This document shows, piece after piece, positions 1 through 64,000 of a DNA stretch of 64,000 nucleotides; position 1 is the stretch's first letter, and each line of letters opens with the position of its first letter. This DNA is from a virus, in the IMG/VR virus record IMGVR_UViG_3300028734_000011. The stretch is one strand, 5' to 3'. Made by a program: the position numbers and the translations under genes. The notes under the pieces were generated by a model. That model saw only the letters and a program-made list of their open reading frames with translations. It had not been told where the DNA came from and did no database searches.

Positions 1-385
1 TAATTAATTCTCTATGATATACTCTTGATGAATTTTCTTCACCATCAGTTAGAATAACAAATAATGTTTTATCACTTCTTTTACTTTTTTTAGTTGATCC
101 TAACAAGTCTAAATAATTATCAATACAAGTACCAATTGAATCATACAAACTAGTTCCGCCGTTAGCATAATAAGTATCTTCATTAAGTTCTTCTACATCA
201 TTAATATCTACATTTTTATATGGCATATAAAAATCAGTATCAAAAAACATCAATGAAAAATTTATTTTATTTCCGCTTTCCTTCTGTTCCATTAAGAATT
301 TATTAAATCCTTCTCTCGCTTTCACTATTATCGAACTCATTGAGCCAGACATATCTAATATGCATACTATATCTATCTTATTCAT
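1..385 (-). CDS. von Willebrand factor A (vWA) domain protein, partial (runs off window start)
   Basis: Reverse translation from ATG at 383-385 gives MNKIDIVCILDMSGSM... with the MIDAS DxSxS motif and a later ...VILTDGEEN motif; open to position 1. One nt separates its start from the stop of the upstream gene. Confidence 0.5.
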   Translation of the reverse strand, partial: MNKIDIVCILDMSGSMSSIIVKAREGFNKFLMEQKESGNKINFSLMFFDTDFYMPYKNVDINDVEELNEDTYYANGGTSLYDSIGTCIDNYLDLLGSTKKSKRSDKTLFVILTDGEENSSRVYHRELI

Positions 386-386
386 A

Positions 387-1292
387 TTATAAAATTTTAT
401 TTCCGCATTTTGGACAAAATTTCCAAGTAGATTTTCTTAATCTATAACCGCAATCACCACAATATTCTCTTATCTCATTGATGCTCTGGGATTTAGTAGA
501 GTTTGGCATAAGTTTATAAGCTATAGAATAGAATGAAGTATTTGAAAATTCAACATTAACATTCTTTAATTTTTGATCTGATAATTCTCCTTTTTCAATC
601 CTTCCAGTTTCAATTGAATTTATACTTGTTGTTGATGATGTTGGAGTAGAATTAATATTTAAACTTGATGTAGATATTGAACCTAATCCAACATTACCAG
701 TAGTGTTAAATGTTGAATTGTTAAAAGAATTACAACTTTGAGTATATGCATAATTAATATCATTAGTAGAATATGTTCTTGAATTTGAATTACTATTACC
801 AAATTGAGAAAATCCATTAGAATTTCCTGCAGATAATGAAAAATTATTATAGTATATACCGTTAAATGATCCATTTTTGTCAGGTTTAGGCGGAAACTCA
901 TATTTTACATTGACTTCATTATTTGTATTACTTCTAAAATATTCTTTATAAAAATTAAAAGTAATTAATCCATTATTTTCAACTGCTTCAACTGCTTCTT
1001 TATTATTACCGTCAATGTTATAAGTTTCAAATACCATTTTACGTTGTTCATCTAAAAATCTATCTAAGAATATATCTTGTCCTGGATTTAAAATTAAATA
1101 AGAATCTCCTTTTTTTACTGAATTGAAAATTACTTCTACCCCTATTTTTTCTTTTAATGGGTTAAAAAATCTAAGTTCAAAGTTATCACCATCATTCAGG
1201 TAAATGATGTTATCCTGATAAACTTTTAATTCGTTTCTTTTGCTAGTGATTTGAACAGACGGTTGTCTATCCAACAATTTGTTGTTTTTCAT
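387..1292 (-). CDS. hypothetical protein with Asn/Ser-rich low-complexity centre and C-terminal zinc ribbon
   Basis: 301-aa ORF; long N/S/T-rich stretch; C-terminal CGDCGYRLRKSTWKFCPKCG (CxxC...CxxC). Confidence 0.5.
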   Translation of the reverse strand: MKNNKLLDRQPSVQITSKRNELKVYQDNIIYLNDGDNFELRFFNPLKEKIGVEVIFNSVKKGDSYLILNPGQDIFLDRFLDEQRKMVFETYNIDGNNKEAVEAVENNGLITFNFYKEYFRSNTNNEVNVKYEFPPKPDKNGSFNGIYYNNFSLSAGNSNGFSQFGNSNSNSRTYSTNDINYAYTQSCNSFNNSTFNTTGNVGLGSISTSSLNINSTPTSSTTSINSIETGRIEKGELSDQKLKNVNVEFSNTSFYSIAYKLMPNSTKSQSINEIREYCGDCGYRLRKSTWKFCPKCGNKIL

Positions 1293-1531
1293 ATTTTTTT
1301 ATTTTTTTTTATATTTTTAGTTTGCTAATTCATTTATTGCTTTTCAACAATTCCAAAGTCATAATGACTCTAAACTAACACAACCCAAAAAAATGAACCT
1401 TGCCCCTTTAAGTGCGACATTACTATATATAATTTTTAATTGAGCCCATAGTATTAAATAATATTAAAATTTATATCATATTCATTTTTATTTTTGTATC
1501 TTTGTAAATTAAATAAATAAAAAAGAATTAT

Positions 1532-1741
1532 ATGAAAGCGGAAGAGACTGTTTGGTCTGATTATTATGATGATTATATAAATAAATCTGATTCAATTTTT
1601 ATTGATAACTTAGAAAAATTTGGGTGTGATTATAGATATGAAGGAGATGATACATACTGGTATTCAGAAAAGTATGATGAATATTATGATAATGATATAA
1701 CTAAGGAAGAAGTTGATAATTTTAAGAACAAAATAATTTAA
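1532..1741 (+). CDS. hypothetical acidic Tyr/Asp-rich small protein
   Basis: 69-aa ORF after a 240-nt intergenic region; no recognisable motif. Confidence 0.35.
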   Translation: MKAEETVWSDYYDDYINKSDSIFIDNLEKFGCDYRYEGDDTYWYSEKYDEYYDNDITKEEVDNFKNKII

Positions 1742-1747
1742 AAAATT

Positions 1748-2044
1748 ATGTATAAAGAAAAAATTACACCTGATAATATGATTATACCACTTGGATATCA
1801 TCAAAAAAGACTTTTAAAAAAACAAGAAGAATATGATTCTATTCAATTAAGATTGAAAAATTATGAGAAATCTCAAATTGAACTTGATTCATTAAAGTCT
1901 GAATTGGATGATATTCATTTAAAAAATGAAATAAGTAAAGTTGATAAAATTTCGGACGAAGAATATCATGAGATTTACAAAAAATTGATAGAAATGGAAA
2001 CAAAAACAAAAAAATTATGGAAAATTACAAAACATACATTATAA
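1748..2044 (+). CDS. hypothetical protein (charged, coiled-coil-like)
   Basis: 98-aa ORF, closely spaced to neighbours. Confidence 0.35.
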   Translation: MYKEKITPDNMIIPLGYHQKRLLKKQEEYDSIQLRLKNYEKSQIELDSLKSELDDIHLKNEISKVDKISDEEYHEIYKKLIEMETKTKKLWKITKHTL

Positions 2045-2205
2045 GTTTTATTATTGGACTTATTATAGGACAAGTCGCAATTTGGCTAAAAATAGAATAT
2101 GTATCATTTGAATGGTGGATATTCGTTTTAATATCTGCCATTATATCAGCTTTAATTTTAGCAGTTATAAATAAAAAAATAAGAAACAAAAAATTAAAAT
2201 CTTAA
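2017..2205 (+). CDS. small membrane protein (two predicted TM helices)
   Basis: 62-aa hydrophobic ORF (IISFIIGLIIGQVAIWL..WWIFVLISAIISALILAVI). Confidence 0.3.
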   Translation: MENYKTYIISFIIGLIIGQVAIWLKIEYVSFEWWIFVLISAIISALILAVINKKIRNKKLKS

Positions 2206-2239
2206 AAGCTAAATAGTTAAAAATATCATAAAATATATT

Positions 2240-2536
2240 ATGGAAAATTATTTTATTGACACAGACATTGATTGGAAAAGTGTAGTTTTAGAACTTGGAT
2301 TTAATATTATACAGATAAAAACAACAAGGCAAGGTTTATCTTATGAAATACATAAAAATTGCACAGAAGAAACTATAATTGAGAATTTTTATTATATTCT
2401 ATCTAATGATGATTTATTAAAACTAAATTTAGATTCATTAGTTGATTATTCATTAGTCATGGAAAATAGAACTGATATCTGGTGGAGAAGATTTTATTCT
2501 GAAAAAATGACAGCACTATTAAAATTAAAACTATAA
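2240..2536 (+). CDS. hypothetical protein
   Basis: 98-aa ORF, no motif. Confidence 0.35.
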   Translation: MENYFIDTDIDWKSVVLELGFNIIQIKTTRQGLSYEIHKNCTEETIIENFYYILSNDDLLKLNLDSLVDYSLVMENRTDIWWRRFYSEKMTALLKLKL

Positions 2537-2547
2537 AAATCTTAAAA

Positions 2548-2904
2548 ATGAAAGATTTAAAAGATATCACTGAAGAAGAAGTTAAAATAATATGTGAAAT
2601 ATATGGTGAGCCATATCTAAGTTATATGGCTGGTAGTTGGACTCATGGATTAGCAGTTCAAATTGAAACTACATCAACAATAAACAATAGCAATTATGAT
2701 TCATATATTGCAATAGATTATAATGGTACTATTTCATTATCTAGAAATGATGGAAATTGGGGTGGAATGAATTATGAAAAAATTTGTCCATTAATAGCAA
2801 TTGACTATTTGAGAAGTATAGGATATGAATTTAAGTATGAAATTCCTATAAAGTTAGAAAGAAAGTTTAAATTGAATGAATTGAATAAAATAACTATCCT
2901 ATGA
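2548..2904 (+). CDS. hypothetical protein
   Basis: 118-aa ORF; ATGA overlap with next ORF. Confidence 0.4.
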   Translation: MKDLKDITEEEVKIICEIYGEPYLSYMAGSWTHGLAVQIETTSTINNSNYDSYIAIDYNGTISLSRNDGNWGGMNYEKICPLIAIDYLRSIGYEFKYEIPIKLERKFKLNELNKITIL

Positions 2905-3194
2905 AATTTGATAATAAAAAACAATGGACATCAGAAGAGAAAGCTATTCATAAAAATAATGGACAACCATTATACAAAGGAATTGCGTCAGAACATGTTG
3001 GTAAGATAGTTAAAAGATATAATGAATATGGTGTTATACTTTGTAGTGATATTTTCAATTTTAACGGAGAACCTGTCATAAAATATGATAATAAAAAAGA
3101 ATATGATGCTGAACAATTACTTGGATTACCATTTGAAGAAGTAAAAAATTATACTCTTAAATATATAAATATTGATGGTACATTAAAAAAATAA
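2901..3194 (+). CDS. hypothetical protein
   Basis: 97-aa ORF; ATGA overlap with upstream ORF. Confidence 0.4.
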   Translation: MKFDNKKQWTSEEKAIHKNNGQPLYKGIASEHVGKIVKRYNEYGVILCSDIFNFNGEPVIKYDNKKEYDAEQLLGLPFEEVKNYTLKYINIDGTLKK

Positions 3195-3258
3195 TAAACT
3201 TATTGTTTTTTCATACTATATAAGATGTGGAAATTTATCCACAATAATAAAAATAACG

Positions 3259-3465
3259 TTGATAATGAGTAAGTTAAAGGGTTCCGTAAAATTTTATAAT
3301 TCGGAAAAAGGATTTGGTTTCGTCTCTGAAAAAGAAACAGGTAAAGAATATTTTGTACACGCTACATCTTTGGTAGATAAAATCTATGAAAATGATGAAG
3401 TGAGTTTTGATTTAGTTGAAGGTAAAAAAGGTTTGGCATGTTCAAACGTAGAAGTTATAGGTTAA
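3259..3465 (+). CDS. cold-shock domain protein (CspA family)
   Basis: 68 aa; GSVKFYNSEKGFGFVS...EYFVHATSL matches the bacterial CspA RNP1/RNP2 pattern (KGFGF, VFVH); followed by a strong intrinsic terminator. Confidence 0.8.
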   Translation: MIMSKLKGSVKFYNSEKGFGFVSEKETGKEYFVHATSLVDKIYENDEVSFDLVEGKKGLACSNVEVIG

Positions 3466-3485
3466 CATATATTCTTACAGATTTT

Positions 3486-3520
3486 AAAAAAGCTCTCAAT
3501 TTTATTGAGAGCTTTTTTTG
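3486..3520 (+). terminator. rho-independent terminator
   Basis: AAAAAGCTCTCAAT-tttATTGAGAGCTTTTTTT: 10-bp GC-containing hairpin with A-run before and T-run after. Confidence 0.7.
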
Positions 3521-3592
3521 TCACATATTTTTTATTATTGAATAAAATCTATTAATTTTTATATATAATTATGTAAAAAATAATAATAAAAT

Positions 3593-4294
3593 ATGATAAT
3601 AGATGAATCACACAAAAAATGTGGAATTTGTGAAGAAATTAAAAATATAACTGAATTTCACAAGAAGAAAGGTGCTCCGCTTGGTTGTACAAATAAATGT
3701 AAAATATGTTCTAATAAAATTAGTAAAGAACATAGGGCTAATACTGATAGTCAAAAAAGAAATGATAATTGCAAAGAATGGAGAAAAAATAATAAGGGGT
3801 ATGAATCAACACCTGAAAGAAAAGAATATAGAGCTAAATGGAGGGAATTAAATTCAGAAAAAATAGCCAAGCAAACCAGTGATTATGTTAAAAAAAATAA
3901 AAAGCATTTAAGAGAAGTTGACAAACCAAAAAGAAAGATTAGATATAAAAAAAAATTAGAAGATCCATTATTTAAAATTCGTGAAAGTGTAAGATGTTCA
4001 ATTAGAAGAACAATTAAAAATAAGGGATTTAAAAAGACTATTAAAACTGACAAAATATTAGGATGTTCATATTTAGAATTTAAAATATATTTAGAATCGA
4101 AATTTGAGCCTTGGATGAATTATGACAATTATGGAAAATATAATGGAGAATTAAATTTTGGATGGGATATTGATCATATAATACCAGCATCAAAAGCAAA
4201 AACAGAAGATGAGATAATAAAATTGAATCATTATACAAACTTGCAGCCGTTATGCAGTAAAATTAATAGAGATATTAAAAGAGATAATATATAA
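3593..4294 (+). CDS. HNH endonuclease
   Basis: N-terminal Cys clusters (CGICEE...CTNKCKIC); C-terminal GWDIDHIIPASK...N.NLQPLCSKINRDIK fits the HNH motif (D-H...N...C..N). Confidence 0.7.
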   Translation: MIIDESHKKCGICEEIKNITEFHKKKGAPLGCTNKCKICSNKISKEHRANTDSQKRNDNCKEWRKNNKGYESTPERKEYRAKWRELNSEKIAKQTSDYVKKNKKHLREVDKPKRKIRYKKKLEDPLFKIRESVRCSIRRTIKNKGFKKTIKTDKILGCSYLEFKIYLESKFEPWMNYDNYGKYNGELNFGWDIDHIIPASKAKTEDEIIKLNHYTNLQPLCSKINRDIKRDNI

Positions 4295-4299
4295 ATTCT

Positions 4300-4797
4300 T
4301 TATAAGTTAAATTTATCAGCAGTTTGACACAATAAATAATCTTTATATTTATCTGGATAATCTCTCATTATTTTTTTCTTAATTTCTGGTTTTAAATAAT
4401 CAAAAAATGTAATTTTAACTGTTCTGCCTTTAATATTCCAATTTGCATTTGAGTCTATTAACAATTTCAAAATATTATAATATTCAACATCATTCAATTC
4501 AATAATGGAAGAATAGAACCCTGATAATAATAATGGAGTCCAACCTTGAGTAGTATTATCTTGAAAATTTACATCAGCTCCGTTATTAATCAAAAAATTA
4601 ACAATTTTTATATCAGATTCTTTATTAATAGAATATATTAAAGGAGTATATCCATCTTTATTAAAAAAATTCACATCAGCGCCTTTATTAACTAAGATTT
4701 TAACTTTTTCAAAGTCATTAGTTAAGCAAGCAGCAATTAATTGATCATTTAAATCTGGTTGATTAGAATTCTGCTCAAAATTCTTTATATGTTTCAT
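4300..4797 (-). CDS. cassette-family protein, ankyrin-repeat subtype
   Basis: N-term MKHIKNFEQN, C-term ADKFNL; ANK repeats (GADVNFFNKDGYTPLIYSI, GADVNFQDNTTQGWTPLLLSG); ATGA overlap with next gene. Confidence 0.7.
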   Translation of the reverse strand: MKHIKNFEQNSNQPDLNDQLIAACLTNDFEKVKILVNKGADVNFFNKDGYTPLIYSINKESDIKIVNFLINNGADVNFQDNTTQGWTPLLLSGFYSSIIELNDVEYYNILKLLIDSNANWNIKGRTVKITFFDYLKPEIKKKIMRDYPDKYKDYLLCQTADKFNL

Positions 4798-5318
4798 ATG
4801 TTAAATTTATCTGAGTTTTTTTTAGTTAAATATATTTCATATTGATTAGGATATTTCTTTAATATAAATTTTTTAATTTCTTCATTTTTATTTAAATAAT
4901 AAATAAAATCACGAATTATATTATTACCATAATTTTGTTTAATGTTCCAATCTGAACCTGCTTTTATTAATTTTTGAATTATTGATACGAAATAATTAAT
5001 GCTTGAACCAGTAAGTCCCATAGATGATAATATCAAAGCTGTTGTTCCATTTTCATCTTGAATATCTAAATTTGCTCCTGATTTTATTAATTCATCAAAC
5101 ACATTTTCATATCTATTTATAATAGCGAAATGCAATGCAGGTTTTCCATTTAATTGATTTGGTAAATCTAAATCTATTTGTCCAGATTTTATCATATTAA
5201 TCATTTCATTTTGGCCTTTCTGATTTAAATCTTTTTGTCTTATAAGATTTAATAAATCATAAGTATGATATTGATTTTCATTAATTTTTAATTCTTCGTA
5301 TAATTTGATATGTTTCAT
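4794..5318 (-). CDS. cassette-family protein, ankyrin-repeat subtype
   Basis: N-term MKHIKLYEEL, C-term SDKFNI; ANK repeats (GKPALHFAII..LIKSGANLDIQDENGTTALILSS). Confidence 0.7.
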   Translation of the reverse strand: MKHIKLYEELKINENQYHTYDLLNLIRQKDLNQKGQNEMINMIKSGQIDLDLPNQLNGKPALHFAIINRYENVFDELIKSGANLDIQDENGTTALILSSMGLTGSSINYFVSIIQKLIKAGSDWNIKQNYGNNIIRDFIYYLNKNEEIKKFILKKYPNQYEIYLTKKNSDKFNI

Positions 5319-5413
5319 ATATTTATATATTAATAAATTAATATTAATTTATTTTAATCAAGTTAAAAAAATACCTTATAGATTTTATATATAGTTGAAA
5401 TTAATTTTTTAGT

Positions 5414-5728
5414 ATGGAAATAAAAAAATTCAATGAAAATTCAAATAATATAGGAATATATGCAATAGTTACTATACCAGAAGATAAACGTCAAATAAAT
5501 TTAATTGAATTGATTGCGGATGACTATTATTTAAACAATGAATTACATTCATCAAGTGTAAATGAAAAAGAATCATTAATAAATTATACTATTGAGCATT
5601 ATCTTTATGATAAAGGATTATTCAAATATACATATAAATTAGTTGATGAATCTGGAGCTGAAGTAAAAATTGAAGATTTGGAAAAAAGGATAGAACTTAA
5701 TAATAATACAAATAAATTTAATATATGA
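5414..5728 (+). CDS. cassette-family protein (variant N-terminus)
   Basis: N-term MEIKKFNENS, C-term TNKFNI; ATGA overlap with next member. Confidence 0.5.
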   Translation: MEIKKFNENSNNIGIYAIVTIPEDKRQINLIELIADDYYLNNELHSSSVNEKESLINYTIEHYLYDKGLFKYTYKLVDESGAEVKIEDLEKRIELNNNTNKFNI

Positions 5729-6213
5729 AATACATAAAGACATTTGAATCGAATAAGAAATTACATATGATTAATATTATTAATTTGGATAATGATTCTA
5801 AAATTATAAAAGTTACTCAAGAAGAACTTGACAAATTAATAGAATCAGAATTTACAATTCTGTATGATGATGAAGAAATAGGATATGATTCAAACCATCC
5901 AGATGAATGGAGATATGATTCTGATGAAGAAGATGATATAAAAAATTGGTTAAAGTCATATAGAAGTATGATAAAAATATATGCATTAGGTAGCAGAAAT
6001 ATAATAAGAGTCACAAAAGAAGAACTTAATGTATTAATAGAAGAAGATTTTCAAATATTGTATGATGATGAAGAAATAGCTCATGATCCAACATTACCAA
6101 ATGAATGGAGATATGATGACGACGAAGAAGAAGAAATAAATAATTGGTTAAAATTATATAGAATATTAAAAGATCCAGAAAAAGTAAATCAAGCAATTAA
6201 ATTTAACTTATGA
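5725..6213 (+). CDS. cassette-family protein with internal tandem duplication
   Basis: N-term MKYIKTFESN, C-term AIKFNL; two ~50-aa repeats (..ILYDDEEIGYD..EWRYDSDEEDDIKNWLK / ..ILYDDEEIAHD..EWRYDDDEEEEINNWLK). Confidence 0.6.
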   Translation: MKYIKTFESNKKLHMINIINLDNDSKIIKVTQEELDKLIESEFTILYDDEEIGYDSNHPDEWRYDSDEEDDIKNWLKSYRSMIKIYALGSRNIIRVTKEELNVLIEEDFQILYDDEEIAHDPTLPNEWRYDDDEEEEINNWLKLYRILKDPEKVNQAIKFNL

Positions 6214-6704
6214 AATATATAAAAAAATTTGAAATGAATAATAATACTGATACAGATTTTTATTTAGAAGTTACATCAGAAGTCGCATTTAGTTATTGTA
6301 ATGGTAATCCGTTACCATCTACTGATCCAATTCCATTAAATACTCAAGTATTAGAATATGCATTTGGAATACCTAGTGATGGCGCAACAGACAGAGATTA
6401 TGAAGAGGTAGCTGAAGATGCTTGTGAATGGTTTGATGGAACAATAGAATCAATAAAAAATAGTGTTAATGCAGTCAATGAATTTGATTATGCAAGTGAA
6501 GGTCCAGATTTTGTATTAGGAGTTAATTATGATGGTGAATCAGCAGAATTTGGTAATCTTCATGTATTTTTAAAAGATTGTAAACAAGTAAAAGTTGTTT
6601 TTGTTTATGATTGTAAAAAGGAAAAATTTTATAAACCAAATTTTTTTAAAAAACTTTATAGTACGCCTGGATTATATAATAATATAGATAAATTTAACTT
6701 ATGA
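6210..6704 (+). CDS. cassette-family protein
   Basis: N-term MKYIKKFEMN, C-term IDKFNL; ATGA overlaps both sides. Confidence 0.6.
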   Translation: MKYIKKFEMNNNTDTDFYLEVTSEVAFSYCNGNPLPSTDPIPLNTQVLEYAFGIPSDGATDRDYEEVAEDACEWFDGTIESIKNSVNAVNEFDYASEGPDFVLGVNYDGESAEFGNLHVFLKDCKQVKVVFVYDCKKEKFYKPNFFKKLYSTPGLYNNIDKFNL

Positions 6705-7042
6705 AATACATAAAAAAATATAAAGGGGAACCAAAAGTTGGTGATTATGTTTTGTGTATATCAAATGCTAATGATGAAGCTTTCACTCTTTATATTAATA
6801 ATTCAATAGGAAAAATTATTAATATAACACCAGTTTATTCTGATGATAAAAAGACTAAATTTTATGATAACATTAAAATTAGGTATTATGATGTACCCCC
6901 AGACGAAGAAGTTGATTTATTTACAATAGATAAAAAAGACAAATCATATAAAATAACATTTCCTTCTTTTATGATTTATAATTTTTCAGAAAACAAGGAA
7001 GACATACAAATTGATATAAGAACAAATAAATTTAACATATGA
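6701..7042 (+). CDS. cassette-family protein, GDYV subtype
   Basis: MKYIKKYKGEPKVGDYVLC... C-term TNKFNI. Confidence 0.6.
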   Translation: MKYIKKYKGEPKVGDYVLCISNANDEAFTLYINNSIGKIINITPVYSDDKKTKFYDNIKIRYYDVPPDEEVDLFTIDKKDKSYKITFPSFMIYNFSENKEDIQIDIRTNKFNI

Positions 7043-7293
7043 AATATATAAAGAAATTTGAAAAAAAAATATTATTTAACCCAAATGATTGCAAGGTAGA
7101 TGAATATATAAGATATAGACAGAATTTTTATACATTCAATGCTAAAATAATTAAAAAGGATGACTCAGTTTATTTAGTTCAAAATGATAGACACATTGTA
7201 ACTATTGTGAAAGAACAAATTATGAGATATCTAACTGATTTAGAAATTGAAGAATTTACATTATCTTTAGCTGCAAATAAATTTAACATATGA
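7039..7293 (+). CDS. cassette-family protein
   Basis: N-term MKYIKKFEKK, C-term ANKFNI; the junction DNA is identical over ~45 nt to the next junction. Confidence 0.6.
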   Translation: MKYIKKFEKKILFNPNDCKVDEYIRYRQNFYTFNAKIIKKDDSVYLVQNDRHIVTIVKEQIMRYLTDLEIEEFTLSLAANKFNI

Positions 7294-7601
7294 AATATAT
7301 AAAGAAATTTGAAAAAAAAATAGATTTACCAGATGTTGGAGATTATGTATTAATGAATAGTTATGGAATTCCTAAAGTTGTAGAATTCATAACAAATAAT
7401 TATGGAATATTTATTAATTCTTATGTTGATAAACTATCTGTTAAACAAAAAATTATAGTAAGATATGAAAATATACCAGGAGACATAGATTTGTTTTTTC
7501 ATGATGGTACAAGAACATTTGATCTTGATTTATTAGTGTCCTATGGTAGTACAATAGAAGAATTAAAAATGAGAATAGAATCAAACAAATTTAACTTATG
7601 A
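7290..7601 (+). CDS. cassette-family protein, GDYV subtype
   Basis: MKYIKKFEKKIDLPDVGDYVL... C-term SNKFNL. Confidence 0.6.
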   Translation: MKYIKKFEKKIDLPDVGDYVLMNSYGIPKVVEFITNNYGIFINSYVDKLSVKQKIIVRYENIPGDIDLFFHDGTRTFDLDLLVSYGSTIEELKMRIESNKFNL

Positions 7602-7924
7602 AATATATAAAGAATTTTGAATCAATTAAAGATAATCCAGAAGTAGGAGATTATATATTAGCAAAATATAACAGTAAAAATGACTTCAATACTTCTATTA
7701 ATAATTTGAAAAACTTTATAAATAATACTATTGGAATTGTTCATAGTTTAGATCATATTAGAAATAGCTGTTATTTTAATATAAAATATGAAAACATACC
7801 AAAAAATATAATAAATTTTTTTGATGATGATATTAAAAGATTTAATATTGAGAGTATAGTGGAATTTGATAAAGATTTAGAACATTTAAAATTTAAAATT
7901 GAAGCAAAAAAATTTAACATATGA
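7598..7924 (+). CDS. cassette-family protein, GDYV subtype
   Basis: MKYIKNFESIKDNPEVGDYIL... C-term AKKFNI. Confidence 0.6.
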   Translation: MKYIKNFESIKDNPEVGDYILAKYNSKNDFNTSINNLKNFINNTIGIVHSLDHIRNSCYFNIKYENIPKNIINFFDDDIKRFNIESIVEFDKDLEHLKFKIEAKKFNI

Positions 7925-8256
7925 AATATATCAAAAAATTTGAAGATAAAAAATATGATCCAAAAGAAGGTTATTATGTATTAATGAAATCATCAATGAT
8001 GAATCCTGAACTGAATGAATTTATTGATAATACTATTGGTAAAATTTTAAAAATAGAAAACAATAGAAATTATGCATCATTGACTGTTGAATATGAAAAT
8101 ATTCCAATGGAAATAGCAAGCTTGTTTGGATATAATAATTATGGATTTGATGAAAATAAAGGATTCAAAGATTTTTTATATAGCAGTATTGTTGATTATT
8201 CAGAAAATAAAATAGATTTAGAATATAAAATTAATGCAAGAAAATTTAACTTATGA
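7921..8256 (+). CDS. cassette-family protein, GDYV-like subtype
   Basis: MKYIKKFEDKKYDPKEGYYVL... C-term ARKFNL. Confidence 0.6.
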   Translation: MKYIKKFEDKKYDPKEGYYVLMKSSMMNPELNEFIDNTIGKILKIENNRNYASLTVEYENIPMEIASLFGYNNYGFDENKGFKDFLYSSIVDYSENKIDLEYKINARKFNL

Positions 8257-8594
8257 AACACATAAAAATATTTGAAAAATACAACTCTTGGGAAGAGGAT
8301 AAAAATATGTATTGGGAAGTTATATTAAAAAGACCATATTTTAATTTATCGTTAAAAAAAATAGGAGTACCAACTGATTTGATTGACGAATGGAATGATA
8401 CATATGTAGATGAAGATCACATTGTGTATGTATATAAAGAAGATGTTAAACTATATGATAGGTTACGTGATGACTATGATATTATGACTCAATGGAGATT
8501 ACAAACAGAAAAGGATAATAGAGACATTTCAAAATTTATGGGAAGAATTAAACTTCAGGATTTTGAGATAAATGCTGATAAATTTAATTTATAA
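8253..8594 (+). CDS. cassette-family protein
   Basis: N-term MKHIKIFEKY, C-term ADKFNL; last member of array 1 before an AT-palindrome-containing spacer. Confidence 0.55.
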   Translation: MKHIKIFEKYNSWEEDKNMYWEVILKRPYFNLSLKKIGVPTDLIDEWNDTYVDEDHIVYVYKEDVKLYDRLRDDYDIMTQWRLQTEKDNRDISKFMGRIKLQDFEINADKFNL

Positions 8595-8684
8595 AAAGTA
8601 AAATTTAAAATTTAATATATAATAACAGTCGTATCAACTGATTATCAATAATTAATTATTGATATAATAAATAATGATATAATT

Positions 8685-8897
8685 ATGAAAGTTAAAGTAT
8701 TAGATTTAAGCCAAATTACTAAAGAAGTAGTATTAGAAAAACTTTCTGAATCAAACACATTAGATTTAGATCAAATAGATGAATATCTTGATATATTATC
8801 TGCTATAAAGGATGGAATGATTGTTTATAATATATCAACAACTGCAGGTGATTATATATTATTTATCACAGCTAGTCAATCTAAAAAATTATTATAA
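8685..8897 (+). CDS. hypothetical protein
   Basis: 70-aa ORF between cassette genes; lacks the family termini. Confidence 0.35.
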   Translation: MKVKVLDLSQITKEVVLEKLSESNTLDLDQIDEYLDILSAIKDGMIVYNISTTAGDYILFITASQSKKLL

Positions 8898-8899
8898 AT

Positions 8900-9409
8900 A
8901 TGAAATATTTAAAAACTTTTGAAAAGAGTAAAGAAAAAGAAGATACTATATTATACAAAAATAAGGATTTTACAATTATAATAAATAATAAAAATGATAA
9001 TATGACATATTACACAAATTATAGATCATGTTCTCCTATTTATGGTATGATAGATCAAATAAGAGAAAAATCAATTTTTTTAAATGATACAGAGTTAAGA
9101 AGAATTAAATTAACTGGTTATGAAAAATCTTTTGCTATGCTATCATTAGATCCACAATATTTTAAAAATAAGCTTAAATATCATTCATCTGTAATTAATG
9201 GATTTATAGGAGATGCATCAAAAGTTGAAGTTTCTAAATTACCAGATAAAGTATATTCTGAGTTAAGTGAATTTTATTTGCCTCTAATAGAAGATGTCAT
9301 AAAAAAATCTGAAACAATTGGAGATATAATTGATTCTTTTAAAATTTTATATGATGATATAACTGAAAAATTGCCTATGTATATAATTGGTTCAAAATTT
9401 AACTTATAA
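8900..9409 (+). CDS. cassette-family protein (long, 169 aa)
   Basis: N-term MKYLKTFEKS, C-term GSKFNL, then TAA and a terminator. Confidence 0.55.
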   Translation: MKYLKTFEKSKEKEDTILYKNKDFTIIINNKNDNMTYYTNYRSCSPIYGMIDQIREKSIFLNDTELRRIKLTGYEKSFAMLSLDPQYFKNKLKYHSSVINGFIGDASKVEVSKLPDKVYSELSEFYLPLIEDVIKKSETIGDIIDSFKILYDDITEKLPMYIIGSKFNL

Positions 9410-9440
9410 AAAAGCATCAATTAAATTGATGCTTTTATTT
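9409..9440. terminator. bidirectional intrinsic terminator
   Basis: AAAAGCATCAATTaaATTGATGCTTTT between convergent genes. Confidence 0.65.
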
Positions 9441-10128
9441 ATTTCCATTTTTTTATGAAATCAATTTCAGATTTTCTAAATAATATATCTAGTCTATATC
9501 CATCACAGCTAAGTATTTTTCCAACTGAATACCTAAAAATAACATTTTTGTAATGTCCTTCTGACTCAAACATTTTTTTTGCACATATTTTTAATATTTT
9601 CTTACGTTTTCTTGGTAATCTTTTTCTAATCATTTCCCAATGAGAAGGATTTGGATTTTTTGGTTTTGTATAAGAATGTTTTTTACAATAATAATTATCC
9701 TTATAATCAGTAGTATATGAAGTAGGCTTACCACATTTACAGCATTTTGTCAAAGGTTCAAATACCGTAGATGAATATGAACAATGTTTACAGTATGCAT
9801 ATCCATCAGTTCTATTTCTACGTTCCATTTCATGATTACAAGTTAAAATTTTTTGATATTTTTTCCAAGCATTTTCTTCAGATTCTTCCATTGTTTTTCC
9901 TTCACCTCTAATAAAGCATTCTGGATTTTTTGGAAATGCTTCAAAAAATGCTGTTTCATAACATTTCTTGCTTGACATTCCTTCTGATAATTCTTTTAAA
10001 GGATCACCAGAAAATACTTTATCAAAACTACCTGATGGTAAAACAATTCCAGATTCTCCTCCTTGACAAAAACAATTCCAATCATACTTAGAATCATATT
10101 CATTACTGCTTGACATTCTTACTTTCAT
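9439..10128 (-). CDS. Cys-rich zinc-finger-like protein
   Basis: 229 aa with many Cys/His clusters (CNHEMERRNRTDGYAYCKHC, CCKCGKP, YCKKHSY) and a basic C-terminal tail. Confidence 0.5.
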   Translation of the reverse strand: MKVRMSSSNEYDSKYDWNCFCQGGESGIVLPSGSFDKVFSGDPLKELSEGMSSKKCYETAFFEAFPKNPECFIRGEGKTMEESEENAWKKYQKILTCNHEMERRNRTDGYAYCKHCSYSSTVFEPLTKCCKCGKPTSYTTDYKDNYYCKKHSYTKPKNPNPSHWEMIRKRLPRKRKKILKICAKKMFESEGHYKNVIFRYSVGKILSCDGYRLDILFRKSEIDFIKKWK

Positions 10129-10349
10129 ATGTTTGTATATTTTAATTTATCTAATTTTTTTCTTCTAATTTCTTTTGTTGTATCAAAATAATCATTTATA
10201 TTAGACATTTTTATTTCAGGAAAATCATAAAACATATGTCCATTAATTTTAATAAATCCATCATTTACATAGTTATCATCATTTTCAGTATTATAGTATT
10301 TACCTACAATAAAATAATCATTTTTTGCCTTTTTACATAGATATTTCAT
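10125..10349 (-). CDS. hypothetical protein, MKYLCK paralog family
   Basis: MKYLCKKAKNDYFIVGKYYN...EIRRKKLDKLKYTNI; paralogous to 10385..10606. Confidence 0.4.
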   Translation of the reverse strand: MKYLCKKAKNDYFIVGKYYNTENDDNYVNDGFIKINGHMFYDFPEIKMSNINDYFDTTKEIRRKKLDKLKYTNI

Positions 10350-10384
10350 TATGAATTTTTTATATGAGGCAAAGATACAATAAA

Positions 10385-10606
10385 TTATTTAATATCAAGC
10401 AATTTTTTTAATTTTATTTTTCTAATTTCTTTTACAGTATAAAAATATTTATATATTTTTGGTTCTGATGGATTATTTGTATTCATAACAAAAAATAATT
10501 TTTCAATTTTAACATAATCTTTATTATTTGTTAAATAACTATTATAATATTCACCAGAAATAATTTCTTTTGAATATGTTCTTTTACATAAATATTTCAT
10601 TTGCAC
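10385..10606 (-). CDS. hypothetical protein, MKYLCK paralog family
   Basis: MQMKYLCKRTYSKEIISGEYYN...EIRKIKLKKLLDIK. Confidence 0.4.
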   Translation of the reverse strand: MQMKYLCKRTYSKEIISGEYYNSYLTNNKDYVKIEKLFFVMNTNNPSEPKIYKYFYTVKEIRKIKLKKLLDIK

Positions 10607-10800
10607 TTATTCATTATTGTTGTAATTTCATCTTTATCAGTAATATTATATTTCTTCAAATCTTTCATAATATTAAAAGAGAATGTATCATCAAATAATA
10701 CTACATCACTTTTAAAATATTTAAAAAAACTTAAATAATCTCCACTATTTGCAATATTTTTAAGTGAATCTTTTGATATATATCTTTTGTTGAATCCCAT
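10597..10800 (-). CDS. hypothetical protein
   Basis: 67-aa ORF, start of the minus-strand block; a divergent promoter region follows. Confidence 0.35.
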   Translation of the reverse strand: MGFNKRYISKDSLKNIANSGDYLSFFKYFKSDVVLFDDTFSFNIMKDLKKYNITDKDEITTIMNKCK

Positions 10801-10952
10801 GATTTTTATTTTTATTTTATATAATTATTAATTTATTATGTTTGATATTTAATAATATTTAACTACAATATAATGATATTAATTCTTATATATTTTTGTA
10901 TATCAGATTTTTGTTGTACTTTTGTATATCATTAATTTAAAATATAAACAAT

Positions 10953-11714
10953 ATGGAATTAATTGGATTTGCAAATAAATTTTACACTCTTTGGAGTTAT
11001 TCAGAAGAACCTTTGTATAGCACAGTTAATAATCAATCATATCAATATGGTATCAGACAGATATATAATTACATTAAGAATATATCTTTTGATTTAGATA
11101 AAGTTAAAGAACTTTATCCTGATGTTGTAATTGATGATGAATTAAAAGGTAAAAGTGCAAGTTGGACAACAGAGCCAAAATTTGAATACCCTGCTGAATG
11201 TTTTCATTTTGGTAAATACCAGGGACAACTTATCAGTGAGTGTAAAGACCAATCTTATCTGATTTGGTACTATGAAAATGGTTTGTATGATGAACGTCTT
11301 ACTATAACAAAAAATAGATTAGTTGAATTAGGATGTGGTTTTTATGATGATATGATATTTTCATCTATAGAATTACTTAATCAGTATACTGAAAGAATAA
11401 CTAAACAAGCGGAACTTTCAAAGATTATTTGTGAAACTTATGATAAATATAAAACACCTGGTATTTTTTCATATGATTTTAATCATTCTTTAAACAGTGA
11501 AGGAAATTATGCAGATGCTTCATTTGATTTTCATTTCAATGAATATTCTGAACAATATTATTCTGGATATAATTTTGGATTACCTTTAATGAATGGTAAG
11601 GCTAAAAGAATTAAAAACAAAGTTCTTGAAATGGAGGTTGTTACAGTAGAAAATGATGAACTTGACTATAAATATTTTAAAGTATTAAGCCTTAAATCAG
11701 TAAAAAATATATAA
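10953..11714 (+). CDS. hypothetical protein
   Basis: 253-aa ORF, no recognisable motif. Confidence 0.45.
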   Translation: MELIGFANKFYTLWSYSEEPLYSTVNNQSYQYGIRQIYNYIKNISFDLDKVKELYPDVVIDDELKGKSASWTTEPKFEYPAECFHFGKYQGQLISECKDQSYLIWYYENGLYDERLTITKNRLVELGCGFYDDMIFSSIELLNQYTERITKQAELSKIICETYDKYKTPGIFSYDFNHSLNSEGNYADASFDFHFNEYSEQYYSGYNFGLPLMNGKAKRIKNKVLEMEVVTVENDELDYKYFKVLSLKSVKNI

Positions 11715-11984
11715 ATGAATATAATTAAAAAAGTAATAAAAAATATTATCAGAGAATTTAAACCAGTGTATACTCAAGTGGTAACTGATGTTCCTGATGA
11801 ACAATATTATGAATATAAATGTTATAAAAACGACAAATATACTCATACTGTGAATATGCATTATTTCACAAATGAACAGATTAATGAATTTAAAGATATT
11901 CAAGAACAAATAAGTAATCAGCAAAAAGAAACATTAAACAAAAAAATACAGAATATAAAAAATAATAATCATTATGAAAATTAA
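11715..11984 (+). CDS. hypothetical protein
   Basis: 89-aa ORF starting 1 nt after the previous stop. Confidence 0.4.
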   Translation: MNIIKKVIKNIIREFKPVYTQVVTDVPDEQYYEYKCYKNDKYTHTVNMHYFTNEQINEFKDIQEQISNQQKETLNKKIQNIKNNNHYEN

Positions 11985-12225
11985 TAATGAAGAGGAATAT
12001 ATTGAAGCAAAAGAATCAATTAGAGAATATGAAAAAATAAATGATATTATATTTCCATATAATATCCATGTAGGCGATACAGTTGCTTATGTTTCTAACA
12101 GTAAAAGATTTGGAAATGAACTTATAAACGTAAAAGTAACTGAAAGTTTTCTTAGCGATCTTATTAAATATGAAGGTATTGAAAATTTTCATCAATTTAG
12201 AATAGTAAAAAAATACGATGAATGA
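11974..12225 (+). CDS. hypothetical protein
   Basis: 83-aa ORF, overlaps neighbours by a few nt. Confidence 0.4.
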   Translation: MKINNEEEYIEAKESIREYEKINDIIFPYNIHVGDTVAYVSNSKRFGNELINVKVTESFLSDLIKYEGIENFHQFRIVKKYDE

Positions 12226-12448
12226 TCCTAAATTTAAAAAAGGTGATAAATGTATATATGTATATCGAATTTTAGAAGATGATAAATTTTTATCTATTCT
12301 TGATTATGATATGACAATTTCAGATAATCCATGGTTTTATGAACAATATAATATATGGTATTATCCTATAAAAGGAAAGGCGAATGATTGTCCTGAATAT
12401 TTTCTTAGAATTTGGGAAAATGATATTGATATGTTTTATGATGAATAA
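12218..12448 (+). CDS. hypothetical protein
   Basis: 76-aa ORF. Confidence 0.4.
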   Translation: MNDPKFKKGDKCIYVYRILEDDKFLSILDYDMTISDNPWFYEQYNIWYYPIKGKANDCPEYFLRIWENDIDMFYDE

Positions 12449-12459
12449 AAAAATATAAA

Positions 12460-13260
12460 ATGAATAAAGAAGAATTAATACAAGTGTTTGAAGACACAAA
12501 ATTACACAGTGAATGTATGTTGAAATCAGAAACTACTATACATTCATTTGATGATAGATTAATGCCAGATATTAGCATTCCTTGTCATGAAAACATACAA
12601 GTTATAAATTCTGATAGTGTATCTGCAGTTACAGAATATAGTAAATTAGGAAAAACTTGTGTTCTTAATATGGCATCATTTAAACGTCCAGGTGGAGGAG
12701 TTGCAAAAGGGTCCAAAGCACAGGAAGAATGCTTATTTAGATGCTCAAATTTGATTCATTTAATTAATACTGATAATTATCCATTGAATGATGATAACGC
12801 ATTATACACTAAAGATGCCACATTTTTCAAGGATGTATATTATAATTATATGAATGACGTTCAATCTGATGTTGTAACTATTGCAGCATTAAATCTTAGA
12901 AATGTTGATATTAATAGTCATTCTGATACAATAACAAGTGAAAATATATCATCAATAAATTCTGATGGAATAACAATATCAAATTGGGATTATGAACAAC
13001 TTACTAAGGAAAAAATAAGATTGATGTTATCACTTGCAATTAAAAATGATGTTGATATTATAATTTTAGGCTCATTCGGATGTGGAGTTTTCAAAAATGA
13101 TCCTGAAAAAATGGCTAAAATATTCAAGAAATTATTAGTAAATGAAGGATATTCTAAATATTTTGAAAAAGTAATATTTGCGATTATCAATGACAATAAC
13201 TCAGTAGGTAATAATTATGAAATTTTCAAAAATGTTTTTAGTGATTATAATTTAATTTAA
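12460..13260 (+). CDS. bacterial-type poly(ADP-ribose) glycohydrolase-like macrodomain protein (DUF2263-like)
   Basis: FKRPGGGVAKGSKAQEE matches the PARG signature GGG-x6-8-QEE; a second Gly-rich loop LGSFGCGVFKNDP is typical of the macro fold. Confidence 0.6.
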   Translation: MNKEELIQVFEDTKLHSECMLKSETTIHSFDDRLMPDISIPCHENIQVINSDSVSAVTEYSKLGKTCVLNMASFKRPGGGVAKGSKAQEECLFRCSNLIHLINTDNYPLNDDNALYTKDATFFKDVYYNYMNDVQSDVVTIAALNLRNVDINSHSDTITSENISSINSDGITISNWDYEQLTKEKIRLMLSLAIKNDVDIIILGSFGCGVFKNDPEKMAKIFKKLLVNEGYSKYFEKVIFAIINDNNSVGNNYEIFKNVFSDYNLI

Positions 13261-13269
13261 TTTAATATT

Positions 13270-14022
13270 ATGAAAAATGCATTAAGTTTATTGCAGTCAA
13301 AAGCATTAGTAGACACTATTAACATGTTATATGATGATGGTGATTTAGCTATAATTTTACCAGAATTATATAACTTATACACAACTAATGATGGTCATAA
13401 AAATAATTATTACCACACATTAGGAGTACTTAATAATGTAATTAAATATGACAATGATAACTTAAAAATGAAAATTGTTGCATTATTACATGATATTGGA
13501 AAGATTTCTGTTAGATCTAAAAATGATGATGGAAATTGGACATTTCATGATCATGAAAATGTAGGAGCAAAAATGGTTAAAAAAATCTTGAAAAGATTTA
13601 ATATAACCAATAAGAAAACTATTGATTATGTTTACAGAATGGTTAAATATCATGGTAGAGTAAAAATGCACAGAGATGTAACAGAATCAGCTATAAGAAG
13701 GCTTGACGTGGAAGTTGGACCTGATATAGTATTAGAGTTGATTGAGTTCTGTAAGTGTGACATAACCACTAAATATGAAGATAAAAGACAACGTATTGTT
13801 TCAGGATTAGATGAAATAAAAAAAAGAATATTAGAAGTTCGTAACAAAGACAATGAATCTAAATGGCGTTCTCCAATAACAGGAATTATAATAATGAAAA
13901 TGTTAGGAATAACTACTGGTAGAATGGTTGGAGATATAAAGAAAGTAACTGATGAAAAAATAAAATCAGGTGAATGGACTGAAGATGATGCTATTAAATA
14001 CATTGAAACATTTAAGATATAA
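13270..14022 (+). CDS. HD-domain phosphohydrolase
   Basis: YYHTLGV...ALLHDIGK...HDHENVGAKMV: the H...HD...D metal-binding pattern of HD-superfamily enzymes (cf. HD domains of CCA enzymes and 2',3'-cyclic phosphodiesterases). Confidence 0.6.
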   Translation: MKNALSLLQSKALVDTINMLYDDGDLAIILPELYNLYTTNDGHKNNYYHTLGVLNNVIKYDNDNLKMKIVALLHDIGKISVRSKNDDGNWTFHDHENVGAKMVKKILKRFNITNKKTIDYVYRMVKYHGRVKMHRDVTESAIRRLDVEVGPDIVLELIEFCKCDITTKYEDKRQRIVSGLDEIKKRILEVRNKDNESKWRSPITGIIIMKMLGITTGRMVGDIKKVTDEKIKSGEWTEDDAIKYIETFKI

Positions 14023-14107
14023 TATGTAGTGCAAAATAGCACGCTTGATACCCAAAAAAGGATAAACAATTAAACTCAAGAGGTCCTGTAAAATCAGGCA
14101 TATTTAG

Positions 14108-14140
14108 AAAAAGATAATACTTATGTATTATCTTTTTTGT
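14108..14140 (+). terminator. rho-independent terminator
   Basis: AAAAAGATAATACttatGTATTATCTTTTTTGTTTTTG. Confidence 0.6.
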
Positions 14141-14177
14141 TTTTGTATAATTAAATAATAATATATAAAAATAAAAA

Positions 14178-15047
14178 ATGCATAAAGTATTAATAACAGG
14201 AGGTGCTGGATTTGTAGGAACTAATCTTATTAAATATTTAAAGAAAAATTATAAAGACATAGAAATATCATCATTAGATAATTACTTCACAGGAAAAAAA
14301 GAAAACCATGTAGATGAAGTCATATATTACGAAGGTAATACATGGAATGCACCTGAAATATTTAAAGATAAAAAATTTGATACAGTATTTCATTTTGGAG
14401 AATATTCAAGAATTGTAAAATCATTTGATGATATTAAATATGTAGAAAAAACAATTTTATATGGCACTCCAATAATAATGGAATTATGTAGAGAATGGAA
14501 TGCAAAATTAATATATTCTGCTTCATCATCAAAATTTGGAAATAATGGAGAAAATGAAAATTTAGCTCCATATTCATGGATGAAATCAAAGATTGTTGAA
14601 CTTATCAAAAATTATAATAATTGGTATAATTTACAATATGAAATTTGCTATTTTTTTAACGTGTATGGTGAATGTCAAATAATGACAGGTGATTATGCTA
14701 CTGTAATAGGTATATTTGAGCATCAATATATAGAAGGTAGCAAATGTACAGTTGTTGAACCAGGTACTCAGAGCAGAGACTTTACACACATTGAGGACAT
14801 TGTTAGAGGAGTAGTATTATCATCATTTACAAATATGAATCATGAATGGTATTTAAGGTCTGGAATAAATACTAACATTATTGATGTCGCTAAAATGTTT
14901 GGAGAATTTAAATTTGTATCTAAAAGAAAAGGTGAGAGATATACATCAGAAGAATTTGAGAATGATACTGAAAGTGAATTAAAATGGATACCAGAACATA
15001 AATTAGAAGATTGGATAGAATTAATAAAAAACAAAAAGAGAGATTAA
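14178..15047 (+). CDS. NAD-dependent epimerase/dehydratase (extended SDR)
   Basis: N-terminal Rossmann motif VLITGGAGFVGTNL; catalytic YxxxK (YSWMK). Confidence 0.7.
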   Translation: MHKVLITGGAGFVGTNLIKYLKKNYKDIEISSLDNYFTGKKENHVDEVIYYEGNTWNAPEIFKDKKFDTVFHFGEYSRIVKSFDDIKYVEKTILYGTPIIMELCREWNAKLIYSASSSKFGNNGENENLAPYSWMKSKIVELIKNYNNWYNLQYEICYFFNVYGECQIMTGDYATVIGIFEHQYIEGSKCTVVEPGTQSRDFTHIEDIVRGVVLSSFTNMNHEWYLRSGINTNIIDVAKMFGEFKFVSKRKGERYTSEEFENDTESELKWIPEHKLEDWIELIKNKKRD

Positions 15048-15062
15048 AAATCTCTCTTTTTG
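15036..15062 (+). terminator. rho-independent terminator
   Basis: AGAGAGAttaaaaaTCTCTCTTTTTG immediately after the stop. Confidence 0.55.
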
Positions 15063-15293
15063 TTATAATGCACCTTCTGATTTCATATCATCTTCTAATT
15101 TTAAAATTCTTTCTTCAAGAGCTTCTTTTTTATCTTTCCACATAAATGACACTTCATTGTAGAATGCTAAATTCCATAGTCTATCTGGATATTTCCATTC
15201 TGAATGACGTTTTAGTCTATCAATTAGAGAATAATAATCAGAACTATACGTTTCTGATACATTTTTGTTTGAATTATTTTCCATTATTTTCAA
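15063..15293 (-). CDS. hypothetical protein
   Basis: 76-aa ORF. Confidence 0.4.
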   Translation of the reverse strand: MKIMENNSNKNVSETYSSDYYSLIDRLKRHSEWKYPDRLWNLAFYNEVSFMWKDKKEALEERILKLEDDMKSEGAL

Positions 15294-15296
15294 TTA

Positions 15297-15575
15297 TTAT
15301 TTAGTTACTCTAACAATTGTATATTTCTCAGAAAAATCTCCGTTATCATGTTTAGTTTTTTCAACTTCAAATTCTCCTTTATTCAAAGAATTTAAGTATT
15401 TATGAAAATTTGATTCACTACCTTTTGAATTTTTACCTGTATAGCCAATAAGGTTAAATTCTTTTCTTTCTTCTTCATTTAAAAAGTTTAAATTATCGTA
15501 AAATGAAGATAAATATCCACTATTTGTAACTATTTTATGAATTTCTATTGCCATAATAATATTAATTAATTTCAC
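15297..15575 (-). CDS. hypothetical protein
   Basis: 92-aa ORF. Confidence 0.4.
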   Translation of the reverse strand: MKLINIIMAIEIHKIVTNSGYLSSFYDNLNFLNEEERKEFNLIGYTGKNSKGSESNFHKYLNSLNKGEFEVEKTKHDNGDFSEKYTIVRVTK

Positions 15576-15948
15576 ATATATTTAATTCAGAATTTACCTT
15601 TTCAACAAAAATAAGAATTTTTTCAACTACTTTATTCATTGATTTTACATTACATTTACGAAATTTAGAATTTAATCTTTCTCTGTTTGATGAATCTTTT
15701 TGATGTAAAGAGCATTCAAATACTTCGACTTCACCAGATTGTTCAATATTAAATCTTAAATAATTGGAATTTTGAAGATATCCATAATGCCAATTTTCAT
15801 TTTTATCAAATGATATAGTCAATATAATAGTATCATTTCCCATGCAAGCATTTGATACATTAAGATATTCTACCTTATCAGTTAATTCTTTACGTAAAAA
15901 TTCAATCGCATCAATTTGTTTTAAATTTTCATTATTGAAGATTCTCAT
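15562..15948 (-). CDS. hypothetical protein
   Basis: 128-aa ORF. Confidence 0.4.
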   Translation of the reverse strand: MRIFNNENLKQIDAIEFLRKELTDKVEYLNVSNACMGNDTIILTISFDKNENWHYGYLQNSNYLRFNIEQSGEVEVFECSLHQKDSSNRERLNSKFRKCNVKSMNKVVEKILIFVEKVNSELNICEIN

Positions 15949-16018
15949 ATCTTTATAAATTTTAATGATTAATTTGTACTACAAAAGTACAAATAATTAT
16001 TCATTATACCAAATATAT

Positions 16019-16483
16019 TTAATTTTTTTCTTTTGTTAAATCAATTTTTAATTTGATTTTTTTATTATACATAGCATTAAATATTTCCTCATGTGAAAAA
16101 TTCATTAGGCAAATATTCATACTATCATCAGATAATTCATTATCTTTTACTATAATATCTTCTCCTAATTTATTTTTTCCAATTTTTTTAACTTCAATTT
16201 TAGGACGTGGATAAATAAGAGTTTCCGGTTTTTTATATTCATGTAATCCGACAACTATCTCTCTTGATCTTATTTTATCAGTAAATATTTCATCATTCAT
16301 AACTGAAATACCATCATTTATTTTAGATAAAAATTCTTTATCATTTTCATGAACATAAATATGAAAAATATTAACCATAGTTGATATAACATCTTTATCT
16401 GTTGCCTCATATTTCATTGTCTTACAATTCATCAGAAATTTCTTATAACCTTTTTCAATCAAAAAATTTTCAAATGCTATCAT
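16019..16483 (-). CDS. hypothetical protein
   Basis: 154-aa ORF. Confidence 0.4.
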   Translation of the reverse strand: MIAFENFLIEKGYKKFLMNCKTMKYEATDKDVISTMVNIFHIYVHENDKEFLSKINDGISVMNDEIFTDKIRSREIVVGLHEYKKPETLIYPRPKIEVKKIGKNKLGEDIIVKDNELSDDSMNICLMNFSHEEIFNAMYNKKIKLKIDLTKEKN

Positions 16484-16805
16484 CTTCTATTATATTACCT
16501 AAATTATCTAATTTTGTTTTTCTAACATATTGAACACACTCATCATAATATCTTTTACAATCACGATTATAATAAGTTTCTACGTTCTGCTGTCCTTTCT
16601 CATTTGCATCTTTAACAACAGATTGTAAGCATTCACCACAACAATAGCTCCACAATGTACTCATTCTAGTATCATCTCCAAGAAAAACTGAAAATTCTTG
16701 ATTATTTACTTTGCAGTTATTACATAATGTTGAACCTTTCCCTGTATAGCCTACTATGACATGACTGAAAAGTTTATAATATTCATTTTTGTCTGGCTTT
16801 TTCAT
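16470..16805 (-). CDS. Cys-rich hypothetical protein
   Basis: 111 aa; CNNCKVN...CCGECLQ...CKRYYDEC. Confidence 0.4.
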   Translation of the reverse strand: MKKPDKNEYYKLFSHVIVGYTGKGSTLCNNCKVNNQEFSVFLGDDTRMSTLWSYCCGECLQSVVKDANEKGQQNVETYYNRDCKRYYDECVQYVRKTKLDNLGNIIEDDSI

Positions 16806-16806
16806 T

Positions 16807-17127
16807 TTATTTTTTTAATAATTTTAATTTTTTCTTTCTCAAAAAATTTTCAATATTTTTATCAAGTTTTTCTTTACTTACTAAAATACTACCTTTACCT
16901 TGAGTATAATCACAACAATCAATCCAATATTCAAATGTTATACCATCATCGTAAATATCAGTATGAGTAATAACTGAATAATTACCAAAATTACTATATT
17001 TATCTAATAATTCTGTAGCTAATTCTAAATATTGTTCTGTGATAGAATCAGCTTTATCTATTAAAACTTCTCTTTTTTTGTATATTACGTCATAAATCAT
17101 GATTCTGATATTTCTGAAATTAGCCAA
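16807..17127 (-). CDS. hypothetical protein
   Basis: 106-aa ORF. Confidence 0.4.
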   Translation of the reverse strand: MANFRNIRIMIYDVIYKKREVLIDKADSITEQYLELATELLDKYSNFGNYSVITHTDIYDDGITFEYWIDCCDYTQGKGSILVSKEKLDKNIENFLRKKKLKLLKK

Positions 17128-17471
17128 TTCATAAAATCTAACTCAGTTAAAAAAACTAAAATGGAATTCTCATCATAAGGAAAATCACACATAACACTTG
17201 AGCCAGAGATATTTTTTTCTATTTTTATATCATCTGATGTAAAAATAATTTTTATTTGTGTAGTCTCACCTTCTTCATAATCATTCCATCCATATGTTGC
17301 TTCAATAATATTATCATATATCACATCATATTCCAATATTGGTCCAGTTTCACTACCATTATGATAATATTCTGAATTGACTTTTTCTTCTTTATCAAAT
17401 AAAGCAATAGAGTTTAACATTACATCTGTTACATTCATAATATATAATATTTTAAAATTATAAGAATACAA
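17097..17471 (-). CDS. hypothetical protein
   Basis: 124-aa ORF. Confidence 0.4.
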   Translation of the reverse strand: MYSYNFKILYIMNVTDVMLNSIALFDKEEKVNSEYYHNGSETGPILEYDVIYDNIIEATYGWNDYEEGETTQIKIIFTSDDIKIEKNISGSSVMCDFPYDENSILVFLTELDFMNWLISEISES

Positions 17472-17544
17472 AGATAGTTATTTAAAATGATGTAGCCTAA
17501 TATAGTATTAATTTTTAGAAAATCAATTTAATATATATAGTCAT

Positions 17545-17889
17545 ATGAAATACTTGAAATGCTTTGAAGATTTATCAAATAGTGATTATAAGAAAGGTGA
17601 TTATGTTTTATTAGATTTAGATAAAATTAGATATAATAATAATGAGAGTGGTGACGTAGATGTAGATGAAAATGGTGATCCTACGCCATTTGATAAATAT
17701 GCATTAATAAATGAAATTACAGTTGAATTGAATAATGGTCAATTTCTATATAATGTCATATTTTATAATTATAATAAAGAAATAAATAATTCATATGGAG
17801 TTCAATCAGATGAAATAATAAGAAAACTAAACTCAAGTGAGATAGAAGTTTTTAATAGAAAAAAAGATGCATTAAAATATAACATATGA
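17545..17889 (+). CDS. cassette-family protein, GDYV subtype (first of array 2)
   Basis: MKYLKCFEDLSNSDYKKGDYVLL... C-term ALKYNI. Confidence 0.55.
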   Translation: MKYLKCFEDLSNSDYKKGDYVLLDLDKIRYNNNESGDVDVDENGDPTPFDKYALINEITVELNNGQFLYNVIFYNYNKEINNSYGVQSDEIIRKLNSSEIEVFNRKKDALKYNI

Positions 17890-18320
17890 AATATATCAAA
17901 AAATTTGAAAATAGATTTACTAACATATTTAAATCTTCTGATGTGAATATGTGGGATGAATATTTAGAAAACGAATTGGAAAATGATCATAGATTTAGTA
18001 AACTTTTTCAATCTGTACATATTGGAAATCTTAAAAGATTTGAATATTTATTACCAAAATATCTAGATAAAATAAATGATATTTATGATGGACAAAATAT
18101 ATTAATTAAGGTTATAATAGAAGATGTTGATTTATATGAACAAAAGAAGATGATTGAATTATTGTTAGATAACGGAATTGATTATAATTTTAAGTTTGAA
18201 GGTAAAACATTTTATGATTTTATGATTGATGAAAAATTAAAAAAATGGTTTGATAAAAAATATCCAGAAATAGTAAAAGAACTTAATTTAAATAAAAATG
18301 CAAATAAATTTAATTTATGA
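17886..18320 (+). CDS. cassette-family protein
   Basis: N-term MKYIKKFENR, C-term ANKFNL. Confidence 0.6.
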   Translation: MKYIKKFENRFTNIFKSSDVNMWDEYLENELENDHRFSKLFQSVHIGNLKRFEYLLPKYLDKINDIYDGQNILIKVIIEDVDLYEQKKMIELLLDNGIDYNFKFEGKTFYDFMIDEKLKKWFDKKYPEIVKELNLNKNANKFNL

Positions 18321-18640
18321 AATATATAAAAAAATTTGAAAAAACAAATAGAGATATAAAAAAAGGAGATTATGCTAAGTTAAATTTTCAAACACTTAAT
18401 TCAGAATTAAATAGTTTTTTTAGAAATAATTTTTGTAAAATTATTGAAACAAATGGATATAGTCCAATATGGTTTAAATTTGGATTTCAATACATACCAG
18501 ATGAACTTGTAGAATTTTTTAATAAGCAAGGTAAATATTATGTATATCATATACAATTGAGTACTGATGATGTAGTAGATTATGCTAGAACAATTGAAGA
18601 TTTAGAACTAAAATTATCAACAAAAAAATTTAATTTATGA
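18317..18640 (+). CDS. cassette-family protein, GDYV-like
   Basis: MKYIKKFEKTNRDIKKGDYAKL... C-term TKKFNL. Confidence 0.6.
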   Translation: MKYIKKFEKTNRDIKKGDYAKLNFQTLNSELNSFFRNNFCKIIETNGYSPIWFKFGFQYIPDELVEFFNKQGKYYVYHIQLSTDDVVDYARTIEDLELKLSTKKFNL

Positions 18641-19203
18641 AATATTTAAAACAATTTGAATTGATAAATTTTTATGATGAAAAAGACATATTTAGATATC
18701 TTTATCACTCAGATTTACCAAAAATAAAAGAATTAGTATCTGAGATACCTAATATTAATCTTAATATTAAAGATAAAAATGGCGATACTCCTTTGATATA
18801 TTCTATAAGATTTAGTTTATTTACAATATTTAAATTTTTAATTGAATCAGGAGCAGATATTAATTATACTGATACATTTGGAAATACACCACTAATACTA
18901 GCTGGAAGAAATAAAAAAGAAGAAATGACACAATATTTAATTGAATCAGGCGCTGATTTAGATATCAGAAATAATGATGGTGAAACAGTATTAATTATGT
19001 GTTCTAACTATAAAGATAAAAAGGCATTTAAAATAATTAAAATGCTGATTGAAAATGACGCTGATTGGAATGTATCTGATGATTTAGGTAATACATTTAT
19101 TGAATATTTATATCCTTTGTATAAAAAAGAAATCATAGAAAAATATCCTGATAAATATAGTAATTTTTTAATGATTAAAAATGCAAATAAATTTAACATA
19201 TGA
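18637..19203 (+). CDS. cassette-family protein, ankyrin-repeat subtype
   Basis: N-term MKYLKQFELI, C-term ANKFNI; 3-4 ANK repeats (DKNGDTPLIYSI..LIESGADINYTDTFGNTPLILAG..LIESGADLDIRNNDGETVLIMC). Confidence 0.7.
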   Translation: MKYLKQFELINFYDEKDIFRYLYHSDLPKIKELVSEIPNINLNIKDKNGDTPLIYSIRFSLFTIFKFLIESGADINYTDTFGNTPLILAGRNKKEEMTQYLIESGADLDIRNNDGETVLIMCSNYKDKKAFKIIKMLIENDADWNVSDDLGNTFIEYLYPLYKKEIIEKYPDKYSNFLMIKNANKFNI

Positions 19204-19580
19204 AATATATAAAAGAAATGAATACTTGGTTTAATAAATCAAAAGAAGGAGATTCAATAGTTTCAAGAATTTTTGATATTGTAAAAGAAGAAAATATTAA
19301 AATTTCACATAACGGAGGATATACAATAGAAATAGATGATTATATATATTCTTTTTCACATATAGGCATTTACTCTGTTGGTAAATATAATAAATCACAG
19401 AGAATAATATCAGGTGAATATAAAGGAATTATAACTGGACATCCTATATCAAATCATGAGTTTTCTAATAAATTATGGAAAGAATTGATAAAAATATATG
19501 ACAATCAACAAAAAAATGTAGATGAAGATTTAGATATTCTTAATCCTGTGACACGTTCTTCAAAAAAATTTAACATATGA
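19200..19580 (+). CDS. cassette-family protein
   Basis: N-term MKYIKEMNTW, C-term SKKFNI. Confidence 0.55.
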   Translation: MKYIKEMNTWFNKSKEGDSIVSRIFDIVKEENIKISHNGGYTIEIDDYIYSFSHIGIYSVGKYNKSQRIISGEYKGIITGHPISNHEFSNKLWKELIKIYDNQQKNVDEDLDILNPVTRSSKKFNI

Positions 19581-19978
19581 AATACATAAAGAAATTTGAA
19601 AGTGAAAGAGACGATTATATAAGAGATGTTAGAAATATTCAAAAAAAGGCTGATAACGATATAAAAAAAGCATATAAGGTCATGAAGAAATATATATTAT
19701 TTCATGATGTGAAGAAATTTATTGAATCTGGTATATATTTCATATTAGAAAAAGATAGAATAGAAGCTTGCTATGATCACACAAATCTTTTTATAGTAAC
19801 AAAGAAATTATATACATATAATTTAAATACAGATAAATTAAAAAATAATAAAAAACAAGGAATGTATTATAATTTATCAGAAACTAGTCTTAGTTATATA
19901 ATGAAAGATTCGGATGATTTACAAGAATTATTAGATTGCCTGCCTTCACTAAAAAATGTAAATAAATTTAACTTATGA
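19577..19978 (+). CDS. cassette-family protein
   Basis: N-term MKYIKKFESE, C-term VNKFNL. Confidence 0.6.
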   Translation: MKYIKKFESERDDYIRDVRNIQKKADNDIKKAYKVMKKYILFHDVKKFIESGIYFILEKDRIEACYDHTNLFIVTKKLYTYNLNTDKLKNNKKQGMYYNLSETSLSYIMKDSDDLQELLDCLPSLKNVNKFNL

Positions 19979-20448
19979 AATATATAAAATCATTTGAAAA
20001 TAATTTTACTGACATATTTAAAAAAAGAAAAAAATTACCTATTGAGGTTATTAATTTTAGTGAAATATTAACTAAAACTATAGAAAAAGCTATAGATAAT
20101 GATTGGGATGTTTATTCAAATATATATGGAATTAATAATAAAAAGTATTACGATATAATAAGTATTTTTGTTGATCCACATGATTTAGATGACGCAGCAG
20201 AAGTTGTAGAGTTACATTATAATCTTAGTAGAAATGCAATTCTTTATTGTTATCATCCAAAAATGAATTTCATGGAAAATATTCAAAATTTTTTATCTGA
20301 TATTATACGCAATAGTTCATGTGAAGATATATCGGTAAAGAATGATAATAGATATTGGATTCCATTAGATAAATTACCTGAAATAATAAATAAAATAAAT
20401 GATACAAATTTCGAATTGTTTAAAATGACAAATAAATTTAACTTATGA
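19975..20448 (+). CDS. cassette-family protein
   Basis: N-term MKYIKSFENN, C-term TNKFNL. Confidence 0.6.
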   Translation: MKYIKSFENNFTDIFKKRKKLPIEVINFSEILTKTIEKAIDNDWDVYSNIYGINNKKYYDIISIFVDPHDLDDAAEVVELHYNLSRNAILYCYHPKMNFMENIQNFLSDIIRNSSCEDISVKNDNRYWIPLDKLPEIINKINDTNFELFKMTNKFNL

Positions 20449-20891
20449 AATACTTAAAACGGTTTGAAAGTATAGTAGAAGTACTAAAGTATAATGATAA
20501 AGGACTTAGCTTACTACCAGAGTTACCAGATACAGCAAAAGAATTATATTGTTATCATAATCACTTGGTCAGGTTACCAAAATTACCAAGTTCATTAGAA
20601 ATATTGTCATGTTTTGGTAATGATTTGCGTGAACTACCTACTTTACCATATACAATAAAAAAAATATTTTGTTATTCAAATAATTTATCTGAATTGCCAG
20701 TATTACCTTATTCATTAGAAATTTTGAATTGTTGTGATAATAATTTAACTGAGTTACCAATTCTTCCAGAGTCACTAACACTATTAGTATGCACTGGAAA
20801 TAAATTACCCTATAATAATTTGTATGAATACAAAAAATGGCAAGAAATAAATATGCCTGATGTTTCGATGTCTAAAAAATTCAACTTATAA
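20445..20891 (+). CDS. cassette-family protein, LPX-type leucine-rich-repeat subtype
   Basis: N-term MKYLKRFESI, C-term SKKFNL; about five 20-aa repeats LPxLPxxLxxLxCxxNxLxx (LPELPDTAKELYCYHNHLVRLPKLPSSLEILSCFGNDLRELPTLPYTIKKIFCYSNNLSELPVLPYSLEILNCCDNNLTELPILPESL) like YopM/IpaH/SspH-type LRRs. Confidence 0.65.
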   Translation: MKYLKRFESIVEVLKYNDKGLSLLPELPDTAKELYCYHNHLVRLPKLPSSLEILSCFGNDLRELPTLPYTIKKIFCYSNNLSELPVLPYSLEILNCCDNNLTELPILPESLTLLVCTGNKLPYNNLYEYKKWQEINMPDVSMSKKFNL

Positions 20892-20892
20892 T

Positions 20893-21273
20893 ATGAAATA
20901 CATAAAAACTTTTGAATATAAAAAGAAAAAATATTATACTATTGAAAATGAATTAATTGATGCTGTATATAATAATCAGTATTCTAAAGTTAAAAGATTA
21001 TTAGATTCTGGATTTGATATTAATAGTACAGTAGTTGGAGAAAAAAATAATGCATTATTATATGCTTCGTATAAAGGATATTGGAGTATTTTATATCTAT
21101 TATTAAAATATAATCCTGATTGGTATGTAAAAGATGATAGTAAAACAGATTTTATTCAATTGATAGAGGAACATTTATATGGAGATAAAGTAATAGAAAA
21201 AATAAGAAAAAAATATTCAGAAAAATATGAAGAGTATTTAATGAAAAAAAACATAGAAAAATTTAATTTATAA
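20893..21273 (+). CDS. cassette-family protein, ankyrin-repeat subtype
   Basis: Track ORF 20860..21273 trimmed to the family start MKYIKTFEYK at 20893; C-term IEKFNL; ANK-like (LLDSGFDINSTVVGEKNNALLYAS). Confidence 0.6.
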   Translation: MKYIKTFEYKKKKYYTIENELIDAVYNNQYSKVKRLLDSGFDINSTVVGEKNNALLYASYKGYWSILYLLLKYNPDWYVKDDSKTDFIQLIEEHLYGDKVIEKIRKKYSEKYEEYLMKKNIEKFNL

Positions 21274-21275
21274 TT

Positions 21276-21587
21276 ATGAAAATTCAAAAATTCGATGAGC
21301 ATCATTTTACTACATTTAATGGAGAAATGTTATTAGCAGGTAAATCTAAATATCCAGTAGGCACTAAAATCAAATTTAAAGATGAAGGTGAATACTTAAC
21401 TGGCACTTTGACACATCCATTTGGTTATTGTAATGGTGATGTTGGAGTGTATTTAGATCAAAAAGGAAAGTATGTGGATGATAGATTGTGCTTAAAAAAT
21501 AGAGAATATATAGTAATTGATGATGATGTTGAAGAATATATGAAAGATAATACATTTAAAACAGATATAAAAAAATTCAATTTATAA
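21276..21587 (+). CDS. cassette-family protein (divergent N-terminus), last of array 2
   Basis: N-term MKIQKFDEHH, C-term IKKFNL. Confidence 0.5.
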   Translation: MKIQKFDEHHFTTFNGEMLLAGKSKYPVGTKIKFKDEGEYLTGTLTHPFGYCNGDVGVYLDQKGKYVDDRLCLKNREYIVIDDDVEEYMKDNTFKTDIKKFNL

Positions 21588-21633
21588 GTGAAATAGCTTA
21601 TAATGCGTATTTATAAGTGAAATAGCTTATAAC

Positions 21634-21678
21634 AAAAAAATCCTATCTGATTTTTCAATTAGATAGGATTTTTTTTAT
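21634..21678. terminator. bidirectional intrinsic terminator
   Basis: AAAAAAATCCTATCT-gatttttcaatt-AGATAGGATTTTTTTT; preceded by a 20-nt direct repeat ATAAGTGAAATAGCTTATAA x2 (21587-21640). Confidence 0.6.
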
Positions 21679-21689
21679 ATTGCTTGAGA

Positions 21690-22650
21690 ATACAGCATTA
21701 TAGAGAAGAACTTTAGAAACTATTATTTTTTCTGCTTCTTTTCCACCAATCTTTTGAATTGGTACTCCTCCAATGACGGTCAATTAGATTCACCACTCCT
21801 TTTGTTGTTAGATACTCTCTTAATAATCATTACTCATCTAGAATGCCTTCCAGATTAAATCTTGCGGATTTAGAGAACTTTCTTAAAAATCATGTTAGAC
21901 TTGGGGTCTTTCACGGCTATAACGAATTTCTTCTCATAACTAGTAGTCACCTATCTCCAACAACAGTCGAACTCTTTTCCTTTATTTGTTTATTTTAATT
22001 TTGCATTAAATTTGCAGTTAAAGTTTGTTTTGTGGATGATGAAAGTAGTGGTTCGACAACCAGATTCTCCATCTTTTGAACGGAGCTATACTAAACTACT
22101 CTCTGAGATATCCCTACCTCCATATTTTAAGTTAACTAAGACACTCTCATATCCTTTGGTAAAGATAGGGTAACCTTAATAACAGCACCACCTGTACATT
22201 GGATTACAATCTTATTTACCTTTCGGTTTTAAGCCAACTTTTATATTGGATAACGCAATTACACAACTGGAAATCGTGTTTCTTGCAATAATCCTTCAGG
22301 TTATTCTTATTGATGTTCCCATCTCACTTAGACTACCCACATAGCCCTTGCATTAAACCACTTTCTCTATAGTGTTACCCTCGATAATTAAGGTTTAATG
22401 ATATCCTGATTGTCTGCTCGAACACTAAATGAATATTACTAACAAATTTTTATAACTAATAACTATTATTCACATAATTGAATGTTTTATATAAACTCAC
22501 CGAAGTAAGTTTATTTACGAACAATTATATGTCAAACTATTAGCCTAATAATCTGTTAAATAATAAATCATTTGATGTCGCAAATATATAGAAACAACTA
22601 CATATTCACTTTATCCTACTTTCGTAGTTTATTTAATGACTACAGACAGC
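21690..22650 (-). rRNA. degenerate small-subunit rRNA-like segment (3' half), possibly a pseudogene or captured fragment
   Basis: ORF-free and GC-elevated. The minus strand shows SSU-like motifs in the correct colinear order:
- CAGATTATTAGGCTAATAGT (cf. CAGGATTAGATACCCTGGTAGT)
- TAATTATCGAGGG (cf. AATTGACGGGGG)
- AGTGGTTTAATGCAAG (cf. TGTGGTTTAATTCGATGCAACG)
- AAGAATAACCTGA (cf. GAAGAACCTTACC)
- ACAGGTGGTGCTG (cf. ACAGGTGGTGCATGG)
- TTAGTTAACTT (cf. TTGGGTTAAGT)
- GGAGGTAGGGATAT (cf. GGAGGAAGGTGGGGAT)
- TCTGGTTGTCGAACC (cf. TCTGCAACTCGACTCC)
- GGTGAAT...ACCGTCATTGGAGGAG (cf. GGTGAATACG...CCCGTCACACCATGGGAG)
The universally conserved ACACCGCCCGTC core is truncated and there is no anti-SD tail. 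Confidence 0.4.
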
Positions 22651-23084
22651 CAAATATTTTCAATTTTACAAAGAACGCTTTTAAATAAAAAACAAACATT
22701 TAGATTATAGTAAATTTTTATACTATCATTTCTTAACTAAAAGAATTTAGATCTAATAAAAGGAACTAACCTCTTAAACTTGTAAATTAACCATTTTCAT
22801 AGTTATATTTACTAATAAATCTAAATGTATTGTTTCTTGTTGTTTTTCAAGTACTTTTACTTGAAAATGACACAAATCTATTTCAGTCCTTTTGTTCTTC
22901 ACAGAACTTTTTTCAGTGGAACAATAAACATTATTATGTTCATTATATTTACTTTTGTAATATCAATCCTTGAATCTTTATTACTTCTGCAATATTTACT
23001 TCTGCAATATTAATCATACACTTTTGCAAGCTTCAAGTTGGCTTTTGCCTTTGATTATTTTTATTGCTTTTTCAATTATTAATG

Positions 23085-23153
23085 TCTAAGTGTGTTTATT
23101 TGCACTATCTCCTTTTGCAAGCTTCAAGGTGGTTTCTGTACCATTAGATTTTT
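23085..23153. repeat. repeat module A, copy 1
   Basis: TCTAAGTGTGTTTATTTGCACTATCTCCTTTTGCAAGCTTCAAGGTGGTTTCTGTACCATTAGATTTT; five near-full copies plus a partial copy at 23021-23049. Confidence 0.7.
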
Positions 23154-23264
23154 AGTTGGTTATACAACATTTACTGTCATGATATTAATAATTACTCATA
23201 CCATCAATAAAGTTGGTTATCATAGATTATTTTTCACTTTTTCAATTATTAATATCTAAGTATG

Positions 23265-23330
23265 ATCAATTACACTTAATCCTTTTGCAAGCTTCAAGGT
23301 GGTTTTTATCTAATTAGATATTAAATTGTA
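23265..23330. repeat. repeat module A, copy 2 (divergent 5' part)
   Basis: ...CCTTTTGCAAGCTTCAAGGTGGTTTTTATCTAATTAGATA. Confidence 0.6.
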
Positions 23331-23349
23331 TAAGCAAGATAATTAATAT

Positions 23350-23417
23350 ATAAGTTGTGTTCATTTGCACTATCATCCTCTTGCAAGCTTCAAGGTGGTT
23401 TTTGTACCATTATATTT
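23350..23417. repeat. repeat module A, copy 3
   Basis: GTGTTCATTTGCACTATCATCCTCTTGCAAGCTTCAAGGTGGTTTTTGTACCATTATATTTT. Confidence 0.7.
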
Positions 23418-23424
23418 TCATTGC

Positions 23425-23545
23425 TTCAATCTGAAATTTGATTTGTTTCATTATTGTAGTTCAAAATTACAAAAAGTTTTTTGTTTTACCAAATATTTAA
23501 TGTTAAAGTTTTGAACTTTTTTTATCAAGTACTCTTACTTGAATG
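23425..23545. repeat. repeat module B, copy 1 (with flanking sub-modules)
   Basis: CAATCTGAAATTTGATTTGTTT + ATTGTAGTTCAAAATTACAAAAAGTTTTTTGTTTTACCAAATATTTAATGTTAAAGTTTTGAACT (9-bp inverted ends AGTTCAAAA/TTTTGAACT) + CAAGTACTCTTACTTGA hairpin. Confidence 0.7.
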
Positions 23546-23662
23546 AGTATTAAAAAATAAAATCATTTATAAGTTCTTTTATCTTCTCAGATTAGAAAAA
23601 ATAAACTTTAAATCATATTTATTCTTGTAACTTTACAAATCTGCGAAATGTATTATTATAAA

Positions 23663-23730
23663 TCTAAGAGTGTTCATTTGCACTATCTCCTTTTGCAAGC
23701 TTCAAGGTGGTTTTTATACCATTAGATTAT
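23663..23730. repeat. repeat module A, copy 4
   Basis: TCTAAGAGTGTTCATTTGCACTATCTCCTTTTGCAAGCTTCAAGGTGGTTTTTATACCATTAGATTAT. Confidence 0.7.
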
Positions 23731-23760
23731 CCATTAAATATGAATTGTGATTTTCTTTTT

Positions 23761-23847
23761 TATTATAGTGTGAAATTACAAAAAGTTTTTTGTTTTACCA
23801 AATATTTAATGTTAAAGTTTCAAACTATTTTCAAGTACTCCTACTTG
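23761..23847. repeat. repeat module B, copy 2
   Basis: TATAGTGTGAAATTACAAAAAGTTTTTTGTTTTACCAAATATTTAATGTTAAAGTTTCAAACT...CAAGTACTCCTACTTGA. Confidence 0.65.
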
Positions 23848-24497
23848 ATTTTTTATTCAAGGAATTTTAATTAAACAATTTTTTTAAATATCATATTAAA
23901 ATTAACTACTCTTTTTCAAGAGATTTAAATTAATTTTTTTACAATTATCAAATTTTATAAGATAATCAAAACTCTCTTGTTTTGGTTATGAATATCAATA
24001 GTGGAACTTACTTAAAACCGAAGTTTGTTTTTCAGTGTTGAAATCAATATTCATAGTGAAGATAGATGGAGTTGAACCCAGTGTCAGTAACACTTGCCTT
24101 CTGCACAATTTGAATCGTGCTGCACCCTGTGTGCTTATCTTCATCATTTTTTATAATTTAATCAATAGTCAGTTCTTGTAGTGAAAGTAATAGCAGTCAG
24201 TCACATATCATCTAACATTAGGATTTATAATATTCCAAATTTAATTCAAATATTGTATTTCCACGGTGTAGTTACTATTTACATTTATAACAAGATAAGT
24301 TCTACATAACTTATATATCTACTTCAACGGATATTTATCTTTGATAGTTTTTTTATTGTATAAGATTACAATCTTATCATTAATTCACCATTCACACTTT
24401 CAGATTCATCTTTTTTAATACATCTTCTTATAAATATATTATTAGATAAGTTACTAATGCTGATATTTCTTGTTTAAATCTGATTTTTTGATTTAAA

Positions 24498-24585
24498 TTA
24501 TTGTAGTTCAAAATTACAAAAAGTTTTCTGTTTTGCCAAATATTTTTGTTATTTTTTATACATTTTCTCAAGTACTTTTACAAGA
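24498..24585. repeat. repeat module B, copy 3 (divergent 3' half)
   Basis: ATTGTAGTTCAAAATTACAAAAAGTTTTCTGTTTTGCCAAATATTTTTG...CAAGTACTTTTACAAGAG. Confidence 0.6.
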
Positions 24586-24743
24586 GATTTTTTTAAAATC
24601 AAATCATTTTCAGTTCTTTTATCTTCACAGATTAGAAACAATAAATTTTCATTTATTATATTTACTTTTTAAATTCTGTATTTTATTTTTCACTATAAAA
24701 AATTACTTAAAAATAGTGAGTTTTTTATTACAAAATTTAATTA

Positions 24744-24813
24744 ATCTAAGTGTGTTCATTTGCACTATCATCCTCTTGCAAGCTTTAAGGTGGTTTCTAT
24801 ACCATTAGATTTT
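24744..24813. repeat. repeat module A, copy 5
   Basis: TCTAAGTGTGTTCATTTGCACTATCATCCTCTTGCAAGCTTTAAGGTGGTTTCTATACCATTAGATTTT. Confidence 0.7.
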
Positions 24814-24816
24814 TTT

Positions 24817-24915
24817 CAATCTGAAATTTGATTTGTTTTTATTGTAGTTCAAAATTACAAAAAGTTTTTTGTTTTACCAAATATTTAATGTTAAAGTTTT
24901 GAACTTTTTTTATCA
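24817..24915. repeat. repeat module B, copy 4
   Basis: CAATCTGAAATTTGATTTGTTT + ATTGTAGTTCAAAATTACAAAAAGTTTTTTGTTTTACCAAATATTTAATGTTAAAGTTTTGAACT. Confidence 0.7.
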
Positions 24916-24952
24916 TTTTAAATTATGATTTTTTACAATCACTTTTCATTTG

Positions 24953-25105
24953 ATATTGTAGTGCAAAATTACAAAAAGTTTTTTGTTTTACCAAATATTT
25001 AATGTTAAAGTTTTGAACTTTATTTTCAAGTACTCTTACTTGATGTTTTTGTTTTGTTTGTAGTACAAAAGTATAAAAAGTTTTTGAAACTACCAAACAT
25101 TTATA
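24953..25105. repeat. repeat module B, copy 5 plus a degenerate sixth copy
   Basis: ATTGTAGTGCAAAATTACAAAAAGTTTTTTGTTTTACCAAATATTTAATGTTAAAGTTTTGAACT...CAAGTACTCTTACTTGA, then degenerate TGTAGTACAAAAGTATAAAAAGTTTTTGAAACTACCAAACATTT. Confidence 0.6.
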
Positions 25106-25124
25106 GATAAATTTTAAAATATTT

Positions 25125-25577
25125 TCAAATTTGAATATTTCTATTCCAAGGACGACCTATATTTCTATCACTTTTTGTTTTATGTTTTATAATTTTTTCA
25201 GATTCATCTAAATCTTCAAACCCATTATAATATTTACATAAATCATTCAATGAATAGAACACTAGTATATTATTAGTAATAGCAAATTCTACTTCATTGT
25301 CTGCTCCACTTGAATCTCCTGGTAATCTTAAAATGCAATCACACACTGGAATCCATTCAAAGTCCAATTTTAACCAATCTTCATATGGTCTTGGATGAGC
25401 CATATGCTGAAAATGTGAATATAATGGAGTAAATGGTACAAATCCTTTATTCATCAATTCATCTGCAGTATCCATTTGTGTTTTTACATTAACTGCAACA
25501 TCACCTTTTGTATATGGTGAAGCTATATAAACTTTAATCATATTTTTATTTCTTTTTTTTAATATATATGGTATCAT
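25125..25577 (-). CDS. nucleoside 2-deoxyribosyltransferase-like protein (tentative)
   Basis: 150 aa; KVYIASPYTKGD...FTPL...DW(L)..D...I..CD.ILRLPGDSSGADNEVEFA fits the Rossmann-like NDT/Rcl/DUF4406 pattern. Confidence 0.45.
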   Translation of the reverse strand: MIPYILKKRNKNMIKVYIASPYTKGDVAVNVKTQMDTADELMNKGFVPFTPLYSHFQHMAHPRPYEDWLKLDFEWIPVCDCILRLPGDSSGADNEVEFAITNNILVFYSLNDLCKYYNGFEDLDESEKIIKHKTKSDRNIGRPWNRNIQI

Positions 25578-26103
25578 GAAAAATATAAAAAGTTTTGATA
25601 GATTTAATGAAAATGTACTAACTGATGGATTTACACCAGAAAATGCAAGATATAATGCAGGAATAAAAGCAAATAAAATAATAGATAATCTTAAAAATTT
25701 ATTGTTGCCAATAGGAAAATTAACAGAACAAGTTGTTACTAAGTCAATTGATTCAATAAATTCACTAAATAGAATAATTAATGACGAAATTATTGATGAT
25801 AATGCAATGATAACTCAATTAAAAAAATCAGATCCTACAGATACAATATTCAATGTTATAAAAAATATTGAAGTTAATCCAAATGGTATAAATAGATCTA
25901 CAAATAAATACTCAGCAACAATAAATTCGTTATGGTTAGGAGGGAAAAAATATGATTTAATAGTAAAGCCATTATCATTTTGGTTGAATATGGCAAAAAA
26001 GGATAGAGAAACTGAAAATAAAATATCTAATCAGCTATGTGGTTGGATTAATAGTAATATAAATTTAACAATTGAATCATTAAAAAAAATAACACACAAA
26101 TGA
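25576..26103 (+). CDS. hypothetical protein
   Basis: 175-aa ORF; divergent from the 25125 gene (starts overlap back-to-back). Confidence 0.4.
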   Translation: MKNIKSFDRFNENVLTDGFTPENARYNAGIKANKIIDNLKNLLLPIGKLTEQVVTKSIDSINSLNRIINDEIIDDNAMITQLKKSDPTDTIFNVIKNIEVNPNGINRSTNKYSATINSLWLGGKKYDLIVKPLSFWLNMAKKDRETENKISNQLCGWINSNINLTIESLKKITHK

Positions 26104-26639
26104 ATAAAACAATTAAAATAATATTAATAATTTTGGCTGTTTTGTCTTTAATATTTATAGTTTATAAAATTGCAACTATTAAAGATAAGTCATTTAGTAA
26201 AATTGAAATTACTAATTATCATCACATATATAACTTAACAAACAAACCATATTTAGATACAATAGTAGAATCAGGATTACTATCTCTAAAAATTGATACC
26301 GTTACAGTTATAATAAAAAATATCGAATTGAAATCAACAGTAATTAATAATGAGGACATTGAACTAAAAGCATATATAGTTGATTCTAATGGAATATATT
26401 ACATATTTATTGGTGATTATAATAGAAGTGAAAATATTCGCATATTATCTCATGAATTGATTCATTTAAAACAATATTATGATAAAACTTTATTTATTAG
26501 TAGAACAGGAGTTTATTATTGGTTGAATGAATCTATTGATATATCAGACATTGATTATAATCAAAGACCTTGGGAAATAGAAGCATTTGATGGAGAATCA
26601 GTTAACTCTAATAATATGAAGAAAATTTTATATAAATGA
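26100..26639 (+). CDS. membrane-anchored protein with HExxH motif (putative zinc metallopeptidase)
   Basis: N-terminal TM helix (IKIILIILAVLSLIFIVYKI); LSHELIHLKQ contains HExxH; ATGA overlap with upstream gene. Confidence 0.4.
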   Translation: MNKTIKIILIILAVLSLIFIVYKIATIKDKSFSKIEITNYHHIYNLTNKPYLDTIVESGLLSLKIDTVTVIIKNIELKSTVINNEDIELKAYIVDSNGIYYIFIGDYNRSENIRILSHELIHLKQYYDKTLFISRTGVYYWLNESIDISDIDYNQRPWEIEAFDGESVNSNNMKKILYK

Positions 26640-26640
26640 G

Positions 26641-26988
26641 TTATAAATTGAATTTTTTAGAATCATTAGTTATATTATAAATCTCAGGAGTAGTAAATTT
26701 GTTTGGAAAAAAAAGTTTATCAGATCCGTCATCTTTATCATTAATAACATATCCATTTTCAGTTTTAATTGAAATTAAATCACCTTTTCCTATTGTATCA
26801 ACATCTAAATAATATCTATGTCCATTATTTTCTGAATACTTCACAATAGAATTTATAATAAATATATCACCTTCTTTTAAATAGTTAGACTGGTGACCTA
26901 CATATATAATTTTATCTCCTATTTTTAAATCATTTAAATATTCAGGAGTATAATTTTTTATTTCAAATATTTTAAATTTTGTTATCAT
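26641..26988 (-). CDS. cassette-family protein (minus-strand array 3, MITKFK N-terminus)
   Basis: MITKFKIFEIKNYTPEYLNDLKIGDKIIYV... C-term SKKFNL. Confidence 0.55.
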   Translation of the reverse strand: MITKFKIFEIKNYTPEYLNDLKIGDKIIYVGHQSNYLKEGDIFIINSIVKYSENNGHRYYLDVDTIGKGDLISIKTENGYVINDKDDGSDKLFFPNKFTTPEIYNITNDSKKFNL

Positions 26989-27362
26989 ATATTGAATTTT
27001 TTTGAATTTGATAAATATTCCAAATCTGATTTTTTATCAGATAGAAATTTTATTTCTGTCCTGGTTACAGTTACTGAATTTTCATATTTTTTATTTGGAT
27101 CATTATCGTGACATTGTATTTGAAATGAATGTTTTAAATTATCTGGAATATAATCATATTGAATAACATAATTATCAAAACGTTCTCTTATATTTAGAAT
27201 ATCTATTATCTGTCCAACATTAGATGATGTAAAATCACTTAACATAGGAAATGATTCACTTTCACAAATAACGTAATCTCCTATTTTATAATCTTTAACT
27301 AATATTTTTTTAGTTTTTGGCGATTTTTTTATTGTTTCATATAGTTTAAATTTAGTTATCAT
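26985..27362 (-). CDS. cassette-family protein (array 3)
   Basis: MITKFKLYET...YKIGDYVICE... C-term SKKFNI; ATGA overlaps. Confidence 0.55.
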   Translation of the reverse strand: MITKFKLYETIKKSPKTKKILVKDYKIGDYVICESESFPMLSDFTSSNVGQIIDILNIRERFDNYVIQYDYIPDNLKHSFQIQCHDNDPNKKYENSVTVTRTEIKFLSDKKSDLEYLSNSKKFNI

Positions 27363-27658
27363 ACATTGAATTTATTTGTTTGCTTAATTAATTCCAATTT
27401 GTCTTCTAATATTTTTTTAACAGATGAATATTTAAATACATCTTTTTTATCAATCCAAAAACCATCTTCATGATAATAATCTTTAAAATCAATTTTATAT
27501 TGAGTTTTGCTTTTGTTTATTATTTGAAAAATATTATTACTTATTTTTGTTTTATATTGAATATCATAATTTATACCTTTAAGAACAGGTATAACGTAAT
27601 ATCCAATAGGTATTTCAATATCTTTAACAACGAATTCAAATGTTTTTATATATTTCAT
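27359..27658 (-). CDS. cassette-family protein (array 3)
   Basis: N-term MKYIKTFEFV, C-term TNKFNV. Confidence 0.55.
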   Translation of the reverse strand: MKYIKTFEFVVKDIEIPIGYYVIPVLKGINYDIQYKTKISNNIFQIINKSKTQYKIDFKDYYHEDGFWIDKKDVFKYSSVKKILEDKLELIKQTNKFNV

Positions 27659-27702
27659 AATTTATATTTATATTTTTTAACACCATATATATTAATATAT
27701 AT

Positions 27703-28317
27703 TTGAAAAAAATTATCATGAAAAACTTATCAATATTATTAGTCTTTTTGTTTTTATCAATATTATCTTTTTCTCAAAGGACAAATGTTATAGTTAAAAA
27801 TGATATCTATACAGTATCATATAATGAAGTGTATAAACAGCCTAATTGGGTCATTTACTATATAACTAATGAATCAAAAAATGTATCAAGAGCAGGAATG
27901 AATTTTTATGAAGTACCAGGTATAATCACATCAACGAATGCTGATTATGTTCATAACGTATGGGATAAAGGACATTTAGCTCCTGCTGCAACATTTTCTG
28001 ATACAAAAAATCATTTATATGAAACTTTTTCATACCTTAATTGTTCGTTACAACGTGATTCATTAAATAGAGTAACTTGGGAACATTTAGAGAATTATGA
28101 AAGAACTATATTATTTAAAACTTATAAAAAATTGACAGTAAAAGTAGTTTTAGATTTTTCTGGTAAAATTATTATACTTAAATCTGGTGCTCATGTACCT
28201 AATGGATTTTACAAACAAATAATTACTCCCACAAATGATACATTAACATATTATTTTCCTAACTCTGTTCTACCTCATGATTTTTATTTTTATAGAATAA
28301 AAAATATAAAAATATAA
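27703..28317 (+). CDS. secreted DNA/RNA non-specific endonuclease (Serratia NucA / EndoG family)
   Basis: N-terminal signal peptide (MKKIIMKNLSILLVFLFLSILSFSQ); active-site motif NVWDKGHLAPAA (cf. DRGHxAP); followed by a terminator. Confidence 0.65.
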   Translation: MKKIIMKNLSILLVFLFLSILSFSQRTNVIVKNDIYTVSYNEVYKQPNWVIYYITNESKNVSRAGMNFYEVPGIITSTNADYVHNVWDKGHLAPAATFSDTKNHLYETFSYLNCSLQRDSLNRVTWEHLENYERTILFKTYKKLTVKVVLDFSGKIIILKSGAHVPNGFYKQIITPTNDTLTYYFPNSVLPHDFYFYRIKNIKI

Positions 28318-28321
28318 AAAC

Positions 28322-28355
28322 AAAAAAGTCCAAGTAATTTACTTGGACTTTTTAT
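28322..28355 (+). terminator. rho-independent terminator
   Basis: AAAAAGTCCAAGTAAtttACTTGGACTTTTT. Confidence 0.7.
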
Positions 28356-28419
28356 ATAAATAAAATAACAATCTTATTTTTTTATATATAATATAAACAA
28401 CAAAACACTACAATTATAT

Positions 28420-30063
28420 ATGTTAAGATATGATGATTATAATAAATTAAATGAGGCTTTCTTTCATCGAAGTAAAGATGAGTTAGAAAACCTCATACAT
28501 TCTTTTAAAAGTTTGATTATAAATTTAAAACAATCAATAGACAAAAAATATACTTTAGATTTCTATAAAAATCAAATCAAAGAAGATTTAGAATCATATA
28601 AGAAAAGTCTATTGAACAATTATAATAAAACAACAATTATTAAATTTAAGGATTTATTCAAAGATTTTTTAAATAATGTTGATAACGATATAATTAGGCA
28701 CATGAGATTAAATAAATTTGCGAATGATATATTAAAAATATATTCAATTAACAATTCATTTGATATTAATATAAAGAATGTAGATAGTGTTTTTAAAGCA
28801 TATGCTGATAACGTAGATCGATATATAGACAGTACATATGAATTTTTTTATGACAAAATAGAGACTGACAAATCATATGAGCCTTATAATAAGATAGATA
28901 TAAAAATAAATAAAGTTCCTCTTGATGAATATCAAAAAACTAAATATAAATATCAAATAGAGTTATTAAAATTACAGGAATGGATTACATACAATAACAA
29001 AAAGGTATTAATAATATTTGAAGGTAGAGATGCTGCAGGAAAAGGATCTGCAATTAGAAATATTACTAGGTTTCTTGATCCAAAACATTATAGAGTACAA
29101 ACATTTGGTATTCCGTCAGAAGAAGAAAGTGATAATTGGTTTGAAAGATATGAAAAAGTTTTACCAAAAAATGGTGAAATTGTTTTCTTTGATAGATCTT
29201 GGTATACAAGAGGTTACGTTGAACCAGTGATGAAATATTCAACAGATGATAAATACAATAAATTCATGAAAGAAGTTAATAACTTTGAGGATAAATTAAT
29301 TGATGATGATATTATACTTATAAAAATATGGTTCTCTATATCTCAGGATGTTCAAAAAATGAGATTTGAATTAAGAAAATCCAATCCATTGAAATATTGG
29401 AAATTTAGTAAGAATGATGAGCAAACGTTAGATAAGTGGGATGAGTTCACTAAATACATAAATGACATTTTCAAAAAAACAAATACAAAAGAATCACCTT
29501 GGATAATAATAGATGCTGACGATGAGAATTATTCAAGATTAGAATCATTTAACAGTATAATAAAAACTATTGAAAAAGATAAAGATAATACTAAAGAAGG
29601 CGGAATAAAAGTTGTATTTGAAGATATTGATGGACCTCTTATTCCTTATGATAAAACATCTGATACTGATTATCATAAATTTTTTAATGATCCAGAAAAA
29701 TGGAGTAAAACTGCAATGAGCAATTTAAACAAAATAATAGAAAAAACAGATGCAAAAGTTGTATTATCATCTTCATATAGAGATGATAAACCTTTAAGTG
29801 AGATTGAAAAAATGATGAAAGATGCAGGGTTTAAATATAAAATTTATGATGTTGTTCCAAATGACAAATCAAAAAAACGTGGTTCTGATATAAAAGATTG
29901 GTTGAAGAACAACAAATTTGTTAGCAATTTTATAATTATTGACGATAATAAGCATGACTTATATGATGTGTTCAGTAAAAAACATATTGTTAAAACTACT
30001 CATGAATTAGGTATAACAGATAGTATTGTTGATGAAGCTATTGAAAAATTAAATACCAAGTAA
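28420..30063 (+). CDS. polyphosphate kinase 2 (PPK2) domain fused to C-terminal HAD-like phosphatase domain
   Basis: PPK2 Walker A IIFEGRDAAGKGSAI and Walker B/lid VFFDRSWYTRG; C-terminal ~150 aa carry VVFEDIDGPL (DxDG, HAD motif I), VLSSS (motif II), K...GSD and IIIDDN (motifs III/IV). Confidence 0.6.
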   Translation: MLRYDDYNKLNEAFFHRSKDELENLIHSFKSLIINLKQSIDKKYTLDFYKNQIKEDLESYKKSLLNNYNKTTIIKFKDLFKDFLNNVDNDIIRHMRLNKFANDILKIYSINNSFDINIKNVDSVFKAYADNVDRYIDSTYEFFYDKIETDKSYEPYNKIDIKINKVPLDEYQKTKYKYQIELLKLQEWITYNNKKVLIIFEGRDAAGKGSAIRNITRFLDPKHYRVQTFGIPSEEESDNWFERYEKVLPKNGEIVFFDRSWYTRGYVEPVMKYSTDDKYNKFMKEVNNFEDKLIDDDIILIKIWFSISQDVQKMRFELRKSNPLKYWKFSKNDEQTLDKWDEFTKYINDIFKKTNTKESPWIIIDADDENYSRLESFNSIIKTIEKDKDNTKEGGIKVVFEDIDGPLIPYDKTSDTDYHKFFNDPEKWSKTAMSNLNKIIEKTDAKVVLSSSYRDDKPLSEIEKMMKDAGFKYKIYDVVPNDKSKKRGSDIKDWLKNNKFVSNFIIIDDNKHDLYDVFSKKHIVKTTHELGITDSIVDEAIEKLNTK

Positions 30064-30067
30064 TATT

Positions 30068-30472
30068 ATGAGATATATAAAAACATATGAAAGTATTGAA
30101 ACTTCATCAGATAATAAGATATTCATTATTTTTCTAAATAGTTTTATAACATCATTAGATTATAATATGAAATCAAATCATTCAAGTTCAAATTTAGAAT
30201 ATGATTTTTATTACTACAGTTCAAAATCTGAAAGATCAAAAAAATTATCAATTAGTACTGAGATAGAAGGAGATGATTTATTCATTAGTATATATAATGA
30301 GATGTTTAATATTATTGAAGAATATTTAGAAACTATTTATGGATTAAATTTAATAACATTTGAATCTCGTACATACAACTTTGAAATAAAAGGAAATATA
30401 TATGATGTAATGAGTCAGATAACAAAAGAAGATTTTTATTTAAAAAGAGAATCAAATAAATTTAACATATGA
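30068..30472 (+). CDS. cassette-family protein (first of array 4)
   Basis: N-term MRYIKTYESI, C-term SNKFNI. Confidence 0.55.
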   Translation: MRYIKTYESIETSSDNKIFIIFLNSFITSLDYNMKSNHSSSNLEYDFYYYSSKSERSKKLSISTEIEGDDLFISIYNEMFNIIEEYLETIYGLNLITFESRTYNFEIKGNIYDVMSQITKEDFYLKRESNKFNI

Positions 30473-30813
30473 AATATATAAAAACGTTTGAATCTAAAGG
30501 AATAGATTTATTCAAGGCTATCATAAATGACGATGAAAAATTAGTTAAAAAATTAATTAGGTTTAATGTAGACATAAATATTCAGGATATGGAAGGTCGT
30601 ACACCAATATTTTATGCTGCTAATCATGATTTTATGTCAATTGTTGAGATTCTTATTAAAGCAGGAGCAGATTGGAATATTATAAACAACAAAGGATATG
30701 ATTTTACATATTTGTTGAGTGACAAGCAACTTGAAATAATCAAGAAAAAATACCCAAATGAATATTCTGAATATTTATTAAAAAAAGAAGCTACAAACAA
30801 ATATAATTTATGA
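30469..30813 (+). CDS. cassette-family protein, ankyrin-repeat subtype
   Basis: N-term MKYIKTFESK, C-term TNKYNL; ANK (NVDINIQDMEGRTPIFYAANHDFMSIVEILIKAGADWNI). Confidence 0.65.
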   Translation: MKYIKTFESKGIDLFKAIINDDEKLVKKLIRFNVDINIQDMEGRTPIFYAANHDFMSIVEILIKAGADWNIINNKGYDFTYLLSDKQLEIIKKKYPNEYSEYLLKKEATNKYNL

Positions 30814-31238
30814 AACATTTAAAAATTTATGAGAATTATAAAGATAAAATGAAGTCAAAGAATAAGTTCAATGATATGATAAATAATTATATTCCAGGCT
30901 TTTATATGATATACAAATCTAATATTTATCATTGGAAATATGGTAAAATGAATAACTATTTAGCTTTGTGTAGAATTCTGGAGCCAACAGAATTTGATGA
31001 TGGAATAAGATTAAAAATTGATATAATTTCATATGTATGCGAAATAGATGAAATAGACTTGAAAAACTCAGAAAGAATAAATATAGGAATAAAATATTTA
31101 AATATTAACAGTGACACATTTGAAAGAGTTTTTTTATCATCATCATTAAAAACTGCTCAAGATAAATTTGAAGAATTGAAAAAAACTACTTGTTATCAAT
31201 GGGAGTTAAATAATATGACAAATAAATTCAATATATGA
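30810..31238 (+). CDS. cassette-family protein
   Basis: N-term MKHLKIYENY, C-term TNKFNI. Confidence 0.55.
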   Translation: MKHLKIYENYKDKMKSKNKFNDMINNYIPGFYMIYKSNIYHWKYGKMNNYLALCRILEPTEFDDGIRLKIDIISYVCEIDEIDLKNSERINIGIKYLNINSDTFERVFLSSSLKTAQDKFEELKKTTCYQWELNNMTNKFNI

Positions 31239-31621
31239 AAACATTCAATCAATTCTATGAATCTATAAAAAACAAATATTTTTCTATATATTTCAGAAGA
31301 TATTATGAATCAGGTAGACATAATATATCAGATATATATTACGACATTGAACAAGCAAATAGATATAACATTGAATATGTTCTATTTAATAATACCACTA
31401 AAGGAGATGAGTTTTTTTACTTATATTTATTTCCATGTAATGAATATGAATATAAAATTATTAGTTCTGAGTTAATTGGTATGTTTAATATATCAAGTAT
31501 AACTAATGTAGATTTAAAAAAAGAAGAAAATATAGAATTAATAAAAAATAATAAAAATGCTAATATTATAAATTTAGAAGATGTAAATTTAATAATAAGC
31601 TCTAAAAAATTTAATATATGA
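31235..31621 (+). CDS. cassette-family protein (variant N-terminus)
   Basis: N-term MKTFNQFYES, C-term SKKFNI. Confidence 0.5.
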   Translation: MKTFNQFYESIKNKYFSIYFRRYYESGRHNISDIYYDIEQANRYNIEYVLFNNTTKGDEFFYLYLFPCNEYEYKIISSELIGMFNISSITNVDLKKEENIELIKNNKNANIINLEDVNLIISSKKFNI

Positions 31622-31977
31622 AAACATTTATACAATTTAATGAAATGAGTAATGTTGGTTGTACTGTATTTTTCAAAGTATATTTTAAACTTGAAAATAT
31701 CTATAACCATCTTGATATATTAGATAAAAATAGAATAGATTATGATATATCTTATCATAATAAATTCATTAAAATAGATGCTTATGCATATACGGTAAGT
31801 GAATATAATTTTCTTATCTCAATTGAGTTCAAAATAAATAAAAAGTCACAAGAACTAATAAATCCAAATATGTCACTTGATAATATTAGAAGTATTGTAA
31901 AATCAGATAAAGTTTGGACACCAACAAGTAAAGAAGAATTACCATATCTATCAGATACAAATAAATTTAATTTATGA
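31618..31977 (+). CDS. cassette-family protein (variant N-terminus)
   Basis: N-term MKTFIQFNEM, C-term TNKFNL. Confidence 0.5.
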   Translation: MKTFIQFNEMSNVGCTVFFKVYFKLENIYNHLDILDKNRIDYDISYHNKFIKIDAYAYTVSEYNFLISIEFKINKKSQELINPNMSLDNIRSIVKSDKVWTPTSKEELPYLSDTNKFNL

Positions 31978-32357
31978 AATACTTAAAAAAGTTTGAAAGT
32001 AGAGAGATATCAATAGATCCATATTTAAAAAAAATATATGTATCAAATAACGATTTTACTGATTTATATGATGAAATTAAAACTCTAACTAATTATAAAT
32101 TTGATTTTGAATTATATTATAGAGTAGATGAAAAATACATATTCAATATTATAGTATTTATTAAATCTAATGAGTATACAATGAGTAAATCTATGCATTA
32201 TTATGGTTATATACGTTATGATACATTAAAATCCCATATTAACACATCAGATGCAAATATTATGAAAAACTATTTAAATGAGTTAACAGATTGGACTCAT
32301 ATTAATAATAAAAATGATATTGAAACTGAAATCACTGCAAATAAATTTAATATATGA
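31974..32357 (+). CDS. cassette-family protein
   Basis: N-term MKYLKKFESR, C-term ANKFNI. Confidence 0.6.
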   Translation: MKYLKKFESREISIDPYLKKIYVSNNDFTDLYDEIKTLTNYKFDFELYYRVDEKYIFNIIVFIKSNEYTMSKSMHYYGYIRYDTLKSHINTSDANIMKNYLNELTDWTHINNKNDIETEITANKFNI

Positions 32358-32872
32358 AATACTTAAAAAAATATGAAAAATATGATGCATCTTTAGATTT
32401 GAATTATATATTAGATAGCGAAGTATATTCAGATTCTGATGCTATAAAATTATTAGAAAAGGTGAGATACGCTATTGATAATGATTGTGTTATTGATGAT
32501 ATAAATGTTCATTGGCTTGATAGAACACCTTTAATCGTGTGTTCGATTTCAGAGTGTCATATAAATAATAAAAGTTCTAATTATATTCATATATATAAAC
32601 AAATAGCAAAAGAATTAATAGATGCAGGAGCAAATATAGATTTAGTTGATCATGATGGTAGAAGTGCATTGATATGGGCAGCATCAAGAAAACATTTTGA
32701 TGTGATGGAATTATTAATTGAAGAAGGAGCAAATTGGAATATTCGTGATATATATCATTATGAATTTCATGAATATTTAACAAATGATGAATCAAAAAAA
32801 ATCATGAATAAATATCCTGATAAAAGTGAATTATATACTACTAAAAAAATAGCTAATAAATTTAACTTATGA
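32354..32872 (+). CDS. cassette-family protein, ankyrin-repeat subtype
   Basis: N-term MKYLKKYEKY, C-term ANKFNL; ANK (LIDAGANIDLVDHDGRSALIWAASRKHFDVMELLIEEGANWNI). Confidence 0.65.
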   Translation: MKYLKKYEKYDASLDLNYILDSEVYSDSDAIKLLEKVRYAIDNDCVIDDINVHWLDRTPLIVCSISECHINNKSSNYIHIYKQIAKELIDAGANIDLVDHDGRSALIWAASRKHFDVMELLIEEGANWNIRDIYHYEFHEYLTNDESKKIMNKYPDKSELYTTKKIANKFNL

Positions 32873-33360
32873 AACATATAGTTACATATACTCAGAAAGA
32901 ATTAAATTCTGAATTATTGGAATATTCAGAAAATAAAGCATCAACACAGAAAGTAAGAGAATTGATATTAGATGGTGCTGATGTAAATTGTTTTGATGCT
33001 AGTAAAAGTAGGACACCGTTAATTAAAGCAGTATTAAAATTAAATTACAGTATAATTAAATTATTAATTGAAAATAATGCTGATGTTAATTTAACAAATA
33101 GATTTAATGAAACTTGCTTATTTTTTATTACTCATAATGGTAATTATACATATAAAATATTAAAAAAAAATATTGATAATATTATTGATTTATTAATGAA
33201 ATCTGGAATTGATATGAAAATTGAAAATTTAAAGGGTGAAGATATATTTAGTAAAATTGATACATCAAATCCTATAATATTACAACATATAATAGAAACC
33301 TATCCTGAAAGATATAAAGAATATTTAATGAAAAAAACCGCAAATAAATTCAACATATGA
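32869..33360 (+). CDS. cassette-family protein, ankyrin-repeat subtype
   Basis: N-term MKHIVTYTQK, C-term ANKFNI; ANK (LILDGADVNCFDASKSRTPLIKAVLKLNYSIIKLLIENNADVNL). Confidence 0.65.
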   Translation: MKHIVTYTQKELNSELLEYSENKASTQKVRELILDGADVNCFDASKSRTPLIKAVLKLNYSIIKLLIENNADVNLTNRFNETCLFFITHNGNYTYKILKKNIDNIIDLLMKSGIDMKIENLKGEDIFSKIDTSNPIILQHIIETYPERYKEYLMKKTANKFNI

Positions 33361-33719
33361 AGCACATAAAAACATTTGAAAATAATAAAGACGTACCAAA
33401 AGAGGGTGATTATGTATTAATTAATGCAACAAGTGATATTTACACTGGATTTAAAGTTAATGAATTTATAAATTATATAAATAATCATATAGGTAAAGTA
33501 GTTTCTAAAACATGGGATTATGATCATAATGATATTAGAGTAATTTATGAAGATATGACATATAAAGAAGATAAAGAAATTGGAACATGGTTTGGCTATT
33601 ATAAAGATGGAGATAAATTCATACATTCAAAAGATTTTAAATATTCTCAAGTTAAATTTTATCACAAAAATAAAGATTATTTAGAACAAATGTTGAATGT
33701 TCAAAAATTCAATTTATAA
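33357..33719 (+). CDS. cassette-family protein, GDYV subtype (last of array 4)
   Basis: MKHIKTFENNKDVPKEGDYVLI... C-term VQKFNL. Confidence 0.6.
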   Translation: MKHIKTFENNKDVPKEGDYVLINATSDIYTGFKVNEFINYINNHIGKVVSKTWDYDHNDIRVIYEDMTYKEDKEIGTWFGYYKDGDKFIHSKDFKYSQVKFYHKNKDYLEQMLNVQKFNL

Positions 33720-33954
33720 AATAACATATAAACAAATGAAAATAAAAAAATTCAAAGAACTAAATGAAGCTGATACCAATCAGATTCCAGGTACATCATT
33801 AGATAAATATTATATTTATTATAAAAGATGGTGTGATGAAAATGAAGTAGAATATAATTTCAAAGATGCATCAGAAGAAGAAATAATAAGTATAGGTAAA
33901 AAATATGCGTGTGATAATAATTTACCTAATATGATATATAATAAAAATGATTAA
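33697..33954 (+). CDS. hypothetical protein
   Basis: 85-aa ORF overlapping the end of the previous gene in another frame; followed by a terminator. Confidence 0.35.
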   Translation: MFKNSIYKITYKQMKIKKFKELNEADTNQIPGTSLDKYYIYYKRWCDENEVEYNFKDASEEEIISIGKKYACDNNLPNMIYNKND

Positions 33955-33959
33955 CAATA

Positions 33960-33998
33960 AAAATGAATTATTAAGTTCATAATTCATTTTTTTTGATT
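33960..33998 (+). terminator. rho-independent terminator
   Basis: AAATGAATTATtaagttcATAATTCATTTTTTTT. Confidence 0.55.
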
Positions 33999-34028
33999 AT
34001 ATTTGAATAAAAAATTAATAGACAAAAA

Positions 34029-34211
34029 ATGTATAAAACATTAGATATAATAAATAAAACAATTTTATTTTTCGCTTTGATTTGGTTAGCGTTATCATTA
34101 TGCGTAATAATTTTATTATCATTAATTAAAACTTTTTTAAAAATAACATATAACTCAATTAAGAATAAATTTAAATCAAAAAATGAAAAAAACATTACTG
34201 TGGCTAGATGA
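34029..34211 (+). CDS. small membrane protein (uncertain)
   Basis: 60-aa hydrophobic ORF. An antisense ORF 33977..34225 also exists, so coding strand is uncertain. Confidence 0.25.
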   Translation: MYKTLDIINKTILFFALIWLALSLCVIILLSLIKTFLKITYNSIKNKFKSKNEKNITVAR

Positions 34212-34521
34212 TTCTCGTGATCCATTAGAAAATGATTGGCTAGTTTTTAGCCCAATAGGAAGAGATGTTGATGTGAATTGGGTGACAACCCAAATGGAAT
34301 TTGAAGATTGGATAATGATTAATGGATTACCTGATGGTATATGTTTTGATCATGACTTAGGTACAGGCAATGGGGATGGATATGAATGTGCCAAATGGCT
34401 ATGTAGATACTGTGACAACAAAAGTTTAAAGATACCTTTATATGCTATGCAATCAGCTAATACAGTAGGTCGAGAAAATATTGATTGCTATTTAAAGAAT
34501 TACATGAAGCATTGTTATTAA
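34183..34521 (+). CDS. receiver (REC/CheY)-like domain protein (tentative)
   Basis: LLWLDDSRDP (acidic pocket DD), ICFDHDLG (putative phospho-acceptor Asp), YAMQSAN (conserved S/T position) resemble a response-regulator receiver fold; no output domain. Confidence 0.35.
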   Translation: MKKTLLWLDDSRDPLENDWLVFSPIGRDVDVNWVTTQMEFEDWIMINGLPDGICFDHDLGTGNGDGYECAKWLCRYCDNKSLKIPLYAMQSANTVGRENIDCYLKNYMKHCY

Positions 34522-34528
34522 TAATATT

Positions 34529-34729
34529 ATGAAAACAGATAAAGAAAAAGAAATAAAGGAATTTGAAAATTGGAGGATAAGAGAAGAATTAAAACTTCAA
34601 ATTTTAGTTGCAATAAATAGTGCAGTTAAAAATTTTAAATCCACTACAATTGAAGGCTATAAGCCAACAAATAATGATATTAATTATGTTATAAGTGAAA
34701 TTTTAAATAAACGTTTAAAGAATAAATAA
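34529..34729 (+). CDS. hypothetical protein
   Basis: 66-aa ORF followed by a strong terminator. Confidence 0.35.
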   Translation: MKTDKEKEIKEFENWRIREELKLQILVAINSAVKNFKSTTIEGYKPTNNDINYVISEILNKRLKNK

Positions 34730-34768
34730 AAAAAGAGTTGTGACTTAAATCACAACTCTTTTTTTTTA
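34730..34768. terminator. bidirectional intrinsic terminator
   Basis: AAAAAAAGAGTTGTGActtaaaTCACAACTCTTTTTTTTT between convergent genes. Confidence 0.7.
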
Positions 34769-34769
34769 T

Positions 34770-35492
34770 TTATTTTTGAAATGAAGGTTTCAGCCACATC
34801 TTAGTATGATTAAATACATAATCTCTCAAAGTAGGAAATTCATTTAATACTAATATTGTTTTCAATGTATCAAATTTGAAACACTTAGTAAGTTCATCTT
34901 GAATTCTTTCACTTGAAACTACTTTCATTTTTGATTCATAATCATAATTTTTGATAGCAATTTCAATTTCATCAGTCATTCTGAATCCTTTTGTAATACA
35001 AAATCTCACACATCTTAAGATTCTTAGGGAATCCTCATCAAATGTAAGCTCACAAGGTCTTGGTGTTCTAAGAATTCCCATTTTAAGGTCTTTAACTCCA
35101 TCAAACAAATCAATCAATGTACCATTTTCATCAAGTGCCATCGCATTTAATGTGAAATCACGTCTGATTAAATCATCTTCAAGAGTACCAAGTTCTAAAA
35201 TTGGACGTCTTGTACCTTCATAATAACCAATTTCCTTTCTTGCCATTACAAAGTCTGCAGTCAAACCGTCATGTTTATGACCCTTTGGAAATTTTGCTTT
35301 AATTGTAAAACATCTTGGCGTTGAATTATAAATAGTATAACCATTTTTACGTAGCCATAACTCCATATCCATGAATCCAGATTCAACAGATTGATTCTTA
35401 TCATCCAATACAAAAGTAAAGTCAATGTCCTTACAATCAACTCCTAAGATACGGTCTCTGACCGCTCCACCTACTTCATAAATTTTTGGCAT
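34770..35492 (-). CDS. tRNA nucleotidyltransferase (CCA-adding) / poly(A) polymerase family head domain protein
   Basis: Class II nucleotidyltransferase motifs: YEVGGAVRDRILG, DIDF (metal-binding DxD), RRDFTLNAMA; 240 aa, head/neck only. Confidence 0.7.
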   Translation of the reverse strand: MPKIYEVGGAVRDRILGVDCKDIDFTFVLDDKNQSVESGFMDMELWLRKNGYTIYNSTPRCFTIKAKFPKGHKHDGLTADFVMARKEIGYYEGTRRPILELGTLEDDLIRRDFTLNAMALDENGTLIDLFDGVKDLKMGILRTPRPCELTFDEDSLRILRCVRFCITKGFRMTDEIEIAIKNYDYESKMKVVSSERIQDELTKCFKFDTLKTILVLNEFPTLRDYVFNHTKMWLKPSFQK

Positions 35493-35659
35493 AATTTTAT
35501 TTTTATTTAATATATTTAAATTCTAGTTTATCTGAAAATTCATTAATATCCTGAGCCAATGCTATAAGTAAGAATCCTACTAATATAACGCAAGTAAAAA
35601 TTCCAATAAATCCTAATAACAAAGAAAATAATCTTAATAATACTATTATAAATCTCATT

Positions 35660-35902
35660 TCAATTTTTTTTATTTTTTAATAAATTATAAGAAATTATTA
35701 TTATTGTAATTAGAACAAAAAAAGTAAAAAATGTTCCTAATCCAAAAACCACATAATTCTCAATACACTTATAAGTTGAATAATAATGTATATTATATAA
35801 ATCATGAGTAATTTTAATTCCACCAATCATACATGAAAACATATATCCATACATGATAAATAATAAAAAATTAAAAAATAATTTAAAAATTTTTTCTTTC
35901 AT
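35660..35902 (-). CDS. small membrane protein
   Basis: 80 aa with two hydrophobic helices. Confidence 0.35.
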   Translation of the reverse strand: MKEKIFKLFFNFLLFIMYGYMFSCMIGGIKITHDLYNIHYYSTYKCIENYVVFGLGTFFTFFVLITIIIISYNLLKNKKN

Positions 35903-35910
35903 AATATGAA

Positions 35911-36177
35911 TTATTTAAAAATATATCCTTCTGGAAACTTTTTTCTACATTCTGAACCAACTCCCATAACCCATGCATCAGGATATGATTCTTTATCATC
36001 AGCTTTATACATTGCGCCGCCGTATATTGAATTAATGAAATATTTTGGTGTTTTTAATGCTTTACCACAACATGGACAATGCTCCATATTCATATAATCT
36101 GCTCTATCTCTATTAGAATCAAACATATCATAATTATCAATTGTAGGAATATTAATAATATCGTTAGGCTCTTTCAT
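35911..36177 (-). CDS. hypothetical Cys-containing protein
   Basis: 88 aa; MEHCPCCGKALK...GSECRKK; the antisense + ORF 35906..36097 is rejected. Confidence 0.4.
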   Translation of the reverse strand: MKEPNDIINIPTIDNYDMFDSNRDRADYMNMEHCPCCGKALKTPKYFINSIYGGAMYKADDKESYPDAWVMGVGSECRKKFPEGYIFK

Positions 36178-36213
36178 ATTGCTGTTTATTTTTTAATTAC
36201 AATACAAAGGTAT

Positions 36214-36250
36214 ATAAAAAGCCTTGAATATAAAATATTCAAGGCTTAAT
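36214..36250. terminator. bidirectional intrinsic terminator
   Basis: AAAAAGCCTTGAATAtaaaATATTCAAGGCTT. Confidence 0.65.
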
Positions 36251-36270
36251 TTAATATATTTTAATAAAAA

Positions 36271-37209
36271 TTAGAAAAAATTAGAGGCATCAACATATTT
36301 AAAGCCACATCGTTTAGCGAATGTTTTATCACTTGTCAAATCTCCAACCATTATACATTGTGATGGATCAAGTTTATATTTCTCAATGAATTCAACTCCA
36401 AAGCCAACTCCTGGCTTTCTACAATAGCAAGTGATTGGAGGAACAGAGTGCCCGCAATATTTATAATCAATATTAACTCCTAACATTTCATTTGTCTTTT
36501 CAAAACATTCTATTGCAGTCTCATGAGTTAATAATCCTTTTGCTATACCACTTTGATTTGAAACACCAAGTAATATATAACCTTGACTCTGTAATTCTAA
36601 AAGTTTTTCTGTTCTACCAGGAATTATTTCAATATCACTAATATCTGTTGGATAATGTCCTCCACTTTTCGTTAATCTCAAAGTGCCGTCATAATCAAAG
36701 AAGATTGCTTTATTTTTATACTCTGATGGATATCTTTTGAAATCTATTTTTTCTATATCATCAATACCTTCTGATAATTCTGGTGTTTCAAAATGTTTAT
36801 TCATTTTATAAAGTGCAGCTACAGGAAACATATGTGGATCATTAACTTTAGAATAATCACTTAATTCTGTAAATAATCTATCATATTTTCTTATCATTCT
36901 TGTTACCTGATTGAACATACAATCTTCAATCTTTGTGGTGAAATAAAGGCAAATTATATAGTAGTCATATTTTTTTGCTAATTCAATAACTTCAGAACGA
37001 GATAACTTAGTTGTATATGTACCATCTAATACAATATCAACACCATCTATCATCAGTGCTTCAAGTTTCTTATTAAGTGAAATTAATGTACCACCTTCAA
37101 TATCTCTTGATAATAAGGTGTAATTATAATCAACATAAGATTCAACAATACCTGATTTACCTGCAGCAGGTAATCCACAAGTCATAACTAATCTTTTTTC
37201 TTCTTTCAT
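36271..37209 (-). CDS. pnk: polynucleotide 5'-kinase / 3'-phosphatase (T4 Pnk-like)
   Basis: N-terminal P-loop kinase VMTCGLPAAGKSG; C-terminal HAD phosphatase with IFFDYDGTL (DxDGT), LGVSNQSG, CRKPGVG, MVGDLTSD. Domain order kinase-then-phosphatase as in T4 Pnk. Confidence 0.8.
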   Translation of the reverse strand: MKEEKRLVMTCGLPAAGKSGIVESYVDYNYTLLSRDIEGGTLISLNKKLEALMIDGVDIVLDGTYTTKLSRSEVIELAKKYDYYIICLYFTTKIEDCMFNQVTRMIRKYDRLFTELSDYSKVNDPHMFPVAALYKMNKHFETPELSEGIDDIEKIDFKRYPSEYKNKAIFFDYDGTLRLTKSGGHYPTDISDIEIIPGRTEKLLELQSQGYILLGVSNQSGIAKGLLTHETAIECFEKTNEMLGVNIDYKYCGHSVPPITCYCRKPGVGFGVEFIEKYKLDPSQCIMVGDLTSDKTFAKRCGFKYVDASNFF

Positions 37210-37212
37210 TTT

Positions 37213-38427
37213 TTAATACCTATAATTGTTCCATTTATTATTTTCATCTACAACACGGCCGTTTTTATCATAATAATAGTTATTTAATATTACATATACA
37301 GATAATCCTAATGATACAATAAGTATAATTATAAACAACCAAATTTGCTGTGCGCTACTCAAATCAACATCAATATATTCAAAATCTTTAAATTGTTTTC
37401 GTTGCCAATATTTTGGTATATTACTTTCTGTCCAATTAGCTAATTCTTCTAAATTCAATTTAGTTTTACCATTATAGTAACTTCTAAAATTAACTTCAAA
37501 TGTTGGTTTATCACTCCAAGAGAATGCATCTACCCATTGTATATTTTTAGATATAGAATCAAGTCCAAAACACAGAACAAGTTCATTCTTATTACCACCT
37601 AACCAATAACTTTGTTGCTCTTTTACTATTGAACGAGATTTATTATAATAGAACATTAAAAATACTCTTATTTGATTTTTTTGACCATAATATCCATTAA
37701 TATATTGCCAAGATTTTAATTCTTTTAAAGTTGGTTTGTAGCCTAAAAATGGTGATTGATCATTAGTACCACTTCCACTTGAGAACATACCATTAGAACC
37801 ATCATTATTTGAATATAAATTTGGATAATCATATAATCCATCTTCTTTTGCTACTTTCTTTGATATTTTTGAGAATCCAAATATAGAATATGAACTATTA
37901 ATTTTATTTGTATATGAGTGTTCGGTTGTGATAGTTTTTGAGCTATAAATATTATTGTCCCATTTAATATTATACATATTACCATCATTATTATAAAAAT
38001 CTCTGTTCATATCTACAAATATTTTACGAGCATTCCAGGATTTTAATAATTTATAATATTCATCTTTTGATATTTCTTGTTCCTTACCATTTGATAATAC
38101 TTGTGTCCAATGTTCAGGATGGTCATCTCTATGAGAACAATCATATGATTCACTATGAGATTTACCATTACCATCATCTACTGTTCTTGAGCAAGTTTCT
38201 GTAATCCATTCGTCCCAAAATTCATAATCATGTGCCTCAGTAACATAATCACCAAAGTACTCTGTTGCTTGCGTTCTACTATGAATCATCACTGTACTAA
38301 TAATTAGTGTTAGCAATAAGGTTGGTACAATAACTATTAGATATTCCCACCAAACAACTTTTGTTCTGAAAAAAATAAAGATAAAAATAGCAATTACAAT
38401 TGGAATAAAATAAATGATTGTCGTCAT
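37213..38427 (-). CDS. membrane protein (N- and C-terminal TM helices, large central domain)
   Basis: 404 aa; N-terminal IIYFIPIVIAIFIFIFF and LIVIVPTLLLTLIISTV, C-terminal IWLFIIILIVSLGLSVYVIL; 3 nt from the pnk stop. Confidence 0.5.
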   Translation of the reverse strand: MTTIIYFIPIVIAIFIFIFFRTKVVWWEYLIVIVPTLLLTLIISTVMIHSRTQATEYFGDYVTEAHDYEFWDEWITETCSRTVDDGNGKSHSESYDCSHRDDHPEHWTQVLSNGKEQEISKDEYYKLLKSWNARKIFVDMNRDFYNNDGNMYNIKWDNNIYSSKTITTEHSYTNKINSSYSIFGFSKISKKVAKEDGLYDYPNLYSNNDGSNGMFSSGSGTNDQSPFLGYKPTLKELKSWQYINGYYGQKNQIRVFLMFYYNKSRSIVKEQQSYWLGGNKNELVLCFGLDSISKNIQWVDAFSWSDKPTFEVNFRSYYNGKTKLNLEELANWTESNIPKYWQRKQFKDFEYIDVDLSSAQQIWLFIIILIVSLGLSVYVILNNYYYDKNGRVVDENNKWNNYRY

Positions 38428-38445
38428 ATTTTTAGATTTTTAGTA

Positions 38446-38865
38446 TTAAATATATTTATTTTTATGTTCTGAATAATATTTTTTTAACTCTTGAAAAGAT
38501 TTCATATCTTTTTGTATTACGCATCTTTTAAGAGAATTTAATTCTGATAATGACAAATTATTTAATTCTTCAGTTAAAATAAAATCATATTCATCATTAT
38601 CATTTAATTTCAAATACTTTTCGATATATTCATTACCATCCATAAACCAGTGATCAACAGAAGATGAATACCCAACTCCTGACATATTATATTTTTCTGA
38701 TTCCTCACCATCAAATACAATTTTACAAAAGTCATACCAATCAATCAAAGGATTACCAGTGTCAAATCTCATTTCTTTCTTATCTCCATAATATAAGATA
38801 AGAGCTACATATGATGATTGTAATGAATCATCATAATCTACAGTTAAAAATCCAGATTTATCCAT
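38446..38865 (-). CDS. hypothetical protein
   Basis: 139-aa ORF. Confidence 0.4.
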   Translation of the reverse strand: MDKSGFLTVDYDDSLQSSYVALILYYGDKKEMRFDTGNPLIDWYDFCKIVFDGEESEKYNMSGVGYSSSVDHWFMDGNEYIEKYLKLNDNDEYDFILTEELNNLSLSELNSLKRCVIQKDMKSFQELKKYYSEHKNKYI

Positions 38866-38944
38866 ATTATTTATTTTTAAATTATGTACAAAGATACAAC
38901 TAATTAGTCATATAATAAAATATGATTAATAATTTTTAACAAAA

Positions 38945-38973
38945 AAAAGCTGTATATAACATATACAGCTTTT
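38945..38973. terminator. intrinsic terminator
   Basis: AAAAGCTGTATATaacATATACAGCTTTT. Confidence 0.6.
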
Positions 38974-38993
38974 ATTAAATTTCTTATTTTTTA

Positions 38994-39533
38994 TTATAGT
39001 GAAATCTCATTATCATCGACTCGAGTTTTCATAACATCTTTTGTTTCTGTACAAGAAATTGGTATATAAACAAATTGTTTAGAGTTTTCTTTTGTCACAA
39101 ACCATTTTGCTGGAATTTGAGTTATATATGTATCATAATCACGTTTCATATCTATCATTCGTTTTTGCTGATTAGCGAAGTTGGTACGTTGAATTTCAAC
39201 ACTATTCATTAAAGTTACATATAAAGTATTATCAAATTTAGGATTAGATTCTTGAATCCATTTCATTAATGTACCATCTCCTTTTGAATAACGACCACCA
39301 ATCATATCAGTATAAATCTTATCAAACTTGTCTGCATATGCTGCAGGTATTTTTGCTTGATCTTTAAGAATTGTCCACATTTCATTATGAACTGCTTCAA
39401 TGTTACCGTTCTGTGCTTCACAAGCTTTATACTTCTGAATAGAGCTGTTATTAACTGATACATAAGTAAAAAATACTGAAATTGCGATTAGTGCAGCAAT
39501 TCCTACAACAGTGAGAATAATAATTTTCTTCAT
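38994..39533 (-). CDS. N-terminally anchored membrane/secreted protein
   Basis: 179 aa; MKKIIILTVVGIAALIAISVFFTYVSV TM/signal anchor. Confidence 0.45.
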   Translation of the reverse strand: MKKIIILTVVGIAALIAISVFFTYVSVNNSSIQKYKACEAQNGNIEAVHNEMWTILKDQAKIPAAYADKFDKIYTDMIGGRYSKGDGTLMKWIQESNPKFDNTLYVTLMNSVEIQRTNFANQQKRMIDMKRDYDTYITQIPAKWFVTKENSKQFVYIPISCTETKDVMKTRVDDNEISL

Positions 39534-39579
39534 TTTTTTAAAAATTTTTAATTGTTTTAGTATTAATATTTATTTGTGT

Positions 39580-39912
39580 TTAAATTTCGAAATCATGTTT
39601 TTGAATATCTAATATAAAATCATCTAATTTTTTTTGATTATCTTCTGTATGATATTTTTCATCTCTCCACCCAAATTTACCAATTTTACTAAATTTCAAT
39701 TTGTTATCAACGACTTTGAATATTAGTTTAACTCCGCTGCACCATTCAGAAGAAAAATAATAATTTAGCATAACTATTTTATCATTTTTTAAAATATATC
39801 CCTGTACAGTATCAATACTTTTTATATCTAATCTAGACAAGAAATCTTTAGCTGTATTCATCAAGTTATTATCAAGACTTGGTACAGATTTAAACAATTT
39901 AAATATATTCAT
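39580..39912 (-). CDS. hypothetical protein
   Basis: 110-aa ORF. Confidence 0.4.
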   Translation of the reverse strand: MNIFKLFKSVPSLDNNLMNTAKDFLSRLDIKSIDTVQGYILKNDKIVMLNYYFSSEWCSGVKLIFKVVDNKLKFSKIGKFGWRDEKYHTEDNQKKLDDFILDIQKHDFEI

Positions 39913-39918
39913 GATTTT

Positions 39919-40152
39919 TTATTTTGTGATTTTGTTTTTTACATTTAAAATTGATTGTTCATTAACCTTATAATCATTATATCCTAATACTTCTACTTCA
40001 GAACTATTATTACATAATTCAACTGTATCATCACAAGCAGTTTTAATTACCTCTATAATTGTTTTATACAGATAATCATAATCATGATACTTTGAAGTAG
40101 GTGTAATACCCTTAGATTTCAAGATTTCAGAGATGATTATTTTGGTTTTCAT
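39919..40152 (-). CDS. hypothetical protein
   Basis: 77-aa ORF. Confidence 0.35.
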   Translation of the reverse strand: MKTKIIISEILKSKGITPTSKYHDYDYLYKTIIEVIKTACDDTVELCNNSSEVEVLGYNDYKVNEQSILNVKNKITK

Positions 40153-40241
40153 TTTTATTATTTTTAAATTATGTGCAAAGATAATTATAATTATTTATAC
40201 AAAAAATTATATTTACAATATTTAACAAAAAAATATAATAT

Positions 40242-40919
40242 TTATTTTATGAATCCAAGTTTATTAATTAAGATATCTTCTTTACCTTTAATTAATTCAA
40301 TCATAATTTCTTTAAGATAACTATCTGACCAAAAACATGTACCAATATGTTCATTTTTAATTAATAATAATAGAGTATCTAACTTAGTACCAGACCAAAA
40401 ATCCCTAGCACAATTAATATAATAAGGCTCTTTTCCATCTGGTTTCTCAACTAAATTATTTATTGACAGTCTTAAATATCGGATTTTATTTTCCCATGAT
40501 TGTGCGCCATTACTATTATATGGTACTTTTTTCCATTCATTACTACATTCAGTACATTTATTTATTTCAAGTGTGTCTATACTACCATGAATTGAACCTG
40601 ATCCAAACATACCTCCAAGACTACCACTAATTGATGATGAACCATTAATTTCGCCTTTCAATTGGCTTATTTTATCAACTACTTTAGTAGATGAACATTT
40701 TGGACATGTTCCATTTGATTTTTCAAAATTTATTTTTTCTTTTTCATTATACTTAGATCTTTCTTCATCTAATTTATCATTTAGACGTTTACTTTCAAGT
40801 TCATAAATAGAATACACCCTTTCTTCTTCAAGTGTTTTATCAATACCTTCTTGTTTAACTCTTTCAGATTCAATTCTATCACGTTCTTTACGTGCATTAC
40901 TTTTAAAAATTTCCCACAT
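40242..40919 (-). CDS. coiled-coil protein with split zinc ribbon
   Basis: 225 aa; charged N-terminal coiled-coil; CPKCSSTK...(Gly/Ser-rich linker)...CTECSNEW. Confidence 0.45.
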   Translation of the reverse strand: MWEIFKSNARKERDRIESERVKQEGIDKTLEEERVYSIYELESKRLNDKLDEERSKYNEKEKINFEKSNGTCPKCSSTKVVDKISQLKGEINGSSSISGSLGGMFGSGSIHGSIDTLEINKCTECSNEWKKVPYNSNGAQSWENKIRYLRLSINNLVEKPDGKEPYYINCARDFWSGTKLDTLLLLIKNEHIGTCFWSDSYLKEIMIELIKGKEDILINKLGFIK

Positions 40920-40933
40920 ATTATTTAATTTTA

Positions 40934-41557
40934 TTATACTTCAAATCCATTTATATAGATATTATTAATCAAAAAGTTATCAATTTTATTTAAATTTTCA
41001 ATAGGATAAATTAATATATTATAATCAACATTAATAACATTGTTTCTTTTTCCTATTTTATTTCTTTTGTATTCAATATTTAGAATTGACATTTCTTTCT
41101 CTAATTCTTCTAAAGAATACTCAGATGATATGAAATGAATATTATAAATTTTTGAATGATGAAAAGTATCAAATATATTCTCAAACTTAAAAAATACAAT
41201 CATAACTAATAATACGACCAATAGAACAAAGGCTGCTAATGTATAATTTTGAAACCCTATGCACATACCTATTGCGGATGCCATCCAAATGATTGCAGCA
41301 GAAGTTATACCACGAATATTTCCACCTTCTTTAAAAACAACCCCAGCACCAATAAAACCAATTCCAGTAACTATGTTTGATGCTATTCTATCTCCACTCA
41401 CCAAATTAACTGATAATATGGTAAATACACATGAACTAACACAAATTAATATCATTGTCTTAAATCCTGCAGGTTTTCCATGAAATCCACGTTCTATTCC
41501 TAATATAGATCCAGCGAATAGTGAAGCTAATATTTGTATGATATATTCTGGTAACAT
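40934..41557 (-). CDS. MgtC/SapB-family membrane protein
   Basis: N-terminus MLPEYIIQILASLFAGSILGIERGFHGKPAGFKTMILICVSS matches the MgtC signature (..LGxEReF...AGxRT..L); multiple TM helices. Confidence 0.6.
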   Translation of the reverse strand: MLPEYIIQILASLFAGSILGIERGFHGKPAGFKTMILICVSSCVFTILSVNLVSGDRIASNIVTGIGFIGAGVVFKEGGNIRGITSAAIIWMASAIGMCIGFQNYTLAAFVLLVVLLVMIVFFKFENIFDTFHHSKIYNIHFISSEYSLEELEKEMSILNIEYKRNKIGKRNNVINVDYNILIYPIENLNKIDNFLINNIYINGFEV

Positions 41558-41566
41558 ATTTTATTT

Positions 41567-41758
41567 TTATATATTTTTCATAATCTCATAATACTCTTCT
41601 GTGTGTACTATTCCTATGTCATTTTCTATTGCATCTCTTAATTTAATTGCCCTATCAATAAAATCTTTATTAATAAAATCTGAATTAAATACATCTAATA
41701 CTCTTTTATAATAATAAGAAAGTAATATTTTATTATCTGTTTCTTCAATTTTTGTCAT
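41567..41758 (-). CDS. hypothetical protein
   Basis: 63-aa ORF. Confidence 0.35.
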   Translation of the reverse strand: MTKIEETDNKILLSYYYKRVLDVFNSDFINKDFIDRAIKLRDAIENDIGIVHTEEYYEIMKNI

Positions 41759-41841
41759 ACTAATTTTAATTATTTGACAAAAATACTAAATTTTTTGTTA
41801 CTAACCAAAAAATAAAATAACATTTATACATTTTTCACCTT

Positions 41842-42366
41842 TCAATTATATTTATTGATATTAGTTTCAGAAATATAATCATAAACATGACCAATATTTT
41901 TCAATTTATATTGCCAATCATAACCATCAAAGTAGATTTTCTCAATTATAACATTTTTTTTATCATAATTGAATTTAACTTCATTGTTATATTTAGGATA
42001 TGTAGTTGGTTTATTTGGTTTAACAACTTCAAAATGAGATTGTATAATTTCATCTGTTAGATTATCTCCATATTCTTTAAAATCACTATGCAAGTGACTA
42101 TAATAAGGAAGTTTACAATTATCATAAAAGTCTTTATTTATATCAAATTTATCACCAACAAATACAATTTTCATTAGATATTTATTAGAACTAAATGAAT
42201 CTATTTGATCACTGTAACCAGAATATTTTTTTTCAATCATTCCTTCAAAATCATCAGCCCAATTTTTATTTTTTGATGCATAATCATATTTAATTGCGGC
42301 CTCACGATATTTTTCACGTGTAGTATGAATTTTATATATTTTATAATCAACAACTTTAAATTCCAT
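41842..42366 (-). CDS. hypothetical protein
   Basis: 174-aa ORF, Tyr/Lys-rich. Confidence 0.4.
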   Translation of the reverse strand: MEFKVVDYKIYKIHTTREKYREAAIKYDYASKNKNWADDFEGMIEKKYSGYSDQIDSFSSNKYLMKIVFVGDKFDINKDFYDNCKLPYYSHLHSDFKEYGDNLTDEIIQSHFEVVKPNKPTTYPKYNNEVKFNYDKKNVIIEKIYFDGYDWQYKLKNIGHVYDYISETNINKYN

Positions 42367-42451
42367 AGTTTTTATTTTTTTATATTATATGCAAAAATAA
42401 TATAATTATTTCAATTGAAGAATTTAATTATGTTTTTTTAATATATAAAGT

Positions 42452-42787
42452 ATGAAATATTTAAAAACATTTGAAATAAATAATAAATTAGAAATTGGTG
42501 ATTATGTAATATGTGAATGGTATGATGGTAAATATAATAATACATATAAAGAATTTAATGATTTCATTAAAAATAAGGTAGGAAAACTTATTGATATTGA
42601 TTATAAATTAATACCAGGTGCTACATATTATATAGTTGAATATGATCATATTCCAGATAATTTAAATAATTTCAAGAGATATAAAAATGAATCTGCATTT
42701 ACTATGAAAGGAGCAGATATAGTTAGATATTCAAAAGATAAATCAGAATTAGAAATTTCTATTAATACAAATAAATTTAACCTATGA
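42452..42787 (+). CDS. cassette-family protein, GDYV subtype (first of array 5)
   Basis: MKYLKTFEINNKLEIGDYVIC... C-term TNKFNL. Confidence 0.6.
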   Translation: MKYLKTFEINNKLEIGDYVICEWYDGKYNNTYKEFNDFIKNKVGKLIDIDYKLIPGATYYIVEYDHIPDNLNNFKRYKNESAFTMKGADIVRYSKDKSELEISINTNKFNL

Positions 42788-43098
42788 AATATATAAAAAA
42801 TTTTGAAAAAATAAATAATACAATTCATTATAAAATTCCAGCATATCCGTTAGAAGCATATTTTATTGCACTAACTAAAATTGGTATGTCACAAGATGAA
42901 ATATCAAATTGGAGTAGTAATAAATTAGCTCAATATTGGAATAATTCAAATTTTAAATTTATATATTTAGATCACATATACAATGATTATACTAAAAAAT
43001 ATCAATGGAGTTGGTCAAATAGAATAAATGTAAATCAAACTGTAAGAGAAATAACTGTTGACGATTATGAAATTGATGCAAAGAAATTTAACATATGA
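42784..43098 (+). CDS. cassette-family protein
   Basis: N-term MKYIKNFEKI, C-term AKKFNI; near-identical to the next gene (KIPAYPLEAYFIALTKIGMSQDEIS..). Confidence 0.6.
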   Translation: MKYIKNFEKINNTIHYKIPAYPLEAYFIALTKIGMSQDEISNWSSNKLAQYWNNSNFKFIYLDHIYNDYTKKYQWSWSNRINVNQTVREITVDDYEIDAKKFNI

Positions 43099-43400
43099 AA
43101 TATATAAAAAAATTTGAAAAGATAAATATTAAAAAAATTCAATATAAAATTCCATCATACCCGTTAGAAGTATATTTTATTGCACTAACTAAAATAGGTA
43201 TGTCAACAGATGAAATATCAAGTTGGAGTAATAATACGCACTCTCAATATTGGAATAACCCACATTTTAAATTTATATATTTAAATCACTCATTAATCTA
43301 TAACAGTTGGAGTTGGTCAGATAAAATAAATGTAAATAAAACTGTAATAGAAATAACTGTTGAAGATTATGAAATTGATGCAAACAAATTTAACATATGA
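43095..43400 (+). CDS. cassette-family protein (recent duplicate of 42784..43098)
   Basis: N-term MKYIKKFEKI, C-term ANKFNI; KIPSYPLEVYFIALTKIGMSTDEIS.. Confidence 0.6.
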   Translation: MKYIKKFEKINIKKIQYKIPSYPLEVYFIALTKIGMSTDEISSWSNNTHSQYWNNPHFKFIYLNHSLIYNSWSWSDKINVNKTVIEITVEDYEIDANKFNI

Positions 43401-43762
43401 AATATATAAAGAAATTTGAAAATGATACTAATGAGACTGAAGTAGGAGATTATGTGTCAATAGTAAGTAAAAATTATATTAATCATTTGAAAAATCACTA
43501 CGATGAAAAATATCTTGATTTGTTAAAAGATTTTTTTCTTAATTGTCCTGGACAAATATATACTACTTTTAATAACAACAAAATAAAGGTTATATATGGT
43601 TTTGATATTCCAAAAAATGTAAGAGAATTTTTTCAATATGATAAAAATTATGGCTACAATCAAATATTTTATTTAGAAGATATAAACTTATTAGCAAAAA
43701 CAAAAGATGAATTGAAAAATAAAATAGAAATTCAAAATAATTCAAATAAATTCAACCTATGA
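43397..43762 (+). CDS. cassette-family protein, GDYV subtype
   Basis: MKYIKKFENDTNETEVGDYVSI... C-term SNKFNL. Confidence 0.6.
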   Translation: MKYIKKFENDTNETEVGDYVSIVSKNYINHLKNHYDEKYLDLLKDFFLNCPGQIYTTFNNNKIKVIYGFDIPKNVREFFQYDKNYGYNQIFYLEDINLLAKTKDELKNKIEIQNNSNKFNL

Positions 43763-44070
43763 AGTATATAAAATCATTTGAAATTAACAAACTAAATATT
43801 AATATAGGAGATTATGTTAAAATAAAAATAATTCCTGATTATGTGGAGAGAGTAGAAAAAATACCAGATAATTTATTTGTCAAAATAATAGAAATAACTC
43901 TATTGGAGAATCATAATAATGAAGATAAAGATAACATAGTTATTACATTTGAAACATTAATCACTAAGCAAAAAATAACTGGTAATATATATTTTATTTC
44001 AAGAAAAATGACTAAATCAGAAATAGATTATTGTAAGACTAAATCAGAAACAAATAAATTTAACTTATGA
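43759..44070 (+). CDS. cassette-family protein, GDYV subtype
   Basis: MKYIKSFEINKLNINIGDYVKI... C-term TNKFNL. Confidence 0.6.
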   Translation: MKYIKSFEINKLNINIGDYVKIKIIPDYVERVEKIPDNLFVKIIEITLLENHNNEDKDNIVITFETLITKQKITGNIYFISRKMTKSEIDYCKTKSETNKFNL

Positions 44071-44360
44071 AGTACTTGAAAAAATTTGAAGATATAGAAA
44101 ATACTCCAGACGTAGGTGACTATATAATTCCTAATGTAGAAACTCTTAATGCTGTTATTAATGATAAAATTAATAATAATATATTTCAAATAATTGGAAC
44201 GAGACAAAGAAAAATAGGGAAGATTTTATATATCATTAAATTTAAATTAGAAAACCATATTGATGATAATTGGTATTTAGATGTATCTGAGATAAAACAT
44301 ATTTCAAAAAATAAAGAAGAATTAGAAATATTATTACAATCAAAAAAATATAACATATGA
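44067..44360 (+). CDS. cassette-family protein, GDYV subtype
   Basis: MKYLKKFEDIENTPDVGDYIIP... C-term SKKYNI. Confidence 0.6.
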   Translation: MKYLKKFEDIENTPDVGDYIIPNVETLNAVINDKINNNIFQIIGTRQRKIGKILYIIKFKLENHIDDNWYLDVSEIKHISKNKEELEILLQSKKYNI

Positions 44361-44683
44361 AACATTTGAAACAATTTGAAGCTACTGAAAATAACCCAAT
44401 TGTTGGTGATTATGTTATTATGAATATTAAAAAGATGAAATATTTTCATTCTGATTTAGATGAATTATTAAATGAATATATAAACAATTCAATTGGTAAA
44501 ATTTATGATATATACAATGGAGGTGTTTTTGTAAAATATAACAAAATTCCTTCAAATTTGAAAAAATTATTTTATGACGGTGTTGATAATGATATGCTGA
44601 GATTTGAAATGAATGATATTTTATATTTTGGAGATAAAAATGAAATGGAAAAAATACTATCAGCAAAAAAATTTAACTTATGA
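44357..44683 (+). CDS. cassette-family protein, GDYV subtype
   Basis: MKHLKQFEATENNPIVGDYVIM... C-term AKKFNL. Confidence 0.6.
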   Translation: MKHLKQFEATENNPIVGDYVIMNIKKMKYFHSDLDELLNEYINNSIGKIYDIYNGGVFVKYNKIPSNLKKLFYDGVDNDMLRFEMNDILYFGDKNEMEKILSAKKFNL

Positions 44684-45018
44684 AATATATAAAGACATTT
44701 GAAAATAAAGAAACAATACCAGAAATTGGTGATTATGTTATACTGAATGTAAAAAATTTAAAATTTAGTGATCCTAACTCATATAAAAATAAAAATTATA
44801 TAAGAATATTTACTAATAATGTATATAAAATAATTGGTGATAATAGTGAATACTCTCCAAAATATACAAGTAAATTCCCATCTTCAGTATATACAATTAA
44901 TTTTTATGATAAAACTCATCCTGATGGATGGGATATCTATTATGAGGATATACTATTTTATGATAAAGATGAAGAAGTTGTTAAATATAAAAATATAGCA
45001 AATAAATTTAACTTATGA
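44680..45018 (+). CDS. cassette-family protein, GDYV subtype
   Basis: MKYIKTFENKETIPEIGDYVIL... C-term ANKFNL; close paralog of the next gene. Confidence 0.6.
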   Translation: MKYIKTFENKETIPEIGDYVILNVKNLKFSDPNSYKNKNYIRIFTNNVYKIIGDNSEYSPKYTSKFPSSVYTINFYDKTHPDGWDIYYEDILFYDKDEEVVKYKNIANKFNL

Positions 45019-45314
45019 AATACTTAAAAAAATTTGAAAATAATAATGATGAACCAAGAATTGGCGATTATGTTGTTCTGAACACAAAAAATTTAAATTT
45101 TAGTGATCCAGAGATAGGTGATCATTATAGAAAAATATTCACTGATAATGCATATAAAATAATAAATTATTATAGTGGCTCAGCATACATGATTGATTTT
45201 TATGATGAAAATCATCCTAATGGATGGAATGTTTATATAGAAGATATATTGGCATTTGATAAAGATAAGAATGTTGTTAAATATAAAAATAATATAAATA
45301 AATTCAACTTATAA
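45015..45314 (+). CDS. cassette-family protein, GDYV subtype (last of array 5)
   Basis: MKYLKKFENNNDEPRIGDYVVL... C-term INKFNL then TAA. Confidence 0.6.
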   Translation: MKYLKKFENNNDEPRIGDYVVLNTKNLNFSDPEIGDHYRKIFTDNAYKIINYYSGSAYMIDFYDENHPNGWNVYIEDILAFDKDKNVVKYKNNINKFNL

Positions 45315-45593
45315 TTTATTCAATTTTATCAATTTATTCTTTCTTTGATATGTTATATAATCAAAGTTCTGAGTTATTTCAACATCATCTAATGAGCAAT
45401 CACTACAAAATTTAACTTCATATTTTCTGTTAGTTTTTTCTGATTCAATATAATATGGGTATTCACAGTCAATAAATATAGATAAAATTTTATATTTAGA
45501 ACCTTTATTAAAATGATAAGACATACCATTAATTGAATATTTAACCCAATCATCTAATGCAATTAATACATCTTCTCTATATAATTTAATCAT
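45309..45593 (-). CDS. hypothetical protein, LDDW paralog family
   Basis: MIKLYREDVLIALDDWVKYSING...KLIKLNKL; paralog of 45836..46114. Confidence 0.45.
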   Translation of the reverse strand: MIKLYREDVLIALDDWVKYSINGMSYHFNKGSKYKILSIFIDCEYPYYIESEKTNRKYEVKFCSDCSLDDVEITQNFDYITYQRKNKLIKLNKL

Positions 45594-45599
45594 TTAGTT

Positions 45600-45843
45600 T
45601 TTTTAATTTTTTAATTCTTTGAATTGACTTATAATCAAAATGTTTCATTATTTCATCATAAGTCAATGAAACATATCTAAAAGAGTCATTTGATCTCATT
45701 TCTATAACATATAGTCCATACATATTTATATATGAAACTTCATATTTGCCACCTTTTAAAAATATATAAGAATTTCCGTTAAGAGTAAATTTAACCCAAT
45801 GTTATAAAGAAATTAATACATCTTTCCTATATAATTTATTCAT
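45600..45843 (-). pseudogene. decayed third copy of the LDDW paralog family
   Basis: Sequence between the two intact copies repeats the shared 5' and 3' ends (catttagtttttttaattttt...; ...gttaagagtaaatttaacccaatgttataaag...ataatttattcat), but the frame is broken and no ORF >=60 aa survives. Confidence 0.4.
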
Positions 45844-46114
45844 TTAGTTTTTTTAATTTTTTTCTTCTTTGAATTGATTTATAATCAAAATGTTTTATTA
45901 TTTCTTCTTCAGTTAATAATGACAAATTGCAATTTGAATTTGCATAGATATATATTTCAGATTCTACTGAATAACAATTATATTCAGGACAATAATATGT
46001 AAATTTATATTTATTGCCTTTTATAAATGAGTGATTTTGAGTACCAAGATCATATTTTAACCAATCATCTAATGATGTTAACATCTCACCTATGCTTAAA
46101 TTAAGCTTATTCAT
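45836..46114 (-). CDS. hypothetical protein, LDDW paralog family
   Basis: MNKLNLSIGEMLTSLDDWLKYDLG...KKLKKLNE. Confidence 0.45.
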   Translation of the reverse strand: MNKLNLSIGEMLTSLDDWLKYDLGTQNHSFIKGNKYKFTYYCPEYNCYSVESEIYIYANSNCNLSLLTEEEIIKHFDYKSIQRRKKLKKLNE

Positions 46115-46215
46115 TTATATTTAATTTTATATTAAACAAAGATACAAATTATTTTTGGTTAAATAACTATTTAAATATAAACTTTCATATTAAAAATGAT
46201 ACAATAAAATAAACT

Positions 46216-47109
46216 ATGAAAGATTTAGAATTAAAAAAATTAGTACATTCAACTATTGACAACACAATCAAGTATATTTTTTATACAGAGGATAAATTAA
46301 TAATTGAATTTTCTTATATCAATAAGAATGATGGTAAAAATATTATTTGCTGTCCAGTTTCAACATTTTGCTCAATAGGATGCAAATTTTGTCATACAGC
46401 AGAATATGTTGGTAAAATTAAAAATAGAAATCTAACATCATTTGAAATTTCTAATGGAGTTAATTATATTTATAATGATTTAAAATTATCTGAAAACCCA
46501 AAAACTTTATTAATAAGTTTCATGGGTATTGGTGAAATTGTAACAAATGTTGATGAAGTTGTAGAATCAATGATAAATATTCAAAATACTTATCTGAAAG
46601 ATATATACGTTAGATTCGCATTTGCAACATCTTTACCTGAATCTCACAGTATTGAATTTTTCAAATTAACAAATAAAATAGCTAAAAACAATTTGCCTGT
46701 TAAGTTGCATCTATCTTTACATTATACTACAAATGAGCAGAGAGTTCAGTGGATGCCAAGATCAATGAAAATTGAACCGACCATTGCAGCAGTAGATTAT
46801 TATAAATCTATGACAGGAAATAGTGTTGAAATACATTATGCTCTAATAGAGAATGTAAATGATAAATCAGAAGATGCTATGAGATTAACTAATCTTATTA
46901 AAGACAAAGGATTTGATGTTAAATTTTTATTCTATAACAAGAAAGATAATATAGACGCTGAACCATCAAACATTTCTAAAATTAAAGTATTTTCAGATAT
47001 ATTTAGTCTTGTTGGAATTAAACATGAATATTACATACCTCCTGGACTAGAAATTGGAAGTTCTTGTGGGTTACTATCCATAAATGAGTATATTAAAATA
47101 AAAGATTAA
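46216..47109 (+). CDS. radical SAM enzyme, RlmN/Cfr-like (tentative)
   Basis: CPVSTFCSIGCKFCHTAEY contains CxxxCxxC with a CKFC.T context resembling RlmN (..GCxLxCKFCxT); 297 aa. Confidence 0.5.
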   Translation: MKDLELKKLVHSTIDNTIKYIFYTEDKLIIEFSYINKNDGKNIICCPVSTFCSIGCKFCHTAEYVGKIKNRNLTSFEISNGVNYIYNDLKLSENPKTLLISFMGIGEIVTNVDEVVESMINIQNTYLKDIYVRFAFATSLPESHSIEFFKLTNKIAKNNLPVKLHLSLHYTTNEQRVQWMPRSMKIEPTIAAVDYYKSMTGNSVEIHYALIENVNDKSEDAMRLTNLIKDKGFDVKFLFYNKKDNIDAEPSNISKIKVFSDIFSLVGIKHEYYIPPGLEIGSSCGLLSINEYIKIKD

Positions 47110-47113
47110 TATT

Positions 47114-47311
47114 ATGACAGAAGAAGAGATAGAAGATTGTAGATATATAAAATCTAAAATGGAAAATGAGGGATTTGATTATTGCTTTAGACATTATAGC
47201 AACTTCAAAGAAATTAAAGATGATGAATTTCATGAACTAAGAAGACAATATATTGAAAGTTCAGAATTATTAGAAGATTATATAAATAATAAATGTGATG
47301 GAAAAATTTAA
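47114..47311 (+). CDS. hypothetical acidic protein
   Basis: 65-aa ORF. Confidence 0.35.
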   Translation: MTEEEIEDCRYIKSKMENEGFDYCFRHYSNFKEIKDDEFHELRRQYIESSELLEDYINNKCDGKI

Positions 47312-47510
47312 TATTGGTGATAAAGTAATTAAGAATGAAGAAACTTGGATAACTAATGATTTTGATGGTTGGGGAAGAGGAATTGGTGTAGGAGTTGTAG
47401 TTGAGCCGCCATTTTACATGAATGACGATGAAGTTGACATCAGATGGAATGGTGGTAGATGTTTTGAATTTACAGAAGAATTGATAAATATTACAGGAAA
47501 AAATGAATGA
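47295..47510 (+). CDS. hypothetical protein
   Basis: 71-aa ORF; followed by a terminator. Confidence 0.35.
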   Translation: MMEKFNIGDKVIKNEETWITNDFDGWGRGIGVGVVVEPPFYMNDDEVDIRWNGGRCFEFTEELINITGKNE

Positions 47511-47525
47511 TTAATCACGCATTAA

Positions 47526-47563
47526 GAGAATAAAAACAAAAGATTGAATGATTACTCATTCAA
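47526..47563 (+). terminator. rho-independent terminator
   Basis: AAAAGATTGAATGAttactCATTCAATCTTTTTTTT. Confidence 0.7.
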
Positions 47564-47829
47564 TCTTTTTTTATAAATTAATACAGGAATTTATTTATAA
47601 AATGGCATACTTCAGTTCTTTTTTGGATCCCTCTGTAACTTAGACCTATTATTTTTTTTAGCCCTGCACCGAACTTGCTAACTTTTTTCAGTGGCATCGT
47701 AGTTCCACTTCGGCTTACGAATATTATATCAAAAAATCACCAAGACTGTATGATATCGCTTGTTGTCATTTCAACAAAATGAATAACATGACTTTGTAAT
47801 AATAATACTCTAATAATTTATATTTAATC

Positions 47830-48123
47830 TTATTGAACCAATTTATAGCACATATCAAAGGCAACAGCAGGATTACCGTTTAATTCCTCGTAATATGAAT
47901 ATATTATGTGAATATGTCTTACTTCTTTTACAAACAATAAAATTGGTAACATAGTTTTGCTATCTACAATACCTCGATTATTATCTTTTGTAATAGGACA
48001 TATAAATCTATCACCTTTTTTTAATATTTTTTCAACAGTAATAAGTTCAAATTGATCTATCAACACAGTTTTTGTTCCTGTTTTGTAGTCTCTGTTTCTA
48101 TCAATATATTCAAATTCTTCCAT
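47830..48123 (-). CDS. hypothetical protein
   Basis: 97-aa ORF; ATGA-type tiling with upstream gene. Confidence 0.4.
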   Translation of the reverse strand: MEEFEYIDRNRDYKTGTKTVLIDQFELITVEKILKKGDRFICPITKDNNRGIVDSKTMLPILLFVKEVRHIHIIYSYYEELNGNPAVAFDMCYKLVQ

Positions 48124-48494
48124 TATTTATTAGATGACTTATAATGTTTAAAAAATTCATCTAATTCTTCTGGTGACATTTTAGAAATTTTTTCACTTAC
48201 TATTTTTTCAAAATTAACCTTATAACATTTATTAGATGACTTATATGGCATCAGATATGAATTAAAATGTGTGTCAATAGTCTCATTTTTTTTATATTCA
48301 TGATAAATTGAAATAGAAAAAATAAGAATAAAATAAAAAACAAGAAGCAAATAATAATTAGATTTGTTCTTATTAGATATGAAAACAAATTCTAAACAGA
48401 TAATAGACAAAACGCCAATAATAACTGAGGATAATAATAATGCTATCATAATAATATTATTTAAATTGTTTGAATTGAATTTTTTTATACACAA
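48123..48494 (-). CDS. membrane protein
   Basis: 123 aa with two hydrophobic helices. Confidence 0.4.
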   Translation of the reverse strand: MCIKKFNSNNLNNIIMIALLLSSVIIGVLSIICLEFVFISNKNKSNYYLLLVFYFILIFSISIYHEYKKNETIDTHFNSYLMPYKSSNKCYKVNFEKIVSEKISKMSPEELDEFFKHYKSSNK

Positions 48495-48871
48495 TAAAAA
48501 TTAAAATTAAAAAAAATGAAATTTAAAATGTCTTCTGAATCTTTTATTAAATTAATGAAAGACAATCTATTCTTATATAATTCTTCAATACCGATTTCTA
48601 TACCATCAAATTCTTCTAATTTATATTTAGTCCTTGGTACTTTAAAATTATTAAAATTATTAAAAATACTACTAGATATAGTAGAAATATTAATAAGACT
48701 GAAATGTGTTCTCAAATCAGGCTGCAAGTACGTATTATTAATCTCACTAACTTCCTTTAAAGCATATTCACGAAGTTTTCTATTAACTATATTATGAACA
48801 ATATCATTAAACTCAATTTGATGAGTGTCTATTGTTAATTCTTCTTCTGGAGGATAAACTGATACTGACAT
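48485..48871 (-). CDS. hypothetical protein
   Basis: 128-aa ORF. Confidence 0.4.
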   Translation of the reverse strand: MSVSVYPPEEELTIDTHQIEFNDIVHNIVNRKLREYALKEVSEINNTYLQPDLRTHFSLINISTISSSIFNNFNNFKVPRTKYKLEEFDGIEIGIEELYKNRLSFINLIKDSEDILNFIFFNFNFYCV

Positions 48872-48961
48872 AATTATATTGTTTTATTGTTTGACTTAAT
48901 ACAATGCAAAGATACCACATATAATTTATATATGTGGTATATCAAAAGTTAAATAATATTA

Positions 48962-49363
48962 TTAATAACTAATGTGTATTAAAACACTATTTCTTACTAT
49001 GGATTTTTTAAGAATATAAATAAAATCAGTCTGTTCTTCATCAGTCCAATGCTTATTTTCTTTCATTAAACTTTCTATGTTTGGAATGTCACTCTCTTTC
49101 ATATTTACAATACAATCATTAAGTTCATTTCTTTGATAGAATGAATCTGGATCATATTTTATCTGACCATATTCACCAGCCAAATAATTTAGAACCACCC
49201 AATTATTTCTAAGATAATAAATTTCAGTGACTAGTTTTTCAAAATCTTCTAATATTATTGAGTCTTTTTTTTGTTTAATAAGACAATTATCATCTTGATA
49301 TACAACTGGAGTCACATCTTTGTATATATCTTTTGTCTTGTAGAATGTTATATCAAGTCCCAT
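48962..49363 (-). CDS. hypothetical protein
   Basis: 133-aa ORF. Confidence 0.4.
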   Translation of the reverse strand: MGLDITFYKTKDIYKDVTPVVYQDDNCLIKQKKDSIILEDFEKLVTEIYYLRNNWVVLNYLAGEYGQIKYDPDSFYQRNELNDCIVNMKESDIPNIESLMKENKHWTDEEQTDFIYILKKSIVRNSVLIHISY

Positions 49364-49365
49364 AT

Positions 49366-49671
49366 TTATTTATTATTATCTTTATATCTAATCATTAAAC
49401 CTGATCCTTCTGTAGAATTTGATGTATAATAAAATTCAAGGTTGTGAGTAACTAAATATCTAACTAATCCTTCATGATCTGATTTTGATACTCCACTATT
49501 TCTATTTGGTATTAATTCTATTCCATCCTGAAATCCTTTTTGATATCCTATTTGTCTACCATTCTCAAATGATTTAGTGTCTATCTGATATTTATCAAGA
49601 ATAATTTGAATTTTCATCTCATATATCTTTTTAAATATATAATTAATAATTTTCTTTATTAGATTTTTCAT
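49366..49671 (-). CDS. hypothetical protein
   Basis: 101-aa ORF. Confidence 0.4.
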   Translation of the reverse strand: MKNLIKKIINYIFKKIYEMKIQIILDKYQIDTKSFENGRQIGYQKGFQDGIELIPNRNSGVSKSDHEGLVRYLVTHNLEFYYTSNSTEGSGLMIRYKDNNK

Positions 49672-49891
49672 TTAATTTAATTATTTTATATTTTCTATAT
49701 TCATATAATGTAAGATATGTATGAAATTTAATATAGTAAAGATGATTTTCAAATTCTTCTACTTCAAATCTAAATTCATTAATATCTATAAATTTAATAT
49801 GTAAAGGAGTGAATAGTGGTAATTTTCTAGTAAAACAAGTATCTGAATTTTTATTTTCTATACAAAATATCACATCACCAGGTTTTATCAT
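49643..49891 (-). CDS. hypothetical protein, MIKxGD paralog family
   Basis: MIKPGDVIFCIENKNSD...EYRKYKIIKLNEK; paralogs at 49875..50108 and 58860..59102. Confidence 0.45.
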   Translation of the reverse strand: MIKPGDVIFCIENKNSDTCFTRKLPLFTPLHIKFIDINEFRFEVEEFENHLYYIKFHTYLTLYEYRKYKIIKLNEKSNKENY

Positions 49892-50108
49892 TCAAATTTG
49901 TCAATTTTAGTTTTCTATATTCAGATGATGTAATAAATTTATGATGCTTCATCATAAAAAAATTATCATTTATTTCTTCAAAAATAATCAATACATCATC
50001 AGTTACTAATTTCACATGTAAAGGTTTTAAAAGTGGTAAAAAAGCACCAACTCCAATTATTGGAGTAATATTTTCAATACAAATCAATACATCACCATTT
50101 TTTATCAT
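49875..50108 (-). CDS. hypothetical protein, MIKxGD paralog family
   Basis: MIKNGDVLICIENITP...EYRKLKLTNLNDK. Confidence 0.45.
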   Translation of the reverse strand: MIKNGDVLICIENITPIIGVGAFLPLLKPLHVKLVTDDVLIIFEEINDNFFMMKHHKFITSSEYRKLKLTNLNDKTW

Positions 50109-50306
50109 TTTATATTAGTTTTAAATTATAGTCCTATTTTCCAATCAATTGGTCCTTCTTCAATAGAAACACCTTCATATTTAGTTTGAAGTTCCTCAAA
50201 TATACCGTGAATTAATTTATATTCAGAATCAGTTAGATATCTTTCAATCCTCATGTTATCTGTTCCAGATATTTCAAGATTATATAATTTCTTTTCTTGT
50301 TCCATG

Positions 50307-50630
50307 TCATTTATTTTTTAATATTTTTATTTTTTTTCTTCTTAAATATCTCTCAATGATATCTATATCAATATTATCTAAAAAATCATCATCTATTAAG
50401 ATATTAGGATTAACATAATATTCCCAGCCATCTTGCCACTCACTTAAATTGAAATCATGTTTAAGATTAGGAAAAATTGTTTTTCTAGTACAAGTAAACA
50501 TAATATAAATTCTATTATTTAGTATTCCTAAAAATATCATTTCTTCTCCCATATATGATCCATCATCTCCATGAGATCTCTCTGTTCTAACTATATGATC
50601 TCCTTTATTAAATATGTGAATTGAACTCAT
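50307..50630 (-). CDS. hypothetical protein
   Basis: 107-aa ORF. Confidence 0.4.
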   Translation of the reverse strand: MSSIHIFNKGDHIVRTERSHGDDGSYMGEEMIFLGILNNRIYIMFTCTRKTIFPNLKHDFNLSEWQDGWEYYVNPNILIDDDFLDNIDIDIIERYLRRKKIKILKNK

Positions 50631-50638
50631 TTAATCAT

Positions 50639-51184
50639 TTAAAATTTTGTAGTCCATTTTGGATTAGGTAAATAATTTTCCTCTTCATATTTTTTCAATA
50701 AATTATAAAGTGGTTCCCAATCTGAATCTGGAAAAAACGCTGCCTTATCATCTAGGATCACGTTGAAATACATTTTTTGTTCATAGAAACCAAAATTTCC
50801 ATTATTCGATGAGATGTTTGGATTTTCATTTATATTATCAAAATGAATATAATTATTATCAAATTCTTTGATATAATTATCAATTTCATTTTGATATGAT
50901 GATGTCCACATTATAATATGAATATCATTTCTTGCTGTTAATAATTGTAATACTTCTTTTGCAAAAGGATAAAACTCAAACTGATTATCATTTAAGTTAT
51001 AACTGGATTTTATTACAGTTGAATGTAAATCTATAACCCAATAAGTTGTGTACCATTCTTTTTTAAAAGAATTGGTAAACACCTTATCAATATATTTAGT
51101 CATAGAAGTAGTTAATAATTCGTCAAACATTTTATTATTTATTATCAGGTTCAAATTCATTTTTAAGTTCAAGAAATCTTTCAT
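50639..51184 (-). CDS. HAD-like hydrolase (possible 5'(3')-nucleotidase; tentative)
   Basis: VIDLHSTV (motif-I-like) and VILDDKA (DD motif). True start may be an internal Met, since it overlaps the upstream gene by 50 nt. Confidence 0.3.
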   Translation of the reverse strand: MKDFLNLKMNLNLIINNKMFDELLTTSMTKYIDKVFTNSFKKEWYTTYWVIDLHSTVIKSSYNLNDNQFEFYPFAKEVLQLLTARNDIHIIMWTSSYQNEIDNYIKEFDNNYIHFDNINENPNISSNNGNFGFYEQKMYFNVILDDKAAFFPDSDWEPLYNLLKKYEEENYLPNPKWTTKF

Positions 51185-51467
51185 ATCTATTTTTTTTCAA
51201 TAAATCTTTAGATTTCTGTGTTTCTATCATTCTCTTATTGTACTGTTCATCTGTTTCTTCTATCATTCTATTAACCTCTAAATAGAAATATCCATCATGC
51301 TCATAATCAGTTGTACACATAGGTTCTATGTATTCAATATTTATGATATCATCATCCTGAAATTGTAAATGTTTCAAGTCTTTCCATGTGATATAGTTAT
51401 CTAAATGCTTAGTAAAGATAGTTTTTTCAATTTTCAATTTTTTCATAATGTTATTCAAATGGTTCAA
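51135..51467 (-). CDS. hypothetical protein
   Basis: 110-aa ORF. Confidence 0.4.
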   Translation of the reverse strand: MNHLNNIMKKLKIEKTIFTKHLDNYITWKDLKHLQFQDDDIINIEYIEPMCTTDYEHDGYFYLEVNRMIEETDEQYNKRMIETQKSKDLLKKNRYERFLELKNEFEPDNK

Positions 51468-51858
51468 TAATTTTTTTTATATATTTAACTGGTATATCAA
51501 CCTCACAACACAAATGATTTCTATTAGATGACATATCTTGATCTGAAAAACTATCATCATAAAAAATGATACCATCTTTAATCAATTCTTGGGTATCTAT
51601 TGCAACTATATATGAATCATCATAATATCTAAACATATCTCCAGTAGTATGGGTTATAGGATATGAAAAAAATAGCATTCCTGTCTCAACAATTGATTTA
51701 TATTGCGGTTGATTAATTTTTAGTCCATCAATTTTAATATTCTCAATTCTATCTTTAGTAGTTACATGATACAAGACATCATATTTACTAATATCATGAA
51801 GATTAAACTCTTCTTCAAAAGTTTCACCACTAAAAAATGATACAAATTTCTTTTTCAT
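51451..51858 (-). CDS. hypothetical protein with Tpt1/KptA- or ART-fold-like N-terminal motif (speculative)
   Basis: YDVLYHVTTKDRIENIKIDGLKI resembles the LYHGT...I..GL.. opening of RNA 2'-phosphotransferase / DarT-like ADP-ribosyltransferases; 135 aa is short for either. Confidence 0.25.
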   Translation of the reverse strand: MKKKFVSFFSGETFEEEFNLHDISKYDVLYHVTTKDRIENIKIDGLKINQPQYKSIVETGMLFFSYPITHTTGDMFRYYDDSYIVAIDTQELIKDGIIFYDDSFSDQDMSSNRNHLCCEVDIPVKYIKKIIEPFE

Positions 51859-52040
51859 ATTATTTAGTCAAAGGACAATTATTACATTTATTATCTATAT
51901 CTATTTGATTTATATAATTATCAATACCTATTTCAGGTATATTAAACCATGATGATCCTCCTTGTTTTTTGCAATATTCAGCAAATTTCATTAATTCAGA
52001 TTTAAGTTTTATTTTATCTTTTTCGTTCATTATTTAAATT

Positions 52041-52235
52041 TTATTTTTCAATTAATTCTACTGTATGAATTTCACTATTTTCAACAGAATAGTAAAAAAA
52101 TGTCCAGTTTTTCATTGCATATCCTATGTTAAATGGCTCTGTATCACCAAAATCCTTTATACATGATGGAATGAAAAGTTTTTTTAATTTATCTTTAAAA
52201 TCTTCTCTATTTGTAACAATTTCAGTAGCATTCAT
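52041..52235 (-). CDS. hypothetical protein
   Basis: 64-aa ORF. Confidence 0.35.
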   Translation of the reverse strand: MNATEIVTNREDFKDKLKKLFIPSCIKDFGDTEPFNIGYAMKNWTFFYYSVENSEIHTVELIEK

Positions 52236-52236
52236 A

Positions 52237-52701
52237 TTATTTCATCAATGATTTTGCTTCAACTAATTTTTGAATTACAATATCCATTAGATTAATATTA
52301 TTAATTAACAAATCTGGAATTTCTTTATAAACTTCATCAATTAATTTATAATATTTTTCAGATTGATCACTGAAAACATGAGTAGGTAACCATTTTTTAA
52401 TAATATCTTCTAATACTTCAGCACTTTCATCACTTTCAAAGGCTTCTTCTAATCCTGCTATAATATTACCTTCTTCATCAATAGAAATAACATTATCAGA
52501 TATAGGTTGTAATGTACCCCAATTATTATAATGTGACATAAATCTCAATTCATATCTACCATTGAAAATTCTTTGACTTTCAAATGTAAGTGGAAATCCG
52601 AGTGAACAATCATCAAGATCATCATTGTCTTCATATGATTTGTTAATGAAATCTATAATTTCATTTCCATTAATTATTTCTAAATTAATCATTATCTTCA
52701 A
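52237..52701 (-). CDS. hypothetical protein
   Basis: 154-aa ORF. Confidence 0.4.
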   Translation of the reverse strand: MKIMINLEIINGNEIIDFINKSYEDNDDLDDCSLGFPLTFESQRIFNGRYELRFMSHYNNWGTLQPISDNVISIDEEGNIIAGLEEAFESDESAEVLEDIIKKWLPTHVFSDQSEKYYKLIDEVYKEIPDLLINNINLMDIVIQKLVEAKSLMK

Positions 52702-53053
52702 TATAATAATCTAAATCTAATCCAATTTTATCACAGTAGTCACTAAATTCTTCAGAATAATCTGTGCCATATATTTTTTCAAGTTCTTCACTATCATCTG
52801 GTAATCCATCACAGCATCCATAATAACCAATAAATTCGCCTTTATTTTCAAAAGATGCCATATATAAATTACCGCAAGGAATACCATTTTCTTTGGAAAA
52901 TTCTTCAAAAAAATGAAGTACAATATTTACTGACTCTTTACTGTTTCGGATATAATTTTTATAGAAAATATCTAGAACATCAATTATCATGTACATTTTC
53001 TTTTCGTCAAATTCTTCACTTGTAATAACTGGGTAATCTTTAAATTCTTTCAT
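52685..53053 (-). CDS. hypothetical protein
   Basis: 122-aa ORF. Confidence 0.4.
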   Translation of the reverse strand: MKEFKDYPVITSEEFDEKKMYMIIDVLDIFYKNYIRNSKESVNIVLHFFEEFSKENGIPCGNLYMASFENKGEFIGYYGCCDGLPDDSEELEKIYGTDYSEEFSDYCDKIGLDLDYYIEDND

Positions 53054-53249
53054 TCTTTTTATTTTATTTTGTTTAAATTTTCTAATTTCCTTTTTCTATT
53101 TCTGATTGTAACATATTCTTCCTCAATATCTTTTATTTTCATTTCATCCATTAAACTTCATCCATATTGCAAAAATAAATGCTCTATTTCTTTGGCTGTC
53201 CAATCATCTGGATTATTCTTAATATTTTCAGAGAAAAATCTAACATCCA

Positions 53250-53432
53250 TTATTTTATAGTTTCTTTCGATCCATATCTTGTTCCGTTAACACCAATCAT
53301 TATTTCTAAAAATGGTGTGATATGTAATGAATAAGTGTTTAATTTATCATTAATTTTTGTTTTACTAACTCCAATTAAGTATGGAATTATTCTATAAAAA
53401 TTTGTACTAATATTACCTTTATAATTTGTCAT
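53250..53432 (-). CDS. hypothetical protein
   Basis: 60-aa ORF. Confidence 0.3.
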   Translation of the reverse strand: MTNYKGNISTNFYRIIPYLIGVSKTKINDKLNTYSLHITPFLEIMIGVNGTRYGSKETIK

Positions 53433-53442
53433 GTTTTATTAT

Positions 53443-53676
53443 TTATTTATTAATCAATGATTGTCTTGATACTACATCCATTGTAGCACTCATACAATTT
53501 ATTATCATTTCAAGTCCAAATTCAGTTTCATTTTGTATTTCAGTTGCTAACTCACGTCTGGAATATGTATTTACTCCACAACACATATAAACTACATCTA
53601 AATCACGTGGAGAATTCATTAAATTGTCAATCAATCCGTTTTTTAACTTCAATGATAGTTCATTTATCTTTTCCAT
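53443..53676 (-). CDS. hypothetical protein
   Basis: 77-aa ORF. Confidence 0.35.
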   Translation of the reverse strand: MEKINELSLKLKNGLIDNLMNSPRDLDVVYMCCGVNTYSRRELATEIQNETEFGLEMIINCMSATMDVVSRQSLINK

Positions 53677-54044
53677 TTTATTATTTTATCTTTTTTATAA
53701 TCATTTAAGTATTTTTCAATATATTTCAATTCTATACTTTCAAAAATCACAAATATTGAATTATTATATTCTTTAATGTTTAAGGAGATATCTAAACATT
53801 CTAATTTCTTCATTCTTAAATAAGATTCAATATTTTTAACACTGGTATTTTCAAGAATGTTTTTTATTTTTTGTAATTTAATATTTAGTTCATTAAGCTT
53901 ATTAGAAATCTCTGTACAATCATCATCCGCTATACTCCAATATAATGCTCCACCCATCATATTTCTGATTTCACATGCTTTATCTAAATTTCTCTGACCT
54001 TCTTCAATTGTGTCAAATATTAATAAATCTGTGGATAAATTCAT
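53664..54044 (-). CDS. hypothetical protein (translationally coupled downstream of NadD)
   Basis: 126 aa; ATGA overlap with the NadD stop/start at 54044. Confidence 0.4.
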   Translation of the reverse strand: MNLSTDLLIFDTIEEGQRNLDKACEIRNMMGGALYWSIADDDCTEISNKLNELNIKLQKIKNILENTSVKNIESYLRMKKLECLDISLNIKEYNNSIFVIFESIELKYIEKYLNDYKKDKIIKWKR

Positions 54045-54661
54045 TATTTATATAAATTATGTATATGAATATATTTCTCAACTGATGATGGTACAAAGAT
54101 ACTAATATCTTCTGAATTCGCAATAAGATTTCTAATTTTTGTTGAAGATAAAGATGATATTTTAAAATCACTCAAAAAAACAGTATCATTATTTATAATT
54201 ACATTATTACTAAGTAATTCTGATTTTTTATACACAAAACATTTTTCATTTGTTTCATTATCAAAATCTCTTGGTAATACAATAAAAGGATATTTTTCAC
54301 ATATAACTTTATAGTTTTTCCATTTGTCTATATCTAACCAAATATCCAACCCCATTATCATATAATACTTAGTATCTGGATTTGATAAACTTAATGAGTT
54401 TAATGCATTTATTGTATATGATGGTAAAGGTAAGTACTGTTCAACTGTATTAACTGTAATGTTAATATAAGGTTCTACTGATAAACCGCACATTTTACAT
54501 CTATCTTTATAATCAGCCAAATCATGTTTAAAAGGATTTTGTGGAGAAACAACCAATTGTACTTCATCAATATAATTTAGCTTAGATATATTCTCAGCTA
54601 TCTTAATATGAGTATTATGACAAGGATTGTAGCTACCAAAAAATAGTGCGACATTTTTCAT
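54044..54661 (-). CDS. nadD: nicotinate/nicotinamide mononucleotide adenylyltransferase (NadD-type)
   Basis: N-terminal (H/T)xGH nucleotidyltransferase motif FFGSYNPCHNTH; C-terminal ISSLSSTKIRNLI matches the NadD ISST.IR motif; 205 aa. Confidence 0.75.
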   Translation of the reverse strand: MKNVALFFGSYNPCHNTHIKIAENISKLNYIDEVQLVVSPQNPFKHDLADYKDRCKMCGLSVEPYINITVNTVEQYLPLPSYTINALNSLSLSNPDTKYYMIMGLDIWLDIDKWKNYKVICEKYPFIVLPRDFDNETNEKCFVYKKSELLSNNVIINNDTVFLSDFKISSLSSTKIRNLIANSEDISIFVPSSVEKYIHIHNLYK

Positions 54662-54662
54662 A

Positions 54663-54872
54663 TTATTTTCTTAATCCTAAATATTCATCAAATGCATGAA
54701 CCCAAGCTAAAGCATCTTCTTCATATGATGTATCTGGATCATAATAATCCAATTCTATTTTCATTGACATATCATCAGAAAATATCAAATCATATTTTGC
54801 ATTCCAACTCAAGTCAGAATTTATAATTTCATGAGCTTCTGAGTTTAAATCTATTAACGCTCCTATTTTCAT
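54663..54872 (-). CDS. hypothetical acidic protein
   Basis: 69-aa ORF. Confidence 0.35.
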   Translation of the reverse strand: MKIGALIDLNSEAHEIINSDLSWNAKYDLIFSDDMSMKIELDYYDPDTSYEEDALAWVHAFDEYLGLRK

Positions 54873-54877
54873 AATAC

Positions 54878-55108
54878 TTATTTTATTTCTATTTTTACTT
54901 TATAATAATGATTTTCTAATCCAGCATTTTTTAATGCATTATAAATTTTCATAGCTTCTTCTTCATGATCATATGAAGTAAAAACTTCTATTTCAATCTT
55001 AGCCTTACCTTCTAATTCTCCACCTTTTATCCAAAGTTCCCTAGAATTATGATTTAAAACTTTCAACTTATCATTTTTGTCAATATAAAAACTATCTGAA
55101 TTCGCCAT
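54878..55108 (-). CDS. hypothetical protein
   Basis: 76-aa ORF. Confidence 0.35.
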   Translation of the reverse strand: MANSDSFYIDKNDKLKVLNHNSRELWIKGGELEGKAKIEIEVFTSYDHEEEAMKIYNALKNAGLENHYYKVKIEIK

Positions 55109-55111
55109 AAT

Positions 55112-55342
55112 TTATTTTTTATTTTTACAATTAATAATAATATTTGCAATTAACATGATAAATAAAACAATAGAAATAGTAATAATAAATGATAAGATAG
55201 CTAATTGTGTAAAGCTATACGGAGATTTACTAACTGTAGATAATACAAAAAATCCAAGCCATGTTGTTAATATACTATATTTTACCTCAAACATAATAGC
55301 CAAATTTCTATATAAAAATTTTTTCATAATATTATTTTTCAA
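55112..55342 (-). CDS. small membrane protein
   Basis: 76 aa, two TM helices; first of three tandem small hydrophobic proteins. Confidence 0.4.
   Translation of the reverse strand: MKNNIMKKFLYRNLAIMFEVKYSILTTWLGFFVLSTVSKSPYSFTQLAILSFIITISIVLFIMLIANIIINCKNKK

Positions 55343-64000: not shown

What the first reader, a model, noticed from the sequence alone, without database searches (positions are those of the whole stretch)
28420..30063. PPK2 polyphosphate kinase fused to a C-terminal HAD-type phosphatase domain
- Walker A/B motifs of PPK2 are canonical.
- The ~150-residue C-terminal extension carries all four HAD motifs (DIDGP..., VLSSS, K.., IIDDN).
- I am not aware of a PPK2-HAD fusion being a standard architecture.
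- It could couple polyP-driven nucleotide phosphorylation with dephosphorylation of a product (nucleotide pool remodelling during infection).
- It follows a secreted nuclease that would liberate nucleotides.
Basis: partly seen in the sequence, partly recalled or inferred. Interest (0 to 1): 0.55.

Follow-up and report, generated by a model that had tools for sequence, protein, structure and literature searches.

The report
Jumbo-phage polyphosphate kinase fused to phosphatase
An uncultivated giant bacteriophage encodes a genuine, evolutionarily conserved three-part enzyme (a helical domain, a polyphosphate-driven nucleotide kinase and a small phosphatase) that is found only in such phages, resembles the kinase-phosphatase layout of nucleic-acid end-repair enzymes, and has no known substrates.

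Summary

The fusion is not an artefact. The identical protein lies on 18 contigs. About 24 colinear homologues (38-90% identity, roughly 12 clusters at 50% identity) form one clade in a PPK2 tree. All come from metagenomic jumbo or huge phage contigs of up to 577 kb. None was found in GenBank phages, PHROGs, or the best 80 matches from 185,579 species genomes.

PPK2 catalytic residues are intact, with 45% identity to Francisella class I PPK2. However, the class I signature Asn is Thr here.

The link to the nuclease is not supported. A terminator separates the two genes, and the nuclease is absent from an 81%-identical locus.

The function is inferred only. The most likely reading is polyP-driven NTP generation combined with a phospho-end phosphatase, used in RNA/nucleotide salvage or counter-defence. 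One homologue adds a 2H phosphoesterase, and a PNKP and a CCA-adding enzyme lie 5-7 kb away.

This is a new domain architecture built from known domains. Interest is moderate.

The parts
28420..30063 (+). Whole ORF of 547 aa: helical N-domain, then PPK2, then HAD_SAK_2.
   Evidence: Single ORF. The identical protein is on 18 contigs. Colinear homologues are shown.
28420..28914 (+). N-terminal all-helical domain (aa 1-165) with no family assignment.
28924..29589 (+). PPK2 domain (aa 169-390), class-I-like.
   Evidence: Pfam E 1.1e-72. NCBIfam TIGR03707 scores 269 bits, below its equivalog cutoff of 301.8. It is 45% identical to Francisella PPK2 5ll0/4yeg, E 3e-62.
29017..29049 (+). Walker A, FEGRDAAGKGS. 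K208 corresponds to FtPPK2 K66.
   Evidence: The G-R-D-x-x-G-K core is invariant in all 24 fusions. K66 is catalytically required in FtPPK2 (PMC8776046).
29191..29208 (+). Walker B, DRSWY (R259 corresponds to FtPPK2 R118), followed by the class-signature position T263.
   Evidence: The signature residue is Asn in class I, Gly in class II and Glu in class III (PMC8776046). Among the 24 fusions it is Thr in 5 (the window, P0001-P0003 and P0132), Val in 4 (P0004-P0006, P0140), Ser in 1 (P0147) and Asn in 14.
29365..29421 (+). PPK2 lid module, FELRKSNPLKYWKFSKNDE. R319 corresponds to FtPPK2 R178.
29590..29610 (+). Short linker TKEGGIK between PPK2 and HAD.
29611..30024 (+). Capless (C0-like) HAD phosphatase domain of the HAD_SAK_2 family (aa 398-535).
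29623..29637 (+). HAD motif I, DIDGP (nucleophile D402, acid/base D404).
   Evidence: D402 is invariant in 24/24 fusions. Position D404 is D in 19/24, N in 2 and H in 3.
29770..29772 (+). HAD motif II, Ser451 (within VLSSSYR).
   Evidence: Invariant in alignments A1 and A4.
29875..29880 (+). HAD motif III, K486-R487.
   Evidence: R487 is nearly invariant.
29941..29946 (+). HAD motif IV, D508-D509.
   Evidence: Invariant in all fusions that are complete at this position.
28323..28353 (.). Palindromic hairpin terminator between the nuclease gene and the fusion gene.
   Evidence: 14-bp stem followed by a T-run. It is the only terminator-like site in 27300-30600, where 0.2 are expected by chance.
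28365..28392 (+). Promoter-like site (ATAACA-16-TATAAT) upstream of the fusion gene.
   Evidence: This is a consensus match only. Such matches are common in this AT-rich DNA: 42 were found against 34.5 expected.
27703..28317 (+). Neighbouring Endonuclease_NS nuclease with an export signal. It is context only and not part of the unit.
   Evidence: Pfam E 7.6e-25. Absent from the syntenic locus L016.

Best explanation
The gene encodes a three-domain enzyme of an uncultivated jumbo phage. The host is probably in the Bacteroidota.

Shown by homology and structure prediction:
(a) The central domain is a catalytically intact, class-I-like polyphosphate kinase 2. Its characterised relatives transfer phosphate from polyphosphate to nucleoside diphosphates to make NTPs.
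(b) The C-terminal domain is a minimal, capless, Mg-dependent HAD phosphomonoesterase of the viral HAD_SAK_2 family.
(c) The N-terminal domain is a helical bundle specific to phage PPK2s.

Inferred:
- During infection the PPK2 domain taps the host's polyphosphate store to regenerate ATP, GTP or dNTPs.
- The fused HAD removes a phosphate from a nucleotide-derived phospho-end. The most plausible targets are 3'-phosphate ends of cleaved RNA or tRNA, or nucleoside 3'-phosphates.
- The protein would then be a polyphosphate-fuelled counterpart of the kinase-phosphatase logic of T4 Pnkp-type end-healing or nucleotide-salvage enzymes, used to keep translation and nucleotide pools running under host attack.

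My confidence in the domain-level biochemistry is high, about 0.85. My confidence in the biological role and in the HAD substrate is low. The figure given here is for the whole statement.
For: Domain identities.

Catalytic PPK2 residues are invariant across the fusion clade. K208, R259 and R319 correspond to FtPPK2 K66, R118 and R178 (PMC8776046). The HAD nucleophile and the motif IV Asp pair are also invariant.

The fusion is ancient and has been maintained. All HAD-fused PPK2 domains form one clade in a neighbour-joining tree, despite identities as low as 38% to the window protein.

It appears restricted to phages:
- Contigs of 135-577 kb carrying IF3, an aminoacyl-tRNA synthetase and Phage_base_V.
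- Relatives of a neighbouring gene occur in Lak megaphages and a Tenacibaculum jumbo phage.
- No fusion appears among the best 80 of at least 600 PPK2 matches in 185,579 species genomes.

Leads toward an RNA-end reading:
- Homologue P0012 carries an extra C-terminal LigT-like 2H phosphoesterase (Pfam 23.7 bits against a cutoff of 23.3; two HxT/S motifs). That gives a kinase + phosphatase + 2H set like the healing modules of tRNA ligases.
- The window has a bona fide PNKP at 36271-37209 and a CCA-adding enzyme at 34770-35492.
- The P0003 homologue sits next to a CCA-adding enzyme.
- A standalone HAD_SAK_2 in Shewanella phage 1/4 lies between a peptidyl-tRNA hydrolase and a tRNA nucleotidyltransferase.
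- The top structural neighbours of the HAD are capless HADs that act on macromolecules: MDP-1, UBLCP1, SCP1 and Pnkp.
Against: - No activity was measured. All substrates are inferred.
- The genome already has a canonical PNKP, so a second end-healing enzyme is not obviously needed.
- No RNA ligase was recognised near any fusion gene. No gene neighbour is conserved across the homologues.
- The 2H domain occurs in only one homologue and barely passes the Pfam threshold. Phage 2H domains have also been argued not to act in RNA repair (PMC5512222).
- Most viral PPK2s lack the HAD. Only 1 of 69 non-fused loci has a HAD gene adjacent.
- Standalone HADs 67-73% identical to the fused one exist away from any PPK2. 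The two activities can therefore work apart.
- The class I signature Asn is Thr in the window protein. The consequence is unknown.
Confidence: 0.4

Rival explanations
1. Nucleotide-pool remodelling. PPK2 makes (d)NTPs from (d)NDPs using polyP. The HAD is a small-molecule nucleotidase that removes unwanted nucleotides (for example particular 5'-(d)NMPs, pNp or alarmones), so the phage reshapes the pool for its own replication.
For: - Known PPK2 substrates are free nucleotides (PMC8776046), and the domain is 45% identical to FtPPK2.
- Other nucleotide-metabolism genes occur in related loci: thymidine kinase and PhoH near P0003, and CTP_transf_like near P0012 and next to the standalone HAD in Vibrio phage nt-1.
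Against: - Acting on the kinase's own products would be futile.
- No HAD_SAK_2 member has a documented nucleotidase activity, and no literature on the family was found.
- The proposed feeder nuclease is exported, sits in a separate transcription unit, and is not conserved as a neighbour.
Confidence: 0.25
2. A 'polyvalent' multi-tool. The two enzymes share no substrate and are fused only for co-expression or co-delivery, as in phage polyvalent counter-defence proteins. PPK2 restores NTPs depleted by host defences, while the HAD independently disarms some other phosphorylated host molecule or signal.
For: - Other viral PPK2s are fused to unrelated domains. These include DUF4314-led 822-1018-aa proteins (L059, L062) and other unknown extensions (L048, L051, and the C-terminal extensions of P0009 and P0010).
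- The HAD occurs mostly as a standalone 145-165-aa protein, with 18,821 cluster representatives at E<=1e-3.
- A 67-73% identical standalone copy exists in related phages.
- The window is rich in likely conflict genes, including PARG, an HD domain and many ankyrin proteins.
Against: - The PPK2-HAD order and short linker have been kept in a single clade over deep divergence. That suggests selection for the pairing itself.
- One non-fused PPK2 locus has a HAD gene directly adjacent (L054).
Confidence: 0.2
3. The PPK2 domain is itself a polyphosphate-dependent polynucleotide 5'-kinase. The protein would then be an ATP-independent Pnkp analogue that heals both ends of broken RNA.
For: - The architecture mimics T4 Pnkp (P-loop kinase followed by a capless HAD). 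With P0012 it also mimics the kinase + 2H set of tRNA ligases.
- The class-signature residue that contacts the nucleotide is altered (Thr or Val) in parts of the clade.
- PPK2 shares the P-loop kinase fold of the thymidylate-kinase group (PMC8776046).
Against: - All residues known to matter for nucleotide and polyP handling are conserved, and identity to a bona fide NDP kinase is 45%.
- No PPK2 acting on polymer ends appears in the 2022 PPK2 review that was read (PMC8776046).
- Fourteen of the 24 fusions, including the deepest-branching ones, keep the class I Asn.
Confidence: 0.1
4. An artefact: two separate genes joined by a frameshift, a sequencing error or a chimeric assembly.
For: None found.
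Against: - The identical 547-aa product is on 18 contigs from different samples and assemblers.
- About 24 colinear homologues extend down to 38% identity.
- There is no stop codon or frame change in the window.
Confidence: 0.01

Closest known systems
Class I polyphosphate kinase 2 (Francisella tularensis FtPPK2, PDB 5LL0/4YEG; S. meliloti SMc02148, 3CZQ)
   Same: - 45% identity over 227 residues.
- Walker A, Walker B and the lid are conserved, including the K66, R118 and R178 equivalents.
   Different: - The cellular enzymes are single-domain proteins of about 270-300 aa.
- Here the domain is flanked by a 165-aa helical N-domain and a HAD phosphatase.
- The class I signature Asn is Thr.
- The score is below the NCBIfam equivalog cutoff (269 against 301.8 bits).
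Non-fused viral PPK2s with an N-terminal extension, for example the 388-aa ORF of huge phage LR756502 and about 70 IMG/VR loci
   Same: - Encoded by phages.
- An N-terminal extension of about 130-155 aa precedes the PPK2 domain.
- 37-55% identity in the best matching segment.
   Different: - They have no HAD domain.
- They form a separate clade in the PPK2 tree.
- Their N-extension is barely detected by the fusion-clade profile.
Bacteriophage T4 polynucleotide kinase-phosphatase (Pnkp, PDB 1LTQ/5UJ0)
   Same: - The same order of parts: a P-loop-fold kinase domain, then a capless DxDG-type HAD phosphatase.
- Both are phage-encoded.
   Different: - The kinase here is PPK2 (polyP donor, nucleotide acceptor in all characterised members), not a PNK-clade ATP-dependent polynucleotide kinase.
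- The HAD belongs to a different family (HAD_SAK_2, not PNK3P).
- The window has its own PNKP-type gene at 36271-37209.
Capless HAD phosphatases MDP-1, UBLCP1 and SCP1 (FCP/SCP group)
   Same: - They share a minimal Rossmannoid core without a cap.
   Different: - Sequence identity is only 10-19%.
- Those enzymes act on phosphoproteins or sugar phosphates in eukaryotes, and no homology is detectable at the sequence level.
Multidomain RNA-repair 'Swiss Army Knife' proteins and tRNA-ligase healing modules (Trl1 kinase + 2H CPDase). Source: the Pfam PF18143 description; Burroughs and Aravind 2016 is cited from memory because the paper was not available.
   Same: - The HAD domain is a member of the Pfam family named after these proteins.
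- Homologue P0012 combines kinase-fold, HAD and 2H domains.
   Different: - No RNA ligase domain or adjacent ligase gene was found.
- The kinase is PPK2.
- The defining paper could not be read, so membership criteria could not be checked.
Two-domain class II PPK2 / polyP:AMP phosphotransferase (PA3455, PDB 3CZP)
   Same: It is a PPK2 with a large N-terminal non-catalytic partner domain.
   Different: - There the partner is a degenerate PPK2 domain. Here it is an unrelated helical bundle.
- The signature residue there is Gly.

Membership tests
PPK2 (Pfam PF03976) | Profile match above the curated threshold. | tested here: met
   244.7 bits against a cutoff of 22.3, covering profile positions 5-227 of 229.
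PPK2 (Pfam PF03976) | Walker A (GxDxxGKG), Walker B (DRS) and the lid Arg/Lys needed for polyP and nucleotide binding (FtPPK2 K66, R118, R178). | tested here: met
   K208, R259 and R319 are invariant in the alignments. The residue roles come from PMC8776046.
PPK2 class I (NDP-specific) | Signature Asn directly after Walker B (DRSWYN). | tested here: not met
   The window has Thr263 (DRSWYT). Among the 24 fusions the position is Thr in 5, Val in 4, Ser in 1 and Asn in 14. The best NCBIfam model is the class I equivalog TIGR03707, but the score is below its cutoff.
PPK2 | PolyP-dependent phosphorylation of nucleotides. | not testable with these tools
   This needs an enzyme assay.
HAD superfamily / HAD_SAK_2 (Pfam PF18143) | Profile match above the curated threshold. 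| tested here: met
   84.3 bits against a cutoff of 27.5, covering profile positions 1-137 of 139.
HAD superfamily / HAD_SAK_2 (Pfam PF18143) | The four catalytic motifs: DxD, S/T, K/R and DD. | tested here: met
   D402-x-D404, S451, K486/R487 and D508-D509. The nucleophile is invariant in 24/24 fusions. The D+2 position varies (N or H) in 5/24.
HAD superfamily / HAD_SAK_2 (Pfam PF18143) | Rossmannoid HAD fold. Cap type C0, meaning no cap module. | tested here: met
   [not shown]
T4 Pnkp-type end-healing enzymes | A PNK-clade ATP-dependent polynucleotide 5'-kinase domain. | tested here: not met
   The kinase domain is PPK2. AAA_33/PNK profiles match the other window gene, 36271-37209, and not this one.
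T4 Pnkp-type end-healing enzymes | A PNK3P-type HAD 3'-phosphatase. | tested here: not met
   [not shown]
T4 Pnkp-type end-healing enzymes | Genomic or physical association with an RNA ligase. | tested here: inconclusive
   No ligase was recognised in any of 9 homologue neighbourhoods. The unknown 404-aa gene next to the window's PNKP (phrog_2087) has no assignable fold.
Swiss-Army-Knife RNA repair proteins | A multidomain polypeptide combining end-modifying enzymes with an RNA ligase or nucleotidyltransferase. | not tested
   The defining paper (NAR 2016, PMC5062991) is not held. Only the shared HAD family and the 2H domain in P0012 are available.
Phage/plasmid polyvalent proteins (Iyer et al. 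2017) | Large proteins with 2-15 conflict-related domains, often linked to virion or transfer modules. | tested here: inconclusive
   The window protein has only three domains and no hallmark polyvalent module. Some viral PPK2 relatives carry DUF4314 and long unknown regions. Neither PPK2 nor a phosphatase is mentioned in the paper.

The most novel reading that the evidence does not exclude
The fusion is an ATP-independent, polyphosphate-powered RNA/tRNA end-healing enzyme. In this reading the PPK2 domain phosphorylates 5'-OH polynucleotide ends directly from polyP, or feeds NTP in cis to repair enzymes. The HAD removes 3'-phosphate or 3'-pyrophosphate groups from cleaved or toxin-modified tRNA. 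This would let jumbo phages repair translation RNAs even when host defences have drained ATP.
Probability: 0.12. Interest if true: 0.85.

Novelty: new variant of a known kind. Interest (0 to 1): 0.5.

Why it matters
If the inferred activities hold, this would be a clear case of a phage drawing on the host's polyphosphate store as an energy and phosphate source. It would do so with a dedicated, phage-specific enzyme architecture.

Viral PPK2s are numerous. IMG/VR holds 347 related stretches, and most carry a private N-terminal domain. Yet PPK2 is absent from PHROGs and I found almost no literature on viral PPK2s.

The fused HAD belongs to a very large viral family (more than 18,000 cluster representatives) for which I found no characterised member. 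The fusion therefore offers a handle for finding that family's substrate.

A polyP-driven kinase-phosphatase would also interest enzymologists who use PPK2 for NTP regeneration.

Tried and rejected
- **Literature.** Searches for PPK2+HAD+RNA repair, viral PPK2, jumbo phage + polyphosphate kinase, HAD_SAK_2 and PF18143 found nothing relevant. The Burroughs and Aravind 2016 paper that defines the HAD family is not held. The polyvalent-protein paper mentions neither PPK2 nor a phosphatase domain.
- **Word-indexed HAD search.** A search with the HAD domain alone returned only 5 proteins. The exhaustive profile search was needed.
- **Large unknown neighbours.** I tested whether the 404 aa (window), 390 aa (L009) and 435 aa (L004) neighbours are one conserved partner such as an RNA ligase. 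They are unrelated to each other and have no Pfam or PDB match.
- **PDB sequence searches.** Searches for the HAD profile and for the C-terminal extensions of P0012 and P0009 gave nothing significant.
- **N-domain fold search.** Only generic helical bundles were found. The domain is not consistently basic, so there is no charge-based case for polyP or nucleic-acid binding.
- **PADLOC.** No defence-system model matches the fusion protein.
- **Same-genome test.** I tried to show that the standalone HAD and the fusion lie in one genome. The exact-match scan hit only the 45-kb contig already known.
Full report
**1. What is in the sequence**

Window 28420-30063 (+) is a single ORF of 547 codons. 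The DNA is very AT-rich (23% GC) and densely packed with small genes.

- Pfam places PPK2 at aa 169-390 (E 1.1e-72) and HAD_SAK_2 (PF18143) at aa 398-535 (E 1.3e-23). Both are far above the curated cutoffs.
- The best NCBIfam model is the class I equivalog TIGR03707. The score of 269 bits is below its cutoff of 301.8.
- The first 165 residues match no family.

One thing needs adding: the protein has three domains, not two.

**2. It is a real, conserved fusion**

The exact protein is called on 18 contigs from independent assemblies.

The large protein database holds 14 full-length colinear homologues at 43-90% identity. All are annotated PPK2+HAD_SAK_2, all are metagenomic and none is named.
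- IMG/VR adds nine near-identical loci on contigs of 38-330 kb, and one homologue with 38% identity (L028).
- An exhaustive profile search with the HAD domain against 1.84 billion cluster representatives recovers about 12 PPK2-HAD clusters at the 50% identity level.

In a neighbour-joining tree of PPK2 domains, all HAD-fused sequences form one clade. That clade is separate from about 55 non-fused viral PPK2s and from bacterial two-domain PPK2s. The tree has no bootstrap support and is midpoint-rooted, so this is indicative only. It suggests one fusion event that has been retained through deep divergence.

The architecture looks phage-restricted in the collections searched:
- No GenBank phage record covers 80% or more of the protein.
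- PHROGs has no PPK2 family matching it. Only an unknown-function family (phrog_1818) matches, and only over the HAD part.
- The best 80 of at least 600 matches in 185,579 species-representative genomes cover the PPK2 domain only.

**3. The organism**

Homologues sit on contigs of up to 435-577 kb that carry IF3, a release-factor fragment, an aminoacyl-tRNA synthetase and a phage baseplate gene.

A neighbouring window gene (404 aa, phrog_2087) has relatives in Prevotella Lak megaphages and a Tenacibaculum jumbo phage. The 634-735-kb huge phages LR745206, LR756501 and LR756502 encode PPK2, and in two of them the match includes the N-extension but no HAD.

The window therefore comes from an uncultivated jumbo phage. 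The host is probably in the Bacteroidota. The lack of a Shine-Dalgarno sequence upstream of the gene is consistent with that host, from general knowledge.

**4. The PPK2 domain**

It is 45% identical over 227 residues to Francisella FtPPK2 (class I; PDB 5LL0/4YEG; E 3e-62).

The residues whose mutation cripples FtPPK2 are K66, R118 and R178 (PMC8776046). They correspond to K208, R259 and R319, which are invariant across the fusion clade, as are the Walker A core and the lid.

There is one deviation. The class-signature residue after Walker B is Asn in class I, Gly in class II and Glu in class III. Among the 24 fusions it is:
- Thr in 5 (the window, P0001-P0003 and P0132)
- Val in 4 (P0004-P0006, P0140)
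- Ser in 1 (P0147)
- Asn in 14

The domain should be an active polyP:nucleotide phosphotransferase. Its exact acceptor preference is uncertain.

**5. The HAD domain**

These differences are too small to pick a substrate class.

Among predicted viral structures, the nearest neighbours are uncharacterised phage and giant-virus HADs. PNK phosphatases rank far lower. No solved structure is detectable by sequence.

The family is very large and mostly standalone. It has 18,821 cluster representatives at E<=1e-3, typically 145-165 aa long.

The nucleophile Asp and the motif IV Asp pair are invariant in the fusions. The acid/base Asp+2 is replaced by Asn or His in 5 of 24.

**6. The N-terminal domain**

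A more divergent extension of 130-155 aa precedes PPK2 in almost all non-fused viral PPK2s. It appears to be a phage-specific accessory of PPK2. Oligomerisation or targeting are guesses.

**7. Context, and the nuclease claim**

The upstream gene is an Endonuclease_NS nuclease with an export signal.
- The only terminator-like hairpin in the region (28323-28353), followed by a promoter-like site, separates the two genes.
- The nuclease is missing from the otherwise syntenic locus of the 81%-identical homologue.
- It is missing from every other homologue locus.

No neighbour is conserved across the clade. Recurrent but loose associations with RNA and tRNA genes do exist:
- The window has a bona fide PNKP (AAA_33+PNK3P; PDB 1YJ5, E 3.5e-17) at 36271-37209 and a CCA-adding enzyme at 34770-35492.
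- P0003 lies beside a CCA-adding enzyme, thymidine kinase and PhoH.
- P0007 has a second, standalone HAD_SAK_2 gene 2 kb away.
- One non-fused PPK2 (L054) has a HAD gene directly adjacent.
- In Shewanella phage 1/4 a standalone HAD lies between a peptidyl-tRNA hydrolase and a tRNA nucleotidyltransferase.

The most telling case is homologue P0012. It adds a C-terminal LigT-type 2H phosphoesterase with both HxT/S motifs (Pfam 23.7 bits against a cutoff of 23.3). That gives the kinase + phosphatase + 2H set known from RNA end-healing enzymes. This rests on one protein and a marginal score. Phage 2H domains have also been argued to act outside RNA repair (PMC5512222).

**8. Mechanism**

*Shown.* The protein combines an intact PPK2 with an intact capless HAD phosphatase, in a phage-specific, long-maintained arrangement.

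*Inferred.* PPK2 uses host polyP to regenerate NTPs. The HAD removes a phosphate from a nucleotide-derived phospho-end. The whole protein works like a polyP-fuelled analogue of kinase-phosphatase end-healing or salvage enzymes, in the context of takeover or counter-defence. My overall confidence is 0.4.

*Rivals.*
- A polyvalent multi-tool whose domains share no substrate: 0.2
- PPK2 as a direct polyP-dependent polynucleotide kinase: 0.1
- Artefact: 0.01 or less

*Evidence against the favoured reading.*
- The genome already has a PNKP.
- No RNA ligase partner was found.
- Most viral PPK2s lack the HAD.
- Standalone HADs 67-73% identical to the fused domain exist away from any PPK2.

**9. Novelty and verdict**

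Both catalytic domains are known kinds. The three-domain architecture and its restriction to jumbo phages are not described in anything I could search. The HAD family and the N-domain have no characterised member that I could find.

I rate it a new variant of a known kind, of moderate interest (0.5). The most novel reading not excluded is a polyP-powered RNA/tRNA end-healing enzyme. I give that a probability of about 0.12. It would deserve about 0.85 interest if true.

Noticed in passing
window 21681-22103 (-): A full-length GOLLD RNA (Rfam RF02032; 274.8 bits against a gathering score of 150; E 2.5e-77). It lies at the start of a stretch where the syntenic contigs L001 and L016 have almost no called genes (L001's 4.5 kb holds only two 42-aa ORFs; L016's 3.6 kb holds none). 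This large structured phage ncRNA sits 6 kb upstream of the fusion gene.
   Followed up: no
window 4300-9409, 17545-21587, 26641-27658 (-), 30068-33719, 42452-45314: About 45 small ORFs (63-190 aa, several with ankyrin repeats) share an N-terminus 'MKYIKxFE' and/or a C-terminus 'NKFN[IL]'. They are arranged head-to-tail with 4-nt ATGA overlaps. As a result, the gene junctions themselves should form a conserved ~30-nt DNA element (inferred from the protein motifs, not checked at the DNA level). The standalone HAD_SAK_2 genes of related phages (P0121-P0125) and ORFs beside the PPK2 of huge phage LR756502 start the same way. The element could be a translational-coupling signal or a cassette-recombination signal rather than a protein motif.
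   Followed up: partly
window 60932-61030 (-): An Rfam tRNA hit (36.8 bits, E 4e-4) that is 99 nt long and was not called by ARAGORN. It may be an intron-containing or atypical tRNA.
   Followed up: no
window 34770-38427 (-): A likely RNA-repair cluster. It contains a CCA-adding enzyme (240 aa), three tiny ORFs, a PNKP-type kinase-phosphatase (312 aa), and an adjacent 404-aa protein of unknown fold (phrog_2087). The 404-aa protein is shared with Lak megaphages and Tenacibaculum phage pT24, and it occupies the position where an RNA ligase might be expected.
   Followed up: partly
window 12460-15047 (+): Three consecutive genes: a microbial-type PARG (poly-ADP-ribose glycohydrolase-like) gene, an HD-domain gene (weakly similar to Cas3/Cas10 HD models in PADLOC) and an NAD-dependent epimerase/dehydratase gene. 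The first two are candidate counter-defence genes.
   Followed up: no
window 40934-41557 (-), 46216-47109 (+), 54044-54661 (-), 61745-62446 (-): Phage-encoded MgtC-family protein, radical SAM protein, cytidylyltransferase-like (NMNAT-like) protein and calcineurin-like phosphoesterase.
   Followed up: no
P0012 (locus L008 4999-7101); P0009 and P0010 (locus L017 1052-3190 for P0009): Some fusion homologues carry a fourth, C-terminal module. In P0012 it is a LigT-type 2H phosphoesterase. In P0009 and P0010 it is an unrelated ~170-aa domain with no detectable family.
   Followed up: partly
L059 6402-9455 and L062 6675-9140 (IMG/VR contigs): Viral PPK2 domains embedded in 822-1018-aa proteins that begin with DUF4314 and contain long unknown regions. 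Their architectures look like polyvalent proteins.
   Followed up: partly
window 29206-29208 (Thr263) and the equivalent position in homologues: The PPK2 class-signature residue (Asn in class I, Gly in class II, Glu in class III) is Thr or Val in two sub-branches of the fusion clade. These are not among the three class-signature residues (Asn, Gly, Glu) listed in the 2022 review.
   Followed up: partly
L028 (IMG/VR), P0153, P0199, P0002, P0141: In 5 of 24 fusions the HAD acid/base Asp+2 of motif I is His or Asn (DIHG or DING), while the nucleophile Asp is kept. This hints at altered chemistry or reduced turnover in those lineages.
   Followed up: partly

What the first reader, a model, noticed from the sequence alone, without database searches (positions are those of the whole stretch)
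34770..37209. RNA end-healing toolkit: T4-type Pnk and a CCA-adding-family nucleotidyltransferase, with HD and RlmN-like partners elsewhere
- A kinase-phosphatase Pnk (36271-37209) and a class-II nucleotidyltransferase head domain (34770-35492) lie about 800 nt apart.
- An HD phosphohydrolase (13270-14022), a radical-SAM RlmN-like protein (46216-47109) and the tRNA-like cluster are also present.
- By analogy with T4 Pnk/Rnl countering PrrC, this suggests repair of tRNAs damaged by host anticodon nucleases or 3'-end trimming.
- No RNA ligase (KxDG motif protein) is visible in this window.
Basis: partly seen in the sequence, partly recalled or inferred. Interest (0 to 1): 0.6.

Follow-up and report, generated by a model that had tools for sequence, protein, structure and literature searches.

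The report
Phage RNA-end repair genes, split CCA enzyme
A huge phage carries a loose set of genes that most likely clean up broken RNA ends and rebuild the CCA tail of tRNAs, including a CCA-adding enzyme split into two separate genes; this is a variant of an already described phage counter-defence theme, not a new kind of system.

Summary
ORFs at the exact coordinates encode a kinase + HAD-phosphatase (36271-37209, -) and a 240-aa class-II nucleotidyltransferase (34770-35492, -), both with all catalytic motifs invariant across their families.

Corrections:
1. The Pnk is T4-like only in domain order. By sequence it is PNKP-kinase-like plus HAD-IIIA (T4 Pnk E=0.11).
2. The HD protein (13270-14022) is not a generic HD. 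It is the C-terminal body/tail half of the same CCA-enzyme family: the two ORFs tile TIGR02692 at positions 30-220 and 217-461, 21 kb apart on opposite strands.
3. Missed partners: cREC (34183-34521), PPK2 fused to a 'Swiss-army-knife' RNA-repair HAD (28420-30063), and a Metallophos (61745-62446).
4. The 'tRNA-like cluster' is one atypical tRNA gene plus weak candidates.

Context supports RNA repair. In 7 of 8 NTase lineages sampled, the short NTase lies within 10 kb of 3'-phosphoesterases, cREC, kinases or RNA ligases. In one lineage it lies next to an unrelated, true T4-type Pnk.

No RNA ligase is in the window. A link between the RlmN-like gene and repair is unproven.

Verdict: a variant of the phage RNA-repair modules already described for jumbo phages. 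Moderate interest.

The parts
36271..37209 (-). Bifunctional kinase-phosphatase ('Pnk'): N-terminal P-loop kinase (PNKP-kinase-like, AAA_33) + C-terminal HAD-IIIA phosphatase with DxDGT and a Cys3His Zn loop
   Evidence: Pfam AAA_33 5.9e-10 + PNK3P 2.2e-9. TIGR01662 83.5 bits > 44.6; TIGR01663 1.5e-24. PDB best hit is mammalian PNKP at 3.5e-17, both domains aligned but in swapped order. Family invariants: G17 K18, R35 D36, D172 x D174, S217 N218 Q219, R264 K265 P266, G289 D290...D294, C252 x H254...C261 x C263. T4 Pnk reached only at E=0.11.
34770..35492 (-). Short (240 aa) class-II tRNA-nucleotidyltransferase-family enzyme: head + neck domains only, with its own conserved C-terminus (WLKP)
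   Evidence: PF01743 9e-20. phrog_24229 8e-69. TIGR02692 positions 30-220 of 466. Motifs A-E invariant. AF2 pLDDT 91. Foldseek top 46 hits are all class-II CCA/A/CC-adding enzymes or PAP, TMq 0.65-0.73 and TMt 0.35-0.50. The top 150 clusters at 50% identity are nearly all 225-280 aa.
   Evidence: PF20274 2.4e-17, 63.8 bits > 27. Invariant D9 D10 and D56 H57 D58 across 40-87% identical copies. Stays next to the NTase in L001-L009 and L043, and within 4-8 kb in L045 and L047.
34728..34765 (.). Bidirectional intrinsic-terminator hairpin between the convergent NTase and orf66/cREC genes
   Evidence: 17-pair stem followed by T-runs on both strands (8 terminator-like sites found against 1.0 +/- 1.0 expected). 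This also explains the sub-threshold 'sraA' Rfam hit at 34725-34810.
36219..36247 (.). Terminator-like hairpin between Pnk and the downstream Zn-ribbon ORF; Pnk and NTase may be separate transcription units
   Evidence: 13-pair stem.
35503..36177 (-). Three small co-directional ORFs between Pnk and NTase: an 88-aa Cys-rich (Zn-ribbon-like) protein at 35911-36177, an 80-aa TM protein at 35660-35902 and a 51-aa TM protein at 35503-35658. Function unknown; syntenic.
   Evidence: ORFs. No Pfam or PHROG hit for the 88-aa ORF. Conserved in L001-L009, and the 88-aa ORF also in L043.
28420..30063 (+). 547-aa fusion: unknown N-terminal region (1-168) + PPK2 polyphosphate-kinase-family P-loop kinase (169-390) + 'Swiss-army-knife' RNA-repair HAD phosphatase (398-535)
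   Evidence: PF03976 1.1e-72 and PF18143 1.3e-23. TIGR03707 2.8e-80. Syntenic 5-6 kb from the NTase in L001-L009. A stand-alone SAK-HAD directly follows the NTase in L010.
13270..14022 (+). HD-domain protein = C-terminal (body/tail, HD-containing) half of a class-II CCA-adding/repair enzyme, encoded separately
   Evidence: TIGR02692 positions 217-461 of 466, 2e-39; NF008137 'multifunctional CCA addition/repair protein' 8.9e-10. phrog_2244 positions 186-380. PDB 3WFO residues 230-500. AF2 pLDDT 92.6. All 17 significant Foldseek hits are 3WFO-3WFS; generic HD hydrolases score E >= 0.16. Invariant H49, H74 D75, H95, H128, D164.
12460..13260 (+). Microbial PARG-type macro-domain protein ending 10 nt before the HD half (possible ADP-ribose-processing partner; link inferred only)
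   Evidence: PF10021 1.4e-19. TIGR02452 115.9 bits > 50.
61745..62446 (-). Calcineurin-like metallophosphoesterase, homologous to the one linked to NTase, cREC and RNA ligase in another phage lineage
   Evidence: PF00149 2.2e-11. 34% identity, 7e-30, to the L047 Metallophos.
60931..61030 (-). Atypical tRNA(-like) gene without an encoded 3'-CCA (candidate substrate). Weaker candidates at 60413-60499 and 60520-60586.
   Evidence: Rfam tRNA 36.8 bits with a 35-nt insertion. ARAGORN finds it only in intron mode, as Leu(CAG) with a 23-nt insert. The discriminator base is followed by CAG, not CCA.
46216..47109 (+). RlmN/Cfr-family radical-SAM methyl-synthase-like protein lacking the N-terminal ~75-residue domain (claimed partner; functional link not supported)
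   Evidence: TIGR00048 4.5e-36, positions 75-344 of 355, 124.5 bits < 290. PDB RlmN/Cfr about 1e-14, with CxxxCxxC and both mechanistic Cys aligned. Conserved in L043.

Best explanation
The genes form a loosely clustered RNA-end repair and tRNA 3'-tail restoration toolkit of a huge phage.

Proposed mechanism:
1. Host (or competitor) ribonucleases damage tRNAs or other RNAs, leaving 2',3'-cyclic-phosphate or 3'-phosphate and 5'-OH ends, or trimmed CCA tails.
2. 3'-end healing. cREC (cyclic phosphate to monoester), the HAD phosphatase of Pnk, the SAK-HAD of the PPK2 fusion, the HD domain and possibly the Metallophos together regenerate a 3'-OH.
3. Tail rebuilding. The 240-aa class-II nucleotidyltransferase (catalytic head plus the neck that templates CTP/ATP) re-adds the missing C-C-A nucleotides. 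It may be guided to the acceptor/T-arm by the separately encoded HD-body/tail half. It would also mature phage tRNA-like transcripts, which lack an encoded CCA.
4. The Pnk kinase (and possibly PPK2) phosphorylates 5'-OH ends, so that internal breaks can be sealed by a ligase that is not in this window.

Shown: domain identities, intact catalytic residues, the head+neck / body+tail complementarity, and the conserved and recurrent gene neighbourhoods.
Inferred: substrates, order of steps, the physical partnership of the two CCA halves, and the biological trigger.
For: Active sites are intact.
- Pnk invariants G17-K18, R35-D36, D172xD174, SNQ, RKP, GDxxxD.
- NTase motifs A-E are invariant, and the flexible loop is only 2 residues shorter than in BstCCA.
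- HD motif invariant. cREC aspartates invariant.

The two ORFs complement each other.
- They tile TIGR02692 at 30-220 and 217-461.
- The structure models match the N-terminal half and the C-terminal half of class-II tRNA nucleotidyltransferases respectively.
- Body and tail are the tRNA acceptor/T-helix binding part (PMC3925840).
- Both halves are on all nine related IMG/VR contigs. Homologs of the NTase, Pnk and HD half share the same longest-contig lengths: 177,597, 346,561 and 711,471 bp.

Context.
- Pnk, NTase, cREC and PPK2-SAK-HAD are syntenic in 9 relatives.
- In divergent lineages the orthologous short NTase is directly followed by a SAK-HAD (L010), by a Metallophos-like protein (L045/46), or by a true T4/Pnkp1-type Pnk unrelated to the window's Pnk (L019: 4XRP 2.7e-25, 1LTQ 2.2e-16; BLASTP against the window Pnk E=0.85).
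- It lies within 2-8 kb of RNA ligases in three lineages and of cREC in four.

Literature.
- The same component set (PNK-HAD, SAK-HAD, cREC, CCA-adding enzyme) is predicted to act in jumbo-phage RNA repair (PMC7824862, PMC9503650).
- tRNA CCA-tail cleavage is now a demonstrated anti-phage mechanism (PMC12851939).
- The phage tRNA-like genes lack an encoded CCA.
Against: - No RNA ligase in the 64-kb window in any frame, nor in about 60 kb of relatives' loci. A profile scan for ligases did not return the relatives' contigs (capped at 80 loci).
- The Pnk phosphatase domain scores higher against GmhB/HisB-type small-molecule phosphatases (43 bits) than against the PNKP phosphatase (36 bits), and carries their Zn loop.
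- Pnk is absent from the syntenic position in L043, a 76% relative. Pnk-family neighbourhoods in two distant lineages show no repair genes.
- A terminator-like hairpin separates Pnk from the NTase string.
- The two CCA halves are 21 kb apart on opposite strands and are never adjacent in any lineage examined.
- The short NTase family is far larger than the HD-half family, so most short NTases work without this partner.
- cREC, PARG, NMNAT and PPK2 also fit nucleotide / ADP-ribose counter-signalling.
- All functional assignments are by homology and context. There is no expression or biochemical data.
Confidence: 0.6

Rival explanations
1. Housekeeping tRNA maturation. The NTase (with or without the HD half) simply adds CCA to phage-encoded tRNAs/tRNA-like RNAs whose genes lack CCA. 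Pnk, cREC and the others serve unrelated purposes, and their proximity is incidental.
For: - The window's tRNA-like genes lack an encoded CCA.
- Phage CCA-type NTases are widely annotated even in small T7-like phages with no repair genes discussed (PMC7693777).
- Pnk is missing at this position in L043.
- A hairpin separates Pnk from the NTase string.
Against: - The short NTase recurs next to 3'-phosphoesterases of three superfamilies, two unrelated Pnks, cREC and RNA ligases in 7 of 8 lineages sampled. Simple maturation, which starts from a 3'-OH, does not predict this.
- Only one to three atypical tRNA genes are in the window, 25 kb away.
Confidence: 0.18
2. Small-molecule / nucleotide-signal counter-defence. 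cREC, PARG-macro, HD, PPK2, NMNAT and the GmhB-like phosphatase of 'Pnk' degrade or recycle host immune nucleotides (cyclic or ADP-ribose-derived) or restore NAD+/NTP pools. The NTase is a bystander.
For: - cREC and macro domains are also predicted to process ADPr>P and cADPR-type molecules (PMC9503650).
- NadD/NMNAT at 54044-54661.
- Distant Pnk-family neighbourhoods contain NADAR, PARP and PRPP synthetase.
- The Pnk phosphatase is closest to GmhB/HisB and has their Zn loop.
Against: - The kinase domain's only significant solved relative is the PNKP polynucleotide kinase.
- The SAK-HAD family is defined by RNA-repair contexts (PF18143).
- The NTase-centred linkage to RNA ligases and to a true T4-type Pnk is not explained.
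- The two readings are not mutually exclusive.
Confidence: 0.13
3. DNA end repair. The Pnk is a PNKP-like DNA 5'-kinase/3'-phosphatase serving phage DNA replication or repair, for example after host nuclease attack, and is unrelated to the NTase.
For: - The best solved relatives are mammalian PNKP, a DNA repair enzyme.
- TIGR01664 DNA-3'-Pase gives a weak hit.
- A non-specific DNA/RNA endonuclease lies at 27703-28317.
Against: - No DNA ligase or polymerase lies beside it.
- Its neighbours are RNA-directed (NTase, cREC).
- An unrelated RNA-repair-type Pnk (Pnkp1/T4) occupies the analogous position in another lineage.
- Scores are far below the PNKP equivalog cut-off (86 against 503 bits).
Confidence: 0.07

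Closest known systems
Jumbo-phage RNA-repair gene sets described by comparative genomics (Iyer et al. 2021, PMC7824862; Iyer et al. 2022, PMC9503650): PNK-HAD, 'Swiss-army-knife' HAD, cREC, CCA-adding enzyme, RNA ligases
   Same: The same component families occur in the same kind of genome (a huge or jumbo phage): kinase-HAD fusion, SAK-HAD, cREC and a CCA-type Pol-beta NTase. NAD-salvage and macro genes are nearby.
   Different: No ligase within 64 kb. The CCA-type enzyme is split into a head/neck gene and an HD-body/tail gene. The SAK-HAD is fused to a PPK2 kinase. These papers, as far as I could search them, do not mention PPK2 or a split CCA enzyme (0 occurrences of 'PPK2').
Bacterial multifunctional CCA-adding/repair enzyme with a C-terminal HD domain (E. 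coli Cca type NF008137; actinobacterial type TIGR02692; solved relative 3WFO-3WFS)
   Same: Together the two ORFs cover the whole model, with catalytic motifs A-E and the HD motif intact. From my own knowledge (Yakunin et al. 2004), the E. coli HD domain has 2',3'-cyclic phosphodiesterase and phosphatase activities, which fits 3'-end healing before CCA addition.
   Different: It is two polypeptides, encoded 21 kb apart on opposite strands. Each scores far below the equivalog cut-off (102.5 and 135.5 bits against 438.8). The short half has its own conserved C-terminal WLKP motif and belongs to a large clade of stand-alone ~240-aa proteins.
Phage T4 Pnk (PseT) + Rnl1/Rnl2 pathway countering the PrrC anticodon nuclease
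   Same: Kinase-then-phosphatase order with the DxDGT motif at almost the same position (query 165 aligns with T4 158). Catalytic residues are conserved. It is a phage-encoded counter-measure context.
   Different: No significant sequence similarity to T4 Pnk (E=0.11; no PF25109 hit). The phosphatase is HAD-IIIA with a Zn loop. No Rnl gene was found. A true T4/Pnkp1-type Pnk does sit next to the orthologous NTase in another lineage.
Mammalian PNKP (1YJ5, 3ZVL)
   Same: Best solved relative of both domains. The P-loop, catalytic Asp and DxDGT all align.
   Different: Domain order is reversed (PNKP is FHA-phosphatase-kinase). No FHA domain. 86 bits against a cut-off of 503 for TIGR01663. PNKP is a DNA-repair enzyme.
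Bacterial (alpha-beta)2 GlyRS beta-subunit
   Same: A precedent for an HD domain related to the class-II CCA-enzyme body domain acting as a separate tRNA acceptor-arm-binding subunit beside a catalytic subunit (PMC8464048).
   Different: The GlyRS HD has lost its catalytic His-Asp, whereas the phage HD half keeps it. This is an analogy only, not homology-based membership.

Membership tests
Class-II CCA-adding enzyme (tRNA nucleotidyltransferase) | Head domain with motif A (GGxVRD...DxD catalytic carboxylates) and motif B (RRD) | tested here: met
Class-II CCA-adding enzyme (tRNA nucleotidyltransferase) | Neck domain with motif D (EDxxR protein template for CTP/ATP) and motif E | tested here: met
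   [E/D]153 D154 x L156 R157...R160...R163 F164 and E195 R196 I197...E200 L201 x K203 are invariant.
Class-II CCA-adding enzyme (tRNA nucleotidyltransferase) | Flexible loop of CCA/A-adding length (short in CC-adding enzymes) | tested here: inconclusive
   The loop aligns to the BstCCA loop with a 2-residue gap, and G89/Y90/G93-T94-R95 are conserved. No CC-adding reference was aligned explicitly for length.
Class-II CCA-adding enzyme (tRNA nucleotidyltransferase) | Body and tail domains (tRNA acceptor/T-helix binding) in the same polypeptide; passes the curated equivalog score | tested here: not met
   The 240-aa protein covers model positions 30-220 of 466 only, at 102.5 bits < 438.8. Foldseek TMt is 0.35-0.50. 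The body/tail is encoded separately at 13270-14022.
Class-II CCA-adding enzyme (tRNA nucleotidyltransferase) | Template-independent addition of C74-C75-A76 to tRNA | not testable with these tools
   Needs an enzyme assay. The head/neck alone cannot distinguish CCA-adding from poly(A) polymerase; CCA models outscore pcnB by about 30 bits.
T4 polynucleotide kinase (PseT) family | N-terminal P-loop 5'-kinase followed by a C-terminal DxDGT 3'-phosphatase, with catalytic residues present | tested here: met
   Kinase at residues 7-158 and phosphatase at 165-306. Invariant K18, D36, D172 and D174.
T4 polynucleotide kinase (PseT) family | Detectable sequence homology to T4 Pnk / Pfam HAD_PNKP (PF25109) | tested here: not met
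   1LTQ E=0.11, 14.9 bits, DxDGT segment only. No PF25109 hit at E<=0.01. No T4-like phage among the tblastn hits. BLASTP against a true T4-type Pnk (L019) gives E=0.85.
T4 polynucleotide kinase (PseT) family | Works with a cognate RNA ligase (Rnl1/Rnl2) | tested here: not met
   No ligase family in any window ORF or frame. The rest of the genome was not available.
HAD-IIIA hydrolase subfamily | Passes the curated TIGR01662 cut-off; four HAD motifs | tested here: met
   83.5 bits > 44.6. Motifs I-IV are invariant.
Eukaryotic-type PNKP (TIGR01663) | FHA-phosphatase-kinase architecture; passes the equivalog cut-off | tested here: not met
   86.3 bits < 502.8. Domain order is reversed and there is no FHA domain.
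cREC (PF20274) | Passes the Pfam gathering score; Rec-like acidic active-site residues; no histidine-kinase partner; RNA-repair/NAD context | tested here: met
   63.8 bits > 27. D9 D10 and D56 H57 D58 are invariant. Neighbours are an NTase, a Pnk and, in other lineages, ligases.
'Swiss-army-knife' RNA-repair HAD (PF18143) | Passes the Pfam gathering score | tested here: met
   84.3 bits > 27.5 at residues 398-535 of the 547-aa protein.
RlmN/Cfr radical-SAM methyl synthases | CxxxCxxC cluster plus the two mechanistic Cys; N-terminal accessory domain; passes the equivalog cut-off | tested here: inconclusive
   The cluster and both Cys align to RlmN. However, the protein lacks model positions 1-74 and scores 124.5 < 290.
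   PADLOC gives no hit. CdnE scores E=0.011 and TM 0.29, against CCA enzymes at E about 1e-14 and TM about 0.7.

The most novel reading that the evidence does not exclude
The abundant ~240-aa head+neck nucleotidyltransferases are a dedicated phage counter-defence enzyme class. They rebuild tRNA 3' tails after attack by tail- or acceptor-targeting immune nucleases (for example the Cas12a3 type). This would be a ligase-independent repair route in which interchangeable 3'-phosphoesterases (cREC, SAK-HAD, Metallophos, Pnk-HAD, HD) first regenerate a 3'-OH. In this huge-phage clade the enzyme works as a two-subunit CCA enzyme, with tRNA recognition and a cyclic-phosphodiesterase supplied in trans by the separately encoded HD-body/tail protein.
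Probability: 0.25. Interest if true: 0.75.

Novelty: new variant of a known kind. Interest (0 to 1): 0.45.

Why it matters
Phage RNA-repair gene sets have been predicted by comparative genomics but barely tested outside T4.

This locus adds two concrete, testable points.
1. A large, stable family of minimal class-II nucleotidyltransferases lacks the tRNA-binding body and tail, yet is consistently wired to RNA 3'-end-healing enzymes.
2. In at least one huge-phage clade, the missing half survives as a separate, catalytically intact HD protein.

tRNA CCA-tail cleavage has just been shown to be an immune strategy. [quoted passage not shown] These genes are obvious candidates for that resistance and could be tested directly. 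The short enzymes could also inform how the body and tail control CCA specificity.

If the function is only routine CCA maturation of phage tRNAs, the finding is ordinary.

Tried and rejected
1. Looked for an RNA ligase. Pfam on all 93 ORFs of 100 aa or more, PHROGs on those without a Pfam hit, tblastn and a ligase HMM on all six frames, and a KxDG motif scan (chance hits only) found none.
2. Tried to find a ligase elsewhere in the relatives' 181-330 kb contigs with a ligase-profile scan of IMG/VR. L125, from the same sample series, proved to belong to a different phage lineage.
3. Tested whether the two CCA halves are adjacent in other lineages. They are not, in three huge-phage contigs. Co-occurrence beyond this clade could not be tested because whole contigs cannot be fetched.
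4. 'tRNA-like cluster' in the ORF-poor 22.1-25.1 kb region. Rejected: no tRNA or Rfam signal. The region holds a GOLLD RNA and two interspersed repeat families.
5. CBASS/CRISPR NTase reading. Rejected.
6. A sub-threshold 'sraA' Rfam hit at 34725-34810. Explained as the intrinsic terminator.
7. The original RNA-repair comparative-genomics paper (Burroughs & Aravind 2016) is not held in the library, so its statements on SAK-HAD and PPK2 could not be checked.
8. One literature search for truncated CCA enzymes returned only head-and-neck cancer papers.
9. Pnk-family neighbourhoods in two distant lineages gave no RNA-repair signal.

Full report
SETTING

The window is 23.4% G+C and densely packed with short co-directional ORFs. 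Only distant nucleotide matches exist in GenBank phages: Cellulophaga and Tenacibaculum phages, and a 595-kb uncultured phage. Proteins identical or 85-93% identical to the window's Pnk, NTase and HD proteins lie on contigs of 177,597, 346,561 and 711,471 bp, and on IMG/VR viral contigs of 181-330 kb. This is a segment of a huge phage.

OBSERVATION CHECK

The 312-aa product of 36271-37209 (-) is an AAA_33 P-loop kinase (res 7-108) followed by a PNK3P/HAD phosphatase (168-294). It passes the curated HAD-IIIA model: TIGR01662, 83.5 bits against a cut-off of 44.6. Its best solved relatives are mammalian PNKP (3.5e-17). Both domains align, but in the opposite order: query 165-250 to the PNKP phosphatase, query 6-158 to the PNKP kinase. 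In an alignment of 15 family members down to 48% identity, the following are invariant:
- the P-loop G17-K18 and the kinase R35-D36;
- the phosphatase motifs D172-x-D174(-G-T), S217-N218-Q219, R264-K265-P266 and G289-D290...D294.

The 240-aa product of 34770-35492 (-) has the PolyA_pol head domain (9e-20). It matches a 245-position PHROG annotated 'tRNA nucleotidyltransferase' end to end, at 8e-69. The two genes are 778 nt apart, and the gap holds three small ORFs.

The HD protein (13270-14022) and the radical-SAM protein (46216-47109) are also real. The latter is an RlmN/Cfr relative: TIGR00048 at 4.5e-36, and PDB RlmN/Cfr at about 1e-14 with the CxxxCxxC cluster and both mechanistic cysteines aligned. 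It lacks the first ~75 model positions and scores below the equivalog cut-off.

CORRECTION 1: 'T4-TYPE' PNK

T4 Pnk (1LTQ) is reached only at E=0.11 (14.9 bits), across the DxDGT segment alone. Pfam's HAD_PNKP model (PF25109) does not hit at E<=0.01. A tblastn against 50,697 phage records returns seven records, none T4-like.

The family also carries an invariant C252-x-H254...C261-x-C263 set. From my knowledge this is the Zn loop of GmhB/HisB-type HAD-IIIA phosphatases. The phosphatase domain alone scores higher against GmhB (43 bits) than against the PNKP phosphatase (36 bits).

The protein therefore has the T4 architecture and chemistry, but it belongs to a different, large family of ~310-aa kinase-HAD-IIIA fusions (1,298 hits at E<=1e-5).

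CORRECTION 2: THE NTASE AND THE HD PROTEIN ARE TWO HALVES OF ONE ENZYME TYPE

Against NCBIfam TIGR02692 (CCA tRNA nucleotidyltransferase, 466 positions):
- the NTase matches positions 30-220 (2.2e-29);
- the HD protein matches positions 217-461 (2e-39).

The same tiling appears on phrog_2244, at 4-200 and 186-380 of 392. The HD protein also matches the E. coli-type 'multifunctional CCA addition/repair protein' model at 8.9e-10. By sequence it aligns to residues 230-500 of PDB 3WFO.

Structure models are confident: pLDDT 91.0 and 92.6.
- NTase model. Its top 46 Foldseek hits are all class-II CCA-, A- or CC-adding enzymes or bacterial poly(A) polymerase. TM is 0.65-0.73 over the query but only 0.35-0.50 over the targets, so it covers about half of a full enzyme.
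- HD model. All 17 of its significant hits are the 3WFO-3WFS series. These are deposited as 'tRNA processing enzyme' and are most likely the A. aeolicus CC-adding enzyme of Yamashita et al. 2014, as described in PMC3925840. Generic HD hydrolases score E>=0.16.

In the NTase family, motifs A-E are all invariant: GGxxRD, DxD, RRDxTxNA, D...G, [E/D]DxLRxxRxxRF and ERIxxELxK. An invariant C-terminal W-L-K-P is specific to the family. The flexible loop is only two residues shorter than in the B. stearothermophilus CCA enzyme. In the HD half, H49, H74-D75, H95, H128 and D164 are invariant.

Neither half is a decayed fragment.
- Short NTase. The 150 best clusters (50% identity) in an exhaustive search of 1.84 billion representatives are nearly all 225-280 aa, down to 36% identity.
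- HD half. It forms a ~250-aa family found on contigs of up to 723 kb.

CORRECTION 3: MISSED PARTNERS
- cREC. The ORF convergent with the NTase, 34183-34521 (+), is a cREC domain: PF20274 'cyclic-phosphate processing receiver', 63.8 bits against a cut-off of 27. The acidic pair D9-D10 and the triad D56-H57-D58 are invariant.
- PPK2-SAK-HAD. 28420-30063 (+) is a 547-aa fusion of a PPK2-family kinase (1.1e-72) to PF18143 'HAD domain in Swiss Army Knife RNA repair proteins' (1.3e-23).
- Metallophos. 61745-62446 (-) is a calcineurin-like phosphoesterase, 34% identical (7e-30) to one that sits with the NTase, cREC and an RNA ligase in another phage.
- PARG-type macro. 12460-13260 (+) ends 10 nt before the HD half.
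- NadD/NMNAT lies at 54044-54661.

CORRECTION 4: THE 'tRNA-LIKE CLUSTER'

ARAGORN with defaults finds nothing. Rfam finds one tRNA at 60932-61030 (-) with a 35-nt insertion in the anticodon region, and a sub-threshold tRNA-Sec-model hit at 60414-60499. ARAGORN's intron mode calls the first a tRNA-Leu(CAG) with a 23-nt insert. Permissive settings add 60413-60498 and 60520-60586. In the two candidates whose 3' flanks I printed (60931-61030 and 60413-60498) no 3'-CCA is encoded; the third (60520-60586) was not inspected.

The ORF-poor 21.6-25.1 kb stretch is not tRNA-like. It contains a full-length GOLLD RNA (274.8 bits) and interspersed repeats.

CONTEXT IN RELATIVES

Nine close relatives keep the order Pnk, Zn-ribbon ORF, small TM ORFs, NTase, orf66, cREC, with PPK2-SAK-HAD 5-6 kb away and the HD half about 20 kb away.

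A 76%-identical relative (L043) keeps the NTase, cREC and the RlmN-like gene but has no Pnk at this position. It has a Vsr-like homing endonuclease inserted between the NTase and cREC. NTase-cREC is therefore the conserved core, and Pnk adjacency is lineage-specific.

More divergent lineages are the most informative:
- L045/L046 (NTase 64%): Metallophos, RNA ligase (PF09414), Band_7, NTase, a second Metallophos-like protein directly downstream, a small AAA_33 kinase, cREC.
- L047/L048 (62%): NAMPT, cREC, RNA ligase, Metallophos, NTase.
- L010 (60%): the NTase is directly followed by a SAK-HAD (PF18143, 1.8e-20).
- L017-L022 (50%): two ligases upstream, and the NTase is directly followed by a kinase-phosphatase. 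That protein is a true T4/Pnkp1-type Pnk (PF25109 1.8e-23; PDB 4XRP 2.7e-25; T4 1LTQ 2.2e-16 over its full length). It has no significant similarity to the window's Pnk (BLASTP E=0.85).

Overall, 7 of 8 lineages sampled have at least one RNA-end-processing gene within 10 kb of the NTase. Repeated association with non-homologous enzymes of the same chemistry is the strongest argument for functional coupling.

WHAT WAS NOT FOUND

No RNA ligase is present in the window by any of these tests:
- Pfam on all ORFs of 100 aa or more;
- PHROGs;
- a ligase HMM on all six frames, best E 0.45.

No Tpt1, 2H, RlaP or RtcB family appeared either.

The HD half is not adjacent to a PolyA_pol gene in three other huge-phage contigs. 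Pnk-family neighbourhoods in two distant lineages show NADAR, PARP and PRPP-synthetase genes rather than repair genes. Terminator-like hairpins are enriched (8 against 1.0 +/- 1.0 expected). One lies right after the NTase, and one lies between Pnk and the NTase gene string.

MECHANISM

The best-supported reading is a toolkit for RNA-end healing and tRNA 3'-tail restoration.
- Several phosphoesterases would regenerate a 3'-OH from cyclic or monoester phosphates: cREC, Pnk-HAD, SAK-HAD, HD and Metallophos.
- The head/neck NTase would re-add C, C and A. In this clade it may be guided by the separately encoded HD-body/tail protein.
- The Pnk kinase would prepare 5' ends for a ligase encoded elsewhere, if there is one.

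This matches the component list predicted for jumbo-phage RNA repair (PMC7824862, PMC9503650). A separately encoded, HD-containing, CCA-body-like tRNA-binding subunit has a structural precedent in the GlyRS beta-subunit (PMC8464048).

tRNA CCA-tail cleavage by Cas12a3 is now a demonstrated anti-phage mechanism with no known viral counter (PMC12851939). That makes 3'-tail repair a timely hypothesis, but it is inference only.

Shown here: domain identities, intact active sites, the complementarity of the two halves, and the recurrent neighbourhoods. Inferred: substrates, order of reactions, heteromer formation, and the trigger.

RIVALS
- Plain CCA maturation of phage tRNAs.
- Nucleotide / ADP-ribose counter-signalling, in which the GmhB-like phosphatase acts on small molecules.
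- DNA-end repair.

None of these explains the NTase-centred linkage to ligases and to two unrelated Pnks as well as RNA repair does. The second is not exclusive of it.

NOVELTY

The gene class (phage CCA-type NTases) and the system class (phage RNA repair with PNK-HAD, SAK-HAD and cREC) are already described. The short family is already labelled in PHROGs.

Three things appear undescribed in the literature I could search:
- the split of the CCA enzyme into dispersed head/neck and HD-body/tail genes;
- the PPK2-SAK-HAD fusion;
- the systematic wiring of the minimal NTase to 3'-end-healing enzymes.

I rate it a new variant of a known kind, of moderate interest.

Noticed in passing
window 21681-22103 (-): Full-length GOLLD RNA (Rfam RF02032, 274.8 bits against a gathering score of 150, model positions 1-416). 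About 92% conserved at the nucleotide level in relative L024. Its function is unknown in the literature; here it sits in a huge phage, far (39 kb) from the only tRNA-like genes.
   Followed up: partly
window 22100-25130: A 3-kb ORF-poor stretch next to GOLLD with two interspersed repeat families: about 98 nt x6 (23425, 23734, 24472, 24813, 24927, 25029) and about 63 nt x6 (22999, 23090, 23260, 23356, 23668, 24751). No Rfam or tRNA signal. Multi-copy in relatives too. Possibly repeated promoter/terminator units or an unknown ncRNA array.
   Followed up: partly
window 60413-61030 (-): Atypical tRNA-like genes. 60931-61030 has normal acceptor, D and T arms but about 35 extra nt in the anticodon region (ARAGORN calls it only in intron mode, as Leu-CAG with a 23-nt insert). 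60414-60499 is a weak tRNA-Sec-model hit (29.5 bits). The two whose 3' flanks were inspected (60931-61030, 60413-60498) lack an encoded CCA.
   Followed up: partly
window 4300-5318, 18637-19203, 32354-33360 and two smaller ORFs: At least five to seven ankyrin-repeat proteins and one LRR protein in 64 kb, which is unusual for a phage.
   Followed up: no
window 12460-13260 (+) and 13270-14022 (+): A microbial PARG-type macro-domain gene ends 10 nt before the HD half of the CCA enzyme. This suggests a link between ADP-ribose processing and tRNA-end repair, or de-ADP-ribosylation of RNA.
   Followed up: no
window 28420-28923 (+): The N-terminal 168 residues of the PPK2-SAK-HAD fusion match no Pfam or PHROG family. 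The PPK2 + RNA-repair HAD fusion itself is not mentioned in the two comparative-genomics papers searched.
   Followed up: partly
window 36271-37209 (-), residues 235-263: The Pnk family carries an invariant Cys/His set (C235, C252, H254, C261, C263) resembling the Zn loop of GmhB/HisB phosphatases. T4 Pnk is not known to have this feature (from memory).
   Followed up: partly
L043 10746-11618 (-): In a 76% relative, a 290-aa Vsr-like (homing-endonuclease-like) gene is inserted between the NTase and cREC, and Pnk is absent from the syntenic position. This is evidence of modular turnover at the locus.
   Followed up: partly
window 54044-54661 (-), 40934-41557 (-), 27703-28317 (+), 14178-15047 (+), 3593-4294 (+): Other auxiliary genes: NadD/NMNAT (TIGR00482, 133.8 bits > 112.45), an MgtC-family protein, a non-specific DNA/RNA endonuclease, an SDR epimerase/dehydratase, and an endonuclease VII-like protein.
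   Followed up: no
window 37213-38427 (-): A 404-aa protein with N- and C-terminal TM segments directly upstream of Pnk (phrog_2087, unknown function, 8e-40). Syntenic in relatives, and apparently split into two ORFs in L043.
   Followed up: no
L134 13407-18194 and L135 11624-12370: In two other huge-phage contigs (669 and 617 kb) the stand-alone HD half lies 1-4 kb from a Metallophos gene. In L134 it also lies near two radical-SAM genes and a methyltransferase, echoing the window's HD / Metallophos / RlmN-like set.
   Followed up: no

Follow-up and report, generated by a model that had tools for sequence, protein, structure and literature searches.

Jumbo phages carrying pncB-nadD-nadE clusters, and a 735-kb phage with a solitary nadD, were reported in 2024 (PMC11662467); according to work cited there, overexpression of nadD raises NAD+ synthesis. 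The three phage NAD+ pathways that have been described experimentally use enzymes other than NadD (bioRxiv 10.1101/2024.02.11.579819; PMC13464706). These validated routes are Adps plus Namat (NARP1), Nampt plus a KVP40-type Nmnat (NARP2), and PnuC plus a NadR-like enzyme (NARP3). For NARP2, a Nampt homologue is accompanied by the KVP40-type Nmnat in 94% of the phages that have one (bioRxiv 10.1101/2024.02.11.579819).

The gene considered here lies in a 64,000-nt stretch (the window) of the IMG/VR virus record IMGVR_UViG_3300028734_000011. As in the jumbo phages, a NadD-family gene is found on a phage genome of >200 kb, its orthologues being on contigs of 181–330 kb and T4-family markers being found on the phage itself. 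The 735-kb huge phage (LR756501/LR756503; PMC11662467) is similar in having a NadD-type gene, described in that paper as a single nadD in place of a complete salvage pathway, but its nadD product is just 29% identical to the present one (tblastn) and belongs to a different phage lineage; unlike it, the present clade is T4-like, with ~23% GC and Bacteroidota-type promoter elements. In the Preiss-Handler cluster of the Kuafu_71 type (PMC11662467), phage NadD is likewise an auxiliary gene of NAD+ biosynthesis, but there pncB and nadE flank nadD to give a complete pathway, whereas here nadD is found among small unknown ORFs. NARP2, in KVP40 the pair NadV/Nampt and NatV/Nmnat, also relies on a final adenylyltransferase step to make a pyridine dinucleotide, and also occurs in large T4-like phages. 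The present enzyme differs from its Nmnat in being NadD-type, in having no PHROG match, and in that no Nampt was found with it in the regions searched. NARP1 (neighboring genes for a Prs-like Adps and a NAMPT-like Namat) and NARP3 (a PnuC-like transporter gene beside one for a bifunctional NadR-like enzyme) likewise raise NAD+ in the infected cell, but by wholly different enzymes and chemistry, and searches of the window, its flanks and the sister-genome tiles described below turned up no component of either.

A NadD gene in a T4-like phage lineage

The nadD ORF, from ATG to TAA, exactly fills the interval in which a NadD-type adenylyltransferase had been recognized in the sequence-only reading (Table 1), and profile searches bear out that assignment. 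The product scores 133.8 bits with TIGR00482, the curated NadD equivalog (cut-off 112.45), its residues 6–204 matching the full length of the model (1–194 of 194), and matches Pfam CTP_transf_like (PF01467) at 6e-15. All 15 of its PDB sequence matches are NadD enzymes, and almost all of its 1386 homologues are of NadD length and have PF01467. Both catalytic motifs are intact: GSYNPCHNTH pairs with GTFNPVHLAH of 8aih and GQFNPIHTAH of 2h29, and SSTKIR is identical to the aligned residues of 8aih. By profile and alignment, then, the ORF is a genuine NadD-family nicotinate/nicotinamide mononucleotide adenylyltransferase, at 205 aa somewhat longer than the ~190 aa of bacterial NadD and with an insertion of ~15 aa relative to it. 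The KVP40-type Nmnat, by comparison, is of the NadM type and carries a fused Nudix domain. On the present product, NadM/NadR-type models score only 14–26 bits, the best-scoring models are all NadD, and no Nudix domain is present.

Table 1. Positions of the features discussed, in coordinates of the window
Feature	Position	Strand	Basis or remark
nadD, NadD-family NaMN/NMN adenylyltransferase, 205 aa	54044..54661	-	ORF, TIGR00482, PF01467
HxxH nucleotidyltransferase motif, H15-N-T-H18 in GSYNPCHNTH	54608..54619	-	aligned with solved NadDs
SxTxxR motif, S172-S-T-K-I-R177	54131..54148	-	aligned with SSTKIR of 8aih and SSTMIR of 2h29
Downstream ORF, 126 aa, function unknown, not an NAD enzyme	53664..54044	-	TAATG junction with nadD
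Inferred polycistronic unit, about nine small genes	53250..55830	-	spacing of 0–10 nt or overlaps
Candidate Bacteroidota-type -7 promoter element TACTTTTG	55823..55830	-	29 nt upstream of ATG at 55794
Predicted ART-fold protein, like NAD+-binding lobe of Tpt1/KptA, 135 aa	51451..51858	-	AF2 and Foldseek
Microbial-type PARG/macro-domain protein (ADP-ribose-removing type)	12460..13260	+	PF10021, TIGR02452

The backbone, which had been taken as viral-like, is that of a very large T4-like bacteriophage. The window holds 150 tightly packed ORFs with a mean length of 125 aa and a coding density of 89%. Just beyond its end, on an overlapping contig, are the T4-family Pfam domains Phage_30_3 and T4_Y16D and an Rnl-type RNA ligase, and the nadD orthologues are carried by IMG/VR contigs in the size range given above and by one JGI contig of 326 kb. 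The latter is jgi 3300029998 Ga0302271_10000001, and the IMG/VR contig of 330 kb is IMGVR_UViG_3300029983_000007; the identical protein is encoded on a contig of 177.6 kb. The tile proteins, taken as one pool across their source contigs, include a protein of the gp32 type and also a Caudoviral tail protein. There is a GOLLD RNA inside the window, and within its gap at 22.1–25.1 kb neither TAG nor TGA recoding opens any ORFs. None of 50,697 phage records was matched by megablast when 22 kb of the window served as the query.

In a phylogenetic tree the phage NadD clade is monophyletic and on a long branch, and a search of 185,579 species genomes brought up no close relative. Among cellular NadDs the closest share ~35–41% identity with the phage protein, and those with names are from Bacteroidota (including Chitinophagales, Mucilaginibacter and Bacteroidales). 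Housekeeping NadD of the Bacteroidota shares the family, a similar length and the motifs with the phage protein, but this level of identity, the phage gene's location amid tiny ORFs and its separate clade set the two apart. The nearest sequence outside the phage clade (P0012, 41% identical) is on a bacterial chromosome, beside a nuo operon. The host of the phage lineage is probably a member of the Bacteroidota, and the phage gene was likely derived from a NadD of that phylum.

Gene neighborhood and the search for partners

The position of nadD is conserved, with synteny kept in contigs whose NadDs are 86%, 83% and 67% identical, while its neighbors turn over across the diverged relatives. Its dN/dS of 0.18–0.33 against three orthologues indicates purifying selection, and it is among the best-conserved genes of its block. 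The putative transcription unit that holds it encodes three predicted membrane proteins, two unknowns, NadD and three further unknowns, and is bounded by gaps of 73 nt (55795–55867) upstream and 196 nt downstream. Upstream of genes in the window, sense-oriented copies of TAnnTTTG are ~5-fold enriched, and the candidate element TACTTTTG is the probable start of the unit. A sigma-70 promoter scan did no better than on shuffled sequence, no intrinsic terminators were found, and the vicinity of nadD yielded neither an NAD+ riboswitch nor a cis-regulatory RNA of any other kind.

The ORF immediately downstream had been proposed as a partner translationally coupled to nadD by a four-nucleotide ATGA overlap. 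The junction is in fact TAATG, with a single base shared between the nadD stop codon and the ATG that follows, and the proposed partnership does not hold up. Profile searches with the downstream ORF gave no NAD-enzyme match, nor any Pfam, NCBIfam or PHROG family; in an exhaustive HMMER search its N-terminal ~65 aa alone matched an unnamed family of proteins of 60–80 aa. The AF2 model is helical and, with a pLDDT of 55, too poor for a fold search. Identity to its orthologues is just 62, 55 and 47% (dN/dS 0.33–0.49), and in the relatives another ORF separates it from nadD. Within the window, blastp detected no paralogue of significance (lowest E-value 0.022). It is a weakly conserved, lineage-restricted small helical protein without an enzyme signature, and was rejected as an enzyme partner of NadD for want of a family match and because of the intervening ORF.

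Partners were also sought more widely, in the window and its flanks (~81 kb together, of which overlapping contigs supply 10 kb on the right and 7.5 kb on the left; the phage's own contig is up to 177.6 kb) and in ~109 kb of non-redundant sister-genome tiles, in which ORFs of at least 140 aa were screened. Together these cover roughly half a genome. Loci were located by a DNA junction-motif scan, the paralog-family alignment being too divergent as a query. No NAMPT/NadV, Namat, PncB, NadE, NadR/NadM, PnuC or Prs/Adps was found in the ~81 kb around nadD or in the tiles. More locally, there was no Prs or NAPRTase-family match near nadD in the window or three orthologous loci, and no pncB or nadE domain within 10 kb on either side of it in the window, L016 or L018. 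The initial observation that no partner was visible in the window is therefore upheld, and its possible extension to the genome at large, which would count against a role in NAD+ replenishment, holds over the half or so that was covered.

Three candidates were examined and set aside. A PP-loop match (SGGVDS) suggestive of NadE is in a protein carrying a Fib_succ_major domain; a second PF01467 protein in the tiles, considered as an NMNAT, is RfaE domain II, a heptose-1-phosphate adenylyltransferase; and a Nudix protein resembling the ADPRase domain of NadM-Nudix enzymes (L065) comes from contigs without similarity to the window. The lineage does have a Nudix hydrolase of its own, on five NadD-bearing sister contigs, with weak MutT-like and AdpP-like matches only.

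Two proteins elsewhere in the window had been linked to ADP-ribose chemistry, and both identifications stand in their essentials. The PARG/macro-domain protein matches PARG_cat_microb (PF10021) at 2e-19 and TIGR02452 with 115.9 bits (cut-off 50). The possible ART/Tpt1-fold protein has weak HMM matches (Pfam PTS_2-RNA, 0.014; phrog_5470, 1e-4), but its AF2 model is confident (pLDDT 84) and its top Foldseek matches are all Tpt1/KptA (E ~1e-4, TM 0.50–0.56), followed by pierisin, DarT and cholera-toxin ARTs. Its dN/dS is 0.11–0.14. A canonical Tpt1/KptA 2'-phosphotransferase was taken to be one scoring above the HMM cut-off and having an N-terminal RNA lobe with the catalytic Arg-His-Arg. This protein scores 15.9 bits with the Pfam model (cut-off 26) and 18.9 with the NCBIfam one (cut-off 239), covers positions 81–180 only of the Tpt1 profile and lacks the two-lobe architecture, and so was rejected as such an enzyme. 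Encoded in the same block as nadD, it probably uses NAD+, to judge from its modeled fold.

Possible roles of the phage NadD

With its family and catalytic motifs clear, its position fixed under purifying selection in a viral genome, and no partner in the regions examined, we lean toward reading this gene as a long-held auxiliary metabolic gene of T4-like huge phages that boosts the host NAD+ pathway. The enzyme's activity and substrate preference, its dependence on host NadE and PncB, the time of its expression and its physiological purpose are what we infer for it. A nadD would have been captured long ago from a bacterium by the T4-like huge-phage lineage and kept since then; it would be expressed as part of a multi-gene unit whose genes are small and of an early type. 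Its product would convert NaMN and ATP to NaAD and PPi, and possibly NMN to NAD+ as well, raising flux at the adenylyltransferase step, with host enzymes supplying the earlier steps (PncB or NadC) and the later one (NadE). NAD+ would thereby stay available in the infected cell for reactions that consume it, including the phage's own; the Tpt1/ART-fold protein encoded 2.2 kb downstream of nadD may be one such consumer. The beneficiaries proposed here are predicted to use NAD+ solely by their fold or family, and an extra copy of one step might change little in a host whose flux is not limited there.

A role in counter-defense, in which NadD rebuilds NAD+ cleaved by Thoeris, DSR or SIR2-type NADases with the help of host PncA/PncB/NadE or an undetected phage partner, is possible but rather unlikely. 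Depletion of NAD+ is a common defense and phages do carry pathways that restore it (bioRxiv 10.1101/2024.02.11.579819; PMC13464706), and the PARG-like macro protein, the ART-fold protein and the Nudix hydrolase of this lineage would be in keeping with such a function. However, the three validated pathways are all two-component and built from other enzymes, none of which was found in the regions searched, and a NaMN-specific NadD would require three more host steps when starting from nicotinamide. The stable synteny of nadD amid the turnover of its neighbors is also unlike typical accessory anti-defense cargo, and the matches of the Nudix hydrolase do not allow a substrate to be assigned.

The need for other components would disappear if the enzyme preferred, or also accepted, NMN. 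Since NMN and ATP yield NAD+ directly, an NMN recycler needs no partner, and the solitary state of the gene is just what is observed; the NMN could be supplied by NAD-dependent ligation or by host salvage. The title of TIGR00482, "nicotinate (nicotinamide) nucleotide adenylyltransferase", accommodates this. Characterized bacterial NadD enzymes, on the other hand, strongly prefer NaMN, and sequence alone is silent on the preference of this one. The regions screened showed no NAD-dependent LigA, and the tile proteins include a domain of an ATP-dependent DNA ligase. We consider one-step recycling of this kind distinctly unlikely. Similarly doubtful is the broader idea that a solitary NadD forms a minimal, single-gene device for NAD+ restoration, joined to host salvage and to a dispersed phage ADP-ribose toolkit (the PARG-like, Tpt1-like ART-fold and Nudix proteins). 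Such an enzyme might have acquired specificity for NMN or for both substrates, or its step might be the bottleneck in the recovery of NAD+ after NADase attack.

The long branch of the phage clade and the insertion relative to bacterial NadD, in a lineage that carries RNA-repair and heptose-pathway genes, could also suggest a neofunctionalized nucleotidyltransferase whose NadD scaffold now adenylylates something else, such as a sugar phosphate or an intermediate of RNA repair, in a chemistry specific to the phage. This is very improbable given the full-length, above-cut-off match to the NadD equivalog, the far lower scores of other nucleotidyltransferase NCBIfam models (CoaD, 46 bits) and the separate, bona fide RfaE-domain-II heptose adenylyltransferase in the lineage. 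Finally, the view that the window comes from the AT-rich chromosome of a bacterium or endosymbiont and carries its housekeeping NadD, to which its very low GC (21–27%) and the bacterial-type PPK2, MgtC and epimerase genes in its region might point, is effectively refuted by the T4-specific domains, the viral IMG/VR contigs, the many short ORFs with no ribosomal or other housekeeping genes found among them, and a monophyletic NadD clade that does not group with any endosymbiont and has its nearest chromosomal relative at 41% identity.

Implications for NAD+ metabolism in huge phages

The present nadD is an expected auxiliary metabolic gene, of a type known from jumbo phages, and not a new anti-defense system. 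It extends the carriers of nadD to an environmental, T4-like lineage of huge phages that probably infects Bacteroidota, and shows that a lone nadD can persist under purifying selection at a fixed position while the genes around it turn over. Being both solitary and conserved, it is well suited to testing a practical question that the NARP literature raises, whether a single phage-supplied step can measurably raise NAD+ or overcome a defense that depletes it. If the enzyme accepts NMN, it would be a compact, one-gene NAD+ regenerator; and if restoration by a single gene proved true, phages would have a fourth, NadD-based means of countering NAD+-depleting immunity, in this case that of Bacteroidota hosts.

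The nadD gene and its phage lineage

The product of the nadD ORF matches Pfam CTP_transf_like (6e-15) and, over its full length, the NCBIfam equivalog TIGR00482, "nicotinate (nicotinamide) nucleotide adenylyltransferase" (133.8 bits; curated cut-off 112.45). All 15 of its PDB sequence matches are NadD enzymes, and both family signatures are intact in these alignments, GSYNPCHNTH (HxxH motif) and SSTKIR (SxTxxR motif). Given this agreement of family models, PDB matches and motifs, its predicted identity as NadD, proposed in the sequence-only reading, is confirmed at the sequence level. The 4-nt ATGA overlap with the following gene described there was a misreading: the junction is ...AAA TAA TGA ATT..., in which the nadD TAA and the next ATG have one base in common (TAATG).

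Features of the window and of related or motif-matching contigs (L-numbers)
Feature	Position	Strand	Basis or remark
nadD, ATG start, 205 aa	54044-54661	-	ORF call
ORF downstream of nadD, 126 aa	53664-54044	-	
Candidate promoter element TACTTTTG	55823-55830	-	TAnnTTTG type, 29 nt before the unit's first ATG
Microbial PARG (PARG-like protein)	12460-13260	+	Pfam
HD domain (apparent C-terminal half of a split CCA-adding enzyme)	13270-14022	+	Pfam; TIGR02692 positions 217-461
Apparent CCA-adding enzyme half, nucleotidyltransferase head	34770-35492	-	TIGR02692 positions 30-220
NAD-dependent epimerase	14178-15047		Pfam
Other ADP-heptose-type genes	50639-51184; L022 777-1352; L093 8344-8829		
Predicted Tpt1-fold ORF, 135 aa	51451-51858		Structure model
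Other RNA-repair genes	28420-30063; 34183-34521; 36271-37209		
Rnl-type RNA ligase, PHA02142 domain	L013 768-1772		Just outside the window's right end
RlmN/Cfr-like radical-SAM RNA methyltransferase	46216-47109	+	TIGR00048, 124.5 bits, below cut-off
IS605 OrfB/TnpB (Cas12f-like)	L016 16465-17925		
Paralogue expansion	5725-9409; 17545-21587; 26641-27658; 30068-33719; 42452-45314; and elsewhere		
GOLLD RNA, complete	21681-22103	-	Rfam RF02032, 274.8 bits (gathering score 150), model positions 1-416 of 416
ORF-poor stretch	22104-25124		
tRNA-like element	60932-61030	-	Rfam tRNA, 36.8 bits, E 1.9e-6 locally
Vault-domain protein, 803 aa	L034 5997-8405; L062 1862-4264		MVP_shoulder 3e-27, Vault_3 3e-9

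The source of the window is a T4-like huge phage, neither a chromosome nor an endosymbiont, in keeping with the viral backbone read earlier. G+C is 21-27%, and about 150 ORFs (mean 125 aa) are tightly packed at 89% coding density, with overlaps of 1-4 nt between genes in long runs, a prokaryotic polycistronic organisation. Megablast of 22 kb of the window against 50,697 phage records gave no match, and there are no close relatives among 185,579 species-representative bacterial and archaeal genomes. An identical NadD protein is found on more than 20 metagenomic contigs (the longest 177.6 kb), and orthologues 83-86% identical are on eight IMG/VR viral contigs of 181-330 kb and one 326-kb JGI contig. 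The contig overlapping the window's right end (L013) runs on into genes with the T4-specific Pfam domains Phage_30_3 and T4_Y16D, which also flank a 68%-identical nadD orthologue. Pooled fragments of related contigs, of mixed source, some from unrelated phages and with proteins not assigned to contigs, encode a gp32-type ssDNA-binding protein, a Caudoviral tail protein, a tail lysozyme, thymidylate synthase and dUTPase.

TAnnTTTG is the -7 promoter element of Bacteroidota type. In the window this element, often TATCTTTG, is about 5-fold enriched upstream of genes in sense orientation (upstream intergenic DNA, 4.2 kb in all, has 21 sense and 8 antisense copies; the window-wide density is about 1 per kb), clustering at -27 to -49 from the ATG. 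Sigma-70-type promoter sites show no enrichment. Given what is established on Bacteroidota promoters, the motifs point to a Bacteroidota host, an assignment that also draws on homologue taxonomy. The 150 ORFs end in TAA (95), TGA (54) or TAG (1), the TAG trinucleotide is overall about half as frequent as TGA, and nothing in the window pointed to recoding of TAG.

In a neighbour-joining tree (no support values), ten of the 1386 NadD homologues, at 68-100% identity, fall together with one at 46% in a monophyletic clade. The next-best matches are ordinary NadDs, about 35-41% identical; the named cellular ones are all from Bacteroidota (Chitinophagales, Mucilaginibacter, Bacteroidales, Ferruginibacter), and the best of the cellular matches (41%) comes from a bacterial chromosome, where the nuo operon is its neighbour. 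The syntenic position of nadD is kept in the phage lineage, and it is among the best-conserved genes of its block, where many neighbours are only 45-65% identical. Against three orthologues (amino acid identity 86%, 83% and 67%), dN/dS is 0.18, 0.21 and 0.33, approximate values given a dS of 0.5-1.0, near saturation in this AT-rich genome. It is a gene of long residence and under selection.

The search for NAD-pathway partners

The ORF immediately downstream of nadD, earlier put forward as a candidate partner, does not hold up as one. It matches no Pfam, NCBIfam or PHROG family, and a word-indexed search found nothing beyond its own lineage; when 1.84 billion representatives were searched exhaustively with HMMER, the similarity to an unnamed family of 60-80-aa proteins was confined to its N-terminal ~65 residues. 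It is too small for NAMPT, Namat or Adps and has no Nudix box, and AlphaFold models it as entirely helical, with low confidence (pLDDT 55). It is also weakly constrained (47-62% identity and dN/dS 0.33-0.49 against orthologues), and in L016 (the 326-kb JGI relative), L017 and L018 a different 103-aa ORF intervenes between nadD and the homologue of this ORF.

The Pfam screen took in nearly all ORFs of 45 aa or more in the window, concatenated in chunks or singly; two chunks consisting almost wholly of MKYIKKFE-family and ankyrin paralogues were left out. As the earlier reading had also found, no partner is seen: NAMPT/NadV, PncB, NadE, NadR/NadM, PnuC, Prs/Adps, Nudix, SIR2 and LigA are absent from the screened ORFs, and from the flanking DNA (10 kb on the right, 7.5 kb on the left). 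Besides the PARG, HD and epimerase genes of the table, the matches include Endonuclease_NS, PPK2 fused to HAD_SAK_2, cREC_REC, a CCA/poly(A)-polymerase head domain, a Pnkp-like kinase-phosphatase, MgtC, an RlmN/Cfr-like radical-SAM protein, Metallophos, ankyrin repeats and a cold-shock domain.

The lineage carries an expansion of 100-190-aa paralogues that start with MKYIK(K/T)FE and end with (N/K)KFN(L/I), some with ankyrin repeats. Because tandem copies overlap by ATGA, the window has about 25 copies of the junction AAATTTAAYHTATGAAAYAYHTHAA; in IMG/VR it matches mainly contigs of the NadD-phage lineage, plus a few unrelated AT-rich phages by chance. With this junction as probe for further lineage DNA, an IMG/VR scan yielded 107 fragments. 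Their ORFs of at least 140 aa, from all loci and with those represented in the window removed, clustered into 192 families, nearly all of which were scanned against Pfam (a few overlapping or already annotated ORFs were omitted). No NAD-synthesis enzyme was found among these ORFs in the best 25 families per batch (for batch A5, the best 25 of 28, the other three weaker than 4e-9). The fragments cover 41% of the best-covered NadD-bearing contig and, pooled over seven near-identical contigs, about 109 kb non-redundant of a ~220-256 kb genome, so that this negative holds for about half the genome and for ORFs of at least 140 aa only.

Three leads were set aside. A PP-loop regex match considered for NadE has a Fib_succ_major domain; another PF01467 protein proved to be RfaE domain II, a heptose-1-phosphate adenylyltransferase (207 bits; cut-off 181.5); and a Nudix resembling the NadM-Nudix ADPRase domain is on contigs unrelated to the NadD phage. 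The lineage does have a Nudix hydrolase of 203-207 aa, on five NadD-bearing contigs, which was not counted as a partner because its similarities to MutT and YffH/AdpP-type enzymes are weak and non-specific.

Genes for parts of an ADP-heptose-type sugar-nucleotide pathway occur at separate places in the lineage: an epimerase whose nearest model is ADP-glyceromanno-heptose 6-epimerase, a HAD phosphatase, a SIS (GmhA-like) protein and a bona fide RfaE-domain-II adenylyltransferase. A protein with major-vault-protein shoulder and repeat domains is encoded on two AT-rich IMG/VR contigs that match the junction motif, tied weakly to the NadD phage by one shared homologue. Translation initiation factor IF3 (both domains) and ClpP protease are among the pooled fragments (alignment A7), not assigned to contigs.

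ADP-ribose chemistry, RNA repair and non-coding RNAs

Two other proteins singled out earlier also stand. The bacterial-type PARG/macro assignment is a solid prediction (PF10021 2e-19; TIGR02452 115.9 bits, cut-off 50). The possible ART/Tpt1 protein has weak Tpt1 HMM matches and is strongly conserved (dN/dS 0.11-0.14); its structure model, from a 13-sequence alignment, is confident (pLDDT 84), with best PDB matches all to Tpt1/KptA (E ~1e-4, TM 0.50-0.56); the ADP-ribosyltransferases pierisin, DarT and cholera toxin come next. Since it covers only the C-terminal NAD+-binding lobe, without the N-terminal one, it is modelled as having the fold without being a canonical Tpt1. With ART-fold, PARG-like, Pnkp-like, CCA-adding, cREC, PPK2-HAD_SAK and RNA-ligase genes, the phage looks well equipped for RNA repair and NAD+-consuming chemistry.

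The RNA-repair set comprises a fusion of PPK2 with a "Swiss-army-knife" HAD, a cREC_REC cyclic-phosphate receiver, a Pnkp-like kinase-phosphatase and the Rnl-type ligase. The CCA-adding enzyme is apparently split into two genes ~20 kb apart on opposite strands. The RlmN/Cfr-like gene is 91% conserved in relatives, and in the 326-kb relative the IS605 gene is inserted beside it.

The GOLLD RNA marks the start of an ORF-poor stretch. The ~3 kb beside it have no ORF of at least 80 aa on either strand, even with TAG or TGA read as sense, and Rfam gives nothing further there at E<=0.1; possible explanations are a large non-coding RNA not described before, a continuation of the GOLLD transcript, or a replication or packaging region. 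The tRNA-like element, missed by ARAGORN, has good acceptor, D and T arms; its anticodon is unreadable because of a ~26-nt insertion in or after the anticodon arm.

Possible roles of the phage NadD

The best-supported reading of nadD is as an auxiliary metabolic gene, although activity, substrate preference and purpose are inferred. The phage would thereby provide its own version of the adenylyltransferase step in NAD+ synthesis, expressed as part of a group of about nine small genes (55.83 to 53.25 kb), with the supply of NaMN and the amidation of NaAD left to host enzymes. A counter-defence role is possible but without specific support. Each of the three phage pathways validated so far has two components, and their enzymes are others: NARP1 is Adps with Namat and NARP2 is Nampt with a KVP40-type Nmnat (bioRxiv 10.1101/2024.02.11.579819), and NARP3 is a PnuC-like transporter with a NadR-like enzyme (PMC13464706); NadD is mentioned in neither paper. 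A one-step recycler of NMN to NAD+ and a neofunctionalised transferase are minor alternatives.

As an auxiliary metabolic gene, nadD is not new to phages. Clusters of pncB-nadD-nadE have been described in jumbo phages (PMC11662467, Microbiome 2024), and a single nadD in a 735-kb phage was interpreted by the same authors as a boost of a rate-limiting step (PMC11662467). That gene, a tblastn match in LR756501/LR756503, is likewise a single nadD in a very large phage, but is only 29% identical to the present NadD. What is new here is another, well-conserved lineage that carries nadD. Its interest would rise only if a complete genome proved to be without any partner and the gene alone restored NAD+ against NADase defences, or if the enzyme proved to be NMN-specific.
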